From Lepidodermella squamata (Eukaryota > Animalia > Gastrotricha), in assembly GCA_047495785.1 (NCBI GenBank), contig JBLDXI010000015.1:1364001-1428000 (forward strand): 64,000 bases of DNA, in the 5' to 3' direction. Below the pieces are notes generated by a model. That model searched no databases. It was not told where the DNA came from and was given only the letters and a program-made list of their open reading frames with translations. Shown here piece after piece: positions 1 through 64,000 of the stretch (positions are counted from its first letter, which is position 1; each line of letters opens with the position of its first letter). Both the position numbers and the translations under genes were made by a program.

Positions 1-501
1 GATTGGGCTGGAAATGTCATCCCTGCAGTATTCATAGTTGACATGTCGGTCGTTGAGACGTTTCGCCGCTTCGAGTTGTTTTTCAGGTGAGACCTTGTCA
101 ATTGTGACAATACCATCAGCGAATTCGTCCGAAAGTCGTTGGGAACATTCAATAAAAGCGCCTTCGTATCGTTGTTTCTGAGACCTTTTTAGGCTCCCTT
201 TCAGAGAGATGATGCGTTTGCAAACTGATATACCGAAGTCCTTCTTGCCCTTGAGGCGAAAAGCCGTGTATTCGATGAACTCGAGGATTTGAATCTCATG
301 GTCGAGAAGACGTTCCTGGCCAAGTCGCTCGGATTCATTATAAGCCTGCCACGCTTTGTTGAATTTGTCGAAGGCTTTTTCAAACTCGCCGTTTTGGAAG
401 TAGTCGAAGCCTTTTTTGAAGAATTTCTCGCATTTTTTGTTTGCGGGCGATGTTTCAGTAGAACACAACCCTACTAGTAAGAGGAGAACTAAGGCCCTCA
501 T
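1..501 (-). CDS. Prolyl 4-hydroxylase alpha-like paralog 3 (5' part; runs off the window start)
   Basis: Not in the ORF track because it has no stop inside the window. Manual translation from ATG 501: MRALVLLLLVGLCSTETSPANKKCEKFFKKGFDYFQNGEFEKAFDKFNKAWQAYNES...EIQILEFIEYTAF...VCKRII...NYEYCRDD. This is a signal peptide plus the same TPR-like module (F..G..YFQ...FE.A...FN.AW.A.N / IL.FI.Y.AF) seen in the two adjacent P4HA-like genes. Confidence 0.8.
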   Translation of the reverse strand, partial: MRALVLLLLVGLCSTETSPANKKCEKFFKKGFDYFQNGEFEKAFDKFNKAWQAYNESERLGQERLLDHEIQILEFIEYTAFRLKGKKDFGISVCKRIISLKGSLKRSQKQRYEGAFIECSQRLSDEFADGIVTIDKVSPEKQLEAAKRLNDRHVNYEYCRDDISSPI

Positions 502-694
502 TGCTCTGGTAAAACCACAATTTTTGATTTGAGGAAGGTGCTAGATAAAGGAGTAGTGACGTGGCAATCAATTCAATCACAATAGGGCGCTCATATTGAT
601 CAATCCGTAAAGGACCGTCAGAATCCGAAATGAGTTAGCATGAGATCGCTTTTGTTTACGTTAATCGATTATTTGTGTACGACAACGCTCAGAC

Positions 695-2190
695 TCACTT
701 GGTTTTCTTTATTTTATCGGCCTCCCAACCTATTTCAGCTTCTTCGTATAATCTATGGGGTGAAAAATCAGCCATATCTTTTGAGGTTCTTTTGATTTTT
801 CGAGCGGCGGATGAGAGATGTAAATCTTTAAGAGCCCACAATTCGTTTCCTTTCAAGCCATGGGTACGATATAGGAACTGCCCTCGCCAGTTGAACCATT
901 TATTCGAGACCTGAATAACGAAAAGAAATAACAACACACGTACAATATATATGTAATCAACTGACCCATTTCACGCCATCGAGAACAGGACAAGCTCCAT
1001 GTCGCATCCGCAGATCGTCCGTCTCATTTCTAAAGAAATTGTACCAAAATAACCCCGCTCCAGGCGTTGGTGGGACGTTAAGGCCTAAATGAGAGAAAAT
1101 AGTCGACCCGCCCTCTTTCACTTCATTCAAGTAGAGCAACATTGTAGCAATTCGATCCCCAAAGTTGCGATGAAAGCTTCCCGAAAGACCATCTATGTGA
1201 GGTAGGTAGTCTGAAAAGGCTGAATTAATTGTATAAAATCGCTGGTATCTTCAACTCACGTCCTCCTGTCTCGTAATATCCGATTTGATAAGCTTCAGCC
1301 CCGCCTTGAGCCGCGTACGGATTGAGGCCAGTGCAAGCCTCTATACGTTTAGTCAACCTCGGCACGAGATCTTTTTCGAGAAAAACGACTTTCTGAATTC
1401 GAATTTTAGGCTCTACAGTTGGTTTTTGTCCTGCTTCGGCATGGACGATTGCCGTCCCAAGTTTTCCAGATGCTTGATCGCGCAATGTCTTGCGTTGTCT
1501 CGGAGTTGCTACATTGTGCATAAGCACGACCATGGGATCAGTACTCAGCAATTCGTCTTTAACTGGATCAAGAACCAGTAATGGATTCCGGCCTCTATCA
1601 TCGTATCTGCAGAAAAGCTTTGGGTTTCGAGCTAGTCTCTGGTTCGAAAGTGCTGCAACATCCTGTCGGCAGAGCTTGTATAAAACATGCTTGTCGTGGA
1701 GATTTTTAGCCGCCAATTTTCTCTGCTCCTCTGTCCCATTGACCGCCGCCTTTTGCTCCTCCAGATAAATTTCGCTGAGATGCTTCTCGCAGTTCATAAT
1801 CGCAGGGGCATATTTTTCTCTCTGCTTTTGCGTTATTTCAATTTTGTTGAGCATTCTTTGGCAAATGGATGTAGCAAAGTCGCGCTTGTCTTTCAGGGAG
1901 AATATTACGATATTTTGAAGATAGTCCAGGATTTGAATTTCACCGTCAAAGTAATTGCGCTGGTTTTCTGCGACGGATTTATTGTATAGACGCCAAGACT
2001 CTACAAAGAGATTGAAGGCCTCTTCCATTTTCTGCTGCGAGTACAACTTATGAGCCATGGCAAATAGCTCCATAGCAGCTATATTAGTTGGTAAATTAAC
2101 CGCTGGTGGGCTGGTGGCTGGTGGACTAGTGGGCGTGGTGCCCTCGATTATGGAAATAATAGTGGAAACTAAAATAATAGTCGAAATCAT
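695..2190 (-). CDS. Prolyl 4-hydroxylase alpha-like 2OG-Fe(II) dioxygenase, paralog 2 (3 exons)
   Basis: Predicted exons 2190-1260, 1210-966, 910-695 with GT-AG introns. Signal peptide MISTIILVS..., TPR-like segment, LCR..LFCRY, P.K.E.LS.DP, and catalytic motifs Q.G.Y..GGHYLPHID (HxD), GDRIATMLLYLNEVKEGGSTIF, RHGACPVLDGVKWVSNKW (distal His and 2OG-binding Lys). Confidence 0.9.
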
Positions 2191-2307
2191 TTTGGAAAAA
2201 TATGCGAGAAAAAACACTAGTTTTCGCAAGCATAAGCCACATAGCGAAATTTTATTGAAAGAAAGGCTATTCAAAGCGCGCAGCGTGTGATGAAAAGAGC
2301 CATTGAT

Positions 2308-4046
2308 TCATTCACTTGAATGGTGATAATCTAAATCGTCGAGTGCCCAGTTATCTTGCTGGTCTCGCCCGTGTTTGGCACGAAGCAGCTGGCCTCTCCA
2401 CCGGAACCATTTATTCGCAACCTTAAAACTGAAAAATTAGCCAAATATAATTGGAGTCTCATTGAGACATACCCATTTTTCGCCACGAATTACAGGACAA
2501 GCTCCGTGAAGGGTCCTCATATCAGCTGTTTCATTTTTGTGGTAGTTGAACCAAAACAAGCCCCTGCCATACTTTGCTTTTACTCGAAGGTTCAAGCTCG
2601 AAAAAACTGTCCCGCCTCCTTCTTCAACATCGTTTAAGTACAAAAGTAACGTAGCTATCCTGTCGCCTTGCGAAAGATCAGTTCCATTGAAATATGAATC
2701 GAAATGTGGCATATAATCTAGAAAAGCACTTTAAAGTTGAAAACTCTGAAAAATCTAACAAACTCACGTCCTCCGATGTCGTAATGCCCGATTTGAAAAT
2801 GCTCACTTCCTTCATCGCCTGCATTTAGCCCAGTCACTGCTTCTATCCTTCGGCTAAGAAATGGAAGTTCGGCATTGTTCACCCAAGCTGCTCCTTGTTT
2901 TCTCGTTACAGTTAACAACAGTTTCTCATGGGAGATCGGATTGACCACGAACGCTTCTTGCAAGCCGCCAGATGCTGCTTCTGTCATAAATTTTATCTCC
3001 GACGGTCTTACCATGTCGTGTATTAGGATCGCAATAGGATCAAGGCTTAGAATCTCCTCTTTGATCGGTGAGTAAGTCAATAATGGATGTCGGTTCCGAT
3101 CGCTTAATCTGCAGAAGAGATTACGGTTCTGAGAATTCGCTATATCAGTCTTGACAGCATTTTCCTCTCGACAATAGTCGTATAATTGATGTTGTTCGAG
3201 CCCTTTTGCGTTCGAGATCTGTTCTTCAAGAGTCGCCCCAGTGGTTTCAGCAATTCGATGCGCCGACTCTTGCGCTAAATGGAAAGTGCAGGATGCTATC
3301 CCGTTAGCGTACTGAAGTTTTTGCGCCTCAGTTAACTGCAGCCCCTTCAGTATACGCCTGCATGCTACCAAAGTTATGTTTTGCTGATTTGCTTGAAAAG
3401 CGGAGTATTGAATGAAATCTAAAATGGCGACTTCTTCAAGAGCATGGGGCAGACCTAAAGATTGGGTGAGATTAAAGGCAAGCCAGGACTGGTTGAAAGC
3501 CTGAAGTGCCTCTTCGAACTTATTTTCCTGGAAATATGCGTATCCTGAGTCGAAAAGGTCCTTCTCGTTATTTTCGCCCAGCTCCGGATGGTTTCGATGT
3601 TCGTCTCGAATTTTGAGTTGCTCGTAAGTTCTCAGGGTAATCAAATACCGATCTCTATCGTCATTCGTAAGGCCATCAATTTGACTAAGCATAAAATAGC
3701 AAACATTGATAGCCATGTTGGTATCGCCAGATTTGAAAGCTGAGTGCTGGACGTAATCCAGAATATAGACTAGATCAAGGCTGTGTTCTTTAGCCGCATC
3801 TCGGGTCGCGTTATATGCTCGCCAAGCCTCTATAAATAATTCATGTGCTTCCTTCCATTCCTCAGCTTTAAACAGCCGATATCCTTCGAAGAAGAGTCGT
3901 TTTTCACTGCCGGTTTCTGCTTTTTCATCGGATGACAAAAATGAGCTGATGAAGTCGTAGATGTAGGTGAAGCTTGAATCAGATAGGCGTAGCTGAGTAA
4001 GGAAAATTAGTGCGGCTAGCGCTGGGTATTGTAAACTCTTCAACAT
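2308..4046 (-). CDS. Prolyl 4-hydroxylase alpha-like 2OG-Fe(II) dioxygenase, paralog 1 (3 exons, duplicated TPR module)
   Basis: ORFs 2718-4046 and 2437-2712 plus a last exon ending ...LDYHHSSE* at 2308. Motifs [39 protein letters not shown]|VANKW. Intron positions match paralog 2. Confidence 0.9.
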
Positions 4047-4631
4047 TTATGCTTGTCATGAGGAAAATTCTACGAAACGTTTTTTCGCATGTTGACCACT
4101 CTGTAGCGTATGTGTATGCAAAACAGTAGTAATGACCAATCGTGTTAACAAAAGACGAATGGGTGAATGAAAAAGTAGTTTTTACGCCGCATTTTTTCTG
4201 CGCCCATACTGAGATAAGATTTAAGTATTGTAGTCTTTGCGAATTTATTTTTCGAAATCAATAAATAATTGCCAGCATAATTTCCGATCTCGTCATGCAA
4301 AACAGTAATTTTGCGCGCATTCGGCGATTTTATCCAATAATTTTAGCTTAGTATCTTTGAGTGTCCTGCCAGCTTAAGATTGTTAATGGCTTTCTTCATT
4401 GTGTGCACGAGCCAGGTTTGTAGATGTTATAAACACACGTGATAGCTACTATAAAGCAGCACCCTGTGGGGCTTAACATGATGTTGAATCAACAAGCTGA
4501 CACTTCTAACTTGTATACACGTTAAGTGTAAAAGTGAGTTGTTAATTACACACCTAAGAGAGCGCAGATGAAGGCATCTCATAGCGTTCGAGAAATGCAT
4601 ACCCAGGTACTTTTTCCTGTAATACTCAACT

Positions 4632-5442
4632 ATGCTTGGCCAAGTTCTTACCATTATTTCACTTTTCAGTAAGCAATAATTGATAAACAAATTTGATTAT
4701 TTTAACTATTATTTTCAGGCTTTGCGTTCTCATGCAATCCAGATGCAGGAGGAAACCGATTCTCCCCCATTTCACAGTATGCAAATGAAGTAAGTTGGGA
4801 CCAGTTTGCAACACAGGTGCCGAACAATGAAACTTCGGACGATGGTTCTACCCGGAATGCATCCGTAACAAGCACAATGGGTCCAACTCCTCCTATTGAT
4901 ACAAGAGCCTTGGATGCGATTCGAAATGGAGATTTGTCACTCTTGAAAAGCCGCTCTGACCTAAATGAGCTTCTAGGAAAAATGGCGATAACAGCAGTGA
5001 AAGTTGAGGCTACTGCAAGCGAATCGACACCTACTCGATCTACGTCGACTGCTAGTACAACAACATCGACAACAGAAAAGCCCACAACTTCGACCTCGAC
5101 GAAACCTGCTGCAATCACCCAGCGAGGTTCACCACTCGACAACCCGTTGTCAAACAAAAGCAGCCAGAAAAAGGTAGATAATCTGTTTTTTTATTGTCCT
5201 TGAAAACAATTTTTCATAGTTTTACCATTGCACTGACGGAGGAATGGGCGCTTGTTACGATATGGTCAACTTTTGCCCAGTTGAAAAGCCAACAGTAAGA
5301 CTTCACTATGCTAACGATTCATGCAACTCTTACGCTATTTTAGAAACTTAATGGTTATAATTCCTTCAACGCATGCTGTGACGCAATTCTAGCAGGCGGA
5401 ATCATCACCGTGAATGGTCTCACTTTTTGTGACAGTTTCTAG
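4632..5442 (+). CDS. Secreted Ser/Thr-rich (mucin-like) protein with a C-terminal 6-Cys module; family not recognised
   Basis: Four exons join in frame across GT-AG introns (~4669-4718, 5174-5219, 5295-5343): MLGQVLTIISLFSFAFSCNPD...Thr/Ser tract...FYHCTDGGMGACYDMVNFCPVEKPTKLNGYNSFNACCDAILAGGIITVNGLTFCDSF*. Confidence 0.7.
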
Positions 5443-5554
5443 AGGGAAATCCTCAAATGTTGTTGATCTCCAAAGCTATGATTTCTGAAACTGTATAGAA
5501 TTACTTGTTAGATGAAAATATTTTCACCAGATGATTAAAAACAATATCTGAGTT

Positions 5555-7228
5555 TCAATGTTGCTCAGTTCCATGGAAACCATGGAAGTGATAGAGAGAA
5601 TGGCTATGAGTCTGGTGAACATCAAACGATTGATGTAACAAGTCGCGATTTAGCAAATTCGGCTGAATTGGAAATCCAAGACCGGCTTCATCAATACTCG
5701 CCTCGCTCACCGGCGAATTTGGTCTACGGGTGTTTTCACATGAAAATTTACCGCCAAATTCTTGGGCAGTGAAGTGAATGAATGAAGGCTGAGGAGCTGG
5801 TTTGCACTCAATTGGTTTGGGCTTTTCCGTCAAAAGCCTCATGATTGAGAAATTTGTTATGTAGTTTAGAAAAATTCTCCGAAATCCCTTGCCGGCGATT
5901 AGAAAAATAAGGAAATTGTCTGCGTAATTCATAACCGCAATTACAGAAGCAATATTGAGTGCCTAAAACAAAACTTTCATTAGGTATGCCCATTGTTTGA
6001 AGTAATTCGCGGAAGCTTACCCTACAAAGGCCTATGAATGCTCTGAAACTGGCTTCGCGGCCGTAAATCAGGTGGTAAAGCCGTAAATAGATCAAAATCG
6101 AAAGCTGAGGGGTGAGAAACGCGACAAAACATCCAGTTAGGGTAAGCAATAAGAAAGTCGATCTTCGAGTTCTGAATTTCGTGAGATAAAACACCATGCT
6201 TCTCCGCGTTCGTGATGTTGGAACTCTTCTAATACTCGTCCTGATTAATTCTTTGGTATGAGACGGTCGTAAGCGCTTTCCGTCCTCACCCTGATGAAGT
6301 CTTGTTGAAAGGTAACTAGCAAACTGCGGGATGTTCCTCATCTGTTTGGAAGGGTATTCGAAGTTCTTGGTTGCGGATTCGATATTAGATCTCATCAAAT
6401 CTCTCAACTCCTTTCCAGATTTTCGAATTTTCCAGGCTGTGACGACGTTGAGACTTAAAATAGCGCAGGCCGGTAAGAGACTGAGTAAAATTAGCTGGTG
6501 AACAAATCCATCGATGATAAAGTAAACTGCCATGTCTCGAGCAGTGCATTCAGCAGATATTGTGACATTTGTCCGGAATGTCTCGTTAAACTCAACCTCA
6601 GTCTCATAAGCAGGCTGTGAAATATCGATTTAGGCCTAAATCAAAGCTAAAATCGGACTATACCTCCTGGTAATCAAAAGCCAGTCGCCATAATTGACTG
6701 GTGAGGACGGCGAAAAGAAGGCTTATTAGAATGGCTTTTGTTCCTCTCCTTGAGAACATTTGGCCCAAAGTTAGAGGGAAGCATATCGCACAAAACCGCT
6801 CGGTGGTAACGAAAACTACGACCCAATGAGCCGATAGCTGTAGAACGTTGGGAAACATACGGTACATTTTACATCCGATATCTCCGATGAAAGCTTCGAA
6901 TGTATCGTGGTACTGTAAAATCGTAAGCTAGATCGTTTTTGAAGAAACAATCATGTGAACTCACCCAGATCTGTATAACGTTAGCCATAAGGTTATCAAA
7001 GGAGTCGAGCGCTAGTCCAAACAGAGTAAGAGAGTTCAAAATAGTTAGTATAGTTAGAGTGAACACGTAGGATCTTGCTTTCGAGGATTGTTTCCTCATA
7101 ACTATAAGAGATATGAAGTTGCCGATCGTCCCGAAAAAGAAAAGGAAAAGCTTTGCGACGTCACAATGAAAATTATCGCAATCGGCTATCGGTAGCAAAT
7201 CTTCATCGTTTTCATGCGAGTGATTCAT
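5555..7228 (-). CDS. Class A (rhodopsin-type) GPCR, FMRFamide/myosuppressin/sex-peptide-receptor-like, paralog A (4 exons)
   Basis: Predicted exons 7228-6965, 6912-6664, 6614-6021, ~5963-5555. TM1 GTIGNFISLIVM, ECL1/TM3 GCKMYR, TM3 TTERFCAICFPL, TM5 LLPA..L.LN, TM7 MNYADNFLIFLIAGKGFRR. Confidence 0.88.
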
Positions 7229-7484
7229 TGCCTTTCATTGGTATCAGGTCAAATTTAGTCTGAAACAGCTCAGAGCCATTTGTATTTGTCTATCATTGAT
7301 GAATTTTTATTTGACATCATTCATCTTGAGAATAATAGGGCTAAATTCGCCACATATTCCTCCGACTCCCAAGACAGCAGCCTGGTGCGATTATTCAATT
7401 AAATAAAAGAAAACGCAGCGTGTAAATGTATTAGCCTTGAGTTTCATTTGACTGTAATGAACCGGCATAACAGTACAATGCAGT

Positions 7485-8268
7485 TTAGCTCGATGCCTGT
7501 TTCACATTCTCTCGCTTAATGAAATGTACTGTAAGCGTATGCTGACGAAGTCCTTCCGCATTTTCGTACGTAGCGCAGCAGTTGTGGCAGTCGTAAATGA
7601 AGGTTGGATGTGTTTTACGCTGATGCCTCCTGAGCCTGTTTAAAAGTCCAGGTAAATTTATGACGACCTATCACGCAATTAAAATGACTCACAGGTACTT
7701 CCAGCTAAATTGCTTCGAGCAGATTGCGCAGTGAAATGGCCTCGGCTGATCTGTATGCTTGAGAACGTGGTGTTTCAAACTGACTGGATGCCGAAAAGCT
7801 ATGTTGCATTTATCACATTTGAAAGGGGTCTCGCCGGTGTGCGATCGGCGGTGAGCTGCGAGCTGATGGTAGCAATAATATGAAGACGAATTACATGAAT
7901 GATATCAAAATTCAGACCTTTTGTCTAGTTCTCCATCTTCTGCCGCAAAACTCGCAAGGAAATCCCGACTGAATCGATCGTTTAGAAGTTGACTGAAGCG
8001 AACACTGGGGGGAAATAGGCTGAGACTGAGTTGACGAAGTTAATCTCGCTCTAGGGCTGGGAGCGGAGGTAATCGAAATGACTGGCGAAACAGGCGACTG
8101 AATTCTTTCGTGATTTTCCGTTCGAAGAGTTAAGTCTAGGACACCATGGCTCAGTGTGACATGCCGCGCTAGATCTGAAGTTCGACTATCGAAAAACAGA
8201 CCACAGTAAAGGCAGATGGTTTCTTCTTCGTCAACTTCCATGACTTGGTCAGATTTTGAATCGTCCAT
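7485..8268 (-). CDS. C2H2 zinc-finger protein (3 exons)
   Basis: CLYC...HVTLSH, then CEFC...H linked by HTGETPFKCDKC...H and HTDQPRPFHCAIC...RRHQRKTH, and a final CHNC...HTLTVH. Stop at 7485. Confidence 0.85.
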
Positions 8269-9398
8269 TTGCCAGTTAATTTGAAAATACTCTTTGAAAT
8301 GCCTCTGCTGCCAAAAAAGCATCATGCATCCAGTTGTGAATATGTTTATATTATGTTATCTAAAATGTTCGACATTATGAATTATAAAGGGATTTTTATT
8401 ATAAAGCACCCTTAGTTTATAAAACTCGATGGAATTAGGTAGAAAAGTTGGTGCTTTTGCGAAGCAAGGACCCAAAATTAGCGCTTTAGCAAAGAGCGTA
8501 TGTATTAGGGCGCGGCAGGTGGTTTTTAACTTATTTACATATACGCAAACGTGGCATGGTTATAACGCAGCTTTATTAGATGAGGGCTTCGAGAGAGCCG
8601 TAGTACTTTCATTATTGTTAGTGCAGTCGCCAGCGAAACCGTTTGCTAAATATAGCAACAAAAAAGCGTTTCAACGGCCATTATCACTCCACTCACTCAG
8701 CATCAGCCAGCCGAGTTTCAAATTATAAAACTTAAAAACACAGCGACTGCGAGCATTGTCGGTGCAGGTATGGACTGTAAATTAAAAGTAGGTAAGAAGG
8801 TACAATTTGGACAAAATCGCAGTCCAGGTTGCGAAGTTCGATTTAAATACTGGGCTTGTGGAATTCTAAAGCTATGCGCGGAGATTTCGTTGGAATTTGT
8901 GTTTCAAGCACGTTTAGCCGTTATTGGAATGTCACGCAGTTAGTTCCGCGTTAATTTTTTTACACTTGCGTGGGGCCAGCAATACTATGGCACGTGAAAA
9001 AATACGGTCCTCACACTCTTCAATGAAACCTGTAGTAAGGCTTATTTTACGTGAAAAATAACTTAACGTCTTTGACTCCAAGGAATTTATTGGGTAAATA
9101 TTAATTCCTAACCTTGAATTCCTTCGAAATTCTTAAAATTTAATTTGATTTCCACTTCAGTCCCGTGGACAAAACTGGGCACCAGGCCTTACTCTATCGA
9201 TTGAAAAGCTTATAAGTGTTTACTTTATGCTAAGCTGCATTTGCATGACTTCCCAACATATGGCTGATGTTCCCGCGGTAGATTATGAGGAAAGTAGTAA
9301 ATAAATAATGCTTGGACCTCTACCATGTAGTAAAAGCTTCAGCATCTCATTATGCGTAAATTTACCCACTCATTCTATGGTCATTTTTGTCAGTTGAA

Positions 9399-10954
9399 AT
9401 GACCTGGTTTCATGATCTTTTAGTTAACTGTTCTTCCTACAGTTTAGTGGCTATACCTGTTATTCTCCTTGTATTAGCAGGTAAGCCTCTTCACTCATGG
9501 ATTCAAATCAGTAAGTTTTCATTTTCGGCCGATCTACAACGCATCAATTCGATATTCTAGATGCTCCATTCTTGACTTGTTTCCTTGAATGGCTAATTGG
9601 AAAGCCGAATAAAACTTCCTATCCAGACCTGGTATCGAATCATCAGGAACAAAATAGCAAAGAAAAGCCAAGAAAGACCACAAATTTTTTAAACGAAACC
9701 CTTCAACAATTTGATATTATTACTTCTACGATCCCAACAAAATGGTGGGCTGCGATAAAGTTTATATTTTGTGCGGCCGGTTTGCAGATTTCCTTTCTGA
9801 CATGGGGTGTCCTGCAAGAACGTATGGTCACCCGAACTTACAATGGCAAGCGTTTCAACGATTCTGTTTTCTTGGTTTTCGCGAATCGATCTTTGGCTTG
9901 TGTTCTAGGGGCCATAGTCGTGGCTGTTCAGCGCATGAACAGCCCATCAGATGTTGATATCGTCTCAGCCCCGGCTTATAAATACATGTTTGCTGCCATC
10001 TCGAATATAATGGCCACCTGGTTTCAGTATGAAGCCCTTAAATTTGTCAGTTTTCCTCTACAAGTTTTAAGCAAAACATGCAAAATTATTGCGACAATGC
10101 TAGTCGGCGTTTGCTTTCTTCGCAAGTCTTTCACTAATCTTCAATACGCAATTGCAATCTCAGTCACATTTGGAGTCACCCTGTTTGTGTTTGGCAACGA
10201 ATCAAGTGGAGCCAGTAAGCAAACTTCCCAGCCGACATATGGACCTCATCTGCCGGCAGAGGATAATACTAAGGATTCGGCCAGCCAACTTGCAGTTGGA
10301 AGTTTTCTCCTATTGTGCTACCTAGTTTTCGACTCATTCACCTCAAATTGGGAAGAAGAACTATTTCAGTAATTAAAGGCTGTTGTGATTTAAATTTAAA
10401 TTGACGCTAATTGAGGTATTTTTAGCTCTTATCCGAATCTATCGTCCTACGACATGATGGCTGGTGTAAATTGCTGGGGAACGATTCTGACCGCTACAGC
10501 TCTGGGAACTCATGGCGGCTTCAAAGAAGCTATTTCATTCATGCAATCAAGCCCAGAGTTTGCATGGCATGTGTTTCTATTAGGTTTGACTTGACGTCCA
10601 AGTGCTAAAGAGATTCAACTCATCATTCATCTTTCAGCTCTCTCTAGTGCATCTGGAAGTCTTTTCATATACTACACAATCAGCTCATTTGGTGCTGTTG
10701 CCTTTGCATCAATCATGACAGTCCGACAAGCGCTGGCGATTTTCCTGTCTTGTATGATTTACGGCCATGCAATCACTCCTCTCGGCTTCTTCGGCCTACT
10801 TTTCGTATTTTGCTCACTGGGCGCTCAAATTGCAATGCGTAAATCGACACCGAAAAAGCACGATGAGAAATCCGCATTCAAGCAGCATTTTGATGACAGA
10901 AAATCCACGCGAGACAGACATCACACAGTCATTTCGTTCCCGCAAGCTAAATGA
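9399..10954 (+). CDS. SLC35B2: Adenosine 3'-phospho 5'-phosphosulfate transporter 1 (slalom/PAPST1)
   Basis: GLQISFLTWGVLQER, FLVFANR, AP.YKY...SN.....FQYEALKFVSFPLQVLSK.CK, YLVFDSFTSNW, FIYYTI..FGA..F..IMTVRQ. The upstream exon WFHDLLVNCSSYSLVAIP resembles the N-terminal helix. Start codon uncertain. Confidence 0.9.
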
Positions 10955-11099
10955 CATTACAAGCTTTTATTACGAGATCAATATTGTTATAAAGAAAAAG
11001 CCGTAGGATTACAGGAAAATTGCGAGATAACACGCAGAGAATAAACGTAGAAATGTTGATAAGAAATATGCCCTCAGGGCATTCTTTTTTCAGCAGCTG

Positions 11100-12942
11100 C
11101 TATTCATGCGGCGAGTCAAGTAGGGCCGCCATCACTTCATCTTTACTTTCCACGTTGTCATACGTTTCGTCTTCGTTCATAGTACTGGTAGTCCCGTTCA
11201 CTTGAGTCGTGGCGGAAAATCTAACTTTTTGCGAGGGGGAATCGGTGTTATGCACCGGGCCACATGGATCGCTTTCAGCGCGACGTGTTCTCTCAGGGGC
11301 ATAACTGAACGAAGGTCTTAGCAAGTTGCTGTTTGGTCGCCGGATACTGACTTGATGATCAAATACGTGAGAGGAAGCCGTACTAGATTCAGGTCGTTGG
11401 TTGTAGACGCTATGGTAGCTACTCCTTCTAGACTGATTTTGATGATTGTCGAAACTTTTTCCAAATAAACGCGGGCAACATATGGCGCCAAGTTTCATGA
11501 TCATGAGAACCAGCTCGCGACGGAATTTTTCCCCAGCGAGGACAAAGACGAAAAAATTATCAGCATAGCTCACATTTGTAAGGAGAGAAGCAGCCTTCAT
11601 GATCTGTATTAAACGATTGCTGAAACCTCAATCCAATATTGATATTAATAACGAAACTTACCGTGCACAAGTCCAGAAATTTGACAACAGCTGTCCGAAA
11701 TCCGTAAACAAGATGAAGCACGCGAATGTAGATCATTAGGAAGAGAAGAGGCGTAATGTAGACGAAGAAGCTGCATGAGACAGCCAGAAGTAGCACTGTG
11801 GTTTTCCTGTTCCGGCCATCGTTGCCCTTAACGCTCATCCTATTCGCGGTTTTCCCATTAGAAACTGAATTCACTGTCGGAGCAGCGCCCAGCGATAATG
11901 ATGTGGTGAGCTTTTTCGACTCGTGAGGCTGATTAGGTGTCCTGAAGGACACACTCGTCTGCCCGCCACGGTGAATGGTACCCTGCCTACTGACTTCGCG
12001 GCCCATTCGGTAGACTTGAACAATGACAGCCGCGTTCATGAAGAAGATGAGAATGGCGGGAAGGAAGCACAGTAGAAGTAATTGATGAATAAATAAGTCG
12101 ATGTTCTGATAGATTTGGAACTTCGTAGCAAAGCAGTTGGCTAAATGCTCTATCACAATCGTCCCATTTGAGTCATTTTTGTATGTCGGTGGCTAGAGAA
12201 AGGGAAAAAATTTCAATTCAAATGGAATTAAAACTCAACTAACCACTTGAGTGTCGAAAAAAGGCCTCCAACTTTGCGAGAAGAGAACAATGCCAAACAG
12301 ACTTCCCAGAGTAATCTTAGACATTTTAGCTGAGAAAATGGTTTGAACAGACATAGGAAAGCAAATTGCGACGAATCTCTCTGTTGTAATGAAGACAACT
12401 ACCCAGTGAGACATAAGCTGAACGACGTGAAGCGCTGATCTGTAAAATTTACATCCAACTATGCCAATATGGGCTTCAAGAGTTATGTTGGCGTATTTTA
12501 GAGCCAACCGATCCGCCGCTTGCACAGCTAGCACGAATAAAGTCAGCGAGTTGAACAAAGCAAGCACGCTGAGGGAGAGTGCGTAAGATCTCGAACGAAG
12601 CCCACGTCTACGCATCATGACCAGGGAAAATACATTTCCAACAGTTCCGATGAAGAACAGAGTTATGTCGAGAATGTCCCACCCGAACCAATCGCAAGGA
12701 AGCCCTGATTCAACGAGAGGCTCGGAATCTTCAGCAAGGGTGTTGTTAACCGTTGTTAGATCAGTTAGGCCGTATTCATTATTGAAACGGATGCTGTCAA
12801 CATCGTACTTCATCTTTGAGAAAGAGCTGGTCAACGATGCAGCTGTAGTTGTGAATTTCATCCGCAAAATCCCGCTTTTTCTCGTAACTGTCTGCCGGTA
12901 AGCCGATGCATTAATCGCCGTGGAGAGCGCCTTTGTCGTCAT
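11100..12942 (-). CDS. Class A GPCR, FMRFamide/myosuppressin-receptor-like, paralog B (3 exons)
   Basis: GTVGNVFSLVMM, GCKFYR, TTERFVAICFP, HQLLLLCFLPA, YADNFFVFVLAGEKFRR. Clearly homologous to 5555-7228 and shares two intron positions with it. The true start may be a downstream Met. Confidence 0.88.
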
Positions 12943-14434
12943 CTTACCGCTGCTCCCTGAGGTGTTGTTTTGATCAATCCAATGTTAAAATAGCCTCATT
13001 AAAATCAGAATTCCTCTGCAAAAATCAGTGTATCATGGATTCCTAGGTTAAAACAGTGCGATATTAATTTCCTATTCTGTAATAAAAATACGAATAAAAA
13101 TATCCAGAATCAGTTACGGAGATGCACTGCGCCGATGATGCTAATTTTAACCGACTTCTGTAAGCCTGCAAGTGGCATTAATCAAATTTGATTAAACTTG
13201 ATTTTCTACACAAAGCCTTGAACCATTTTCTTATGAGGGGCTTTTATAAATGCAAACATTTAAGTAGGGGAGAGAAGGCAGCATTCATAAGATTTTGCCA
13301 AGGGGTGGAAAAAATGAATAAATCAATTACCAAACCGTTAGCAAAAAACATGTCTCTTGAATGCTAAAATATGCAACTTGAATTTAAATCTTCGCCTAGG
13401 CAGAAAGCCGAAACGCTTCATTAACTCTCATCTTGCCGCTTGCAAATATTGTAAATCAGCTATGACATGTATTCCCAACTGAACAGGGGTTATGAAAAGC
13501 ATGGAGAGCTAGAAATCCGAGAACACTGAGGTATACTCAGCGGAAAGGGGAGTAAGCTAGTGTAAATAACAAGAACGAAAAAAACGCTCAATTTTTGCCC
13601 TGGACCCATTGAGAGCCTTCTCGTTATCGGTACTTCTCCTTGTCACGTAGGCCCACGTGTACTAACCAGTCCATGCATGCTCTAAGCAGGTGGGGAAAGA
13701 AATTTATGGGCCCGATAATAAAAAATAATTCGCTCTATTTCAACAACAGCATATGGCAGAGCATGGGTGTATCGCCTCTTACGCTTTGATATACCTTGCA
13801 GTATCAGATTTGGCCGCGATAGAGCCTCGCATTATCTTGATATTCAAAATTAGCTGTGAAAAAAAATAATTGCGCTCTCGTTGGATAATCCTCAGGCCTG
13901 CTCTTGTAGTTAGTAAAAAGAGTTAAATCCTTGAATGAACTCGCTTTTAGTTTCGGCATTTGTCAAATTAATCTCCGGGTATTCTGTTAAGACATTAAGA
14001 TAGTGATATAGGGTGCCACATAATCACAGACCTCAAATACTAGCAAATAAGTGCAAAAATTGCAGAAAAAATACTTGATTTAAAAATTGATTTTTTTTCC
14101 ACCGCCTGTAATACGTGGGACATTGTGGAATATACTGAATACGCTTTTAGAAATAAAATTGCGTCATGCGCGATTGCCACATCACATGAGCAATCCAGAA
14201 ATGAACTCGATCAGGTGATCAATTATGAAGCATGAATGCCGATCGATTTTCGCATATAGATACTCTTTTAATGATAAATCACACTTATTACAAATCGCAA
14301 GCCTTTCAAGTCACCTGCAAAGCTGAAATCATTCGTCATATTTCTAATTAATAACACAGCAATTAGGACACGCACCGAACGGAATAGTTTATATTATCTT
14401 AGCACTCGGATATTCCAGATACTATAGGATCAAC

Positions 14435-15625
14435 TTAATCCAAAATCGGCTGCCGTCCTCGTTGCTTGGGATGCTCGAACCAGCGGAAATCCTGAATAAA
14501 ACAAAGCTAACTATGTGGGTCATGAAAGAGATTGAGACTTACAATCAAGAAGATTGCTCCCAAAATCAAACCCTTCAATTTTGCATCAGCGTTTCCGGTG
14601 ACTGGAGATAAGAAATTACCGGATTAACATTGGGAAAAATTAGGCAAATTAGCTCTTACAGTTTATGGTAAAGGTATCCGCTGTCGTCGCAGCGTGGACC
14701 CAAAATCCCATCCATTCTCGGCTAATCTCCGCGATCTGCTGGCCCGCTGAGTCAACTACCGTGAAATGCACGTCGTTACAGCAGGCGTTGCAGCAGTTTA
14801 GTGGCATGCAAGAGGGCGCCACGATTTTCGCAACTTCCTCTCCGTTCTCGTTCGTAATCTTGAACTCGTTTGCAAACCACGCAGGTCTAAATTAAAACGT
14901 TCAATTTAATAGAACCTTTTGTAGAGGCTGTTAACAGCTTACTTTTCGACTACAGCACCAACTTCAACATTGGAAGGCAGCCTCACGCTAACCGCTTGTG
15001 TTCGGTTCGAACAGCAGTCGCAACAGCAGCAACCCATTAAGCAAGCCCGGAAATCTCTCCGTACGAGAAGAACATCCTGTTGTAAAAGCTAATAAGAGAC
15101 CCATATTAAGTTTGTTGAAAGTTAATACGCTGTTATCTTTGTCCTTGACGCGCATAACAAAGTCGCGCACAGCCGGAAACCAAAGGCGAAAACCCAGGCT
15201 AGATTCTGGATTTTCAAAATAAAAAATAGATTCTAGATAGCCGTCATGAGCTCACCCTCCTCCACCCTGTAGCAAACTTCGTTGTTTTCATTGAGCACTA
15301 GATACGTTTTTGCCTGGGCTTGAATTCCAGTCACGACTAGCAAATACAGTTACTTTAATATAGAAGCAAATAACTTGAGATGGCTACCTTCAGTCATGTT
15401 GACAACTTGGGAAACCTTAAAGTAATTCAAGGAATCCAGCAGCTCGAAGCCACTGGGGCACTCTGCACTCCCTGGCTGTCTTGTAACGATTTGTGCCCAT
15501 GCATAGCCAGGATCTGAATGACCGCTAATAGGTCAATTAACGATAAAAAAAATGAATTTCTTACGATCATCGACGTAAACCGGCTGAACCGTTACTGCCG
15601 GTTGGTCAGCTTGCATAGCAGCCAT
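14435..15625 (-). CDS. Phospholipid scramblase (PLSCR family), paralog A, about 8 short exons; essentially absent from the ORF track
   Basis: Manually spliced: MAAMQADQPAVTVQP...CPSGFELLDSLNYFKVSQ...TGIQAQAKTYLVLNENNEVCYRVEE...RDFVMRV...GCCCCDCC...CMPLNCCNACCNDVHFTV...ISREWMGFW..A.TTADTF...KLKGLILGAIFLIDFRWFE. This follows the PLSCR pattern (CPxGLE, Cys-rich palmitoylation tract, DADNF-like motif, KA..IGA.FLIDF.FFE). Confidence 0.85.
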
Positions 15626-18600
15626 GACTTTGATTCCTGCTTTAATTAAAAAATGATGAAACCCACGCGGATATTAAGATACTGGTAGCAAGCACTCGTA
15701 AAAAAATTGCGTGAGTGTTATCTCCCTACACGAAAAGCCGCTAAGGCGCCGATAAGACAAGATAAGAGATACTTTAGTATAAAACCTCAAATGAGACTTT
15801 TTGAAGGAAATTCCAAAACCATTAGTTGCAAGGATGCTGTTAGGCTGTGTCAAATCGCTTCAATAGGTGGATATGTCATTTTCTTGCAGTGACACCAGGC
15901 CTCCGAGACATTAAAGAACTGCCGCTCATGTTACCAGATCCAACGCAGCTTCCGCGCGGAAACGACGCTAACTTAAGATCGATTAGTCGCTTGGTTTCCC
16001 CAAAATATATTAAGAATTATCAATCCTTCGATCAAGTGCTTTAAGAATCGTCTTGTTACACAGAAATTATGTCCGGTCCACCGTAAATCGAAATGATCAT
16101 CTGAGAAACCTGAGGCAGAATGGGCAGGTCCCCGGAGGGGGACTGCTGTTAGGCGGAAGCCGACCCCCCGTTTTTCTCTGTTTGTGGTGGGCGACTGCGG
16201 CAACAATTCTCTGTTTACTTTAAGTTTCTGCAGATTTATAGATTTCAAATAAGTCTTTTTATTTTCTAATCCAAGAAACACGCCAAGAGTTTTCAAGGTC
16301 CCGGGTATTTTAGTACTGTGCAGTATGGCTGCTGCGCCCCAGCGACAAGCGGACGTGTGAAGCGAATGTTATCCTTTGGCCCAACAAATGTTGCAGCTTG
16401 CTCACCGCTGTATGCAAACCGCTGTAAGGAAGTAAGAATCGTGTGATGTTTTTACCTAACTTGGATAGACAAAGTATTGAAGTATTGAAGTAAGAAGTTT
16501 CTGCTAGTTTCCATTAAAATTATATCTTTTATCATAGTGTCGTATATCATAGTATTGTCTTACGCTATGCATTTTGACTGCATATTTGGACTAACCGTAT
16601 CGTATCGTTTTAGAAAAATTCATATATTTTATTTTGATAAAATTATCAGTTAGATAATTCGTAGGCAGATTTTTTTATTTTTTGGCACGGAAAGTAGAAT
16701 CTTCAAATTTACTGCGTTATTCGACGAAACAACGGTATGTAGTGCTAAAAACATCTTTAAAAGGTGGGGAAGAAGTTAGACTGTTGTTTATTTAGTACCG
16801 TTTTTTATTTATACACTTCTGCAACGTTAGTATTTGACTGAAAAAGATAGGTAAAATGGCAAGAGGTCATGTCATCAGCGTACTATTTGCATTTTATTTT
16901 ATTTTATTAAAATCAATCAGGAAAGGCGTGCTTAGAGCCATGGTTGGAACCTTCATTTTATTATTCATTTTTGTAATACAAGCGCTATCACAAAGCACCG
17001 AATGCTGATGTACCTCGAAGCTGCTAAAGGCTCGGCATTACTTTTTTGAATAATAATTTCTTTTCCGGGGCTAGCTTCTGATAAACATGATTTTACGAAA
17101 TGTCGTTAGAATCTCGCGTCTTTGCTTGAAACCCTGAGCAAATTCTCCTGCCGGTCTGGTCAATGATGTGGCTTGTGGTGAATCAGGAATCTTTCACATA
17201 AAAGCGCTTGGCATAGCAATTTAACTGATATCTAACTTCATTGCCTTTCTTACAGGAAAGGATTTAGGCTTCGCGTCCTCAAGTTTTTGGCGGGAGAAGC
17301 GGTATCTTTCAATGAATTCAGCCACAAATGGGTCCATTCTTCCCTATGAGTAACGTATATTGGGATGGCACCCTTACTATCGCCGACCTAAACGATCCCA
17401 AATTTTAGAGCCTTGAATCTGCCAGCTAATTACTTCCTCCCTTTTGAAATATTGCACTGGCAGCCCGAATACCGTTTTTCGCATAAAGTTTCAACTATGG
17501 CTCGGGTATAGAAGTGGCTCATTCAGCTTGCAATGGGACGAAACGGATTCTTTAATAATTAATCAAGTGTGCTTTAGCGGACATTCAATTCTTCTAGATA
17601 TCAGGGGCGAAATCAATCCGCCACTCTCATTCCGCACCGCGTTCCAACCTAGAACCAACCAAGAGTTGTAGTGACACATAGTTTTAGTAGGAGCAACATT
17701 ATAACTAACGCAAAAATAACTTTTCCTACAACTTCAATCGCACAAAGTGAAGACACCAAAGATAGCACTTTTCAGAATCTTAGAGGGAGCTCGAACGAGT
17801 ATTATTGCAGTGAGGATTTCTTGCTGTACCCAACTAGACGGTTGGCGGCTATAAACTACCCAACCTCGTTCTTTGTCTCAATTGACCCAATCTTTCTAAT
17901 ACGTTAAGTTAATTTTTTCAAAACTTGAGCCAAAAATATACCATCATCAGTTGTATTAGCTGCCAAAATCTTGGATTTTTTGTTTCTCCAAGCAAGGAAT
18001 GTCAAGCTACCCGTGATCCCCTAGGCTATCAGTGCCTCGCCGATCGGAACATGAGCTTCTCGGAGATGCTAGAGTCAATACTATTGGAATTATAGGACCC
18101 ACATCGGAATGACATCGGAGGGGGGTTTCGACCTGGCCAAAACCAAACGGCGGCAAAAGTCGACTCAAATTAATACAAACAAACTTTCAACACGACCCAA
18201 TCTCAATTCTCTCTCCATTTTTTATGATTTGAAGCCGATTTGAACATTCAACAGATTCAACAAAAAGCTTTCCTTTGATTTCCTGAATCATGAAAATCAG
18301 AGCTTGCTTTGATATGGTAAGTCTGCTATCGATGTAGAGCAATACCTACAGTTTTACGATCAAATTTAAGTAAGAAGATGTATAATGACGAGACTTGGGC
18401 AAGGCTCGGAGGAAAAAAAAATTGCTACTGAAACGATAACGGTTAGCGCATCATAAAATGAGAAAAAATGTGCAGCGATTGTGAAACCATTCAAAAAGAT
18501 AGTGATAGATGATAGCATGGGCCAGACAAAAATCATGAGACGTACTTCAGATAGGCGCTGCGGCTTCGAAGCCCGCAATCCCTCAAAGATGATTGTGATG

Positions 18601-18959
18601 AAAGCTCAAGATCGCAAAATTTATAAAAAATCCCTCTTCTTGTGCCGAGCCGCGACGTCTCATTTTACGTCTCATGAAAACACTGCTCAATAATGAATGG
18701 AAAGATAAATTTGTTATACGCTAGGAGTATATGCAGCATCTAGGGACCCGAGATGGTAACGTCAGCGCGGAAAAAATTTATGGACAGGCTTTTGATAAAA
18801 TGAACGATAATCATGAAATTAGGATGGAATGGGTTGAATATCGCACTGTTTCACAGCAGGTAAAAACCGCGTGTATTTCAAAACGGAAGGAATATTGGCA
18901 AAATTCAAATAATGCGCTATACATAACGGCTGTTATTCCCTGCTTTGAGAATAGCGAGT

Positions 18960-19015
18960 TGCCGTAACCTGCTAATTATGCCGTAACTGGCTACCTATGT
19001 CGTAACCGGCGATTA
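18960..19015 (+). repeat. Three imperfect ~19-bp tandem repeats (core CGTAAC) upstream of the Helitron ORF
   Basis: tgccgtaacctgctaatta / tgccgtaactggctaccta / tgtcgtaaccggcgatta. Confidence 0.75.
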
Positions 19016-19215
19016 CTGCGCGCCTTTGTTCGTAACAAAATACGCGTGCTTAGATTGGAAAAAAGCGCTAAACAGCGCAAAAATGTTGCTTGTACTTATA
19101 TATTTGTACATGTATGTAAATGCAAGCGATACGCATTAGATAAGTAATATTCTTGCGTAATAATATGCGCGCACTGCTGTCTTGCCGCGGTGTTTAAGCG
19201 CTAATTAAGGCAGAT

Positions 19216-19295
19216 GGTGCCGAAGGGTGCCGACGGGTGCCGAAGGGTGCCGAAGGGTGCCGAAGGGTGCCGAAGGGTGCCGAATGGTGCCGAAT
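19216..19295 (+). repeat. 10-bp minisatellite (GGTGCCGAAG) x8
   Basis: Eight consecutive units: five exact, one GGTGCCGACG and two GGTGCCGAAT. The array ends 51 bp before the RepHel ATG at 19347. Confidence 0.95.
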
Positions 19296-19346
19296 GAGAA
19301 TCTCATATATTATCATCGTATTCCTCACGACAACTGAAACGAGGGC

Positions 19347-22300
19347 ATGAATGCTGAAACATCAGCCGATGACGATGCAGCGAACGGGCCGCGCCTGGTT
19401 ACCGATGATTCCATTGTTGTGAACCAGACTGTCGACTTTACAAACCGAAGCGCGCGCCTCGAACGAAAAAAGTCGTCCTATGCCAAGAGGAAGGCGACTG
19501 AAGACAACGCTAGTCGAGCCGGTCACTTGTTGAAGAAACGCGAGAGTATGTCGGCTCAGCGTGCTGCTGAAGATGTCGCCCGAAAACGTCAGCGCCTGGA
19601 TAAGGCAAGATTCGACGCAGCAACGCGTCGATCAACCGAAACTGATGTAGAACATCAGCGACGGCTTGAAAGTGATGCTCGCCAGCACAGAGACCGATAT
19701 AACAAGATCAAGAAAACTAAATCAACTAATATCATTGACTCCTTAAATGACTCCTTTGATGCCAAAACAGATTCTTTACTGACTCATGACGAAATAACCA
19801 TTTTGAATGAATCCCATGAAATCTTTGTTGCTAGTGACGACTACCGCGAAAAACTTGTTTCTGATGCACTGGAATTTTCGCAGAAGCGATATGATCATAA
19901 AATATGCCTTGTTACTGATCTCTATACTCCAATGTTTGAATGTACGTCAGTCAGGTGTGATAATCTTCCATTCCAAGCGCTTGCGTATTTTTGTGGAAAT
20001 AAACCGTGGACTACCGAGCCCATGTTTGAGTCATACGACTGTAATAAATTTAATTCCAGATTAAATCGCCTTTTGCTATCACCGAGGTCGTTTTACTTTG
20101 ACGAAGCTGAGAAAGCCTACTTTTGTTGGATTACCACTGATATATTGATTTACCTGAACGAAGTAGAGAAAAAATTGTCAAAGGGTACGAAGCAATCATT
20201 TGAGGTTCCTAAATTTGCGATTGCCGACCATTTTGTGCTGGGAAACAACAGAATGTTTTCAGATGCAGGTTATATAGCAACTCAGTGCATTTCACTGGCT
20301 CGTGTATCCGGCAATATACGTGTAGTTTTCGGCGGAGTTGGTAATACACTCAGCAGCAATTTGATTTGTTGGGATAATTACGAAGCTACTATTGCATCTA
20401 GTCTTCCGCAATCTCTAAAAGATGGCGTCGCTAAAGTTATAATGGCTGGCCCCATAACGAGCGATCAGGAATTACTCATGGCTACGAAACTGCAATTTGA
20501 CCCTAAAATTGTGAGACAATTACACGAAGAATGCATTCGTATTAATCCTTTATTTGAACACTTTCCAAAAAATAATGGTCCCTTGGGAGACATCAATGAT
20601 GTTATTTTTCGGCTTCCTGAGGATGATACAACCCGAGAACTTATAAATAACGCCAGAAAAATACGAAAATCTGTGGCAGACACGACAGAAGATGATAACA
20701 TATCTCAGTCGAATGCATTCTCGGAGACGGAAGTTGTAATTATAGACGCGAAACATAAGAATGATAAATTGACGCAGAAAGCCGTTAATTTACTTCTCAA
20801 CGGAACACCTGAGGGAAATACGTTTGTTGCACACAGATCAACAACAATATTAAAAGCTACTGACGATTTGTTTTTCGAGAAAGTGTTTCCATGTTTATTT
20901 CAATACGGGTGCGGAGGTTTGAAAGAAGGGCGTGCTCATCATTACACTCTCTTTGAATTAGCTAAACATTACCTCATGTTATCTACCGAAACTTTTGCTA
21001 CGCATCCCACTTTCAAGTTAGTACTGTACGACTACATAAGCAAAGAGAGCATTATAAGGCAGCTCAAAGTTAAAACTAAAATAAAGCCGCATGTTATACC
21101 AAATGTAGCGAAGCTAACAGGCGCTGAGCGCTGATATATATACCGCAGTTCAAACTGATTCTCTTAATAAAAAGCGAAGATATTTCAATGAACAAATTCT
21201 CACAGACAACGAAGAAAGAGACATATTAAATACCATATCAGCCAGTGTTTCTGCGCGACTCGGCAGCAACGAAGAGCGTACTGATTTTCAGCGAAACCTT
21301 GACTCGATAATCATTTACCGCGGCATACCGTCCCTTTTCTTTACGTTCACGCCGAAACCAGATTCTTCGTTGTTAGTTGCATTTTGGAACGGAGCAAACT
21401 GCCAGAGAGAAATATTGCCCGACGAAAGCAGTGCTTTAGCTAGCTGGATGACTTCAAGCTCGATATTATTGGCTTTGTATAACCTGTATAATGGAAATAT
21501 TATTTGCATTTGATCTAAAAAAGAAACAACCAAAGAAAAAACCTGGGTTATTGGGCCACGTGGAAAGTTTGTATTTTGCGCCCGAATCGCAGGCTAGACT
21601 GAGAATCCATTGCCATGGCGTAGCTTGGATTGTAGGATTTCCTCGCGACCGCGATGAATTCATCAAACTAATGAATGACGTCGATTTCAGCAACACGTAT
21701 CTGAAATTTCTTAACGAATTAATCAAAACTGAATTACCAGTATTTTGGGACTTACCAGCAGAAAACGCAATTTTGTGTAATGCTAACAACTGCGGTGGTT
21801 ATTTGGAGCCGGTAAAAGTCGACCGAATGTACTCACATATTCTACAGAAAACAACACCGCCGCCGATAGTAGCACAGTGTAAAAACTGCAAAAAATCCCA
21901 TACCAATGATGAAGTTATTGATACCGCAATAGAAATGAAAACTCAGGATTTCACGCCTGAGGAAATAATGGAAATCAGCGATGAAAATATAAATAAAATT
22001 CGACTATTACCTGGAGGTTTCTCAATAAACAAGCGTGTTCGGCATGTTCAATTGACCAAGAGTTTGCGAAAAGACCAGATCCACGGCTATACACATACTT
22101 TCACGTGCGGTAAAATTACTAGAAAAGCAAGTAAAAAGAGATCGCTTTGTAGATTCAAATTCCCTCAAAAATTAGTAACAGAAACTGGAGTTGACAAGAA
22201 CACCTTGCACCTATATACCAGGCGAACCTTAGGAAATGCATGGGTAAATAACTATTGCCCAGAGATACGTTTGATCTATGACTTTAACATCGATATTTGC

Positions 22301-25300
22301 CTCGTAGCTAACGCAGCAATATCAAGGGCTATATATGCTGCTAAATATTCTGCGAAGGTGTTCTATATTAAAGATGCAGCTTACGTAGCTACTCTTGGCT
22401 TATCTACACGAATAAAAAACGAAAACAATCTCGACATTGATGTGCATCGAGTAGGACTTAAACGCTTAATAGCCATGTCAATGAATGAGAGTTCCGTTAT
22501 GGAAATAGGATCGCCGCTTGTTACCCACTTTTTACTTACAGGAAAAGGTGGTTATTTCTCCGATGAATTCGCCTCTTTGCTTTTAACTCAAGGCTTAAAC
22601 ATGCTTGAGGATAAAGATTTATCATGCATAATCACACAGAATAAACACGGTATGTTTGAAAGAAACGCGGCCATATATGATTATTTATATCGACCAAAAG
22701 AGCTAGAAAACATGCCCTGGTATTGGTATGTCCTGGCCTACAAAAAAGTTACGAAAAAAATGAAGAGCCACTACAGATTTCACCCCAATCATCCACAATA
22801 CGAATCACATCGTATTCTCATAAGAGCGCAGACTGTAGTGCCACGCATTGTCGGCCCAAGATTTCCGAACCGAGATAAATTAGATGAACATGAAGGTGAC
22901 GCCGAGAAATATTACAGATGTGCTCTACTATTGTATAAAGCTTTTCGAGATCCAAAAACAGAATTTCTAGACGAAAATGGCAGTTCCAAAATGGCGTTTA
23001 ATAATTGGAAAAAATCGAGAGAAATTCAGAACAAGCTTAATTATCACCAACAATTCTACTTTGCCCAGGAAGACAGTGCAAATTTCAGAAAAGAAGAAGA
23101 TGCCCGAGAAAAAGATATGGCCATTGAAAGCGAATATATCATAAACAAGAATTACAGCAGTGGCGATAAAATTATCTCAATTGACGATGAAAATTTGATA
23201 AATTTCTATAAAAAATCGTCGGACTGTTTACAGAGGGCTGAGACAATGCACACAGATATCATTGACGAATCAATTTCCAGTTTAGTAAATTTTACATTGA
23301 AAACAAATCTCAGACAAAGACATGAAGCAGAATATGGTTCGGACGAGATACAAATAAAAAAGCCAGTGACTCGAGAACAGTTGAAGGAGGTTAATGATAA
23401 GGCGAAAATAAACGCTATGACTACGATTTCAGAGAGCGAAAGCACAGAAACACGGCAAATATACAAAAATATTGAGTTGCCCCAAACCCAGGCTATAATC
23501 CTGAAACGCATAACGGAAGCAATAACATATAACCGACATGAAAGTGTACATTACACAGAAGAGATAGGAAATAAAATATACCCCACACTCGCTGAGGTTT
23601 CCGCATACTTCAAACTCAACTTGAAACAGCACTATGTTTTCATTTTATTCGCCGGCCGTGTTCTAATAAAAGCTTTTGATATTCAAATTGAGTGTTTACC
23701 CGAGATTTTCACGAAATGCGATCCTTTACTAGTTATCGGTTCAGGAGGATGCGGCAAGTCACAGACTATTTTTGCAATTCAACACTTCTTCAAAATGTGG
23801 GGCCTAGCTAATTGCGTCAGCTATGAGGGAACTACAGGCAACAGTGCAAGTATTATACGCGGCGAAACATTACATTCATCATTTTCTTTGAAACCACCGA
23901 TAAACGACATTCCTAATCATCTGAAACAGCCGAGCGAAGAGTTAATTAACAAATGGCGCGGAATCCACGGACTAATACTCGACGAGGTAAGCATGCAAAA
24001 CCAAAAAACATTCGGAATAGCAATCGAAGCCCTTTACGCATTAAAGGAAACAAAAAAGACAAAAAAATGGCCAGATATACAGATAATGATACTAGGTGAT
24101 TGGTTTCAGCTCGAACCAGTTCAATCACGATTCCTCTTTCAGCCACCAAAAGAAGCCGATCAATTTACACAAATGGCGTATGAAAAATATATGTCAATAA
24201 AAAACGTTATATATCTAACAGAACAACACAGGTATATAAACGATCCAGTCTGGGGAGAAGAGCTAAAAAATGGTAGACGAGGAAAATGGACGCAAGTAAT
24301 AAAAGACATCCTCGACGGGTGCGTCATTCAAGACTTGTCGCAACTCAACGAACTAGTAGGAAATGCGCCTATTGTCTCTCCTGATAATAACACACGACAC
24401 ATGGTTAATATGGCTGCTTTACAGAAAATAGCAACAGAAAACCAAGATCAGCGCGTATTTAAAATACCAGCGATTATACGAGGAGCTTCAGTCGCCGACA
24501 TGCTATCAATTTTCCAACTTCCAGAAAATAAAACAGGGAATATACCAGCAATTTTACATGTGTTTGAGGGTATGCCAGTAAAAATTAAAGTAAACCAAGC
24601 TGTGAGTAAAGGTGTATGTAATGGCGCGAGCGGAACAGTAAAATATATTCAATGGGAAAAAGACACTGAGTTCACTCAGGACGGCGTATTTTGGCGTCCT
24701 AGCAAACCACCAATAAATATATTCGTAGACATCGAAGGAAACAATAATTCGTTGAGATTTCCAGGTTTACCGCGATTTTGGCCCGCGAGTGTCATGCCGA
24801 TAAAAAGAGAATCACGGTCAGTGAAGTTAAATCGACACGGTAAAAAGTATACTATAAACAACTTTCCCATACAACCTGCATATGGTGCAACGTGTCACTC
24901 AATCCAAGGCAGCACGCTTGAGTATATTATAATAGCAGACCCACGTCCGTCCAGCATGAAGAAAATAGATGCGCATAGCTTATATTTAGCGCTGTCAAGA
25001 GCAAGAACACGAAAAGGTGTTATTTTGCTAAAAAAATTAACAGACGACGATTACGCATTTTTCACGCCAAAATCGAGCACTCTTAAAGAGGACGAGCGTC
25101 TCATAGGGCTGAGTAATCAATTAGAATTGCTTTTGCAGTCGTATTTTGACAGACAGAAGGACAATAATTCGAATTGGGTGTCTAATTTCGGACGCAAATT
25201 CACTTCTTTCGTTGAGATGATAAATAATAAGAAAACGTTCAACACTACCAGCGACAGCGATGAAGATGACGATGATTGTGATAGTGATGCGTGGAACTAT

Positions 25301-26386
25301 GAGGAGGAAATACGACATTACGTTAGCAACATCACAGCAGCGAACACACGTGAAAACGACAGAGAAAATATCAAACGCGCACCTCAAACAAAACAAAACA
25401 TCAGCAACGCTACACCTTTTACGCAGAGTATAAACAATTATGTGCACACATCAGCAGAAAAACACATGCAGCCAGCAAACACGTCCAACTCAGGAATTCG
25501 CAATATCGGAAACACATGTTATATTAATGCGAGTTTGCAAGCATTTGACGTTTGCATTGGTTTCAAAGAATGGCTCCAAGCACATCTAACGTGGTTGAAT
25601 GAGACACAGCATGACGCCCATGTCAGTGATATTTTCAGCAGTCTTTTCACGATACTACAACAAATAAACAATCGACTAGACAATGTGGATGCGGGGCGGT
25701 TCAAAACAGCAATGGGCGTACTGCATCCCAATATATTTCAAAATTTCGAACAACAAGATAGCCGAGAAGTGTTTTTAAAAGTAGTCGAACTTGAAACTCC
25801 GGATCTACTTCATAACTTTGGCATTAGCTTGTGTTACCGCGATTCATGCACTATATGTAACACGCAAACCGAGCGCCTCGAACGTACGTCACTCGTTAAT
25901 TTGCTCCTACCCGAAAACAACAGCCAGTGTACAGTAGAAGAAATAATAAACGAATATTGTCACACTACAATTGTTAAGGAATGCAGCAATTGCAAAGAAA
26001 ACAAGATGCATAATCGGGAAATTTTGTTTCAGGAACCATCTAGCAACGTAGTTTTACATCTCAGCCGTTTTGATCAATATCAACACGTTATTGATCATGA
26101 CAAAGAGAGCTCAAGCAAATCACAACCGGCGTTAATCAATGACCAGAAAAATCTATCGCCTGTCACTTATCCGGATCATATAACGATAGCAAATAAAAAC
26201 TATGATCTCTCAGCAATTATATGTCACCACGGAATAAACGTGACTAGTGGGCATTATACAACATTCGCCCGAAAAACTGGAACAACAACATTTTATCACT
26301 ACAACGATGATAAAGTCAGACAAGCCACAAATTTCCTTGACCAGCGTCGCGAAGTATATATGTTGTATTATACATTACACACATAG
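19347..26386 (+). pseudogene. Helitron RepHel transposase (HUH Rep + Pif1/SF1B helicase) fused to a C-terminal USP/peptidase C19 domain; interrupted by two frameshifts (~21128, ~21484)
   Basis: N-terminal charged repeats, P.FAIA..F..G, FPCLFQYG.GG, F.THPTFK. The bridging frame 21135-21490 reads ...GSNEER...GIPSLFFTFTP (Rep motif 1). Then ESQARLRIHCHG (HUH motif 2), QIH..HTFTC...CRFKFP...VNNY...NIDI...YAAKYSAK (motif 3). Helicase: GSGGCGKS, GETLHS, LILDEVSM, GDWFQLEPV, LTEQHR, GVCNG, FPIQPAYGATCHSIQG, YLALSRAR. USP: GIRNIGNTCYINASLQ, QQDSRE, CTIC/CSNC, LHLSRF, YDLSAIICHHG, GHY, YNDDKV, YMLYY. Confidence 0.92.
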
Positions 26387-26914
26387 TGTTTTTTCATTTC
26401 CTCTCCTCTCTTTTCAATCACATCATCAGCTTGCAGATAAGAGCCGTAGTCTTGGGCGAAAAACCACACCTATTGTAAGCCGTTGCGCAACGCCGATTTC
26501 GCTTCGCCCCATTGACGCGTGCACACACACCTGGAATGACGTCGTAACCAGACTCGACAAAACGAAGCCAGTAATTAGCGACGAAAAGTGCCATTATAGG
26601 CAACCAGCAACCCCGTCATTAGCGAGAGGTCAGAAGAGCAGTTGTCACTACTAGTCAATAAAAATATAATTAGCAGATAAATCAATCGAGAGCCTCCTTA
26701 ATTTTGTGACTTACCGGCCACTAATATTACTAGCGTCAGCGACCAGGCGATCAGGTCGCTGGGTCAGCCGTTTCTTCTCGCCGCCAATCGATAATTAATT
26801 ACCCGCCGTGGGTGAGAACAGTCAGACACGGACCATTCGTGCACTCTGCGACTAACTGATAAATAGATTTTTCAAAACTAAAGGCTTCGTTTGTTTTTCA
26901 ACTCGTAACTCACC

Positions 26915-27619
26915 ATGGAGAGACAATCAATTGCAGAACTATGGCAAGGCGACTACAACTTCTACCTGCAAGGCGTGGTGCAGGGAGCCCCGCAGAAGAT
27001 CGCCGACGGTTCGCAAATGGCTGTCGTACTTAACGACCAAACCGGAACTATCCGTGTCGTTATCAAAGGCACAGGACTGCCCCCGCTCTTCAACGGCTGC
27101 TCGATTCGAGTTCAGGAACCGACCATTTCGGTAACTAACTGTTTTATGTTAAACAATCTGTTTCATCTTTCCTTGCATCTCTTCGTACAGGCAGCATCTC
27201 GCTACAGCGAGACAGGCCACAAATACGAGTTGTGGGCTGACGTCACCGACATTGAACACAGCCCGGAATGCACGGCTGCCCACGTTGACGAATACGCTCT
27301 TGTTGACGACGTGGCTCACGTCAACCTCCACGAGAAGGTTGCCGTCAAAGGGCTCATCACTCACGTCTTCCCCAAGAAGCCGAGCGATAACCGTTACCGT
27401 TTCGATATCGCCGGCCGAAACCGCGTCATCCTGGTTGTGGCCTTCGGCGAACGAAGCATGCCGATCGAGGGCACCGTCGTTCAATTCAAAGGGGTGGTGG
27501 GCCACTTCGCTCAGGACCGCCAGATCAACGTTAGCGAACGTAATGCCATCGTCGTGGTCAATGAACCAGCTGACCAGTATCGCCCCCACGGCAACGCTAA
27601 ACGCGCACCGATTGTCTGA
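26915..27619 (+). CDS. RPA70-like two-OB-fold ssDNA-binding protein (element-borne), with a probable 60-nt in-frame intron at 27131-27190
   Basis: IAEL...F.LQGVV...VVLNDQTGTIRV...G....|A..RYS.TGH.YEL....T.I resembles RPA70 DBD-A. V.VKGLITHV...R.DI.......VVAFGE......V.FKG.V..F...QINV resembles DBD-B. The insert gtaact...cttcgtacag has splice ends and a pyrimidine tract. AATAAA lies at ~27819. Confidence 0.75.
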   Translation: MERQSIAELWQGDYNFYLQGVVQGAPQKIADGSQMAVVLNDQTGTIRVVIKGTGLPPLFNGCSIRVQEPTISVTNCFMLNNLFHLSLHLFVQAASRYSETGHKYELWADVTDIEHSPECTAAHVDEYALVDDVAHVNLHEKVAVKGLITHVFPKKPSDNRYRFDIAGRNRVILVVAFGERSMPIEGTVVQFKGVVGHFAQDRQINVSERNAIVVVNEPADQYRPHGNAKRAPIV

Positions 27620-28013
27620 TCTGCATCACGGCGGGCCACATCTAATCTGAAATGCAACACAGTTTACGACATTTCACTGATTTGACTGAATCCACTCACC
27701 TGTTGACTGTTTTCCTTCTCTGATCATCATCTGAGTTTACTTCTCATCATTTGATTTTCATTTCATCCGATCCTCTGACATATGATTGCATACTACTGCT
27801 GCTCGTTTCATAAAACCTAATAAACACATTTAATCGCAACATTTGTCTTTTTGACATCACACATTAAGAAGAACAATGATAAAAAGGATGATAATGATGA
27901 TAAAACTGGTCAAGATCTAAAAGGTTAGGCCCTAACGGCTCCTTACGGAGTAAGGCCTTTTTAATTATTATCCATTTAAACCATTCGAGGTGATGTTTCC
28001 ACATATTTCTATA

Positions 28014-28210
28014 TCTATATCATTCAGTGACAAAACCCTGAGACTAATATTCTAGTACTCTACCGTCTCAAGGACAGAACCAAAGGTGTCTTACGTCGAA
28101 CAAAACTACGGACGCAAAACGCAACGCGAATACACTAAAAACAAATCGGTACAAACGAACATATATGTTTTTAAAAAGATACGGCGCGAAAACTTTTGAT
28201 TATCTACTAG
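28014..28210 (+). mobile_element. Possible ~200-bp non-autonomous canonical Helitron
   Basis: A|TCTATAT start and CTACTAG|T end fit the TC...CTRR termini and A|T target rule, but the subterminal hairpin is poorly formed. Confidence 0.35.
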
Positions 28211-30363
28211 TATAAATTAAATTTAGTATAAATAGTTTTTATTATTTATTAATATGCTATCATTTGGTCTATTTAATAACCAGATTAGCCGCATGCGAAA
28301 ATAAATTTTCTAACTGATTCCCGGTTACGCAAGAGTCAGCCTTTGCCTCGTTGACGCATCTTTTCTACGTCAGTCATCTCTTACTAGACCTTTTCTATAT
28401 AAAACATCAACATAAACCTCCTTTTTCCGCAAGACAACGCAAGACAAGGGGACCTGCCCATTACGCCACGCTGCAAGCGCAGCGCAGCGGCGTAAGACAA
28501 TTTTATCATCATTTACGAACTGCTTTCAAATCTATTATATCGAGAACATGAAAACATGTTTGTGTCAATCCATGTTTTAAAATGGCAAACGGCATGAGCT
28601 CACATGATCAGGGACCGGGCAGTTTCGCGGTTAAAATCAACTGACGGTGATCAAAAAAAACGAAAAGTTTTCACGCAAAAATTCTACAAAAAAGCACGCA
28701 ATTATTAATGGTATTATTATTGATGGCTTTATTTAAACTAAAATAAAAATAAAAATTAATCGATTATTTTGATAACTTTTTTATGTGACCTTCACTTCCA
28801 AATTTAAAAATATTGGCGCCAAAATTTGCATTGCGGTTTCGCATCCGCCGTGTAGGGGTCGTAGAGTGTAGTCGGTGAGCATTTTCCTGGAAGGGACTGG
28901 TTCATTATTTAGTTTTGGATAATCTTTAATTTTTACGCATCGTGTGATATCTTGAGTTGAATTATCAAGCTTTATGCCTGTGCACTCTTGACCTTACCCG
29001 CTTGCTGCATCTTTTTTCTAATGCCTAGAAAAATCTTCTTTGTTGTCATCATTTTGCTTTCGGGTTGATTTAATTTCTCAGCTTGAATCTTAACTACTGT
29101 AATCTTTTTCGAAGTTCGTTTTGTTCGATTTATCTTAATCTAGTTCCTTTTAAACTTTTCCAACCTTGGTGTAGGGAATGTCTAGGTAGTTCTCGTTTGT
29201 ATTCGGTATTTGGGTAAGGGGTAAGTAGGTATGCTAACTTGCCACACCGGAATCCTGCGAATTTCCTGTTAACATTGGCCTGCCTCCGATAATATCAGCT
29301 GGCTCCGGGGAATTGTTTTGATCACACTTAAATTCAACAGTTGACAGGTGACGAAATTTTTCTTTAGTTCGTGGTTCGTGGTGGGCAATAAATTTGAAGC
29401 TGGAGCATCTTTCTCCATTTACCGTGACCCATACAAAAGCTTGAACTTAATGAATAAAGGTTGGTTTCATTGAGGCTGAGGTCGCGTATTTCTTAACTTG
29501 AGATTCAATTATTTTAAGCTCGATTCTACAATACTTCTTTGGAAAGTAATTTTAGTTTGGTGTGCTAGGGTGCTAGCAGCGAGAAGTCACTTGCACTTTC
29601 CTTGTGCCTTGGTTACAAGTGCTGTACCAGATATCAGTAATTGAACTATTCGTGAATCTTGGATAGTAGATGCTAGTTGATGGTTGACGCCTATTTCGCA
29701 CGTTTTCACATTTATACCGCAGTCCCTTGGCCTCCTTCCTATTTCTCAAGTTCATTTCGTCCTCGCATTGTTCAATACATTCTATTCATTTTCATGTAAT
29801 CTTTGTGCTGCGCTTGACCGGGGTAATTATTCCTAATCAAGTAAATCAATCATTCCATCGCTAGGAGAACAGTGTGCGTCATATTGTTGGTTGTTGGCAA
29901 GTTAATTCTCGTTCGTCATGTACGAATTTTTCTATGCGCATTGTATTTCATGGCAACTTCATAGCTCTGAATTCTTTTTATCATCGGCTGTCGATTGGCT
30001 GGCAAATTAGCTTTCAAGAAACCGTTCGGTATGTACAATGACAAATTCGACGCACTACCTCTGATTACCAACCTCATCGTCTCCTTCTTGGAGTATTAAA
30101 AAATTACCTATGTAGTTGACAGCTGGTTCTCTAAATAAATGTTCTAAAAGTCAAGGCTATCTTGGTGTATCGCAGGTTGTTGATATCTGATTATCCTTAC
30201 CTTTCCTCCAATGCATGCGAACACGGATATGTGAAATGTTTCTGAATCTTTTTACTTTTGTCAACAAAAAGATAAGACTCGTGAAATAACGCTACTTTTC
30301 TCATTCTTATTTTAGTCCGGCGCAAGCTTGCAAAGCTTGAAAAAGCAACTGTAATCTGCAAAA

Positions 30364-33301
30364 ATGTTAAGACGCTCAGCGCAGTGTGTGTTTAGCTCCA
30401 TCATGTCCACTACTTCAGCCAGACTGACCGGCGCTATGAAACCCAAGGTTGTTTACATGCACTTATAATGCGTAATGTAGTATTAGCAGTACCCCTGTTA
30501 TTATTATTATCATTGCTATTAACATTCAACAACCTCGCTATGCTTCCATGATAACAACGCATTTAATTTTGAACGAAATTTCGTTTGGTTTGAATTTTTT
30601 TTCCGCTGTGCTAGAATACAATTTTCGCTCTATCAGCTACAATGCAGAGCAACGGAGAAGCTCACCAGAATGGCGGTTTGCATACAAGGTTAGATTCGAA
30701 ATTTTCGAGAAATTAATTTTTGACCTAGTTAAAAATGACACACAGCTGCAAAACTGGCTCGAGGCCGAAAACTTGGCTCAATTCAAGCGTGGCCGAAATC
30801 GACCCGGAAATGCACGATCTGATTCAGAAGGAGAAAGTTCGCCAACTCGAGGGGCTTGAAATGATCGCCTCGGAAAACTTTGCGAGCTGCGCTGTTCTGG
30901 AAACGCTCGGCTCTTGCCTCATGAACAAGTACTCCGAGGGTCTGCCGGGCCATCGTTATTACGGCGGTAATGAAATTATCGATCAAATCGAAACTCTGTG
31001 CCAGAAACGAGCGCTTCAGGTCTATGGCCTAGACCCGGAACAGTGGGGCGTTAACGTCCAGCCGTATTCTGGGACCCCGGCGAATTTCGAGGTTTACACC
31101 GCGATTCTAGGCCCGCATGGCCGTCTGATGGGCCTGGACCTGCCTGACGGTGGCCATTTGTCGCATGGCTATCAAAGCGCGACGAAGAAAGTCTCGGCGA
31201 CTTCGATGTTTTTCGAGTCGATTGCGTATAAAGTTGACAAGGAGACGGGGTTGTTGGACTACGATAAAATGACGACGATTGCAACGGCTTTTCGGCCTAA
31301 GATTTTGGTTGCGGGCATGAGCTGTTATCCGCGATTTTTCGACTACGCTCGTATGAAGAAGATCGCTGATAGCGTTGATGCGTATTTGATGGCCGATATG
31401 GCGCATATTAGCGGTCTCGTCGCTGGTAAGGTCATTCCAAGCCCGTTCGATCACTGCGATCTTGTTACAACCACAACTCACAAGTAAGTCTATAGGTCTA
31501 TACTTTTTTACGATTGGCTGTTATGGCTAATACGGTGTGTCCCATAAGTAACGCAAGCAAATAAAATACACGGAAAAAGGGTTCTGAAACTCCAAAATGA
31601 GAGACAAAGTCAAATCTCATGGCCAGACAAATTTTTGAAAAATCACGAGAATAGTAATCAAGTATGTCAGTTGTTAATGGGATTAGAAAAGTCCGGAGAA
31701 ATCTGGTCAAACCAGGTAAAATACCAAAAATTACCGAACCAGTTACCATCCGGGTTTTTCCCGGTAAATTTTTGTATTTCTTGGGTTAAATCGAGAATAA
31801 AAAAAAATGATCTCTCGGTAGGTAATTAAAAAACTATAGTTGACGTTTCTAAAATAAGTTGCCAAATTAAAAAATAGTTGCGCAACTTCTGGGAGACGCT
31901 GTATGGTTGAGCTTTAAGAAATATAAATTCTCATTCTCAGCCGTGAGCATAATTTTCTTTCTCGAATTTATGAAATGTTTGCCATTTTGAAATTGAAAAA
32001 CTTAACCAATCCTTTTGCATTGGTTTTATCTCAATTTTAATGTTTTAACAAAATTTATAATTTTTACTAATTATTTTACTTTTTTATTTTACTTTTAGGA
32101 CTCTTCGTGGCCCGCGTGGCGCGTTGATTTTCTTCCGCAAGGGCGTTCGCCGCGTGCTGAAAAACGGCGAGAAGGAGATGTACGACTTTGAGAAGCGCAT
32201 CAACGACGCTGTTTTCCCCGGTCTGCAGGGCGGCCCGCACGAGAATCAAATCGGCGCCTGTGCTGTTGCGCTCAAGGAAGCTATGACCCCGGAATTCCAC
32301 GAATATCAAAAGCAGGTTAGCATCACAATTTATTTTTCAAATTTAACTTCCAATTTTGGCCAGAAAATTATTTAATATTGAATTTTTTTTAACGAAATTG
32401 CTGGCGAGCCGACATTATTTGTCCTAAAAATTGCCAAACCTTGAATTTTTTGTAGATTTTTGGTATCCTGAAGTCGAATATTTTTTTAAATTGTTTTTGC
32501 TCATTTTTTCAGGTCTTGGCCAATGTTCAAGTTATGGTCCGCGAGCTCACAAGCCGTGGTTACAAAGTTGTAACCGGCGGTTCTGACGTGCATCTCGTGC
32601 TCGTTGATTTGCGCCCGATGAAGCTGGACGGCAGCCGCGCCGAGCGCATTCTCGAGCACATCGGCATCGCCGTGAACATGAACACGGTGCCGGGTGACGT
32701 GAGCGCCCTGCGCCCGGGCGGCATCCGCATCGGCTCGCCGGCCTTGACTTCGCGCAATTTTAAAGAGGCCGATTTCACCAAGGTCGTCGACTTCATCCAT
32801 CGAGGTTAGTTGAACTGACATCTCAGATTCTGATTTCGGAAAATTCATATTTTCGCGAAATTTAAAAAAGGCGAAAAATCGCTGAAGTTTCAACGTTTCC
32901 TGCAATTTTGTCTATTTTTGTCAACATTTTCAGTGAAAAGCTGATTGAATCACTATAAAGAGCTAATTTCGATATTGGAAATTTCCATCGATAATTTTAA
33001 TCGAACAAATAATCGATAATTCAAATTTTGAAAAAATTCGGGAATTCTCAAGAAATATTGTTTCCTCAATTAAATTCTGCAATTTTTGAAAACTATATCC
33101 CAGTCAATAATTCCTATTTTTCCGATATTTTCAGGCATTCAGATCTCGCTGGAAATCCATTCCGCAGCGGGCAGTGATAAATTCAAGGATTTCGAGGCGA
33201 AAATTCCCGATTTCAAGCCGAAAATCGACGCGCTGCACGAGGAAGTCAAGAATTTCGCCCGCGGATTCCCGATGCCTGGCTATTTCGACAAGCTGATGTA
33301 A
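30364..33301 (+). CDS. SHMT: Serine hydroxymethyltransferase, copy 1
   Basis: [55 protein letters not shown]|TLRGPRG (PLP lysine), [28 protein letters not shown]. Core exons 30729/30746-31483, 32099-32315, 32514-32804, 33135-33301. The first exon is ambiguous (see findings). Confidence 0.95.
31533..31901. mobile_element. Tc1/mariner-type MITE in an SHMT intron
   Basis: TA-flanked. The left end cggtgtgtcccataagtaacgcaa resembles the reverse complement of the right end (cagcgtctcccagaagttgcgcaa). An internal segment and the right end recur at 54221-54396. Confidence 0.65.
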
Positions 33302-34184
33302 AAATTCGCCGCTGAATAATGACTCTTCCTAATTTTTTTGTGGGTTATTAACATGCCAATTTTTTTTGAGAAATATCGTAATAAATTGGGTCAAAAACTG
33401 CTGATAATTTTTTGTTGTTTCCGAAGACTAACGCATCGCTTTCTTCATCTTCTTTCACTGAAACAGTGCTGATATAATAAATTATGTGAAATTGACGGGC
33501 CTTAATTCGGCTGAATTTTGCGATCAAATGCGAAGGTTTATTGCGTTTGCTGTTTATTATTACTACCATTATTACGTAATAGTCGTAATTTAAAATAATA
33601 AAATCAGGACAAGTTATCACAGTTTTTCGTGCGTGTTTCTACGCGGTCACGTTTTTCCTATACAGTGATATCGGTATCCAGGCATTTTCGGTATTTTTTT
33701 CCTCGCGGGTTTATTTGCCGGCTTTTGTTCAGCTGTCAGCGTCCACTTGCGGCGATTAAACGCAACCGTATCACTTTCATAATTAATACCGGCTAATTAA
33801 TAGCAGTGTCCTGAAACATATTCGGCCAAAATTCCAGGTGCATTATAGCCTGGCCACGCCAATTTTGGCCCTGTTTTTCAGGGCAATAGCTTTTGCACTT
33901 GTTTGTCAACTGTCAACAAGTTAGTAATAAACCGACACGCGCGACCCCGTCTTAAATCGGTCATTAAAATCGCTTTTTGTTATTATTGCGAAAGAAAGCG
34001 AAAGTCGGAACGATGCGCACTAAACATCGAAAATCACGTCAACAGTCGTGGCTGTCCACGTGCTTTCGATATCGCATTACAAAAAAAATCATTTATTGCT
34101 GGGTGCATAGTCTACATATTATAGTAAGACAAAAATCTAATTCGCTGTTTGTCATAGATTTCTAATTATTTTCGACTTGGAAAA

Positions 34185-36543
34185 ATGTTGCAAGGCCTTA
34201 TTTTGCGCTCGAATGCGAGTCGAATTGTCGCCCATAATTTGCGTCGATCGCTGCAGAATTCAACCGGTTTGACGAATCAACAGGTTAGTAGAAAAAGCCA
34301 TTTTTAGCGGAACCTAATTTGCCTGTAACAACCGAAAATTTTGGCCCAGGCTAATTTTTTATTTTTTTTCCTCAATAAGGTTCCCTTTCCAAGTAGGATT
34401 TTCTAGGCTTTTAATATTATTTACTTTGAATTAAGGTGATCGGCCATGAATTCATCGAAAATAATTCTAGTTTTATTCCAGTTTTAATTTGGTTTCGTTA
34501 TAGATCTTTCAGCTTTTCCCCTGAAGAAAGCGACCTCGTTTTTTCTATTCTGGAATTTTCTATTTTTTTCTGATTTTTTTCAGTGCGATTTGATATTTTT
34601 CTCCAAAAAAATGAGGTTAATTTCTTATTATTTTTTTTCTACGAAGTCGCCTATGTCTGACACGTGCCCATATTTTTCCAGGTCAATTACAAGCAAAACA
34701 TCGATCGCGAAGACCGGCGGTTAAATTTGAACGCGACGCTAGCCGAATGGGACCCGAAACTGGCCGAGTTGGTGCGGCTGGAAAAACAGCGCCAGCGAGA
34801 GGGCCTCGAACTAATTGCCTCGGAAAACTTCACCAGCTGCGCCGTTCAGCAGGCGCTGGGCTCGTGCCTCGTCAACAAGTACTCGGAGGGCCTGCCAGGT
34901 CATCGCTACTACGGCGGCAATGAATTCATCGATGAGGTCGAGCGGATGTGCCAAAGTCGCGCGTTGAAGTGTTTCGGCCTCAGCCATGAAATGTGGGGCG
35001 TTAACGTACAGGCCTACAGTGGGACGCCGGCTAATATGGCTGTCTACACGGCTGTATTAGGCCCGCATGCTAGGCTGATGGGCCTGGACCTGGCTGAGGG
35101 CGGCCACTTCTCCCACGGCTGGCAGAGTGATACAAAAAAATTGACAGCTTCATCGCTGTACTTCGAAGCCCTGCCGTATAAACTCAACCCGGCTACGGGG
35201 CTGATCGATTACGAGCAAATGGCGGTTAATGCTAAGCTGTTCAGGCCGAAGTTGATTATTGCGGGCGTGAGTTCTTACCCGCGCAACTTGGACTATGCGC
35301 GCATGCGCCAAATTACGGACAGTGTTGGCGCGTATTTGATGGCTGATATGGCGCACATTGCCGGCCTCGTTGCGGCTAAACAGGTGCCAAACCCGTTTGA
35401 TCACTGCGATATTGTCACAACAACCACACACAAGTAAGTATTGATAAACAAATTCAGCGAAGAAAATTCAATTTGTTTGAAATTTGAAATTTTGAAAATT
35501 TAGTTTTGATTTTAATTTAAATTTTAATTTAAATGCAACATTTGTTTTCATTTTTTTGCACAGAAATAAATGTTGACTTCGTTTCAATTTTTCAATTTTT
35601 CAATTTTATTGAATTTTTAAAATTCAGGACTCTTCGTGGTCCCCGGGGTGCTTTGATTTTCTATCGAAAAGGCACAAGGCGTGTTTTACCGAGTGGTGAA
35701 CGCGAGGTTTACGACCTCGAGGCCGCTATCAATGACGCCGTATTTCCCGGCCTTCAGGGTGGCCCGCACGAAAACCAAGTCGGCGCCATAGCCGTCGCCC
35801 TGAAAGAAGCCATGACACCCGAGTTCAACGAGTACCAACGCAACGTGCTAGCCAATGTTCAGGTTATGTGCCGCGAATTCATCGCCCGTGGTTACAAACT
35901 TGTAACAGGCGGGTCTGATGTCCACCTTGCCCTGGTCGATTTACGGCCACTTGGCATCGACGGCGTCACGGTTGAGCGGGTACTGGAGCTTATGAATATA
36001 TCGGTGAATAAGAACGCGCTTCCGGGTGATATGAATGCGGTTAAACCAGGCGGTATTCGAGTTGGATCGGCAGCTTTGACTTCTCGCGGCTTTCAGGAAA
36101 ACGATTTCGTTAAGGTGGTCGACTTCATTCACAAAGGTGAGCAACACTGAAAAATATTAGAATCTATTTGCTAGCTAATTACGGTAATTAGCTAATTAAT
36201 TAAGGTAATTAAGGATTAGCTCAATTTATTAGCTTTTTATTAGTTAATTTTTTTATAAATTTTACGCTTTGGCTGATTGTTACCACTTCATTCAGGTATT
36301 CAATTGGCTCTTGATGTCAAAGCGAATTGCGGTCCCGATGTTCCCAACCCGAGCGCCGATTCCGACTACAACGCTCAGAAAAAGACGCATAAATCCTGGG
36401 TGTCACTCTACAAGTTGTCGCCTCAGTTCCGCGAACATCTTTCTGAGCCGCAATTCGCGAAAAGAATCGCGACCCTGAATCGCGAAGTTCGAACCTTCGC
36501 CCGACAATTCCAAATGCCGGGGCAAACCCATTGCGATCTGTGA
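34185..36543 (+). CDS. SHMT: Serine hydroxymethyltransferase, copy 2 (mitochondrial-type leader)
   Basis: Exon 34185-34283 ([33 protein letters not shown]; Arg/Ser-rich, no acidic residues) splices in phase to 34682. Same SHMT motifs as copy 1 and the same intron after THK. Ends ...[11 protein letters not shown]. Confidence 0.95.
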
Positions 36544-39120
36544 GAAAACTACAAGTTACGCTAAGACTTTGTGCACCCTGTTGTGGATCCTATATGTATA
36601 TCTACATCATAATGGTTTTAAGGAATTTACACTATATATCTCTTGAAATAAAGAAGTATATATCCGAAATATATTGTTTTATTCCTGAAAATTGCGCTGT
36701 AAAAAAATGAGATCTTTTGCAGTATTAGTTGCCAAATTGCATCGATAAGTGTTGGCCGGAATGGTTCAGTGTAAAAGCTAAGACCGGCGCAATAGTTCAG
36801 TGGGCAGCAAGCAACACGTAACTGTTCCCTGGGTCAAACGGCGCCAACGGCCGCTCTCAAAGTGACGAAAATCGATGAGGAAAATCGCTCCAATAACGAG
36901 AGCTTTCAAACGAATGTCAAGGCTAGTAACGACTGAAAGGCAAATCTCAATACATTGCTTATAAATTCTTGTTTGATTTACAAGTGACTGAGTACGGATC
37001 AGTTGGTGCGAAGAGATGCATCTCCATGCCAGTCCAACGCATGGTTACTTCTCCCACAGCATCTGAAGATTCTGCCCTTTGGACACTGAAGGAAACATCC
37101 TGACATCGCGGACAGGCACAACCTCGTCCAGATTGGCAGCAATTGCACGGCAAGCAGTTTGGGCCAACGATTTTCAGCTTAGGTCTTGCGTTGCTTTCGT
37201 CAGCAGGCGAGTCGTAAATGAGATAGACAGTGGAGCAGCAAGAAAATCTAGCTCAAAGTCGAACAAAATTTAGTTTAGTGTGAAGTAGGTTATCCTATCG
37301 AAAAGCAAGCATTCCTAATTACCGGACCCGAGAGTCTTGGAACAGAAGCTTTCTCATAGGATAAGCTACTTCACGCAAAGTTATTTGCTTACTCAGCAAC
37401 TATGAATCCTAGTTCAGTTCCATTAGCTAGTTCAACAGTAGCTGTTGGCCGGGAGTATGAGCAGCATCTAGACTTGCGTCGAACAGTGAAAGCAATCTGC
37501 AGTTGCAAAATTCTAAAATGTTCGCTCAGAAGTTGTGAGAACCCACTCTTCCGGAGCCGTCTTGTGCGTGCATAGCAAAATTTCGCGAAACAGGACATAA
37601 TATCCGGCATTGAAGTTCCGACTCTGTAAAATGAATGATTCAAAATTATTCATGGCTCAAGTTCGAGAGTTGCAAACCTTCACAGATTTTGTAGCAAATC
37701 TCGTTATCTTTTGAAAGAAGCAAAAATTGCTTGGGCAGAAGGCAGGGTGCAGTGGCTGGAGCAGAAACCATGTAAAAATGGTCTGTTAGTATGCCGAAGA
37801 AACTCACTTAGCCAAGTATCCACGACAGGATTTATTGAGAAAGTGTCCAAAGAAGCCAGAGTAGAGATGTCGCCATACTCTGAAGAATAGTCAACAGGAA
37901 CTCGAGCTAAATCTTTCGCTAGATTGGAAGAATATTTGTTTTCCGTTTAAATGATACTCTTTCTGTATACCTGGTTGGTAATTCAACGGTTGAGCAGTAA
38001 TGACGAAAAGCTGCTCGGTCATCATCTTGTCACAAGCTCAGAAGGTGGACAGAATGATAAAAGTCATCGTAAATTTGGCACGCACATTTTTATGACGAAC
38101 CGGTTTGAAGTAGGTAATTGTAATAAAAAAGCTACATCTCACCTACATCGCAGATAGCTTTAACGTAATGTTTACCCGCCAAGTCTAGGTACACAAACGA
38201 ATCGTGATTTGCGCTAGCATGGTGGTGAGAAAAAAATCGATTTATATATCCAGATATGATATTTCGAATTGATTGGTTGACGGCGCGAAGAAACTTGCTG
38301 AAAATAAACACACATACCTGATATTCGGGTATAGTTGAAAGCCATAATGCTGAGTAAACACAGTTTTATATGTCTTTTTTCTTATACTCGGGAGGATCCG
38401 TTATATTTGCTCTAGTGAAGTATTGTCAGAAATGTAAAAGTTATCAGTGCAAACTGCTTCAGCAATCTTGAGGGCAGATAATTCGGGTTTAAAGGGCCTC
38501 GCTTGCTGTTTAATTTGCAAGAAGCCTTCTAGCAATGGAGAAGAAATAATAATAATTAAATGGATTTAAGCGCGGGTGCTTAATGAAATAATAAATGATC
38601 CGACTAGCGAGAAGTAAATGAACAGTGTTCATGACTTTTTTCCAGCCCGAAAAAACCAATACGATAAATAATTAATGGGAAAATGAGCGTATTTTTTGAT
38701 TGCATCAATTTTGCATGAGGGTGATACCGTGTTGTTATTAATGAATTCTATTCATCACATGTTTTTGTAATAGCGATAAGCGCCAATTAAAGCTTTGCCT
38801 TCAGTATTTTGTCGATGGATGAATGAAAGTATCACGGCCGGTTTCACATGCTGCGGTGAGAAAAGGCGCGATATGCTACACCGGAGATTTGATCTCCCGA
38901 GGTGTAGTAGTAATCAATGATGGTGGTTTGAGCGAGCTGTAAATCGATAAATCAAAAATGTGACCTAAATAGAATCAAGGCGTATTTGGACAAATCTGGG
39001 TGTGCAGATGGTTCACCTTTAAGGTCGCATAACGTCTTAGTGACTACGCACACAACATGTGTGTCAACCTTAACGAATACATATCTCAGGATTCAGCTTT
39101 CTCAAATTTCCAATGCTCCA

Positions 39121-40708
39121 ATGATTTTCAAATTATTTGCCTTATCTTTGGTTGTCGCCAAGATTTCCGCTGACCAATACCACTGCGTTTGGTACGATAA
39201 ATGCGCAGCAATAAACGTAGCTGGTAGTCAGGTCTCTTCCCTACCATGCGAATACAATGGATTGGCCAAGCCTCTATCAGACCATGGGGCAGTTAAATTT
39301 CTGAGGTCGACATGCCCTGCCGTGTTTAAGAACCAACGCGAGGCCGCTTTGAAGACCTGTTGCTCTCTAGAACTCATCGAAGCTCTGAAAGACTACTTAC
39401 TTGTCCTCGAGCGTTATTTCGCTCGATGCCAGATTTGCTACCACAACATCGCAAATCTGTTTTGTGCTATAGCTTGCGCCCCAGACCAGTCACGATTTAT
39501 GGGAGATTTAGAAATTCTCTCAACTTTCAACCACGCTGGGCACCATCGTGTTGTAGCTGGTGTCAATGTCTTGAATCTAACGTCGCAAACTCTTCGATCA
39601 GCCTGGCAGTCTTGCGAGAACGTTCGTTATCATGGCGAAGTTGCGGTCAGGAAAATCTTGCCAACAAATCCAACTCTAACTGGGTTTCTCGACTATTTCA
39701 ACGATGCCTCTAATCTATACGTCCCATTCCGGATGAAAATGAAACTAGTGCCCGACAACAAGTTCGGAGTTAATTACGAAACTGTTAGATGTAACGAAAC
39801 TTTCAGAGCTTGCAGTTGGATCGATTGCCCAGATGTAACGCCGCCCAGCCAGCTGTCAGATGAAACAAGTAAAGTGAAGCCTATCCCACCTTCAGCCTGT
39901 AGAGTAAGCAAGAACGGTGCAGTCATCATCGATAGGGCTCATCGAAGTTTTTTCGACCTCCGCTTCAGTCCATTGTTTCGAACGAAGCGAATCTTTCTGC
40001 GGCCCAAGGTTTCCAAGCCCTTCTCCGAAAATTGCGCCTCTTTTGCGCAAAGTTTCGGCTTTTCGACTGTTTTTGAATACGATTTTCTGTCACGGATTAA
40101 CCGTTTAGTTTTGTCTATTCAAAGCCTGACGGCTTCGCACGACGGTAAGACTATTACGGTATCGGACATCTGCCACCAGCCGTGGTATCCAGCTAGCAAG
40201 TATTGCTCAATTCTCCACCCGCTTCAGTTTTTCCAGAATGATAAGATGGCAAGTATTGACGCTTCCCAGCAAGGTGGTGGCGTTCCCTATCATGGTTCTC
40301 TCTGCTACCTTAATCACTTTCTCAACTGCTTCGAATCACATGAGTTTGTAAGTTTATGTCAAGTGCTCTTAATTTTTTACTGAATTTAGTATTCTATTTA
40401 AGACTGGAAATGAGCCCAGTGTGAACGATCACATGCGATGTGCGGGCGATTTCGGAGGTTCCGTGCCCCCATGGCTTGTTTTCTGTGCCTTCGATACGTC
40501 TGAAGCACGCAATGTCACGAAAATCCCCGAGGAAACTCCGGAAAATGAATATCAAACAGCAAAAGTGGCCGTTGTTACCATTCCTCTGCTAAACGGCAGA
40601 ACCGATCGTGAAATCACCATGACAAGTGCGTGGGAAGAGGTTTTCAACGCCTTCATTGGAAATTTTGCCGAAGAGAACAAAGACCACCTCGAAGTTTTGT
40701 TTGATTAA
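39121..40708 (+). CDS. NPC1-like protein lacking all transmembrane segments (signal peptide + N-terminal sterol-binding domain + middle luminal domain)
   Basis: MIFKLFALSLVVAKISA, CVWY..C, PCEYNG.AKPL, CC, RC..CY.N...FC...CAPDQSRF, then directly FFD.RFSP.FRT..I..RP, DIC.QP..P....CSI.HPLQ.FQND, intron 40348-40402, C.GDFGG.V.PWL, AWE.VF. Stop at 40708 with AATAAA at ~40720. Confidence 0.85.
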
Positions 40709-41918
40709 ATGTTTTGCTCAATAAATCGCATTTCAATCTTGGCGTAGTCTTGGCGTATAATTTCATCAGCGTGTGAATCTTTAAATTTCAATTAAACATG
40801 ACGCTTCAGTGATCAACGATTTCAACTCAATGTCATCGTTTGATTCGAAAAATAGCACAATTTCCAAGACTAGAAATTACAGTTAACTTCAAAAGAATCC
40901 GCCATTGTGAAAAGATTGTTCCAGCATGAGCCTAGTTATCGTCGTGTGAATGAATAAATAAACATGAGAAACCAGCAATCCGAATGGTTGCACATTATAT
41001 AGCTGGCACCTTCTTTGGCTGGTTGGTGGTATTTTTGCTTCATCAAATTAAATCCTAAATCCAAAATGCTATTCTACACATCTTTTTATAGGTATGATCA
41101 TGCGGTGGCTTCTCTTTATCTTTGCCCTGATAAAACCGGCTAAAAGTAGAAGTTTTATTGTCTAATCTCCTGCATTTTCATATCAAGCTTACAAAAGTAA
41201 CGACGGTGAATCAGTCTCTTTGAAGAGTATCACGTTAGCAAAACTTGCAGGTCGCTGAGGTTGCGGGTAGCGGTAGATAGCTATCACCTTAATTCCGAAC
41301 TCTTTGCATTTGACTTCTTGATGCCCCAGTATCATTGAAATATTCATTAAACAAATATAATGGCTATATTTGCGCTCGTGGTCTGCATCGTTTATCTATT
41401 TTATCCCACTGAATCATAGATAACAATTGGCTCACTCGCAGAGATCTGAATAATCAGTTGAACTTCGGTCAAGTTAGAAACGGGATAGGATGGATAGGTT
41501 TATAAACTTCCCCACCTGATGTTCCATCCGATTGGCATAGAACTCTGAGCAGCAGTCGATCGCAACAGTGTCGACCATTGTCCGACCACCGGCTTGCTGG
41601 ATGCGCTTCATAACCACGAAAAAGAATAATGAAATTAGAAAAATCGGCACGGTTGACTAAGCTTGCGCCCTGCGCCAAATGTGAGTCTGCTCGACGTCGC
41701 GCGGCCATGAACAGGGCCACAATTTCGCTTTTTCCGTAAATTTCTTCCATGGTCTGTTATTTCTTCTTCTTTTCTTCAATCATCTATTTGTTTACTTTAA
41801 TCTTTCATTCAATCAATTATCATTGCCCAATAAAAGTTTCTCGCAAGCTATTACATCAATCATATCAAAATGTTCTTGAAATCGATTTCCGTTAAATTTC
41901 ATGGGTTGCTTGGAGGCT

Positions 41919-43159
41919 TCAGTTACTTGCTGAAGCAACGCTCGCCGCAACGGCCAGCCCGATGAGGCCACCGTTGTTATTGTTGTTACTCCGCCTCCGT
42001 ACTTCGAACCATCGGAAGTCCTATAATAAAAAAATATTGATGGAGACTATGAATTCTTAGGCAGCTAATTACCATCAGGAATACCGCTCCAATGATCAAA
42101 GCTTTCACCTTAATGTCAATGCTTGGGTTGACTAAATTAAGAAAGTTAATCCCAATTATTCGAGATTCGATGAATTTCACTTGCATTCAACTTTGAAAGA
42201 ATCTGCCGTAGTCCAATAGTGAGTCCACCAACCAAGATAGCGTCGTGTAACAGTTCCCAATTCAGTGGCCATGTCAGGAGAATATATCTTATGAAACACA
42301 GTACATTTGTACAGCTGTCAATGATAAGTCTCATACCTTGAAATCGATGTCTTGGCAACAAGCCTTGCTGCAATTACAGTGAATGCAAGATGGCCCAACA
42401 AATATTGCTACCGTCTGTCCATTGACGTCTACAACTTCCAGCTGGTTTCGCGTACAGAACGGCCTGCGGAATAGCGTGAATAAATGGCACATATGCGAAA
42501 ACGATTCTCACATTTCTTTAACGGTGCCAAGTGGTACCCCACGAGAGGTGATTTCAATCCGCTGAGCAATGCCAGCGCAACAGTCGCAGCAAACGCAGCC
42601 CATGCAGTGCCTAAAAACACGGTGAGCTGAAAGAACAACGGCCCCGGTGTAGTCGGCAATGTGCATAGTGAACTCGCGAGCAGCACCGCAGCATAAAAGC
42701 ATGCTTGCGCTGGTGTCTGTAAATTCATCGATATCAAACGGGTTAAAATGTACTTTCAAAGTCATCACCTTCAGTGACACGATAGCAGACATGGTTTTGT
42801 GGTGTAGAAATTATGTACTGTTTCCTCGTTGAGAAATTGATGGCAACTATTAGGTTACTTGATGAGTTACATTTTCGCTGATTGAAAAGCTGCCTTACTT
42901 TCTAATGGGTCTATGATTTGATCAACGTTGATCGAATTAAGAGCCCCCAGCAATTCCAAACCCGGCAGATTCGAGGTGAATCCTGAAGTCTGTGGTGGAG
43001 CAGCAGCCCAAGCTTGAAACGGCAATTTACGAATTTCTGAGTAAGCTGTAAAGATAAATATAAGAGATATGGCCTTCTGCGATCGAATGAAGTTACGAAA
43101 CCGATAGGCTGCACAGTAACCGCAGGAACAGGCGCTTTTTCCGGCTGAGTAGTGGTCAT
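41919..43159 (-). CDS. Phospholipid scramblase (PLSCR family), paralog B, multi-exon
   Basis: MTTTQPEKAPVPAVTVQP...LPGLELLGALNSINVDQ...VCYRVTE...CCGAAREFTMHI...GCVCCDCC...GPSCIHCNCSKACCQDIDF...WWTHYWTTADSF...KVKALIIGAVFLM|DFRWFE. It shares PAVTVQP and DFRWFE with paralog A. Confidence 0.85.
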
Positions 43160-43355
43160 CGCGCTTTTTTCTAGCTGGTAGATTAATGTACAGTCCGTCC
43201 TTCTTTGAAGAATTGCAGCGCGGATTGCAGCATAAGGCTGCTTCTTCTTATCTTTTAGCGATAAGCCGTGATAACAAAGTTTAGTATAATAATAAAATAA
43301 TCACGATCCAATCCGGGGCTCATTATTTGATATCAACCAATTTTTTGGAGCAATG

Positions 43356-43391
43356 ATTCATACCATAGAGAACGTTCTCTATGATTCATAC
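43356..43391. mobile_element. 20-bp perfect palindrome flanked by an 8-bp direct repeat (P-element-like remnant or footprint)
   Basis: attcatac-CATAGAGAACGTTCTCTATG-attcatac. Confidence 0.75.
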
Positions 43392-43895
43392 TGTGTGAAA
43401 TCGAATAGTAATCCTGGCTCCGCTATTTTTTAGCTATAAGGTCGTACTTTTCGGAAAGCACTTCGATCTGCAAGCACATTAAAAATAAAAAATCCTCTAG
43501 CTAGACGCTTAGAGGCTTGACTAGAGTTTGATCAGTAAAACGAACGTCTCAAAATTTCCTAGCAGCGATAATTAGCTATGAAATTGTAAGTCACATTGAC
43601 TTAATTCATTTCGTGACGCCGGGATTGAATCTAGGACACAAATCACTGCAATATAATTCCATCACGTATCCTAGAAAGCTCAGAAATCCTGAGTTGAAAT
43701 TGAGTCCGCTTTTTATTCGTTTTGTTTAATTCGGAAATAAAGACAGCTTTCGAAAATTCAGCTGTTTTGGTCGTGGTAATCGTAAGTCAATCGTGTAAGA
43801 AAAGACATCACTACCGGGTCCAACTGAAAATCCCTTTCCTTCCTTGGGCTATCAGTTGAAAGACAATTCGTCTAATCCTATTGAAGCCATTGTCA

Positions 43896-44097
43896 TATAT
43901 CGCGACTTCCGCGCCAGAACAGTGTGCCGGAAATAGAAACCAATGGCGTAATGCATTTGATGCGCAGAAAAAACTGGCGTTCAACTTTTTTTCCAGCGAT
44001 CAGGCACGCGACTGACTTGGCGAAGATGCAAAAAGTTAGTTTTACGCCATTTGTTTCTATTTCCGGCACACTTTTCTGGCGCGGAAGTCGCGATATA
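43896..44097. mobile_element. MITE (~200 bp) with ~56-bp terminal inverted repeats and TA/TATA ends
   Basis: tatatcgcgacttccgcgccagaacagtgtgccggaaatagaaaccaatggcgtaa matches the reverse complement of 44042-44097 with 2 mismatches. Confidence 0.9.
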
Positions 44098-44996
44098 AGC
44101 CGACATTTCTTCTTGGTGTTGGCAGGCGGCCAACAATGGAACTTGCAAGCCTCAAGCAGGGAAGTGTAAAAGTTTGTGTCGTTGAACCATAAATTCTGCT
44201 GACAGCTGGCTCCTTAACTGACTAAGTGATTCCGCGGAAGCAATGTGAATACGTATAACTGATTCTAAAAGCAAAATGATGCCTCATGCAACGTGACGTA
44301 AAACGTTGCTCGTCGAACGTCGAACGCCGAACGTTGAACGTTGAACGATTAATGGGGGGAAAAAGATGCGGCTCGTCCTTGTCATTGTTATTTTTATTCA
44401 GCTGGAAAAATATATTTTATTACTCAGCAGTGCACAAAAAATAATTAAATGCTTTTGGCGCGAGCTTCCAAAATTTGCCCTAGCAACGACGCGGTCTCAG
44501 CTGTTGCTTGCGGACGAATGAGAGTGGCTCGGGGTCAAATCGTGCGATTGTTGTCCGCGCCTTGTTGTCAACTTTGAATACTTGGCGAATGATCAAGCGA
44601 AATCAGAATATCTCTCTGAATCTCTAATTCATTTTCATTCTTCTCCTTCTCGGTCCTTGGTTGCTCATTGTTTTCTCTTATTCGACATTTTGATGTTTCT
44701 CTCATTTAACTTGAATTACGGGTCACGGGTACCACGGATACTTGGTTTCTTCTGATTTTCGTAGCGGTTACTGGATTTGGCAGTTCTTCCTAACGCCGAA
44801 ATAGTTGCTCATTGCAGGAATATTTGGTAGTTTGGTTAATTTCGTTGCTTATAAAAGCCAAAATTAGTCTCCATTGCTTCCCCAAATGCGATGCTGATTT
44901 CCGATTCTAACTTGGATCTCGATTCTCGATTGTCATAATTGAGATCGATCTTTTTCTTATCATTGTCTTCTATCTTATAAATAGACAAATTTAGAA

Positions 44997-47847
44997 ATGG
45001 GAGATACCAACACGTTTTCTGAGACTGAGCTTATGATGTCATCTATAGACCCTACTTCTGCCATCGAACCTCCTATAAATGAAACTCAGGAAGCTGTTGT
45101 AGGAGATGGCGATGTGCAAATACCTGATGAAACAGTACCTGCTGCAGTAACTGAAAATGCCAACCTCCCAGACTTGGAATCCTTTGTCGTGGCGAGTGAT
45201 GACGCTATAAAATTACTCAATTCAATCGACGTGTCTATTTGGCGGTATATTTCTTATACAGATCAGCTCTCAGTGCTCCATCAGAAGCCCCGCGAGCTTG
45301 AAGCGGGTTTGATGCCGGTCGGAAGTTACGCTTTGACAGTTGAACCAGTTTGGTACATGGATTGCGATTGCTACAAAGTAGTCGGTGAGCTCAAATACGA
45401 TCTCCCTGATGCTTCATCTCAATTCACTTTGACATCGTACGTAACTCCCAAGCTCCGCACGCTACATGAAGTTCGAAAGTTACTCTATCGTACAAAGCAG
45501 CAGGTGATTGAACGAAAATCTGAGTTGAAGATTTCCGAAGATGTGATTGGACTGACCAATTCCTCAGTATCATACAACATCAGCTACTCAAGCTTGCTTA
45601 CTACTCCTCAGGCATATATTGCCGGTAATCTCACCCCAGAAACTCGAAATACGCCGATGACTATGCCGCCCGGATTTCTCTCAGAAGGCGCTTCTATCAT
45701 GCTAGATCGAATGCTGGTGCGACGTTTAATGAATAAATCTATTTCATCTGAGCTTCTCAGCAAATTGACATTCGTAGTCATAGCTCCGACGACTGATGGA
45801 ACTGACGATGTGATTAAACCCCCGCAATCTGGCCCACCTATGCCGTCTTTTCTCGCGTTATTAGAACCACCTAAACCCCCGACGAAAAAGTTCCTCTCGC
45901 TGGCATCTCTTGCTTATTCGCGCTTGCCAAGTCGAAGATTTTCGGTGACTGAATCTGAAAATTCGAAGGTTACCGTTGATTTGGAGCTCGTTGGGTTTGA
46001 GCGACTAGTATCCCCGCCTCAAAGTGATGTGTTACCTGTTGTAACGTATTCATATCATCTGGTCGATGGGCATATTGCCATTCATCTTCAAGCTGGCTGC
46101 CCTGTTCAGCTGCAAATTGTCAATGCCCCACTTATTGTCCCTGAAGATCAATTCCTAGACGTGCCAACTATTCCTCGGAAGGAGTTAGATTGGGAAAACG
46201 ATGCTCAATTGCGTGCGGTTTTCGGTGAAAGAACTGATGAGCTGAAGAATGAATTTCAGAGTAAGTTTTAATCCTGTTATGACATATGGCTAACTGCGTT
46301 GTTAAGCTGTCCATTTAAAATTCCAGCGCTTATTTATCGTCTAAATTTCTCTTATGATAAGACCTGTCTGCTTTTAAACAGAAAATGAGATAGGCACGTA
46401 GACAGAGACACTGTTTATTTATGATAATTTGGCGCAATTTTAAATCTAAAGGCAATGCACTGTTCCAGTATTTTGTTGATGTTTTAGATTAGGCGGGTTA
46501 ATTATAAACAAAGATGATATCGCAGCCATGTAAATTTCTAACCCCATGTACAATGCCCAACAAAAAATTTTACAAATTTCTAGCTATCTATATTAGCGCT
46601 TTTTATTAAAATTATTCAAGTAGATATTTAAATGATGTTAAAGTTAAAAAAAGAATAGGAAAACCTTATTGAAAGGGGCTCAACATTCGTTACATTGTTA
46701 ATTTTTCCGGATTCACTGAAACGCGGGAATTCAAATATTTTAATAAATGGCACTCGGACGTGTTTGTCAATTCTCTAAGTTTATTAGGTGTTTATTTATA
46801 GTGGAATCACTTTTCGCCCGTTGTCGTCAATACTGAGGGAGCTGGAAAAAATTCATGATTTGAGAAAAATCTTCACTGGTTTGCATTTTGATTTCGGTCT
46901 TAGGGCTAATTTTCGAAATTCGATTTCGCCTCAATTGAATCTGACACCGGAACGGAAAAATTTGTCCCTGCGAAATATTATATTCGAGATTAATCAGCTC
47001 ATAAAAATCCAGATTACACAGAACTTCAATGATTGAAGTTTTACATCACGGGAGTCGTAAATGTTGTTCTCTAGTAGAGTTCCCGCTCAATTCAACCACC
47101 GAAATCATTCAAAAATGCATATATCACCGAGAATAATTTTTTTCTTGTGGAACGCGGGAAATTTAGATGATTTGGCTCTTGCGACTTGGGGTAAACCATT
47201 ATCCATGTCGCAATCGTAAACTGGCAAAAATTTTTAGCGAAAACCGAAGCCTGGCTTTCAAGGGGTCCAATTTTAATTTGTTTACTATCATTTTTTACCC
47301 AAATCGCTGCCTCAAATTGTTACCAATCAAGGCCGGACCTAAACGTAAACTGGCCTTTATTCTGACCGTTTATAAGGGCGCTCTTTACTCTCTAGACATT
47401 GATACTTTATGTATCAATTGACCTACTGAACTATCTGGTGATCGTTCGTTTTATTGAGCCGGAATGACCCCTTTTACGTCATTTTTTTGTTAGAAATGTC
47501 CTGATATATCTTGACACGTTATTTGCTCTCAGAGATAACGCTCGTGTCATAGTGGGCTCACCTTGATAACAATGAATGTTTACTCAGGTTCTAGTAATAA
47601 TGCTACCAAATAGTACCTGGCGGGCTTCCTATGTGATATCTTGCTATTACTGGCCTTATTAACGCGGACCCTATTGTATTGTCTGACAGGTTTCATCCGC
47701 CACAAGCCGGAACTGCGCGCCCTGCTCGCTGATTTTTTACAGGCGCTGCTGTTGCGCAAACCCGACAATGTCATAGCCTTCGCGGCGCAGTACTTCTCCG
47801 CATTCGGCTCCATGCGGCCGCTGTCGTCGGAGGTCGCCTCAGGCTGA
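44997..47847 (+). CDS. CATIP: Ciliogenesis-associated TTC17-interacting protein (C2orf62-like)
   Basis: GFLSEGASIML.R, and KELDWENDAQL...F..R.DELK.EFQ|SFIRHKPELRALLADFLQALLLRKPDNVIAFAAQYF (C-terminal RIIa-like docking domain) across intron 46261-47689. A further 45-nt in-frame intron at 45567-45611 is possible. Confidence 0.8.
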
Positions 47848-49012
47848 CGGATAAACAAGGCTACTCAGCGACCTAACCATTGCAACGGCTACTACCGAAA
47901 AAACACACCTGTTGACTTTGACGTATGAATGGGCCCTATAAATAGCATATACGTACGTTACCTGTATCAGGACAATGTATAGGAAGAGGGAAAGGCGAAA
48001 AAACAAATCTCTTCACAACTATATTATGTTATTTTTCCATCGCCTATACGTGCCAGCTAATAGAGTTTTTAGTTGCGTGCATGAATCATGCGTTTTTTCT
48101 CTCTAAAATGCCTTACCAATTAATCTCACTAATACTGAAAAATCTGTGATGACTGTTTTGTGATAATTTTTATTTACTGAATATTTGTTTGCCAGAAATA
48201 ATGTCTTGGAGCGCAAATGTTATTTGCATTTTATTGTTGAATCATTAATAAAATAATTTTTAGAATTTTCCTAGAATGAAGCGAAAAATGGAAAATACCC
48301 AGCTTGCTCAATCTTTATATACTTGGGGTAGCCTCTTCATTTTAGGCGATAAGCCCCTCTGAAATCAAATTTTTTTTGAAAATATACCTTAGCGTAATTC
48401 TTTCTACTTCATTAGCATTTTTTGTACATTTTAGGCTGATTTTTGTATTAATACGAGGAAAAAGTAAGAATATTTGCCATTTTCAAATGTTTTATAATTT
48501 TCGCCTCAAATTCCCTTTAGATTAAGCCAAAAAATGTTGATCGACTTTTAGACCTATTGAAAATTAAGTTGAACTTTCATTATATTAGGAAAAGGAGTTG
48601 AGAAATTGTAATTTTTGTGTGTTTATTGAATTCAGTAGGCGAAAATATTCACTTTTTCTCATTCAAGTGGAAAAAATTTCCAATTTCCAAATTCCGAGTC
48701 AAATTGATAGCGGAGTTTCATCCTAAAATCGATGTTTTGAATTGGGTTGGTAACATCACCTAGTTTTTTTTTTAATCCGATAATTTTCTCAAAAATCTTG
48801 AATTGTTGCGTGTTGTCAAATTGTCACGATACAAAGCGGATCAAAATCGGTCAAATAATCAATTGGGTTAATTTTAAAATTGTGTCACTAATCAAAATCG
48901 AGTTTTTTTAATATGGAATTTTTCATTTTTCCGCGACTCCATACATTTGTATTGTGTATTTTAGACACGATTTTTACACATTTTTTTACATCTTAATACT
49001 GGCGAATAAGAC

Positions 49013-52000
49013 ATGAAGATACCTGTTCACAATCGCCGAAATTTGTTGGCAATTTTACTACTAACAACTTGTTGCTCGGCTACTATTTCACTCGCTCAGC
49101 AATGCGTGTGGTACGACAACTGCATGACAACGCTGAAGGGCACGCAGCCGTGTCCGTACAACGGCCCGGCCAAGCCGCTAACCGACCCGGAAGCGATTGA
49201 ATTCCTGCAATCAACATGCCCACTGCTGTTCCCGCCCACGGCCGACGGCTCGTCGACTGGCGTCAACACGTGCTGCTCGAATCAACAAGCGATAACGCTG
49301 AAAACGAGCCTGCAGCCTATGCAGACGTTTTTCTCGCGATGTCCGATATGCTACGCCAATCTAGTGCACATGTTTTGTGCGTTCACGTGCGCGCCCGACC
49401 AGTCACGTTTCATGGGTGACATTGTTACGGCGGAGAAGGATAACGTGACGTATGTTAATGCGGTTGGCATTTTGAATGTCAGTCTCGCGGTTGGCGATGG
49501 CATGTGGGATTCTTGCGTCAACGTTCAATATCCGCAGGTAAGAAAATAATTTAAAAAATTCCGACGAAATTGGACCATTTTGGCAGTAAAATGAAGCATA
49601 AATTTGGGACTTCAGACACAAAAAAGCAAAAAGAAAAGAAAAATTTAGAAATCGAGACAAATTCAAACGAAGTCATAATTTGAGGGTAGTATTGAAATAT
49701 ACCACAAAAATAAGAAAGAATAGTCGCGCTCAGTAAGAAAATGTAAGATGAATCGTTCAGAATAGCGCAAGCTAATTTTGGATAGGGTTACTTTGGACGC
49801 CTTCGGGCTTCACATGTAATTCTTAGGGTATAACCTTGAAACTTCGGCTTTGTTCGCCTTGGTGCAGAAAAAGTTGCAAACAGTGAGACTTTTGATGTCA
49901 GTTTGGTTGTAAGATTTTTTGTGTGAGCAAATATGTTTCGGATTTTTCAAATTTGGCTATGGGCTCTCACCTTTACGCTCTTAGATTGAAGGGAAATCTT
50001 GATTCTGTCTGTGAGTATAAGGTAGTGGCTTTAAGTTCAGGCTTGAAATCGGGTAATTTTTTACTATAAATATTCGACTAAAAAGAATTTCATTTCTGCA
50101 AAATTTGGCTCAACTTTACTCTGACAGGCCGATTTTGCAAATTTAGGTGAACACATTTTAAATGCGAAAAATCGGGTAAACATACAGAAATTCTCCAAAT
50201 TGTAAGAAAAATCAGGAACAATCTTCCTCACCTTAATTTTAATTTTCTTATTTTTTCAGTAAAATTGCAAATTTAAAACTTTGAAAAAACTGTTTTGTTA
50301 CAATTTGTCTTGCTTCTCGAATTTTTGTAATTATTTTAAGCGGAATATATTTTAGCGGAACCAAATTCGAAATATGCCAAGAGTCACTTTTTGAATATTT
50401 CTACGAATTTTGGGCTAAGCATGAATTCTGAATTAAACACTCCGCCATATAGAGAATTTTGCGCTGAATTCACTGAATTCAATTTTATAGAATTATTGTG
50501 GCCAATCTTGACCTGCAATAAATATCCGAAAATCGATTTCAGGCCACTAGAAAAGTCTAAAATTTGGTTCCGCAAAAAGCAAATTAGGTTCCGCTTACAA
50601 GAGGAGCCTTATTTTAAATATTTTTTTTCTCGAACTTGATTTTTTGTTTATAATATGGTTTGGTTATTTGTTGAAAAATTCATAAAATTTGTTTTATTTC
50701 AGGTCAATAAACCTGTAATGAACGTGCTGTTGAACGACAACCCAACCCTAATGGCCTTCCTAAACTTCCTCGGCAACCCAGACAGCCAATACGTCCCATT
50801 CGGCATGAATTTCTCCCTGGTCGACAACGCATCCTATGGCATCTACTACAAGACTTCGAAATGCAACGAAACCAACCCGCAGGCGTGCAGCTGCTCCGAC
50901 TGCCCAACCGCCTGTAAAGCACCCTGGGTCCCTCCCCCGCCCCCACCCGGTCAGTGCCTCGTCTTCGGCAAAATCGACTGCTTCCTGTTCTACTCGAACG
51001 TCGTCGCAGTCGGCGTAGCACTGCTAATCCTCGTCACCTCAGTCGCTTGGGCGTCGATTAAAGGCCCACGCCGGCAACAGCAGTACACAATTGAGGAAGA
51101 AACCGTCCAGCCAAATGCAGAATCGCCCGAGATCAACACGGTTTCACCGTCTGATTTGACGTGGCGTGAAGTCTACGAGCTGAAATTGAGCTCAGCTTTC
51201 CATTTTTGGGGCGTAGTCTGCTGTGCCCACCCGATTAAAATCATGCTAGCCGGGTTTCTGGTCGCAATCGGCCTATCCTGCGGCCTTTTCATGCCGAATT
51301 TGCAGCCGATAACGAACCCTGTTGATCTATGGTCGGCGCCCGGGTCGACCGAACGCCTGCACAAGGACTATTTCGACGAGCATTTCGGGCCGTTTTACCG
51401 CACCGAGCAAATCATCATTCGGCCGGTGAATGTAGGACCTGTTGATTTCACGGACTGCAATACGTTTCAAACGAAAACGCTGTCGCCCGTGTTCAACTAC
51501 ACGTTCTTGTTGCGCGTCTACAACATGGTGCAGGGCATTCAGAAGTTGACGGCCGTTTATCAGGGCAAGAATGTGACCATCAATGACATTTGCCTGCAGC
51601 CGTTGTCGCCGGATAACACCAACTGTTCGATTATGCATCCGCTGCAGTATTTCCAGAATGATTTGGCGAATTTCGACAAAGACTGCTTCCCGGCTCACAT
51701 TTTGAACTGCGCTGAAACTCCGGCATCGGTAAATTTTCATGATTATTTTTCGTATGGTTTGTAGAGAATTTTTAGATTTTCAAAATAATCCGAAAATTTT
51801 GTAAATTTTAATTTTCGAGTTCACTCCAGTTTTTAAATATTTCCAGGTTTTCCATGTTCTAAATTTAAAAAGTCCCCTCAAACTCGATGCTAAAATTTTA
51901 ATTCCTATAATTTGAAATAATTTGAAAGTTTGAATTTTTGTGGCCAAGCCGCACAAATACTCACTTATCAGCTTTTCATTCAAAAAGTTTGAAGTGTACC

Positions 52001-55000
52001 GAGTGAAACCCGGAAAAAACCGGAAAAACCGGAAAAACCCGGAAAAAAACAAGTCACGCAGTCCAGCAAAAATATAGCGTCTTCCGGCTCTAGATTTGGT
52101 CCTTCTGGTTCTTTTCTAAATTTTTTTCAAACGTGGAAAGCGGGCGGATTACCAGAGCAATTCTGAGGTCTCATTAAGGAAATTTCTTCGAATCTCAATT
52201 TTTTAATTTCGAAAATGAATAATCAATTCTGAAGAATCAATGAAGCTCTGCTGATTTGAGCTAATTCGAGGAATCCAGCTTAATTCCTACAATTTTTAGG
52301 GAATTGAATTTTACGCGCCTCATCCACCTTAAAACTAATTTTTAATAATGTTGCCTTGAGGGGGAGGGACTTTCAATACCCTCGGAAGTTTTTTTTAAGT
52401 TATTACCAACCTTCACCTATGAAGTAAATTTTCAAAATAAATGGCCGGTAATTGCCGTAATTTTCCTCTACATTATTAAGATTTTAATTATTTTGATAAA
52501 AAATTCTAATATTTGAACAAATTCGCCACAAATGTTGAAATGTTTAAAATTGATTTTCTGAATTATTTATTGAAATTTTCGAGGTAATTCCTAATTTTCC
52601 ATTCTCTAAAATAATATTGTGTTGTTCAAATTTCAGCCGCAAGATACTGGATACAGCCCGAATATTCCATGCTGGGGCGATTTCGGCGGGCCTGTTTTCC
52701 CATGGCTCATCTACGGCGGCTTCCAAGTGACGCTCGACTACCAAAACCACACGCAGAACGACTACACGACCAGCCAAGCCGTCATCGTCACCGCGCCGGT
52801 CGTCAACCAGAAAACCGACGCCGAAAACGGCAAATCGTTCGCATGGGAAACCGTGTTCATCAACTACATGAAACAATTCGCGATAGACAACGCCGACCTA
52901 CTGGACATTGCCTTCTCAGCCGAACGCTCGATCCAGGACGAAATCGACCGAGAATCGAACGCGCAAATGGCCGTCATCGCCATTTCCTACACGGCCATGT
53001 TCGTCTACATCGCCATAGCCCTAGGCCAGTACCGCAACAAAAGCTGGCGCCAAGTGCTGGTCAGCGCCAAAATCACAGTAGGAATCGCCGGGGTGCTGAT
53101 CGTACTCCTATCAGTCACGGCTTCGCTAGGATTCTGGGCCTTTGTCGGAATCCCGCCTACCCTAATCATTCTAGAGGTCGTGCCGTTCTTAGTCCTAGCA
53201 ATCGGGGTCGATAATATTTTCCTATTGGTCCAATCTTACCAACGCGTTAAGGAGCACAGCTTGAACCAGGACGACGTAGTCGGAAATATCGCGCTGGTCG
53301 TGTCCGAAATTGGGCCATCGATGATGTTGGCCAGTCTGTCCGAGTCTGTTGCGTTTTTCATCGCCGCCCTGTCAACCATGCCGGCCGTTCGCATTTTCGC
53401 GCTCTACGCCGGCATGGCGCTCGTCGTCAATTTCTTCCTGCAAATCTCCACCTTTGTCGCGCTGATGTACCTCGACGCGGTTCGAATGCGCGATTCACGC
53501 CCGGATATTGTTTACTGCGTGCGGCTGGAAGAGCCGAAGACAATGCCGATTGATAAGCAGCGCGAGGAAGAGCTGGACCCGACGCGAAATGACGGCTATC
53601 TATTCTGGTTTTTCCAGCAAATCTACGTGCCAATTATGAGCATTTTCGCGGTTCGAGTCGGCGTTATCATTGTTTTCGTGTTCGCAACTGCCCTATCAAT
53701 CGCGTCGATTTCGCATATGGAAGTCGGGCTGGACCAAAAGCTGTCAATGCCGCATGATTCCTATGTCATTAAGTACTTCACCTACCTTCAGGATTATTTT
53801 GCCGTCGGCGCTCCGGTGTATTTTGTCGTTAAATCGCCGTACAACTACTCTGCCCCGCCGCGGCAGGATTTGTTGTGTTCGTCGACGGGTTGTTCTGAGT
53901 TTTCGTTGGTTAACGAACTGACGGCGCGAGCCGCCTTCCCCAATGTGACGTATATTGCGCAGCCGCCGTCGTCGTGGTTGGATGACTACATCAGTTGGCT
54001 GCACCCTATGTCCGGCTGCTGTGCCTATTCGCAGTCGAAACAGGCGTTTTGCCCGCAGAATGACCGCGGCAATGGCACTGATTGCAAGCCATGCGCTTCG
54101 AAGTAAGTTGAAAAATAATGATATTTTTTTTTAAATTTCTTATTTTATTTTCGGCTAAATTTTTTAAATTTATGAAAATTTCCAGCCATTTAGAAAAAAA
54201 ATCAGAAGAAATTTGATTGAACCGGGTAAAATACCGAAAATTACCGAACTACTTAACATTGGGTTTTTACGGTAAATTCAAAGTCTCTTCAGTGAAATCG
54301 GGTATGAAGGGTGGGTTTGGAAAATCGGATAGACAAAACGGCGGAATTGACCGAAGAAATTAGAAAAAGGTTGCGCGACTCATGGGACACTCTGTAACTT
54401 TCCCTTGTATCGTTCACTTTTTATTAGAAATTTTTAACTTCAAAAATCAAAGAAATTAAAATATGCTGAGGTGAAAATTGAGAAAAATTGAAGAACATTT
54501 ATTTTTCCTTTCCTTTCATTGTAATTCTAAATCTAAATTTCTTGTTGCTTTCTATATTAGCTACATCGATTTCCGACCATCGCCAGACGATTTCAACAAA
54601 TTTCTGCCCTACTTCCTGCTCGACAACCCCGGCGTAAAGTGCAACAAAGGCGGCCACGCGCTGTACAACACGGCTGTTGAAATGGTTGGCAAGACGAATC
54701 AGACGAAACGGGCTGGGGCGACGTACTTCCAGGCCTACCACAGCGTCCTAGTAACATCGGACGATTTTACGAACGCGCTGCGATGGGCGCGTGAATATTC
54801 GGCCAACTTCTCGAAAACCCTCGGCAATGGAACTGAAGTTTTTGCCTACAGTGTTTTCTAGTAAGCTTTTTATTAACTTGAAAATTTCCCTAATTGAATT
54901 TTTCAGAAGTTGATTTTCAATTGAAATTATTAAAATTAAATTTATCAAATTTTTTAAGATGGATTTTTTAAATTAACAAAAATGAGGATTTGAAATTTTT

Positions 55001-55888
55001 GAACTTTTGAACTTTGATTTTTCAATCTTTTGAAAATTTCATTTTTAATCTTTTTTCAATTTTTTTAATAAATTTTTCCAGCGTGTTTTATGAGCAATAT
55101 CTCGACATCGTGAAGCAATCGGCCATCCAACTTGCAATCTGCTCAGCCGCTGTTTTCGTCATTGTTTTCCTGCTAATCGGTCTCGATTTCATCGCTTCGT
55201 TGTTCGTTCTCGTCACCGTCCTGCTTATCCTAACCACAATGGGCGGCGTCATGTACGCCTGGTCAATCACCCTTAACGCTGTTTCACTCGTCAACCTAGT
55301 CGCATGTCTCGGCATTTCAGTCGAATTTTGCGTTCACATCGTCCGCAAATTCGTGCTAAGTCAAGCCAGCTCGCGTCGTGATCGAATGATCGACTCGCTG
55401 ACCCATATCGGCTCGTCTGTACTATCTGGTATCACCTTCACTAAAACTATTGGCGTTGTCGTACTCGCTTTTTCGTCAGCTGACATCTTCAAGGTAAGAA
55501 GATTTTTTCGCAATTTTTCATGAATTTTCGTAAATTATGTTAAGATGAATATTTTCAGAATTTTTACATTTTTAATTTCATTTGTAAAATTCTTGTAAAA
55601 TTCTGTAAAATATGTTTTCCCTTGAATTTTTTTTTTTAATTTTTTAATTTAATTTCTCTAATTATGATTTTTTTACTGTAGGTCTTCTATTTCCGCATGT
55701 TCCTGACTATTGTGCTAGCTGGTGCCGCTTACGGCCTAATTTTTCTACCCGCCGTGCTAAGTTTCATCGGCCCACCCTCGCGGAAGGTCCGGGGTCGGCC
55801 AACCATGAACGGCGCCATGGCCGAACGAGTCGGCACTGCGGATTCGACCTCGACAAACGCGTCGACGCAACGATTCATCAAGCAATAG
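49013..55888 (+). CDS. NPC1: Niemann-Pick C1-type intracellular cholesterol transporter (6 exons)
   Basis: Signal peptide, Cys-rich NTD, Pro-rich linker, TNPVDLWS, YFDEHFGPFYRTEQ, AERSIQDEIDRES, sterol-sensing domain EVVPFLVLAIGVDNIF, GLDQKLSMPHDSY, PSSWLDDY, C.KGGHA, VFYEQY, LNAVSLVNLV, GISVEFC.H, GSSVLSGITFTK, GLIFLP. Exons approximately 49013-49537, 50703-51728, 52637-54102, 54561-~54852, 55082-55493, 55682-55888. Confidence 0.95.
54221..54396. repeat. Partial copy of the MITE found in the SHMT intron
   Basis: accgggtaaaataccgaaaattaccgaac resembles 31711-31740. The end gttgcgcgactcatgggacactctgTA resembles 31878-31903. Confidence 0.6.
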
Positions 55889-56990
55889 CGGCCTTATTTT
55901 AGAACAAAATTGACTCGTATTTCACTTTTTCTCACGCTCTGTTTTTCACGCGGCATTTTTTTGGAGATGAAAATTCCGCAAAATTGCTAAATTTTAACTA
56001 AAAAACTCGTATCTTTTATTACTGAAATTGAAAATCACGTGTGCTAAAGAAAATGTGCTGATAAATGAGCTTTCCACGCTTCGGAAAAATTGTAAAAATT
56101 GCAATCTAAAAAAAATATATTGAAAATACTGCTGACGTCGGCGGCGGATAAATCCCGGTTTTTTAATTGACGCGTAACTCGAATTGATGTATTATTCCAT
56201 GTTTTTCATCCACTTCCTTTTCAGACATTCATTTCTGAGCGCGAAAAAAATTGGCTTTAGTAGCCTATTGTTTTTTGACATGATGGATGGAACTCTTTAT
56301 TACATTATTATTCCGGACTTGTGACATTTGACAGCATTTGTATCGATGGCGCATCTATGGAATTATTGATATTATCATTATTATTATATTATGGACTGTT
56401 ATTATTGATGTTATTGCGTATATCGAAATTCCGAAGATCGTCTAATAAAAAGCCTTTTCGCTTTTCTAAGACTATGCGCGTCTTTTTCAACTAAAGAGAG
56501 GGCCATAACAGACTACCAATAGGGAGTTGAGGTCTGATGTCTAAATGGAGCGACTTTGGTACAGCAATTCTCGAAGGTGGCATAGACCCATCGAGTTGGG
56601 TATACCGTTCGAAAGCCCAAGACAAGACAAACTTACAATATAGACATCGATCCGTTTCATCACCTGATGAGCAATTATATTTTGGGGAAAATGAGCCTTT
56701 TTTAAGGTAGAACCTTCATAGCGGTTATTCAACGGCACCCCGCTGTTGCCAGCTCAGGCGCCCGATTTCTACAAACCAAGCTGCAGACGATGAAGTTTTC
56801 GACGCCTGAGCCCTCCAGGGAAAATGTTGAAAAATTACAACCTTCCACCTTAATAAAAATTAAAAAAAAACGATATCAAATGTTCGACATGTTTATTTAT
56901 TATATCCGCATTTCAAAATAAAACAAAATCGGTTTTCTTTGATAACTCAACAATGTATTTTCGTTCTATTTATCGTATTATATTTTTCAG

Positions 56991-59900
56991 CTATTCGAAA
57001 TAATGGGATGTTTCAGGATGTTTCGACAGGTAGCCGTTGTAGAAGTCGGCCGCTGACATTGGCTTCTTGAAGATGAGCCGGCGAATAGACACCCAGCCAC
57101 GCTAAAAAATTGACAAAAATTAACAAAAGTTCAATTTTGAAATTTTAAACAGTATTTTTGATACTTAGATACCCAAAAGAAAATTTAAGTCTCTGTGGGC
57201 ATATGGCATTTAAAAATATGCTTTTCTAAGTGCTCACGATCAGATCGCCTCTGATCGGGACAAGGTTCCACATCGAAGTGTGACTCGATAATGGCAGCGT
57301 ATCATTAAACACTGAGTAATCAGCTCAACATTGGCAAATGTTCACATCAAGTCATGATTTTCGATAAGCCTCATAGAATTTATTGTTCCCGGTTCTCTTA
57401 TATCTCGCTGTGCATCGGGAAGATCTATATATTTCGCTTAAAGCTGCTTTGTTTGATAGAAACTCAACTTACTGCTGAAAAGCGTAAGTATGAGATAGCT
57501 CGTGCGCAGTTGCTACGCCTGAAGAAATTCGCTCCAAATGGGCGGCACATTGGCCATTTGACTGCCGAGAAAGCTCAACTTCCGTTGGCGCAGTTGTCTC
57601 GGCAGAAAAGGTCTCTCAGGCATCGGAGTGAGTTAATTCGACCAATTCAGTCGGTATTCGATGATGTTCGAAGCCGGGGCGATTTCAGTGAAATCATTGT
57701 CTGTCCTAATGTGTCTCACATGTTGCTTCTATGATGCGCGACAATTCGTCTCGCTAACTCTCGGTGAAGGTTACCTTGCGCTAGTGCGCTACCTCCTGGT
57801 GCCAGATTACTCAGCGATAGTTCTTGGCTGAGGAGAAGAAGCTCGGTTCCATCCTGCCGATTAGCGTAGTTGTTTCGCCACAAAAGGTTGAAGAAGATGA
57901 GGACGAAGGGTTTAGCAACGCAGCGTTTATCCTGCCCAGCAAGCAGATGCCTTATCTGTTTCGAAACGGAATTGTTCCGCGATTTAACTCCAACACAGTC
58001 GTCTGCCGTGTTCAAGGTATCATTTATCATTACAATAGATGCCGACTTTTCATTGGCTAAAAAATCTTCGACGAGCCCTTTAAGCTTTCTCAACTGTCAG
58101 CCGCTGATGAGGCTCTACAACATCCATCTGGCTACTCTGGCGACTGGAGTCGAGGACGACGTAACCGGTGGGGCAGCGGTGATTTTCAGCGCCGACGATT
58201 CGGTGGAGCCGTTCGATTTTACCTGCGATGGTTATATGTAAACTGTGACCTGTGTTTGGCTCTTCGACTTGTTGTTTCAATAGTTCCTGCGTGTATTTAT
58301 ATGCTATTAGCGTGAAAAACGCCTGATTCTGAGTATAAAATGGCTTTCAATGTGCTTAAGTCTTCTTCTGAGACGATTGTCTCTTCGTCTGTGAAACCTG
58401 TTAATCAGCCGCTAAACCAGCGCAAGGCTATAATAATTTTTTGAGTTGCTCAGCCGTTACAGCCGAAGCAACCTTTAGCAATTCACGACATGGTTTCATA
58501 CTGCTTTTCGATTCCCGGTGTCTCCTCCATCACCAAGTCCACAGTCTTAAACTACGTATCATTCATAAATCCTGAATTCATGGACGAGTTTCCTGGGAAG
58601 AACGAGCGGCCTTTCTCACCGTGGCTCTAGGTGAATATCAAGAAACCGTTCTCGTGATTGCTGGCCAGTCAGGAAAAAAAGCGATGTGAAATGCCGTTCC
58701 CATGCGCTCTGATATTTTTCCGGACACTGCAGCTCTGCGCGATATAAAATCAGAAGTAGCTGAAATGCGGTCGCTGCTTGGGCAGCTTCAAGCCCTGGGA
58801 GTAACTCCTTAACTCAGTACCCACCTCGGCCTTATGCAGCGCGCGAGCGGCTCGGCCAAGGCAGCATCAGAAATGCTGAGAAACCTGATTTCAAATAACT
58901 TCACGTTATTACATATTCTCAAAGGAAAATGCAAAATGCGTCTAGTAACGGGAGCTTCATCATTACTTTTGGGACACATTGTACTTCCTCTGGACGCTTT
59001 GGCGGCCAGTGCCAACTAGCAGCTGCAAAATATTTACTACTAGTCGTATAAAAACCAACGGTACGACGACTGCTGGTTACATTATGGGGCTAATGTAGAC
59101 GACTTTCGAGGTTTTTCGTGCTTGCATATTTATCGAAAAACTTGGTCTAGACGGCGCAGAGGAGCAGTTGACCCGCTATTCAGATTAATCAGCGATGCAG
59201 CTTTTGCAATGGCTCTCCACGGAAAGTTGATTGCTGTGTTCCTAGATTTCAAGGCCGCCTTTGACACCGTATGACACACCGGCTGTGTACAGAAACTCAA
59301 GGAGTCTGGAGCTACCGAACCTTTTGTTCGCTGGGTCGCTAACTTTCTCGACAACAGATTTCCGGTGAAACAAAGTTCTACCAAACAAGCGAGGAAATTG
59401 ACTAATTGTCCTTCTTCAAGTCAAACCTTGTTGCGATTTGCTGGAAAATTCTACAAACCCAAAATTTCCCAAAATATTCACAGCCATTACTCTTGTGGGG
59501 GCAGGTGACTAAAATATGTGATTTGTATTGCTTTGGCCTTCTTCAAAACTCGAAAGTGTACAAAAGATCCGTCGAGGTGAAGAGAAATTCCAATTTCAAT
59601 AATTTCAAATTTTCATATTCATTTCGCCCGCCCTTATGTTCTGAATTTTATTTTATAATTTCACTGATTTTCTAGACCCGAAATATCATGTTTTTTTGGC
59701 CGAAATGAGGGTTCTTAAAATCATACCTGAGTTTGAACGAGAAGTCGATCGCGGTGTTTCGCGTCGTAGACAATGCGACCCGGCCTGTGCAGTTGAGCAG
59801 CGTTGAGGGCGTCGCCGATTTCCAGCGCTGGCGCCAGATCGATGGCGATGAGGCGTATCGAATGGCCGTCGTAGGACGTTCGCAGTTGCCCGGTCACGTT

Positions 59901-60007
59901 CGAATGGTGGTGATCGGTGGCGAGCGTGGCGGCAAACAGCCGGCAAATGTAAGACGCTGTCATGTCAGCCCATTGCACGTTCAAATCCGTGTGTTTCAAC
60001 CGCTTAG
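56991..60007 (-). CDS. MTFMT: Mitochondrial methionyl-tRNA formyltransferase, last two exons (60007-59727 and 57101-56991); upstream exons not found in the window
   Basis: Spliced: (A)KRLKHTDLNVQWADMTASYICRLFAA...LRTSYDGHSIRLI...PGRIVYD.K..DRLLVQTQ|RGWVSIRRLIFKKPMSAADFYNGYL. This matches the metazoan MTFMT C-terminus pattern I.W...T...I.RL..A / PG.V.Y.K....LLV...GW..V.....KK.L.A.DFYNGYL. Splice phases are consistent. Confidence 0.8.
57300..59385 (+). mobile_element. Decayed non-LTR retrotransposon (LINE) fragment inside the last MTFMT intron
   Basis: 59150-59370 reads RRRGAVDPLFRLISD...LIAVFLDFKAAFDTV*HTGCVQKLKESG....VRWVANFLDNR, an RT domain 2-3 pattern (AVFLD..KAFD.VWH) with an in-frame stop. 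An endonuclease-like GDF lies near 57680. The left boundary is approximate. Confidence 0.65.
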
Positions 60008-60779
60008 CTAAAAAATAATAATTAATAGTGATAGAACGGAAAATAAAGAGAATTCATGCATGAACAAGAGTAACAAGATTACAAAGGACGTCGAGCTTTT
60101 CCGGCCCTGCCCCAATTGTAAATTAGTAACAGGCTGATGTCTAACTTCAAGCCAGTTGATTCTTTATAGCCCATTCTGCTAAATTCGCCTCAAGTTTTGA
60201 CGCCTTATGATTTTGGGAAGGGGACATTTTGGAGATAGGAAGGCTGAAAAACCTTGAAATCGCGTTTTAACAGTTCTGGGGTTACTTTGTGACATGAGAA
60301 GTCTTTACGAATTATAATTGTATTGCCAATCGATCGAGCTAATTGGGCCGATATCCTGACCATGAAGAAAATATATGACGAGAGTTAGCACTCAAGCCAA
60401 AAATTTGAAGCGAAAATTGGAATTCTGGCCAGCTTAGATTTTCAAATTGTTGATAGCTGAGACCTTCTCCTTCAAAAATAAATGCTACGACATTTCCTTG
60501 TGGCGTTGACGCCACCAGGCGCCGTGACACGCGTCCTTGCGGCACGCGTCCGCTTCTCCCGCCACGGCGCCTACTTCCCTATTTAAGCACCTCTACGCCT
60601 CGATACTATCATTCATCAACTATCGCTACACCACAACTTGTCCCGCTGTGTCCCGTCTCAAGTTCAATTTTTTGTAATTTTCCATTAATTACAGTTATTT
60701 TTAGGCGGCAATCGAAGTCCATTGGAATTTTCAAACTGCATATCCGTTATTCTGAAAAGAGCTTTTGACATACCTCGCC

Positions 60780-61181
60780 ACTCCCATATTACTTATGAGT
60801 GCTTATTGAAACGCAGTGGAATGGACTCCTTGGAAAAGCGTCGCTTTAAAAATGATTTGAAATGAACTTATAAACCACTTCTATGATGTCAATTTTGTCG
60901 ACTTCTTTGAGTTTTCTAAATCAAATTACGCTAGCGAATACGGACTATGACCTTCCAAGTGTAAACGTGATTTTTCAACAGAAGAACAATTAATTATTGG
61001 AACAAAAAAGCTGCTGACGTCGTTTCTGCCTCTTTAAATGATTAAAAAAATATGTTAATGTTGACTGTAATTAAGACAAATATCTTTTATCCTCAGTGAG
61101 GCGCCTGGCTGGCTAAATTGTACACGCATGAAAAGTGCACTTGCGATAACGAATGAATAAATAATTGAATGAATAAATTGA
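60780..61181 (+). mobile_element. 3' remnant of a CR1/L2-like LINE
   Basis: TYE.LL...GMDSLEKRRFKNDL..TYK ... FFNRRTINYWNK...DVVSASL is the CR1-group C-terminal pattern, followed by a GAATGAATAAAT repeated tail at 61152-61181. Confidence 0.55.
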
Positions 61182-63023
61182 AAACGATGAAGAATGCGGC
61201 CTACCCAAAAGCTCTGAAGATAGGAGCAAAAAAGGCCGAGGTCGATGTTCTATTTCAAGCAAGATTCGCCCTCTCAATGAAATGTCAGAAGTCTCTCAAG
61301 TTGGTGCTAACTCACAATCTACTAGCGAGGCTGCCGGTTCATCGCTAACAGGCTTACAAGGTGGCTCCAAGGCGAACAAATTGAAGAGCCATGTTAATGC
61401 TTTGCTTGCTCCTGGAAGCTCAAAGAAGCTCAAAGATGAAGTAATTAGCTATTCTGTGCAGCTGCATCGCAAGTGTTCATTTCGAAAAAGGTGCAAGAAT
61501 GAGGGCATTGAAGAATATTAACCTGATATTAATGATTTTAGTGTTAGTGGAAGTGTCAGCCTGAAGATGAATGCGATGATGTCAAGGAGCGGGCAATAAG
61601 CAATGACAAGAATGTAGCGTCTCAACCTTCTTTCCTCTGAATCATAAATGTTTCTCCCCTTGAGGAATGCTGTGTTGGGCCGGCGCAAATCAGACAAAGC
61701 GATTTCGGGGCGAATTATTTGGCTCGGTCAACTTTTCGAAGGTCCAACTGACACCTCGTCAAACAGTTCACAGGTGTCCAGCAAATATTCAATTTACAAT
61801 TTCCACTCAATTTTCGGCGTTCAGTTACTCATCAGCGTGCAATTTGAGCGATTTTGAGTCGGGATAAATCAGAACATTTCCCAATGCAAAGGTCTTGGAA
61901 GCTATGGCATCGAAAATTGTTCTACCTACATACCTGAGGCTAACAAGTTGCTAAAATAAATCAATCTAATGTCGTGTGGCGCATCACTATCGATCAAGAA
62001 ATAAAAACGTCGTAATTGCGAAATAGTGGAAAAACTTCGAGCTCAAATTTTGCTCTCATTTTATTTCAAAATTTCAACTAGAGAAAAAATCACTGCTGAA
62101 ATGTCACTTCTCACTAGTCACTGATGAATTCAAGATAGGTAAATAATTAAATAATCTCATGAACTCTTAATTTTGGGTATGTGCCAAGGATCAGTTTTTG
62201 TCAAATGGCCGCAAAAATGAGTGCCTTTCACTAGCCAGCAATAGCAGGCTAATAGCAGTAGTATGATGATGACACTGCCTATCGAAGACAATTACGTAAA
62301 TAACATCTCTTGTCGTTATTTGCTAGCCCTATTAAAGCATTTTTATTACAGGGGCAGGTCGCTATTTTTTGCATTCGCCTTGAGCTGTACCCAACTTTCT
62401 TAGTTTCTATTTTATTGCACTTGATTTATAACAATTTATTAGTCGCACAAAATACACAGTTGCCATAAAATCTTATTAGACTTTTTATTACCATTAGATT
62501 AGTTGCGTTGCGTTTTATAGAACATCATCGCCACCAATCTTCCACCAAAAATAGAAGAGCTTAGGCTATGGAAATTTAAAATTTTGGCACTCAAGTAAAA
62601 TTCAACAAACAATTCATTTTTCTAAAAATTCTGATAAATCACGATCCAGGTTTACGAAGTTACAAAACAGTATTTTCTAAAAAAAAACACCAAAAAAACC
62701 CCGCCGGGGAATAAAAACTTGGCTGATAACAAATTATTCAATCCCGTTTTTAATAATTGAGCGCATTCGAGGTCGCAAAACTCACCTTAACCTAAAAATT
62801 TTCCGCCTTGCCAGATACAAATTTTTTTCCGAAATTCAGCTTTTTCTCAGTATTATTTTATAATCAATTTAAAAAAAATTCGGCAACAGCAAAAAATTAG
62901 CAGTGTCAAAAATTACGCCTTTAGCGTTCGATTTTTGATAGCTGAACTTGATAATTCATTGAAATTTTCCTCGATATTTCAAACATTTTTTTCTCAATTT
63001 TTTTAGGAAATAACCGGAGAAAA

Positions 63024-63743
63024 ATGAGCCAGGAAGAATGCCTGGATTTTTCGAAGATGAGCCCGGCAAGCTCTAGCAAGTCACCGCGTTTACAAATTTA
63101 TTCGGGCCATTCATCGTCAAGCGACACCGAATCCGACACCGAACAGTCGAATTCCATCAACAAGGAATCAAAGACGCTTGAAAAATCGAAGCGAACTCGC
63201 GGGCAAAATTGGAATCAAACCGACTTATCAGTGCTCATCGACTGCCTTAAACAGCCGTACGGCGATGATAAATCGACTTTCATGGCTGTGCTGTGCGACA
63301 AATCGCCGTGGTCGACGGCGAATCGCAGCTTAGCGATGGAAAATTTACGCGCAAATTTCAACAGCCGCCTGCCGGAGCGAAAACGCCCGAGAAAACAGCT
63401 GCGCATTAAATTCAATCAGTTGAAACAAAGCGCCAAGGCCGAAATTAGTCACTGGGCGTCGAAAAACGACAAAACGCATGAGAATTTGTCAATTTTTGCA
63501 AAAATGCTGCTGGAAGTTGAGAAACCTGGTGAAACATCGACCGCAATTAAGCAGAATTTTGATGGAAAAGTTGAACCTGGCGAAACTTTGCAGTGTTTGG
63601 ATAAAATGAAGAAATCGGAGGAATTGCTTGACATGAAAATGGAAGTTTTGCGGCGCGAAAAAGCGGCCTGGGAAGCTGTTGAACAAGCGGCTCAAAGTTT
63701 GGTTTTGATGGCTCACAAAATCGGCGCCTCTTTTACCGATTAA
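63024..63743 (+). CDS. Myb/SANT-like DNA-binding domain protein (MSANTD/Harbinger-type) with C-terminal coiled coil
   Basis: RGQNWNQTDLSVLIDC...A.R..A.E.L...FNS....KR..KQLR.KF.QLK..AK matches the Myb/SANT-like trihelix pattern. Intact 239-aa ORF with AATAAA at ~63820. Confidence 0.7.
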   Translation: MSQEECLDFSKMSPASSSKSPRLQIYSGHSSSSDTESDTEQSNSINKESKTLEKSKRTRGQNWNQTDLSVLIDCLKQPYGDDKSTFMAVLCDKSPWSTANRSLAMENLRANFNSRLPERKRPRKQLRIKFNQLKQSAKAEISHWASKNDKTHENLSIFAKMLLEVEKPGETSTAIKQNFDGKVEPGETLQCLDKMKKSEELLDMKMEVLRREKAAWEAVEQAAQSLVLMAHKIGASFTD

Positions 63744-64000
63744 AATTTCGTCGACATTGAAACAAAAAAATGACTGAAACTATTGCTCAATTATAAATAC
63801 CTCTTATATAGAAATGTTGAATAAAGCAGATTTATACGCAAAATTTTATCTATTTGTGAAGGTGAAACTGAGTTCGCGTTGAACAGAGCCGAATTTCGAA
63901 CGATTTCTGTTTTCAGAATTCTCAGGGATTTATGCGAATCGAAAAATACAAAAAAAATTGAAAAACTTCATTCTGAATGAATTTTTTTAAGGGTCCTACT

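What the first reader, a model, noticed from the sequence alone, without database searches (positions are those of the whole stretch)
19347..27619. Helitron encoding a Rep-helicase-USP deubiquitinase fusion plus its own RPA-like ssDNA-binding gene
Seen: directly after the Pif1 helicase, in the same uninterrupted 1631-aa ORF and past an acidic linker (SDSDEDDDDCD), lies a complete USP/peptidase C19 domain (~25490-26386). It has a Cys box (GIRNIGNTCYINASLQ), QQD, two CxxC zinc ligands, a His box (HHG...GHY) and an Asp motif (YNDD). A separate two-OB-fold gene follows ~530 bp downstream on the same strand. Established: Helitrons/Helentrons can carry RPA-like genes, AP endonucleases and OTU-type cysteine proteases. 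I do not recall a USP/C19-class domain as a described RepHel fusion, but I cannot search to confirm that. Inference: this is a three-part module (nick/unwind, coat ssDNA, remove ubiquitin). The tethered DUB could protect the covalent Rep-DNA adduct from ubiquitin-dependent DNA-protein-crosslink proteolysis, or strip ubiquitin from PCNA or H2A at donor or target sites as an anti-repair or anti-silencing device.
Basis: partly seen in the sequence, partly recalled or inferred. Interest (0 to 1): 0.88.

Follow-up and report, generated by a model that had tools for sequence, protein, structure and literature searches.

The report
Helitron-like transposase ending in USP deubiquitinase
A rolling-circle (Helitron-like) jumping gene in this invertebrate genome encodes one long protein whose DNA-unwinding part runs straight into a complete, apparently active ubiquitin-removing (USP) domain; USP domains in this transposon group were already catalogued in 2024, so this is a well-preserved, very divergent example of a known theme, and the neighbouring 'RPA-like' gene is not shown to belong to it.

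Summary
ORF 21491-26386 (1631 aa) carries HUH-Rep motifs, a PIF1 helicase and a full USP/C19 domain (Pfam UCH, E 4.5e-28). All catalytic and zinc residues are present, and the model folds as a USP (pLDDT 88, TM about 0.8).

The window copy is slightly broken by a 7-nt tandem duplication at 21121 and about 47 nt missing at 21451. Contigs of three public runs lack both lesions. They read as one 2359-aa Rep-helicase-USP ORF from 19347 to 26386.

The USP is not a recent host capture. Its best relatives are 25-31% identical, and its GC3 and codon usage match the transposase, not host genes.

The architecture is not unique. A metagenomic protein and a GenBank-assembly protein show DUF6570-Rep-PIF1-UCH in one ORF, and a relative has a Ulp1 protease in the same slot. 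HELIANO (NAR 2024) lists UCH among domains stably carried by group-2 Helitron-like elements. This scan had already noted Rep-helicase-USP elements at other loci of this genome.

The 234-aa downstream gene is probably a two-OB-fold protein, on weak evidence only. Its GC3 (0.64) and codon usage are host-like, so ownership by the element is unproven. Element ends were not found. DUB function is inferred, not tested.

Verdict: a new variant of a known kind, of moderate interest.

The parts
19206..19304 (+). Tandem array of a 10-bp unit (GGTGCCGAAG, about 9 copies), ending 43 nt before the transposase ATG. Possible 5' UTR or promoter-region feature; function unknown.
   Evidence: the repeat finder family D1; sequence read.
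19347..21134 (+). N-terminal 595 codons of the transposase reading frame. It has a basic, coiled region and ends with the conserved FPxLFxYGxGG-type stretch. No Pfam family matches, and DUF6570 is not detectable.
21121..21127 (+). First lesion of the window copy: a 7-nt tandem duplication (GCGCTGA twice) that shifts the frame. It is absent from the contigs of all three runs laid.
   Evidence: read-laying table 4; sequence; frame analysis.
21128..21451 (+). Rep motif-1 segment (…IPSLFFTFTPKPD…), read in a third frame in the window because it lies between the two lesions.
21451..21452 (+). Second lesion: the window lacks about 47 nt that the contigs of runs X1, X2 and X3 carry here. The missing piece encodes part of the conserved Rep 'NPVxxARxF' stretch.
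   Evidence: read laying tables 7 and 8; frame test; comparison with alignment A1.
21491..22480 (+). HUH (Y2) Rep nuclease core: HxH at 21605-21628, CRFKF at 22148-22162, and YAAKYSAK (two tyrosines plus Lys) at 22334-22357.
   Evidence: Alignment A1 with four group-2 Helitron-like Reps; H40, H42, Y282, Y286 and K289 are invariant; coordinates.
23714..25012 (+). PIF1-family SF1B helicase, with Walker A GSGGCGKS at 23738-23761 and a UvrD_C_2-like C-terminal part.
   Evidence: Pfam PIF1 E 3.8e-11, UvrD_C_2 E 1.5e-5.
25250..25282 (+). Acidic linker SDSDEDDDDCD between the helicase and the USP domain.
25493..26371 (+). USP / peptidase C19 domain. Key residues: catalytic Cys1343 (nt 25517), oxyanion Asn1338, QQD 1421-1423, zinc-ribbon Cys 1453/1456/1498/1501, catalytic His1588 (26252) and Asp1606 (26306). 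The stop codon is at 26384-26386.
   Evidence: Pfam UCH E 4.5e-28; PDB sequence alignment to USP15 and USP2; invariant columns of A3; AF2 pLDDT 88 and Foldseek matches to USP1/2/46/14/30 with TM 0.78-0.83.
26517..26517 (+). Possible poly(A) addition site of the sense transcript, 131 nt after the stop. It rests on one contig end followed by 23 untemplated A, and no AATAAA lies upstream.
   Evidence: read-laying table 7; sequence. Weak: a single contig.
26915..27619 (+). 234-aa ORF, probably two OB folds (SSB/RPA-like). GC 0.55, GC3 0.645. Whether it belongs to the element is not shown.
   Evidence: Pfam tRNA_anti-codon E 0.0045, below cutoff; Atlas feature hits of 0.92-0.93 to OB/SSB/RPA clusters for the whole protein and for each half; no homologues; AF2 failed; composition.
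21481..22009 (-). Four minus-strand introns with canonical GT..AG consensus (21481-21539, 21701-21755, 21842-21903, 21956-22009). They belong to a spliced antisense RNA over the Rep-coding part. Two more lie at 26651-26714 and 26856-26913.
   Evidence: read-laying table 5; splice-site sequences; no long minus-strand ORF in the joined exons.

Best explanation
This is a copy of a deeply divergent Helitron-like (rolling-circle, HUH-Rep plus PIF1-helicase) transposon, closest to group 2 (Helentron/Helitron2 side).

- **Architecture.** The transposase gene ends in a catalytically competent USP-type deubiquitinase. The USP sits in the C-terminal add-on slot where relatives carry an AP endonuclease, a GIY-YIG nuclease or a Ulp1 protease.
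- **State of the copy.** The window copy carries two small frame-breaking lesions. Unbroken versions giving one 2359-aa protein exist in sequenced populations.
- **History (inferred).** The USP was acquired long ago and has been kept by selection as part of the transposase.
- **Most likely role (inferred).** The tethered protease removes ubiquitin, or a ubiquitin-like modifier, from the transposase itself or from proteins at the transposition intermediate. This would protect them from ubiquitin-dependent removal or degradation. The same benefit is proposed for the biochemically active VTD and the OTU domains of Helentrons.
- **Neighbouring gene.** The downstream 234-aa gene is probably an OB-fold ssDNA binder. 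It may serve the element, but it has a different evolutionary history.
For: **Shown**
- Domain content and motifs.
- A confident USP fold.
- Run contigs lack both lesions and give a single stop-free 2359-codon frame. The missing piece restores a conserved Rep motif.

**Against recent or neutral capture**
- Best identity to any of 1.84 billion representatives is 25-31% for single domains. The 37% top hit is a mammalian USP17 tandem array.
- The domain sits on a long branch in the tree, with no named host USP as sister.
- Every catalytic and zinc ligand is kept despite this divergence.
- USP GC3 is 0.374 against 0.367-0.371 for Rep and helicase. Codon usage correlates with the transposase (r 0.44) and not with host genes (r about 0).

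**Recurrence**
- P0179 and P0218 are DUF6570-Helitron_like_N-PIF1-UCH in one ORF. In P0218 the USP is at the extreme C-terminus.
- P0056 has Peptidase_C48 in that slot and P0055 has an endonuclease.
- HELIANO finds UCH stably in two group-2 subclades.
- Helentron VTD domains are active DUBs and deNEDDylases (PMC9741609).
- Earlier scan notes list at least five other Rep-helicase-USP loci in this genome (leads, not checked here).
Against: - No enzymatic or genetic test exists. The substrate (ubiquitin, NEDD8, ISG15 or other) is unknown.
- Only one copy is in the window. No close relative was retrievable. So dN/dS, copy number and element ends could not be measured.
- Group-2 membership is not proven. 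Pfam Helitron_like_N and DUF6570 are not detected, and the Helentron diagnostic RGSPHxH reads ARLRIHCH.
- The window copy itself is broken.
- RNA evidence for the sense strand is one poly(A) contig end. The clear splice evidence is antisense.
- The USP tree does not join the window USP to P0179/P0218 with support (SH-aLRT 37). A single ancient acquisition shared with those elements is therefore not shown.
Confidence: 0.7

Rival explanations
1. Passenger capture without function. The USP segment is a host gene fragment that a Helitron picked up, as Helitrons often do. It happens still to be in frame but does nothing for the element.
For: Helitron-like elements are notorious gene capturers, and HELIANO interprets extra domains as ancient captures. 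Only one copy could be examined here.
Against: - The domain is at most 31% identical to any single USP domain found.
- It nevertheless keeps all catalytic, oxyanion and zinc residues and a confident full fold.
- Its codon usage is that of the transposase.
- The same fusion recurs in unrelated lineages at the same position.
- Neutral sequence would not stay open and motif-perfect over that much divergence.
Confidence: 0.1
2. Domesticated gene. The locus is no longer a transposon but a host gene derived from a Helitron-like transposase-USP fusion, kept at a fixed site and expressed for a host function.
For: - There is a single copy in 64 kb.
- No recognisable termini were found.
- Near-identical sequence occurs in runs labelled as two organisms (A and B), with apparent RNA coverage.
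Against: - The window copy carries two frame-breaking lesions while other samples do not. That pattern fits polymorphic or decaying transposon copies rather than an essential host gene.
- Logan contigs break inside the element, as expected when several similar copies exist (table 8).
- Earlier notes report several Rep-helicase-USP loci in this genome.
- Rep catalytic residues are all retained.
Confidence: 0.1
3. The USP acts as a processing or regulatory protease for another modifier (SUMO, NEDD8, ISG15) or on chromatin or PCNA at the target. It would not stabilise the transposase. The OB protein is a genuine element-encoded partner, giving the reader's three-part module.
For: - Relatives carry a Ulp1/SUMO-type protease in the same slot (P0056).
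- Helentron VTDs also cleave NEDD8.
- The top structural match is USP1, the PCNA/FANCD2 deubiquitinase, but by a negligible margin.
- OB/RPA/SSB genes are known in group-2 elements.
- Both halves of the 234-aa protein give OB-like feature hits.
Against: - Structural ranking among USP1, USP2, USP46, USP14 and USP30 is within noise.
- The OB gene's GC3 (0.645) and codon usage follow host high-GC3 genes (r 0.59), not the transposase (r -0.14).
- The OB gene has no detectable homologue.
- HELIANO reports that RPA lies upstream of RepHel in group 2, whereas this gene lies downstream.
Confidence: 0.1

Closest known systems
Group-2 Helitron-like elements (HLE2: Helentron/Helitron2) carrying a UCH domain, as catalogued by HELIANO (Li et al., NAR 2024, PMC11417382)
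   Same: Both are rolling-circle Rep plus PIF1 transposases associated with a Pfam UCH (USP/C19) domain. HELIANO reports UCH as stably included, almost exclusive to HLE2, and enriched in two subclades. It reports SSB-like OB genes in the same group.
   Different: - HELIANO counts UCH among domains in separate ORFs and gives no residue-level, structural or functional analysis. Here the USP is fused in frame at the C-terminus of the helicase.
- This Rep is so divergent that Helitron_like_N and DUF6570 are not detected.
Unnamed single-ORF Rep-PIF1-UCH proteins P0179 (ENA metagenome contig k141_271051) and P0218 (GCA_003358065.1, PJEL010005248.1)
   Same: They share the order Rep - PIF1 helicase - USP in one uninterrupted ORF. 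In P0218 the USP is at the extreme C-terminus. The minimal USP domain is about 300 aa with all catalytic residues, including a shared VTSGHYTT His box.
   Different: - USP identity is only 27% and helicase identity about 24%.
- They have recognisable DUF6570 and Helitron_like_N domains.
- The tree does not join their USPs to this one with support.
Helentron-encoded VTD (Herpes_teg_N) and OTU deubiquitinase domains (Erven et al., Nat Commun 2022, PMC9741609)
   Same: Each is a cysteine isopeptidase built into a rolling-circle transposase. VTDs were shown to be active on ubiquitin and NEDD8, and were proposed to prevent degradation of proteins needed for transposition.
   Different: - The protease fold differs (USP/C19 against VTD or OTU).
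- VTD and OTU sit N-terminal or upstream, in elements that also carry a C-terminal AP endonuclease.
- Here the DUB is C-terminal and no endonuclease is present.
Canonical Helentrons (Rep-Hel-AP endonuclease) and the GIY-YIG-tailed Helitron-like elements noted elsewhere in this genome
   Same: They share the Rep-helicase backbone, with a variable enzymatic module fused behind the helicase.
   Different: The module here is a protease, not a nuclease. Termini, subTIRs and T/T target could not be checked.

Membership tests
Helitron-like elements (eukaryotic rolling-circle transposons) | HUH-type Rep with HxH motif and two catalytic tyrosines (YxxxY) | tested here: met
   IHCHGVAW (21605-21628) and YAAKYSAK (22334-22357) align to invariant columns H40, H42, Y282, Y286 and K289 with four Helitron-like Reps. 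Pfam Helitron_like_N itself does not score.
Helitron-like elements (eukaryotic rolling-circle transposons) | PIF1-family 5'-3' helicase fused C-terminal to Rep in the same protein | tested here: met
   Pfam PIF1 E 3.8e-11 at aa 742-944 of the same ORF, plus UvrD_C_2.
Helitron-like elements (eukaryotic rolling-circle transposons) | Defined termini (hairpin or subTIRs), no target-site duplication, multiple copies sharing ends | tested here: inconclusive
   There is no second copy in the window. One 20-nt inverted pair (16114-16133 / 28448-28467, 90%) with a nearby 6-bp palindrome is about as good as chance.
Group 2 (HLE2: Helentron/Helitron2) | DUF6570 (PF20209) upstream of Rep, the HELIANO marker of HLE2 | tested here: not met
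   No Pfam hit in the 595-aa N-terminal part even at E 10. hhalign of a four-sequence DUF6570 profile against it gives probability 0.6%. This may reflect divergence.
Group 2 (HLE2: Helentron/Helitron2) | Rep motif 2 diagnostic 'ExQxRGSPHxH' (Thomas et al. 2014) | tested here: not met
   The window reads ESQARLRIHCH, with neither the Helentron S nor the Helitron L.
Group 2 (HLE2: Helentron/Helitron2) | Nearest Rep/helicase relatives are HLE2 proteins | tested here: met
   The only helicase and Rep hits (P0055, P0056, P0179) all carry DUF6570, at 21-27% identity. No formal RepHel tree was built.
USP / peptidase C19 deubiquitinases | Cys box, His box and Asp/Asn catalytic triad on the USP palm-thumb-fingers fold | tested here: met
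   Pfam UCH E 4.5e-28. C1343, H1588 and D1606 lie on invariant columns and align to USP15 and USP2. The AF2 model has pLDDT 88, and Foldseek TM is 0.78-0.83 to USP1/2/46/14/30.
USP / peptidase C19 deubiquitinases | Isopeptidase activity on ubiquitin conjugates | not testable with these tools
   Needs Ub-AMC or Ub-PA assays.
RPA/SSB-like OB-fold ssDNA-binding proteins of Helitron-like elements | Recognisable OB fold(s) of the RPA/SSB type | tested here: inconclusive
   Pfam tRNA_anti-codon E 0.0045 (17 bits against a cutoff of 27). Atlas features score 0.92-0.93 for the whole protein and for both halves. AF2 single-sequence pLDDT is 32. No PDB or database homologue was found.
RPA/SSB-like OB-fold ssDNA-binding proteins of Helitron-like elements | Gene lies inside the element and travels with it | tested here: inconclusive
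   Ends are unknown. GC3 is 0.645 and codon usage is host-like, against 0.37 for the transposase. No other copy is available.

The most novel reading that the evidence does not exclude
The C-terminal USP is an obligatory, cis-acting part of the rolling-circle transposition machinery. It would strip ubiquitin from the covalent Rep-DNA (5'-phosphotyrosine) intermediate, or from the transposase, so that the host's ubiquitin-dependent DNA-protein-crosslink repair or proteasome cannot abort transposition. Four different isopeptidase folds (OTU, VTD, USP, Ulp1) have been recruited repeatedly by group-2 Helitron-like elements. That recruitment would then mark a general host-transposon conflict over ubiquitin-type tagging of HUH transposases.
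Probability: 0.15. Interest if true: 0.8.

Novelty: new variant of a known kind. Interest (0 to 1): 0.42.

Why it matters
Rolling-circle transposons have now been seen with OTU, VTD, USP and Ulp1-type proteases. Only the VTD type has been tested biochemically, and nobody knows what any of them does for transposition.

This element offers a clean, minimal USP domain of about 300 aa, tethered directly to the helicase, with natural unbroken alleles. It is a convenient test case for whether deubiquitination protects an HUH transposase or its covalent DNA intermediate.

It also shows that current profile tools miss very divergent Helitron-like Reps: Pfam Helitron_like_N and DUF6570 both fail here. 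The finding itself does not open a new category.

Tried and rejected
- **Word-indexed homologue searches.** The USP part found only distant host USP8-like proteins. The helicase part gave four hits at 21-25%. The OB protein gave none.
- **Metagenome scan.** A scan for relatives of the 1631-aa protein found nothing.
- **Exhaustive USP search.** The top hits looked special but are mammalian and bird USP17-like tandem arrays whose scores are inflated by many domains. I rejected them as close kin.
- **Context of nearest tree neighbours.** P0074, P0148, P0071, P0072 and P0093 lie on contigs too short to show any transposon context.
- **OB protein structure.** AF2 on the single sequence failed (pLDDT 32). 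The PDB sequence search gave only chance SPRY hits. The N and C halves show no mutual similarity by BLASTP. There is no similarity to the small gene upstream of P0218.
- **59-nt skip at 21481-21539.** I considered it as a sense intron that would mend the second frame break. I rejected this because its ends, and those of five other skips, are canonical only on the minus strand. The run contigs explain the frame by a 47-nt difference instead.
- **Antisense exons.** Joined together they hold no long ORF.
- **Flanks.** No Rfam family and no extra Pfam domain were found in the flanks.
- **Termini.** The candidate subTIR pair is not better than chance.
Full report
**1. Observation**

The region holds three same-strand ORFs: 19347-21134 (595 aa), 21491-26386 (1631 aa) and 26915-27619 (234 aa).

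Pfam on the 1631-aa product gives three hits:
- PIF1 at aa 742-944, E 3.8e-11.
- UvrD_C_2 at aa 1130-1174.
- UCH/PF00443 at aa 1335-1627, E 4.5e-28, 99 bits against a cutoff of 23.9.

So the core observation is correct: a complete USP/C19 domain follows the helicase in one uninterrupted frame, after an acidic linker.

**2. The Rep part and the state of this copy**

Pfam does not recognise Helitron_like_N. An alignment with the Rep regions of four Helitron-like proteins places the window's HxH, CRFxF and YxxxYxxK on invariant columns (A1).

Rep motif 1 (…PSLFFTFTPKPD…) lies between the two long ORFs in a third frame. The window therefore needs two frame changes, near 21121 and 21451.

Laying the contigs of three public runs on 21000-26999 showed the following:
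- All three runs lack 7 nt at 21121. The window has a GCGCTGA tandem duplication there.
- All three carry extra sequence at 21451: 46 letters plus a repeated base in the X1 contig.
- With those two natural differences, the frame from 19347 to 26386 is a single stop-free 2359 codons.
- The extra piece encodes the 'NPVxxARxF' stretch that the other Reps also have.

The window copy is thus a slightly damaged copy, or a mis-assembled one. Unbroken alleles exist.

**3. The USP domain**

- *Sequence.* Comparison with solved structures aligns the Cys box, QQD, second CxxC, His box and Asp motif with those of USP15 and USP2.
- *Conservation.* In a 52-sequence alignment the invariant columns are the catalytic Cys, His and Asp. 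The near-invariant ones include the oxyanion Asn, QQD and the four zinc cysteines. The window has all of them.
- *Structure.* An AlphaFold model built on that alignment is confident (pLDDT 88, pTM 0.88). It matches USP1, USP2, USP46, USP14 and USP30 at TM 0.78-0.83. No subfamily stands out.

**4. Is it a recent host capture?**

No.
- A word-indexed search found only distant USP8-like proteins at 21-26% identity.
- An exhaustive HMMER scan of 1.84 billion representatives gave 3142 hits. Single-domain identities did not exceed about 31%.
- The apparent best hits are USP17-like tandem arrays of a gopher, birds and an avocado, with scores inflated by up to ten domains.
- In a tree of 174 USP domains, the window sequence sits on a long branch (1.19 changes per column, best identity 27%). 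It lies in a 10-member group of unnamed metagenomic proteins (SH-aLRT 96). No annotated host USP is its sister.
- Composition agrees. USP GC3 is 0.374, against 0.367-0.371 for Rep and helicase and 0.61-0.69 for neighbouring host genes. Codon usage correlates with the transposase (r 0.44), not with host genes (r about 0).

A domain that has diverged this far and still keeps every functional residue has most likely been under purifying selection inside the element. This is an inference; dN/dS could not be computed.

**5. Is the architecture unique?**

No.
- P0179 (2598 aa, metagenome) and P0218 (2675 aa, GenBank assembly GCA_003358065.1) are DUF6570-Helitron_like_N-PIF1-UCH in one ORF. In P0218 the USP is at the extreme C-terminus.
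- Their USP is 27% identical to the window's over its full length, with the same VTSGHYTT His box.
- P0056 has a Ulp1/C48 protease in the same C-terminal slot, and P0055 has an endonuclease.

In the literature I could search, two papers bear on this:
- HELIANO (PMC11417382) lists UCH among 20 domains stably included in Helitron-like elements. It finds UCH almost exclusively in group 2 and enriched in subclades c and d, but places it among domains in separate ORFs.
- Erven et al. (PMC9741609) showed that Helentron VTD domains are active deubiquitinases and deNEDDylases. They suggested that Helitrons benefit from deubiquitination supplied by different DUB classes.

No other paper linking Helitrons with USP-type domains turned up.

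This scan's own earlier notes report at least five other Rep-helicase-USP loci in this genome on other DNA. One follow-up there reached the same literature conclusion. I could not inspect those loci.

**6. Group assignment**

The only detectable Rep and helicase relatives are group-2 proteins, at 21-27% identity. Two diagnostics fail:
- DUF6570 is not detectable.
- The Helentron motif RGSPHxH reads ARLRIHCH.

I therefore call it Helitron-like and nearest to group 2, not a proven member.

**7. The 'RPA-like' gene**

Evidence for an OB fold is weak but consistent:
- Pfam tRNA_anti-codon E 0.0045, below threshold.
- Language-model feature hits of 0.92-0.93 to OB/SSB/RPA clusters, for the whole protein and for each half.

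Other tests gave nothing:
- The single-sequence structure prediction failed.
- No homologue was found.

Its composition sets it apart. GC3 is 0.645, and codon usage correlates with host high-GC3 genes (r 0.59) rather than with the transposase (r -0.14). Its exact antisense frame also holds a 146-aa ORF with no family hit.

But this gene has a different history from Rep-Hel-USP, and nothing here shows that it lies inside the element.

**8. Surroundings and ends**

The element lies between a GPCR-like gene (minus strand, up to 12942) and two tandem SHMT genes (from 30735). The window holds no second copy or fragment. The one candidate inverted-repeat pair is no better than chance. The ends are therefore undetermined.

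**9. Transcription**

Run X2 behaves like RNA.
- One contig ends in untemplated poly(A) after 26517, 131 nt past the stop. This fits a sense mRNA.
- The six clear splice joints all have canonical consensus on the minus strand only.
- Contig depth is about 300 over 21000-22000 against 2-28 elsewhere. A spliced antisense RNA therefore overlaps the Rep-coding 5' part. It has no long ORF.
- Contigs cannot give strand or level, so sense expression remains weakly supported.

**10. Mechanism**

*Shown:* the parts list and the integrity of the catalytic residues.

*Inferred:* the tethered USP removes ubiquitin, or a related modifier, from the transposase or from proteins at the transposition intermediate, and so counters degradation or extraction.

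The marginal top structural match to USP1 is not evidence for them.

**11. Verdict**

The element is a new, very divergent variant of a known, catalogued association (Helitron-like group-2 elements with UCH domains). It has an in-frame C-terminal fusion that has not been described in detail. Interest is moderate.

Noticed in passing
window 21481-22009 and 26651-26913, minus strand: Six short introns (54-64 nt) with canonical GT..AG consensus on the minus strand are spliced out in contigs of runs X2 and X3. This indicates an abundant spliced antisense RNA across the Rep-coding part of the transposase and across the spacer before the OB gene. The joined exons have no long ORF.
   Followed up: partly
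window 26915-27619: The small OB-like ORF has GC3 0.645 and host-like codon usage, next to a transposase with GC3 0.37. It has no detectable homologue in 5.8 billion proteins.
   Followed up: partly
window 19206-19304: A perfect-to-near-perfect tandem array of a 10-bp unit (GGTGCCGAAG, about 9 copies) sits 43 nt upstream of the transposase start codon.
   Followed up: no
window 30735-31487 and 34664-36150: Two tandem serine hydroxymethyltransferase (SHMT) gene copies share about 75% nucleotide identity over a 200-nt stretch. The first appears to hold only the N-terminal 232 profile positions in one ORF.
   Followed up: no
window 26775-26818: An AT-centred palindrome (…CGATAATTAATTA/TAATTAATTACCCG…) lies in the spacer between the USP stop and the OB gene. 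A 55-nt piece at 26748-26802 is the only part of this spacer matched by a separate, diverged contig of run X3. This hints at a conserved non-coding motif shared with other copies.
   Followed up: no
P0056 (2837 aa) and P0148 (1320 aa, L004): P0056 is a group-2 Helitron-like protein with a Ulp1/Peptidase_C48 domain in the C-terminal slot. P0148, one of the nearest USP relatives, combines UCH and Peptidase_C48 in one protein on a short Logan contig.
   Followed up: no
window 11100-12942, minus strand: Three consecutive ORFs have weak rhodopsin-type or serpentine GPCR hits. They are probably exons of one chemoreceptor-like gene upstream of the element.
   Followed up: no

What the first reader, a model, noticed from the sequence alone, without database searches (positions are those of the whole stretch)
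39121..40725. Predicted soluble, membrane-free NPC1: NTD fused directly to the middle luminal domain
Seen: relative to the full NPC1 8 kb downstream, this paralog skips the whole TM1-cytosolic loop-TM2 block. It goes from the Pro-rich linker (KPIPPSAC) almost straight to HRSFFDLRFSPLFRT. It stops at NKDHLEVLFD*, the position of NADLLDIAFS, just before AERSI.DE and the sterol-sensing domain. The frame is open, there is a signal peptide, one intron sits at the same position as in NPC1, and a polyA signal follows the stop. In CSCSDCPTAC to CSWIDCPDVT, the two Cys lost are those I recall being disulfide partners in human NPC1 (C240/C247), which suggests coordinated loss in a folded protein. The Gln equivalent to sterol-contacting Q79 is Leu here (CCSLEL vs CCSNQQ). 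Established: the NTD binds sterol and the middle domain docks NPC2 and filovirus GP. Inference: two separate, clean removals of membrane anchors fit a selected secreted or lysosomal lipid carrier, NPC2 adaptor or decoy better than random decay.
Basis: partly seen in the sequence, partly recalled or inferred. Interest (0 to 1): 0.78.

Follow-up and report, generated by a model that had tools for sequence, protein, structure and literature searches.

The report
Membrane-free NPC1 paralog, expressed, in gastrotrich
A small animal (probably the gastrotrich Lepidodermella squamata) transcribes a cut-down copy of the cholesterol transporter NPC1 that keeps only its two outward-facing domains and has no membrane anchor; similar cut-down copies arose separately in molluscs, and none appears in the papers I could search.

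Summary
A two-exon gene (39121-40347 and 40403-40708) encodes 510 residues: signal peptide, NPC1 N-terminal sterol-binding domain, a 25-30 residue linker, then the NPC1 middle luminal domain. It stops exactly where TM3 of NPC1 would begin. No hydrophobic segment reaches membrane-helix strength.

Spliced contigs from two independent public runs remove exactly the predicted 55-nt intron. They run through the stop codon to about 40735, just after AATAAA. The intron has the same position and phase as one in the full NPC1 8.3 kb downstream, so this is a DNA-level partial duplicate and not a retrocopy.

A tree places it with this lineage's own NPC1 (support 100/99) on a branch about four times longer. 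The frame is intact despite about 60% amino-acid divergence, and 18 of 22 conserved cysteines are kept. The lost cysteine pair co-varies across the family.

TM-less NTD-MLD proteins also exist in molluscs, annotated only as "NPC1-like". A common origin with them is rejected.

The function (luminal or secreted lipid acceptor working with NPC2-like carriers) is inference only. Gln79 is replaced and the partner-binding loops have diverged.

Earlier scan notes record other NPC1-derived genes in this genome, but not this architecture.

The parts
39121..39171 (+). Start codon and predicted signal peptide (residues 1-17, cleavage about ISA|DQ)
   Evidence: N-terminal hydrophobic stretch is the most hydrophobic window of the protein. 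It aligns with the signal peptide region of human NPC1, just ahead of the CVWY motif. The first 160 nt or so are not covered by the RNA contigs.
39178..39867 (+). NPC1 N-terminal (sterol-binding) domain, residues 20-249
   Evidence: Pfam PF16414, E 1e-34. AF2 pLDDT is mostly above 90. Foldseek against 3GKH NPC1(NTD): TM-score 0.83, rmsd 2.9.
39868..39933 (+). Pro-rich linker standing where NPC1 has TM1, the cytosolic loop and TM2 (about 135 residues missing)
   Evidence: Alignment with the downstream NPC1 and with human NPC1. No hydrophobic window. AF2 pLDDT below 50 for residues 244-274.
39934..40347 (+). NPC1 middle luminal domain, first part (residues 272-409), with a 12-residue insertion in the second protruding loop
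   Evidence: Pfam PF22314, E 2e-23. PDB domain-C chains 5HNS/5KWY/5F18, E about 1e-13. The insertion is visible and has low pLDDT at residues 380-393.
40348..40402 (+). Intron, 55 nt, GT..AG, phase 0, at the same position as intron 2 of the downstream NPC1
   Evidence: Removed in a 1088-nt contig of run X1. A contig of run X3 ends at 40347 and continues with the first 12 letters of exon 2. Position compared.
40403..40708 (+). Middle luminal domain, second part (residues 410-510), and the TAA stop at 40706-40708
   Evidence: Pfam PF22314 profile positions 139-212 of 216. Alignment ends where NPC1 goes on to AERSIQDE and TM3. X1 contig 40598-40735 is contiguous across the stop.
40720..40735 (+). 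AATAAA polyadenylation signal (40720-40725) and apparent transcript end
   Evidence: Sequence. The X1 contig stops matching at 40735, and X1 depth is zero from 40864 to 41651.
49013..55783 (+). Full-length NPC1 paralog, the closest relative of the short gene: exons 49013-49537, 50703-51728, 52637-about 54103 and further exons
   Evidence: ORFs and splice sites. SSD, Patched and MLD domains by Pfam. 35-45% identity to the short gene. Sister position in the tree.

Best explanation
This is a real, transcribed gene. It descends from a DNA-level partial duplication of this lineage's own NPC1. The copy lost the TM1-loop-TM2 hairpin by in-frame deletion inside an exon. It lost everything from TM3 onward through a stop codon with a new polyA site. 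The product is a 510-residue secretory-pathway protein: signal peptide, NPC1 N-terminal lipid-binding domain, a flexible linker of about 30 residues, and the NPC1 middle luminal domain. It has no membrane anchor, no ER-retention motif and no GPI-type tail, so it should end up in the endolysosomal lumen or outside the cell. Selection has kept the frame and the disulfide framework while the protein evolved fast. Inferred, not shown: it acts as a soluble acceptor or buffer for sterol-like lipids delivered by the genome's many NPC2-like carriers. In that role it would use the same dock-and-hand-off geometry as NPC1 (middle domain docks the carrier, N-terminal domain takes the lipid), but without passing the lipid into a membrane. 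Ligand or partner specificity has probably changed: the Gln79 equivalent is Leu and the docking loops are remodelled.
For: Architecture. Both domains are known to fold alone as soluble proteins (PDB 3GKH for the NTD; 5HNS, 5KWY and 5F18 for the MLD). The AF2 model gives a confident NTD, a disordered linker and no extra helix.

Expression: X1 and X3 behave as RNA. Their contigs skip GT..AG or CT..AC introns in two genes, intergenic depth is zero, and there are polyA and template-switch-like loose ends. Both runs show the predicted splice, and an X1 contig runs through the stop to 40735.

Not a retrocopy: the phase-0 intron is shared with the downstream NPC1. No relic of SSD or CTD lies between 40709 and 48900.

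Descent: the gene groups with the window's NPC1 and a related species' NPC1 at 100/99.

Selection: dN to the neighbour is 0.54 and dS is saturated. In simulations of neutral change, only 0.55% of frames stay open at 0.1 substitutions per site and none at 0.2 or more. 52 of 71 near-invariant NPC1 columns and 18 of 22 conserved Cys are kept. The one paralog-specific Cys loss removes both members of a co-varying pair. The frame is intact in a second isolate, with 5 synonymous and 6 conservative non-synonymous differences.

Convergence: TM-less NTD-MLD proteins with the same end point exist in at least five mollusc genera, and one is carried whole on an mRNA-sized contig. Possible partners: 16 ML/NPC2-like matches in the genome.
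Against: The branch is about four times longer than its sister's (1.65 against 0.37), which would also fit relaxed constraint. The Gln79 equivalent, conserved in at least 85% of full-length NPC1s and in all mollusc short forms, is Leu here. The two protruding loops of the middle domain are the most diverged parts. No ortholog was found in the syntenic region of a related species or in the large protein library, although that library also lacks this protein itself. The polymorphism ratio is not significantly below neutral (5 of 11 synonymous, p 0.08). The RNA evidence comes from assembled contigs. It cannot prove transcript ends, does not cover the first 160 nt or so of the CDS, and the runs' RNA status is a guess by the tool. 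No binding or localisation was tested.
Confidence: 0.72

Rival explanations
1. It is a transcribed but functionless remnant: a partial duplicate of NPC1 on its way to decay, whose open frame and splicing are residual.
For: Fast evolution. Loss of the Gln79 equivalent and remodelled loops. No ortholog found. Polymorphism ratio not significantly below neutral.
Against: At the observed divergence (dN 0.54, dS saturated) a neutral frame of 510 codons would carry many stops (mean 5.5 at 0.1 substitutions per site; none of 2000 stay open at 0.2 or more). Conserved cysteines and core motifs are kept at 73%, against about 40% overall identity. Cysteines were lost as a pair. Signal peptide, splice sites, stop and polyA signal are all in working order. 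The same architecture is kept in several mollusc lineages. Only a very recent loss of function remains possible.
Confidence: 0.15
2. The gene model is incomplete: the two exons are the 5' part of a longer transcript, for instance an alternative first part of the downstream NPC1, that does encode membrane segments.
For: The full NPC1 lies on the same strand 8.3 kb downstream. Contigs cannot prove absence of rare isoforms.
Against: An RNA contig is contiguous from 40598 through the stop codon and the AATAAA to 40735, and X1 depth is then zero for about 800 nt. An opposite-strand spliced gene (41818-43136), a repeat and a same-strand CATIP_N gene (44997-46271) lie in between. The downstream NPC1 has its own ATG, signal peptide and N-terminal domain. 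There is no SSD- or CTD-like coding sequence between 40709 and 48900.
Confidence: 0.05
3. It is functional, but not in lipid hand-off. It might be a decoy or recognition protein that uses the middle domain's protruding loops as a binding surface (the surface filovirus glycoproteins use on human NPC1), or a regulator that competes with NPC1 for NPC2-like proteins.
For: The sterol 3-OH-contacting Gln is lost and the loops carry a 12-residue insertion, which suggests a changed binding surface and possibly a changed ligand. The ML/NPC2-like family is expanded.
Against: Nothing tests it. The N-terminal domain fold and pocket-lining Pro-Phe motif are kept with high model confidence, which argues that the pocket still matters.
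Confidence: 0.08

Closest known systems
NPC1 / NPC1L1 / yeast NCR1 (13-TM lysosomal sterol transporters; PDB 3JD8, 6W5R, 6V3F, 6R4L)
   Same: Homologous N-terminal domain and middle luminal domain (Pfam and PDB hits). Shares an intron position with the neighbouring NPC1 and nests inside this lineage's NPC1 clade.
   Different: Lacks all 13 TM helices, the sterol-sensing domain and the C-terminal luminal domain. It therefore cannot move sterol into or across a membrane. The Gln79 equivalent is Leu.
Mollusc 'NPC intracellular cholesterol transporter 1-like' short proteins (Littorina saxatilis XP_070208614.1, Argopecten irradians XP_069106602.1, Pecten maximus, Bulinus truncatus, Saccostrea echinata)
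   Same: Same architecture: signal peptide, NTD, short linker, MLD, ending at the TM3 boundary, with no internal TM. The pectinid forms have lost the same Cys pair.
   Different: Independent origin. The window's gene groups with gastrotrich NPC1s at 100/99, and a single clade of all short forms is rejected (p-AU 8e-87). The mollusc forms keep Gln79. The pectinid ones end in a hydrophobic, GPI-like tail. They are annotated automatically, and the papers I could search do not describe them.
Recombinant soluble NPC1 domains used in structural work (NTD: 3GKH; domain C/MLD: 5HNS, 5KWY with NPC2, 5F1B with Ebola GP)
   Same: The natural protein's domain boundaries match those of the engineered soluble constructs. 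This shows that both modules fold without the membrane part.
   Different: Here the two modules are joined in one natural polypeptide and encoded by a gene. The laboratory constructs are separate fragments.
NTD-plus-single-TM genes of the same genome (C3, C20:1214276, C17 cluster)
   Different: They keep one TM helix and a cytosolic tail and have no middle luminal domain. The window's gene is the only NTD-MLD copy without an SSD in the genome.
NPC2 / ML-domain proteins (soluble luminal sterol carriers)
   Same: Possible functional analogy: a small secretory-pathway protein that binds sterol in the lumen.
   Different: Unrelated fold and family. The paralog has no PF02221 match. NPC2-like genes are separate and numerous here.

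Membership tests
NPC1 family of sterol transporters | N-terminal sterol-binding domain (PF16414) | tested here: met
   E 1e-34, residues 20-249; Foldseek against 3GKH, TM-score 0.83
NPC1 family of sterol transporters | Middle luminal domain (PF22314) | tested here: met
   E 2e-23 and 6e-10 over the two exons; PDB domain-C hits
NPC1 family of sterol transporters | Thirteen TM helices including the sterol-sensing domain (PF12349 / PF02460) | tested here: not met
   No Pfam hit; no hydrophobic window at or above 1.6; no SSD-like coding sequence up to 48900
NPC1 family of sterol transporters | C-terminal luminal domain | tested here: not met
   The protein ends at the MLD/TM3 boundary; no downstream relic
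NPC1 family of sterol transporters | Descent from NPC1 (homology by tree and shared intron) | tested here: met
   100/99 grouping with this lineage's NPC1; identical phase-0 intron position
Mollusc TM-less NTD-MLD 'NPC1-like' proteins | Architecture: signal peptide, NTD, short linker, MLD, no internal TM | tested here: met
Mollusc TM-less NTD-MLD 'NPC1-like' proteins | Common descent with those proteins | tested here: not met
   Tree; one clade of all short forms rejected, delta lnL 167, p-AU 8e-87
Processed pseudogene / retrocopy | No introns, copy of a mature mRNA | tested here: not met
   Keeps and splices an ancestral intron
Sterol-binding NTD (functional) | Gln79-equivalent that contacts the sterol 3-hydroxyl (role recalled from the human NTD literature, not checked here) | tested here: not met
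   Leu at that column; Gln in at least 85% of full-length NPC1s and in all mollusc short forms
Sterol-binding NTD (functional) | Actual sterol binding | not testable with these tools
   Needs recombinant protein and a binding assay

The most novel reading that the evidence does not exclude
Soluble NTD-MLD proteins are a recurrent, so far undescribed class of secreted or luminal lipid-transfer proteins. They would be made repeatedly (gastrotrich, several mollusc lineages) by stripping NPC1 of its membrane part. They would act as a single-chain dock-and-accept module for NPC2-like carriers, giving a natural minimal system for the NPC2-to-NPC1 hand-off.
Probability: 0.3. Interest if true: 0.75.

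Novelty: new variant of a known kind. Interest (0 to 1): 0.52.

Why it matters
NPC1 is studied as a membrane machine, and its two luminal modules have been made soluble only in the laboratory. This is a natural gene that joins exactly those two modules, is transcribed, and has been kept open over a long divergence. Look-alikes that arose independently in molluscs suggest the membrane-free combination is useful in its own right. If it binds lipid and NPC2-like partners, it would be a compact soluble model of the hand-off step. It would also point to an unrecognised layer of extracellular or luminal sterol handling in invertebrates. If it does not, it is still a clean example of domain-level gene birth by partial duplication.

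Tried and rejected
1. The search for homologous proteins on the exon-1 product found nothing in the 225-716 aa range. The later HMMER search showed that relatives exist but share too few exact words.

2. The protein atlas gave only fragment clusters, scores 0.83 and 0.77.

3. The top hit of the big search, P0001 (533 aa), looked like an ortholog by length. It is a fragment of a normal NPC1 with TM1 and TM2 from a metagenomic relative.

4. Synteny search: the relative keeps the CATIP_N-NPC1 adjacency but has no short copy within 10 kb.

5. dN/dS: synonymous sites are saturated in all three comparisons, so no ratio can be given.

6. Timing of the duplication: the tree puts it before the split from the metagenomic relative (95/83), but the alternative is not rejected (p-AU 0.136).

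7. Nematode SL1 search, to place the organism: no match.

8. Complex prediction of the paralog (as its two exon products) with one complete NPC2-like protein (L016): no verdict, score 0.26 against a mark of 0.34. This is not evidence either way.

9. Literature searches for soluble or truncated NPC1, the Pfam names, and mollusc NPC1 found no description of this architecture. Short cestode NPC1s are contig-end fragments and do have TM segments. A search for the C240-C247 disulfide found nothing usable, so covariation was used instead.

10. A fold of the whole 510-residue protein was left out, because the spliced sequence has no reference. Only the exon-1 product was folded.

Full report
**What is there.** Reading from the ATG at 39121, exon 1 runs to 40347. 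A GT..AG intron of 55 nt follows (40348-40402). Exon 2 runs from 40403 to a TAA at 40706-40708. The spliced frame is open for 510 codons.

Pfam finds NPC1_N at residues 20-249 (E 1e-34). It finds NPC1_MLD over residues 275-406 and over the exon-2 product (E 2e-23 and 6e-10), and nothing else. Against solved structures, residues 12-128 align with human NPC1 15-122 and residues 272-404 with human 389-517. The stretch that in NPC1 holds TM1, the cytosolic loop and TM2 is therefore absent.

**Comparison with the neighbouring NPC1.** The window carries a full NPC1 whose ATG is at 49013, 8.3 kb downstream. It has sterol-sensing and Patched domains. Aligned with it, the short gene replaces about 135 residues with a Pro-rich linker of about 30 residues. 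It stops exactly where NPC1 continues with AERSIQDE and TM3.

No 19-residue window of the short protein reaches a Kyte-Doolittle mean of 1.6. The maximum, 1.33, is the N-terminal signal sequence. The missing block of the neighbour has two segments that score up to 2.44. The C-terminus has no hydrophobic tail and no KDEL-type motif. Three N-glycosylation sequons are present.

- The human Gln79 equivalent is Leu. It is Gln in the neighbour, in at least 85% of full-length NPC1s sampled and in all mollusc short forms.
- Both cysteines equivalent to human C240 and C247 are gone.
- I could not find the disulfide map in the searchable papers. Across 79 family members the two positions co-vary: 66 have both, 10 have neither, 3 have one (Fisher p 5e-10). 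That is what a disulfide pair predicts.
- A second missing pair (human C177/C184 positions) is missing in all gastrotrich NPC1s, so it predates the duplication.

**Is it a gene?** Three public runs hold the stretch. X2 behaves as DNA, with even depth and introns present. X1 and X3 behave as RNA, although the tool only guesses their kind:
- their contigs skip GT..AG or CT..AC introns in this gene and in the neighbouring minus-strand gene;
- intergenic depth is zero;
- loose ends include a poly-A run and a template-switch-like oligo.

An X1 contig of 1088 nt covers 39485-40347 joined directly to 40403-40627, which is exactly the predicted splice. An X3 contig from a different study ends at 40347 and continues with the first twelve letters of exon 2. 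Another X1 contig is contiguous from 40598 through the stop codon and the AATAAA (40720-40725) to 40735. After that, X1 depth is zero until 41652.

Between the short gene and NPC1 lie three features:
- an opposite-strand spliced gene (41818-43136);
- a high-copy repeat (about 43900-44100);
- a CATIP_N gene (44997-46271).

No SSD- or CTD-like coding remnant lies between 40709 and 48900. Reading on into membrane exons is therefore unlikely. Two caveats apply. Contigs cannot prove transcript ends or exclude rare isoforms, and the first 160 nt or so of the CDS have no RNA coverage.

**Origin.** The single intron sits at the same aligned column and phase (0) as intron 2 of the neighbouring NPC1 and as the intron of a related species' NPC1. 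The copy therefore arose at the DNA level and is not a retrocopy. Neither deletion coincides with an exon boundary of the neighbour.

I take this as probable, not proven. The genome holds:
- three full NPC1 genes (C15, C20, C55);
- this one NTD-MLD gene;
- several NTD-plus-single-TM genes.

In a maximum-likelihood tree of 28 NTD+MLD sequences, the short gene groups with the window's NPC1 and its ortholog from a metagenomic relative (100/99). That group sits inside a gastrotrich clade with the C20 gene (100/99). The short gene's end branch is 1.65, against 0.37 for its sister. The tree places the duplication before the split from the relative (95/83), but the alternative is not rejected (p-AU 0.136).

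**Selection.**
- Synonymous sites are saturated in all comparisons, so no dN/dS can be given. dN is 0.54 to either NPC1 and 0.32 between the two NPC1s.
- Simulated neutral change leaves only 0.55% of frames open at 0.1 substitutions per site and none of 2000 at 0.2 or more. The open frame therefore implies long-term selection.
- 52 of 71 columns that are near-invariant in full-length NPC1s are kept, as are 18 of 22 conserved cysteines, against about 40% overall identity.
- A second isolate's DNA contig keeps the frame. The listed differences are 5 synonymous and 6 conservative non-synonymous, which is not significantly different from neutral (p 0.08).
- No ortholog was found. There is none within 10 kb of the relative's NPC1, where the CATIP_N-NPC1 adjacency is conserved. 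None is closer than 43% identity among 1.84 billion representative proteins. That library also lacks this protein itself, so the absence is weak evidence.

**The architecture elsewhere.** The HMMER search turned up proteins in which the NTD runs straight into the MLD. They are mollusc proteins annotated "NPC intracellular cholesterol transporter 1-like":
- Littorina saxatilis, 495 aa;
- Argopecten irradians, 532 aa;
- Pecten maximus, 535 aa;
- Bulinus truncatus, 505 aa;
- Saccostrea echinata, 439 aa;
- Haliotis rubra, 406 aa;
- the N-terminal part of a fused Mya arenaria gene model;
- two unnamed transcript-assembly proteins.

They have a signal peptide and no internal TM. The pectinid ones end in a hydrophobic, GPI-like tail. 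One is carried whole on a 1753-nt, intron-free contig. They end at the same MLD/TM3 boundary, and the pectinid forms have lost the same Cys pair.

They are not orthologs of the window's gene. A single clade of all short forms is rejected (delta lnL 167, p-AU 8e-87). Even the mollusc forms alone are rejected as one clade (p 6e-5). That group was named after seeing the tree, and gene conversion with tandem full-length copies could mimic this result. I found no paper that describes such proteins. Short cestode NPC1s are contig-end fragments and contain TM segments.

**Structure.** An AlphaFold2 model of the exon-1 product, built with a 37-sequence alignment, has mean pLDDT 80:
- the NTD is mostly above 90;
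- residues 244-274 (the linker) are below 50;
- the partial MLD scores 77-91;
- residues 380-393 are below 50; these are a 12-residue insertion in the second protruding loop, the region that contacts NPC2 and filovirus glycoprotein in human NPC1.

Foldseek matches NPC1(NTD) 3GKH at TM-score 0.83. It matches domain-C structures (5F18, 5HNS, 5KWY) at about 0.47, as expected for two thirds of that domain. The whole spliced protein could not be folded because it has no reference.

**How it most likely works.** Shown: a transcribed, spliced, selection-maintained gene for a TM-less, signal-peptide-bearing NTD-linker-MLD protein. Established from the solved structures named above: the NTD holds sterol, the MLD docks NPC2, and both fold as isolated soluble domains.

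Inferred: the protein travels the secretory pathway to the endolysosomal lumen or the outside. There it docks one or more of the genome's many ML/NPC2-like proteins (16 matches) and accepts or buffers a sterol-like lipid, without being able to pass it into a membrane. The Leu at the Gln79 position and the remodelled loops suggest changed ligand or partner specificity. One complex prediction with one NPC2-like protein gave no verdict.

**Verdict.** The function is open. The protein belongs to the NPC1 family by descent but fails the family's defining membrane features. It is best filed as a new variant of a known kind: a natural soluble mini-NPC1 that arose here independently of undescribed mollusc look-alikes.

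Noticed in passing
Proteins P0010, P0014/P0151, P0154, P0157, P0034, P0063, P0006 (1-470), P0004, P0002; locus L017: Molluscs carry TM-less NTD-MLD 'NPC1-like' proteins. In the tree they are scattered among mollusc full-length NPC1s, and one clade is rejected (p 6e-5). This suggests repeated origin, or gene conversion with tandem full copies. The pectinid forms end in a GPI-like hydrophobic tail.
   Followed up: partly
L005 (G000:C3:3678850-3682422), L006 (C20:1212776-1216381), L008-L010 (C17, five copies): Genes with an NPC1 N-terminal domain followed by a single TM helix and a tail, with no middle domain. This is a second kind of NPC1 truncation in the same genome; the C20 one lies about 8 kb from a full NPC1.
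   Followed up: partly
window 30735-31487 and 34664-36150: Two tandem serine hydroxymethyltransferase (SHMT) genes upstream of the short NPC1 gene, so local tandem duplication is common in this stretch.
   Followed up: no
window 41818-43136, minus strand: Spliced gene with seven introns of about 50 nt (CT..AC on the + strand) and much deeper RNA contigs than the NPC1 paralog. A single exon gave no Pfam match, so it remains unidentified.
   Followed up: no
window about 43900-44100: High-copy repeat: summed contig depth about 7900 in the DNA run against about 96 for the flanks, with many alternative joints.
   Followed up: no
window 44997-46271 and L013:8043-9500: A CATIP_N-domain gene sits directly upstream of NPC1 both here and in a metagenomic relative (46% identity). 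This is conserved micro-synteny that excludes the short paralog.
   Followed up: partly
G000 genome-wide: At least 27 sterol-sensing-domain matches and 16 ML/NPC2-like matches, several in clusters (C13, C45, C7, C30). Both families are strongly expanded.
   Followed up: no
window 39086-39308: The DNA run X2 holds two contigs for this stretch, one with 14 differences in 223 nt. This is a divergent haplotype over the 5' UTR and signal peptide of the short gene (F6L, S9F, V11V among those listed).
   Followed up: partly
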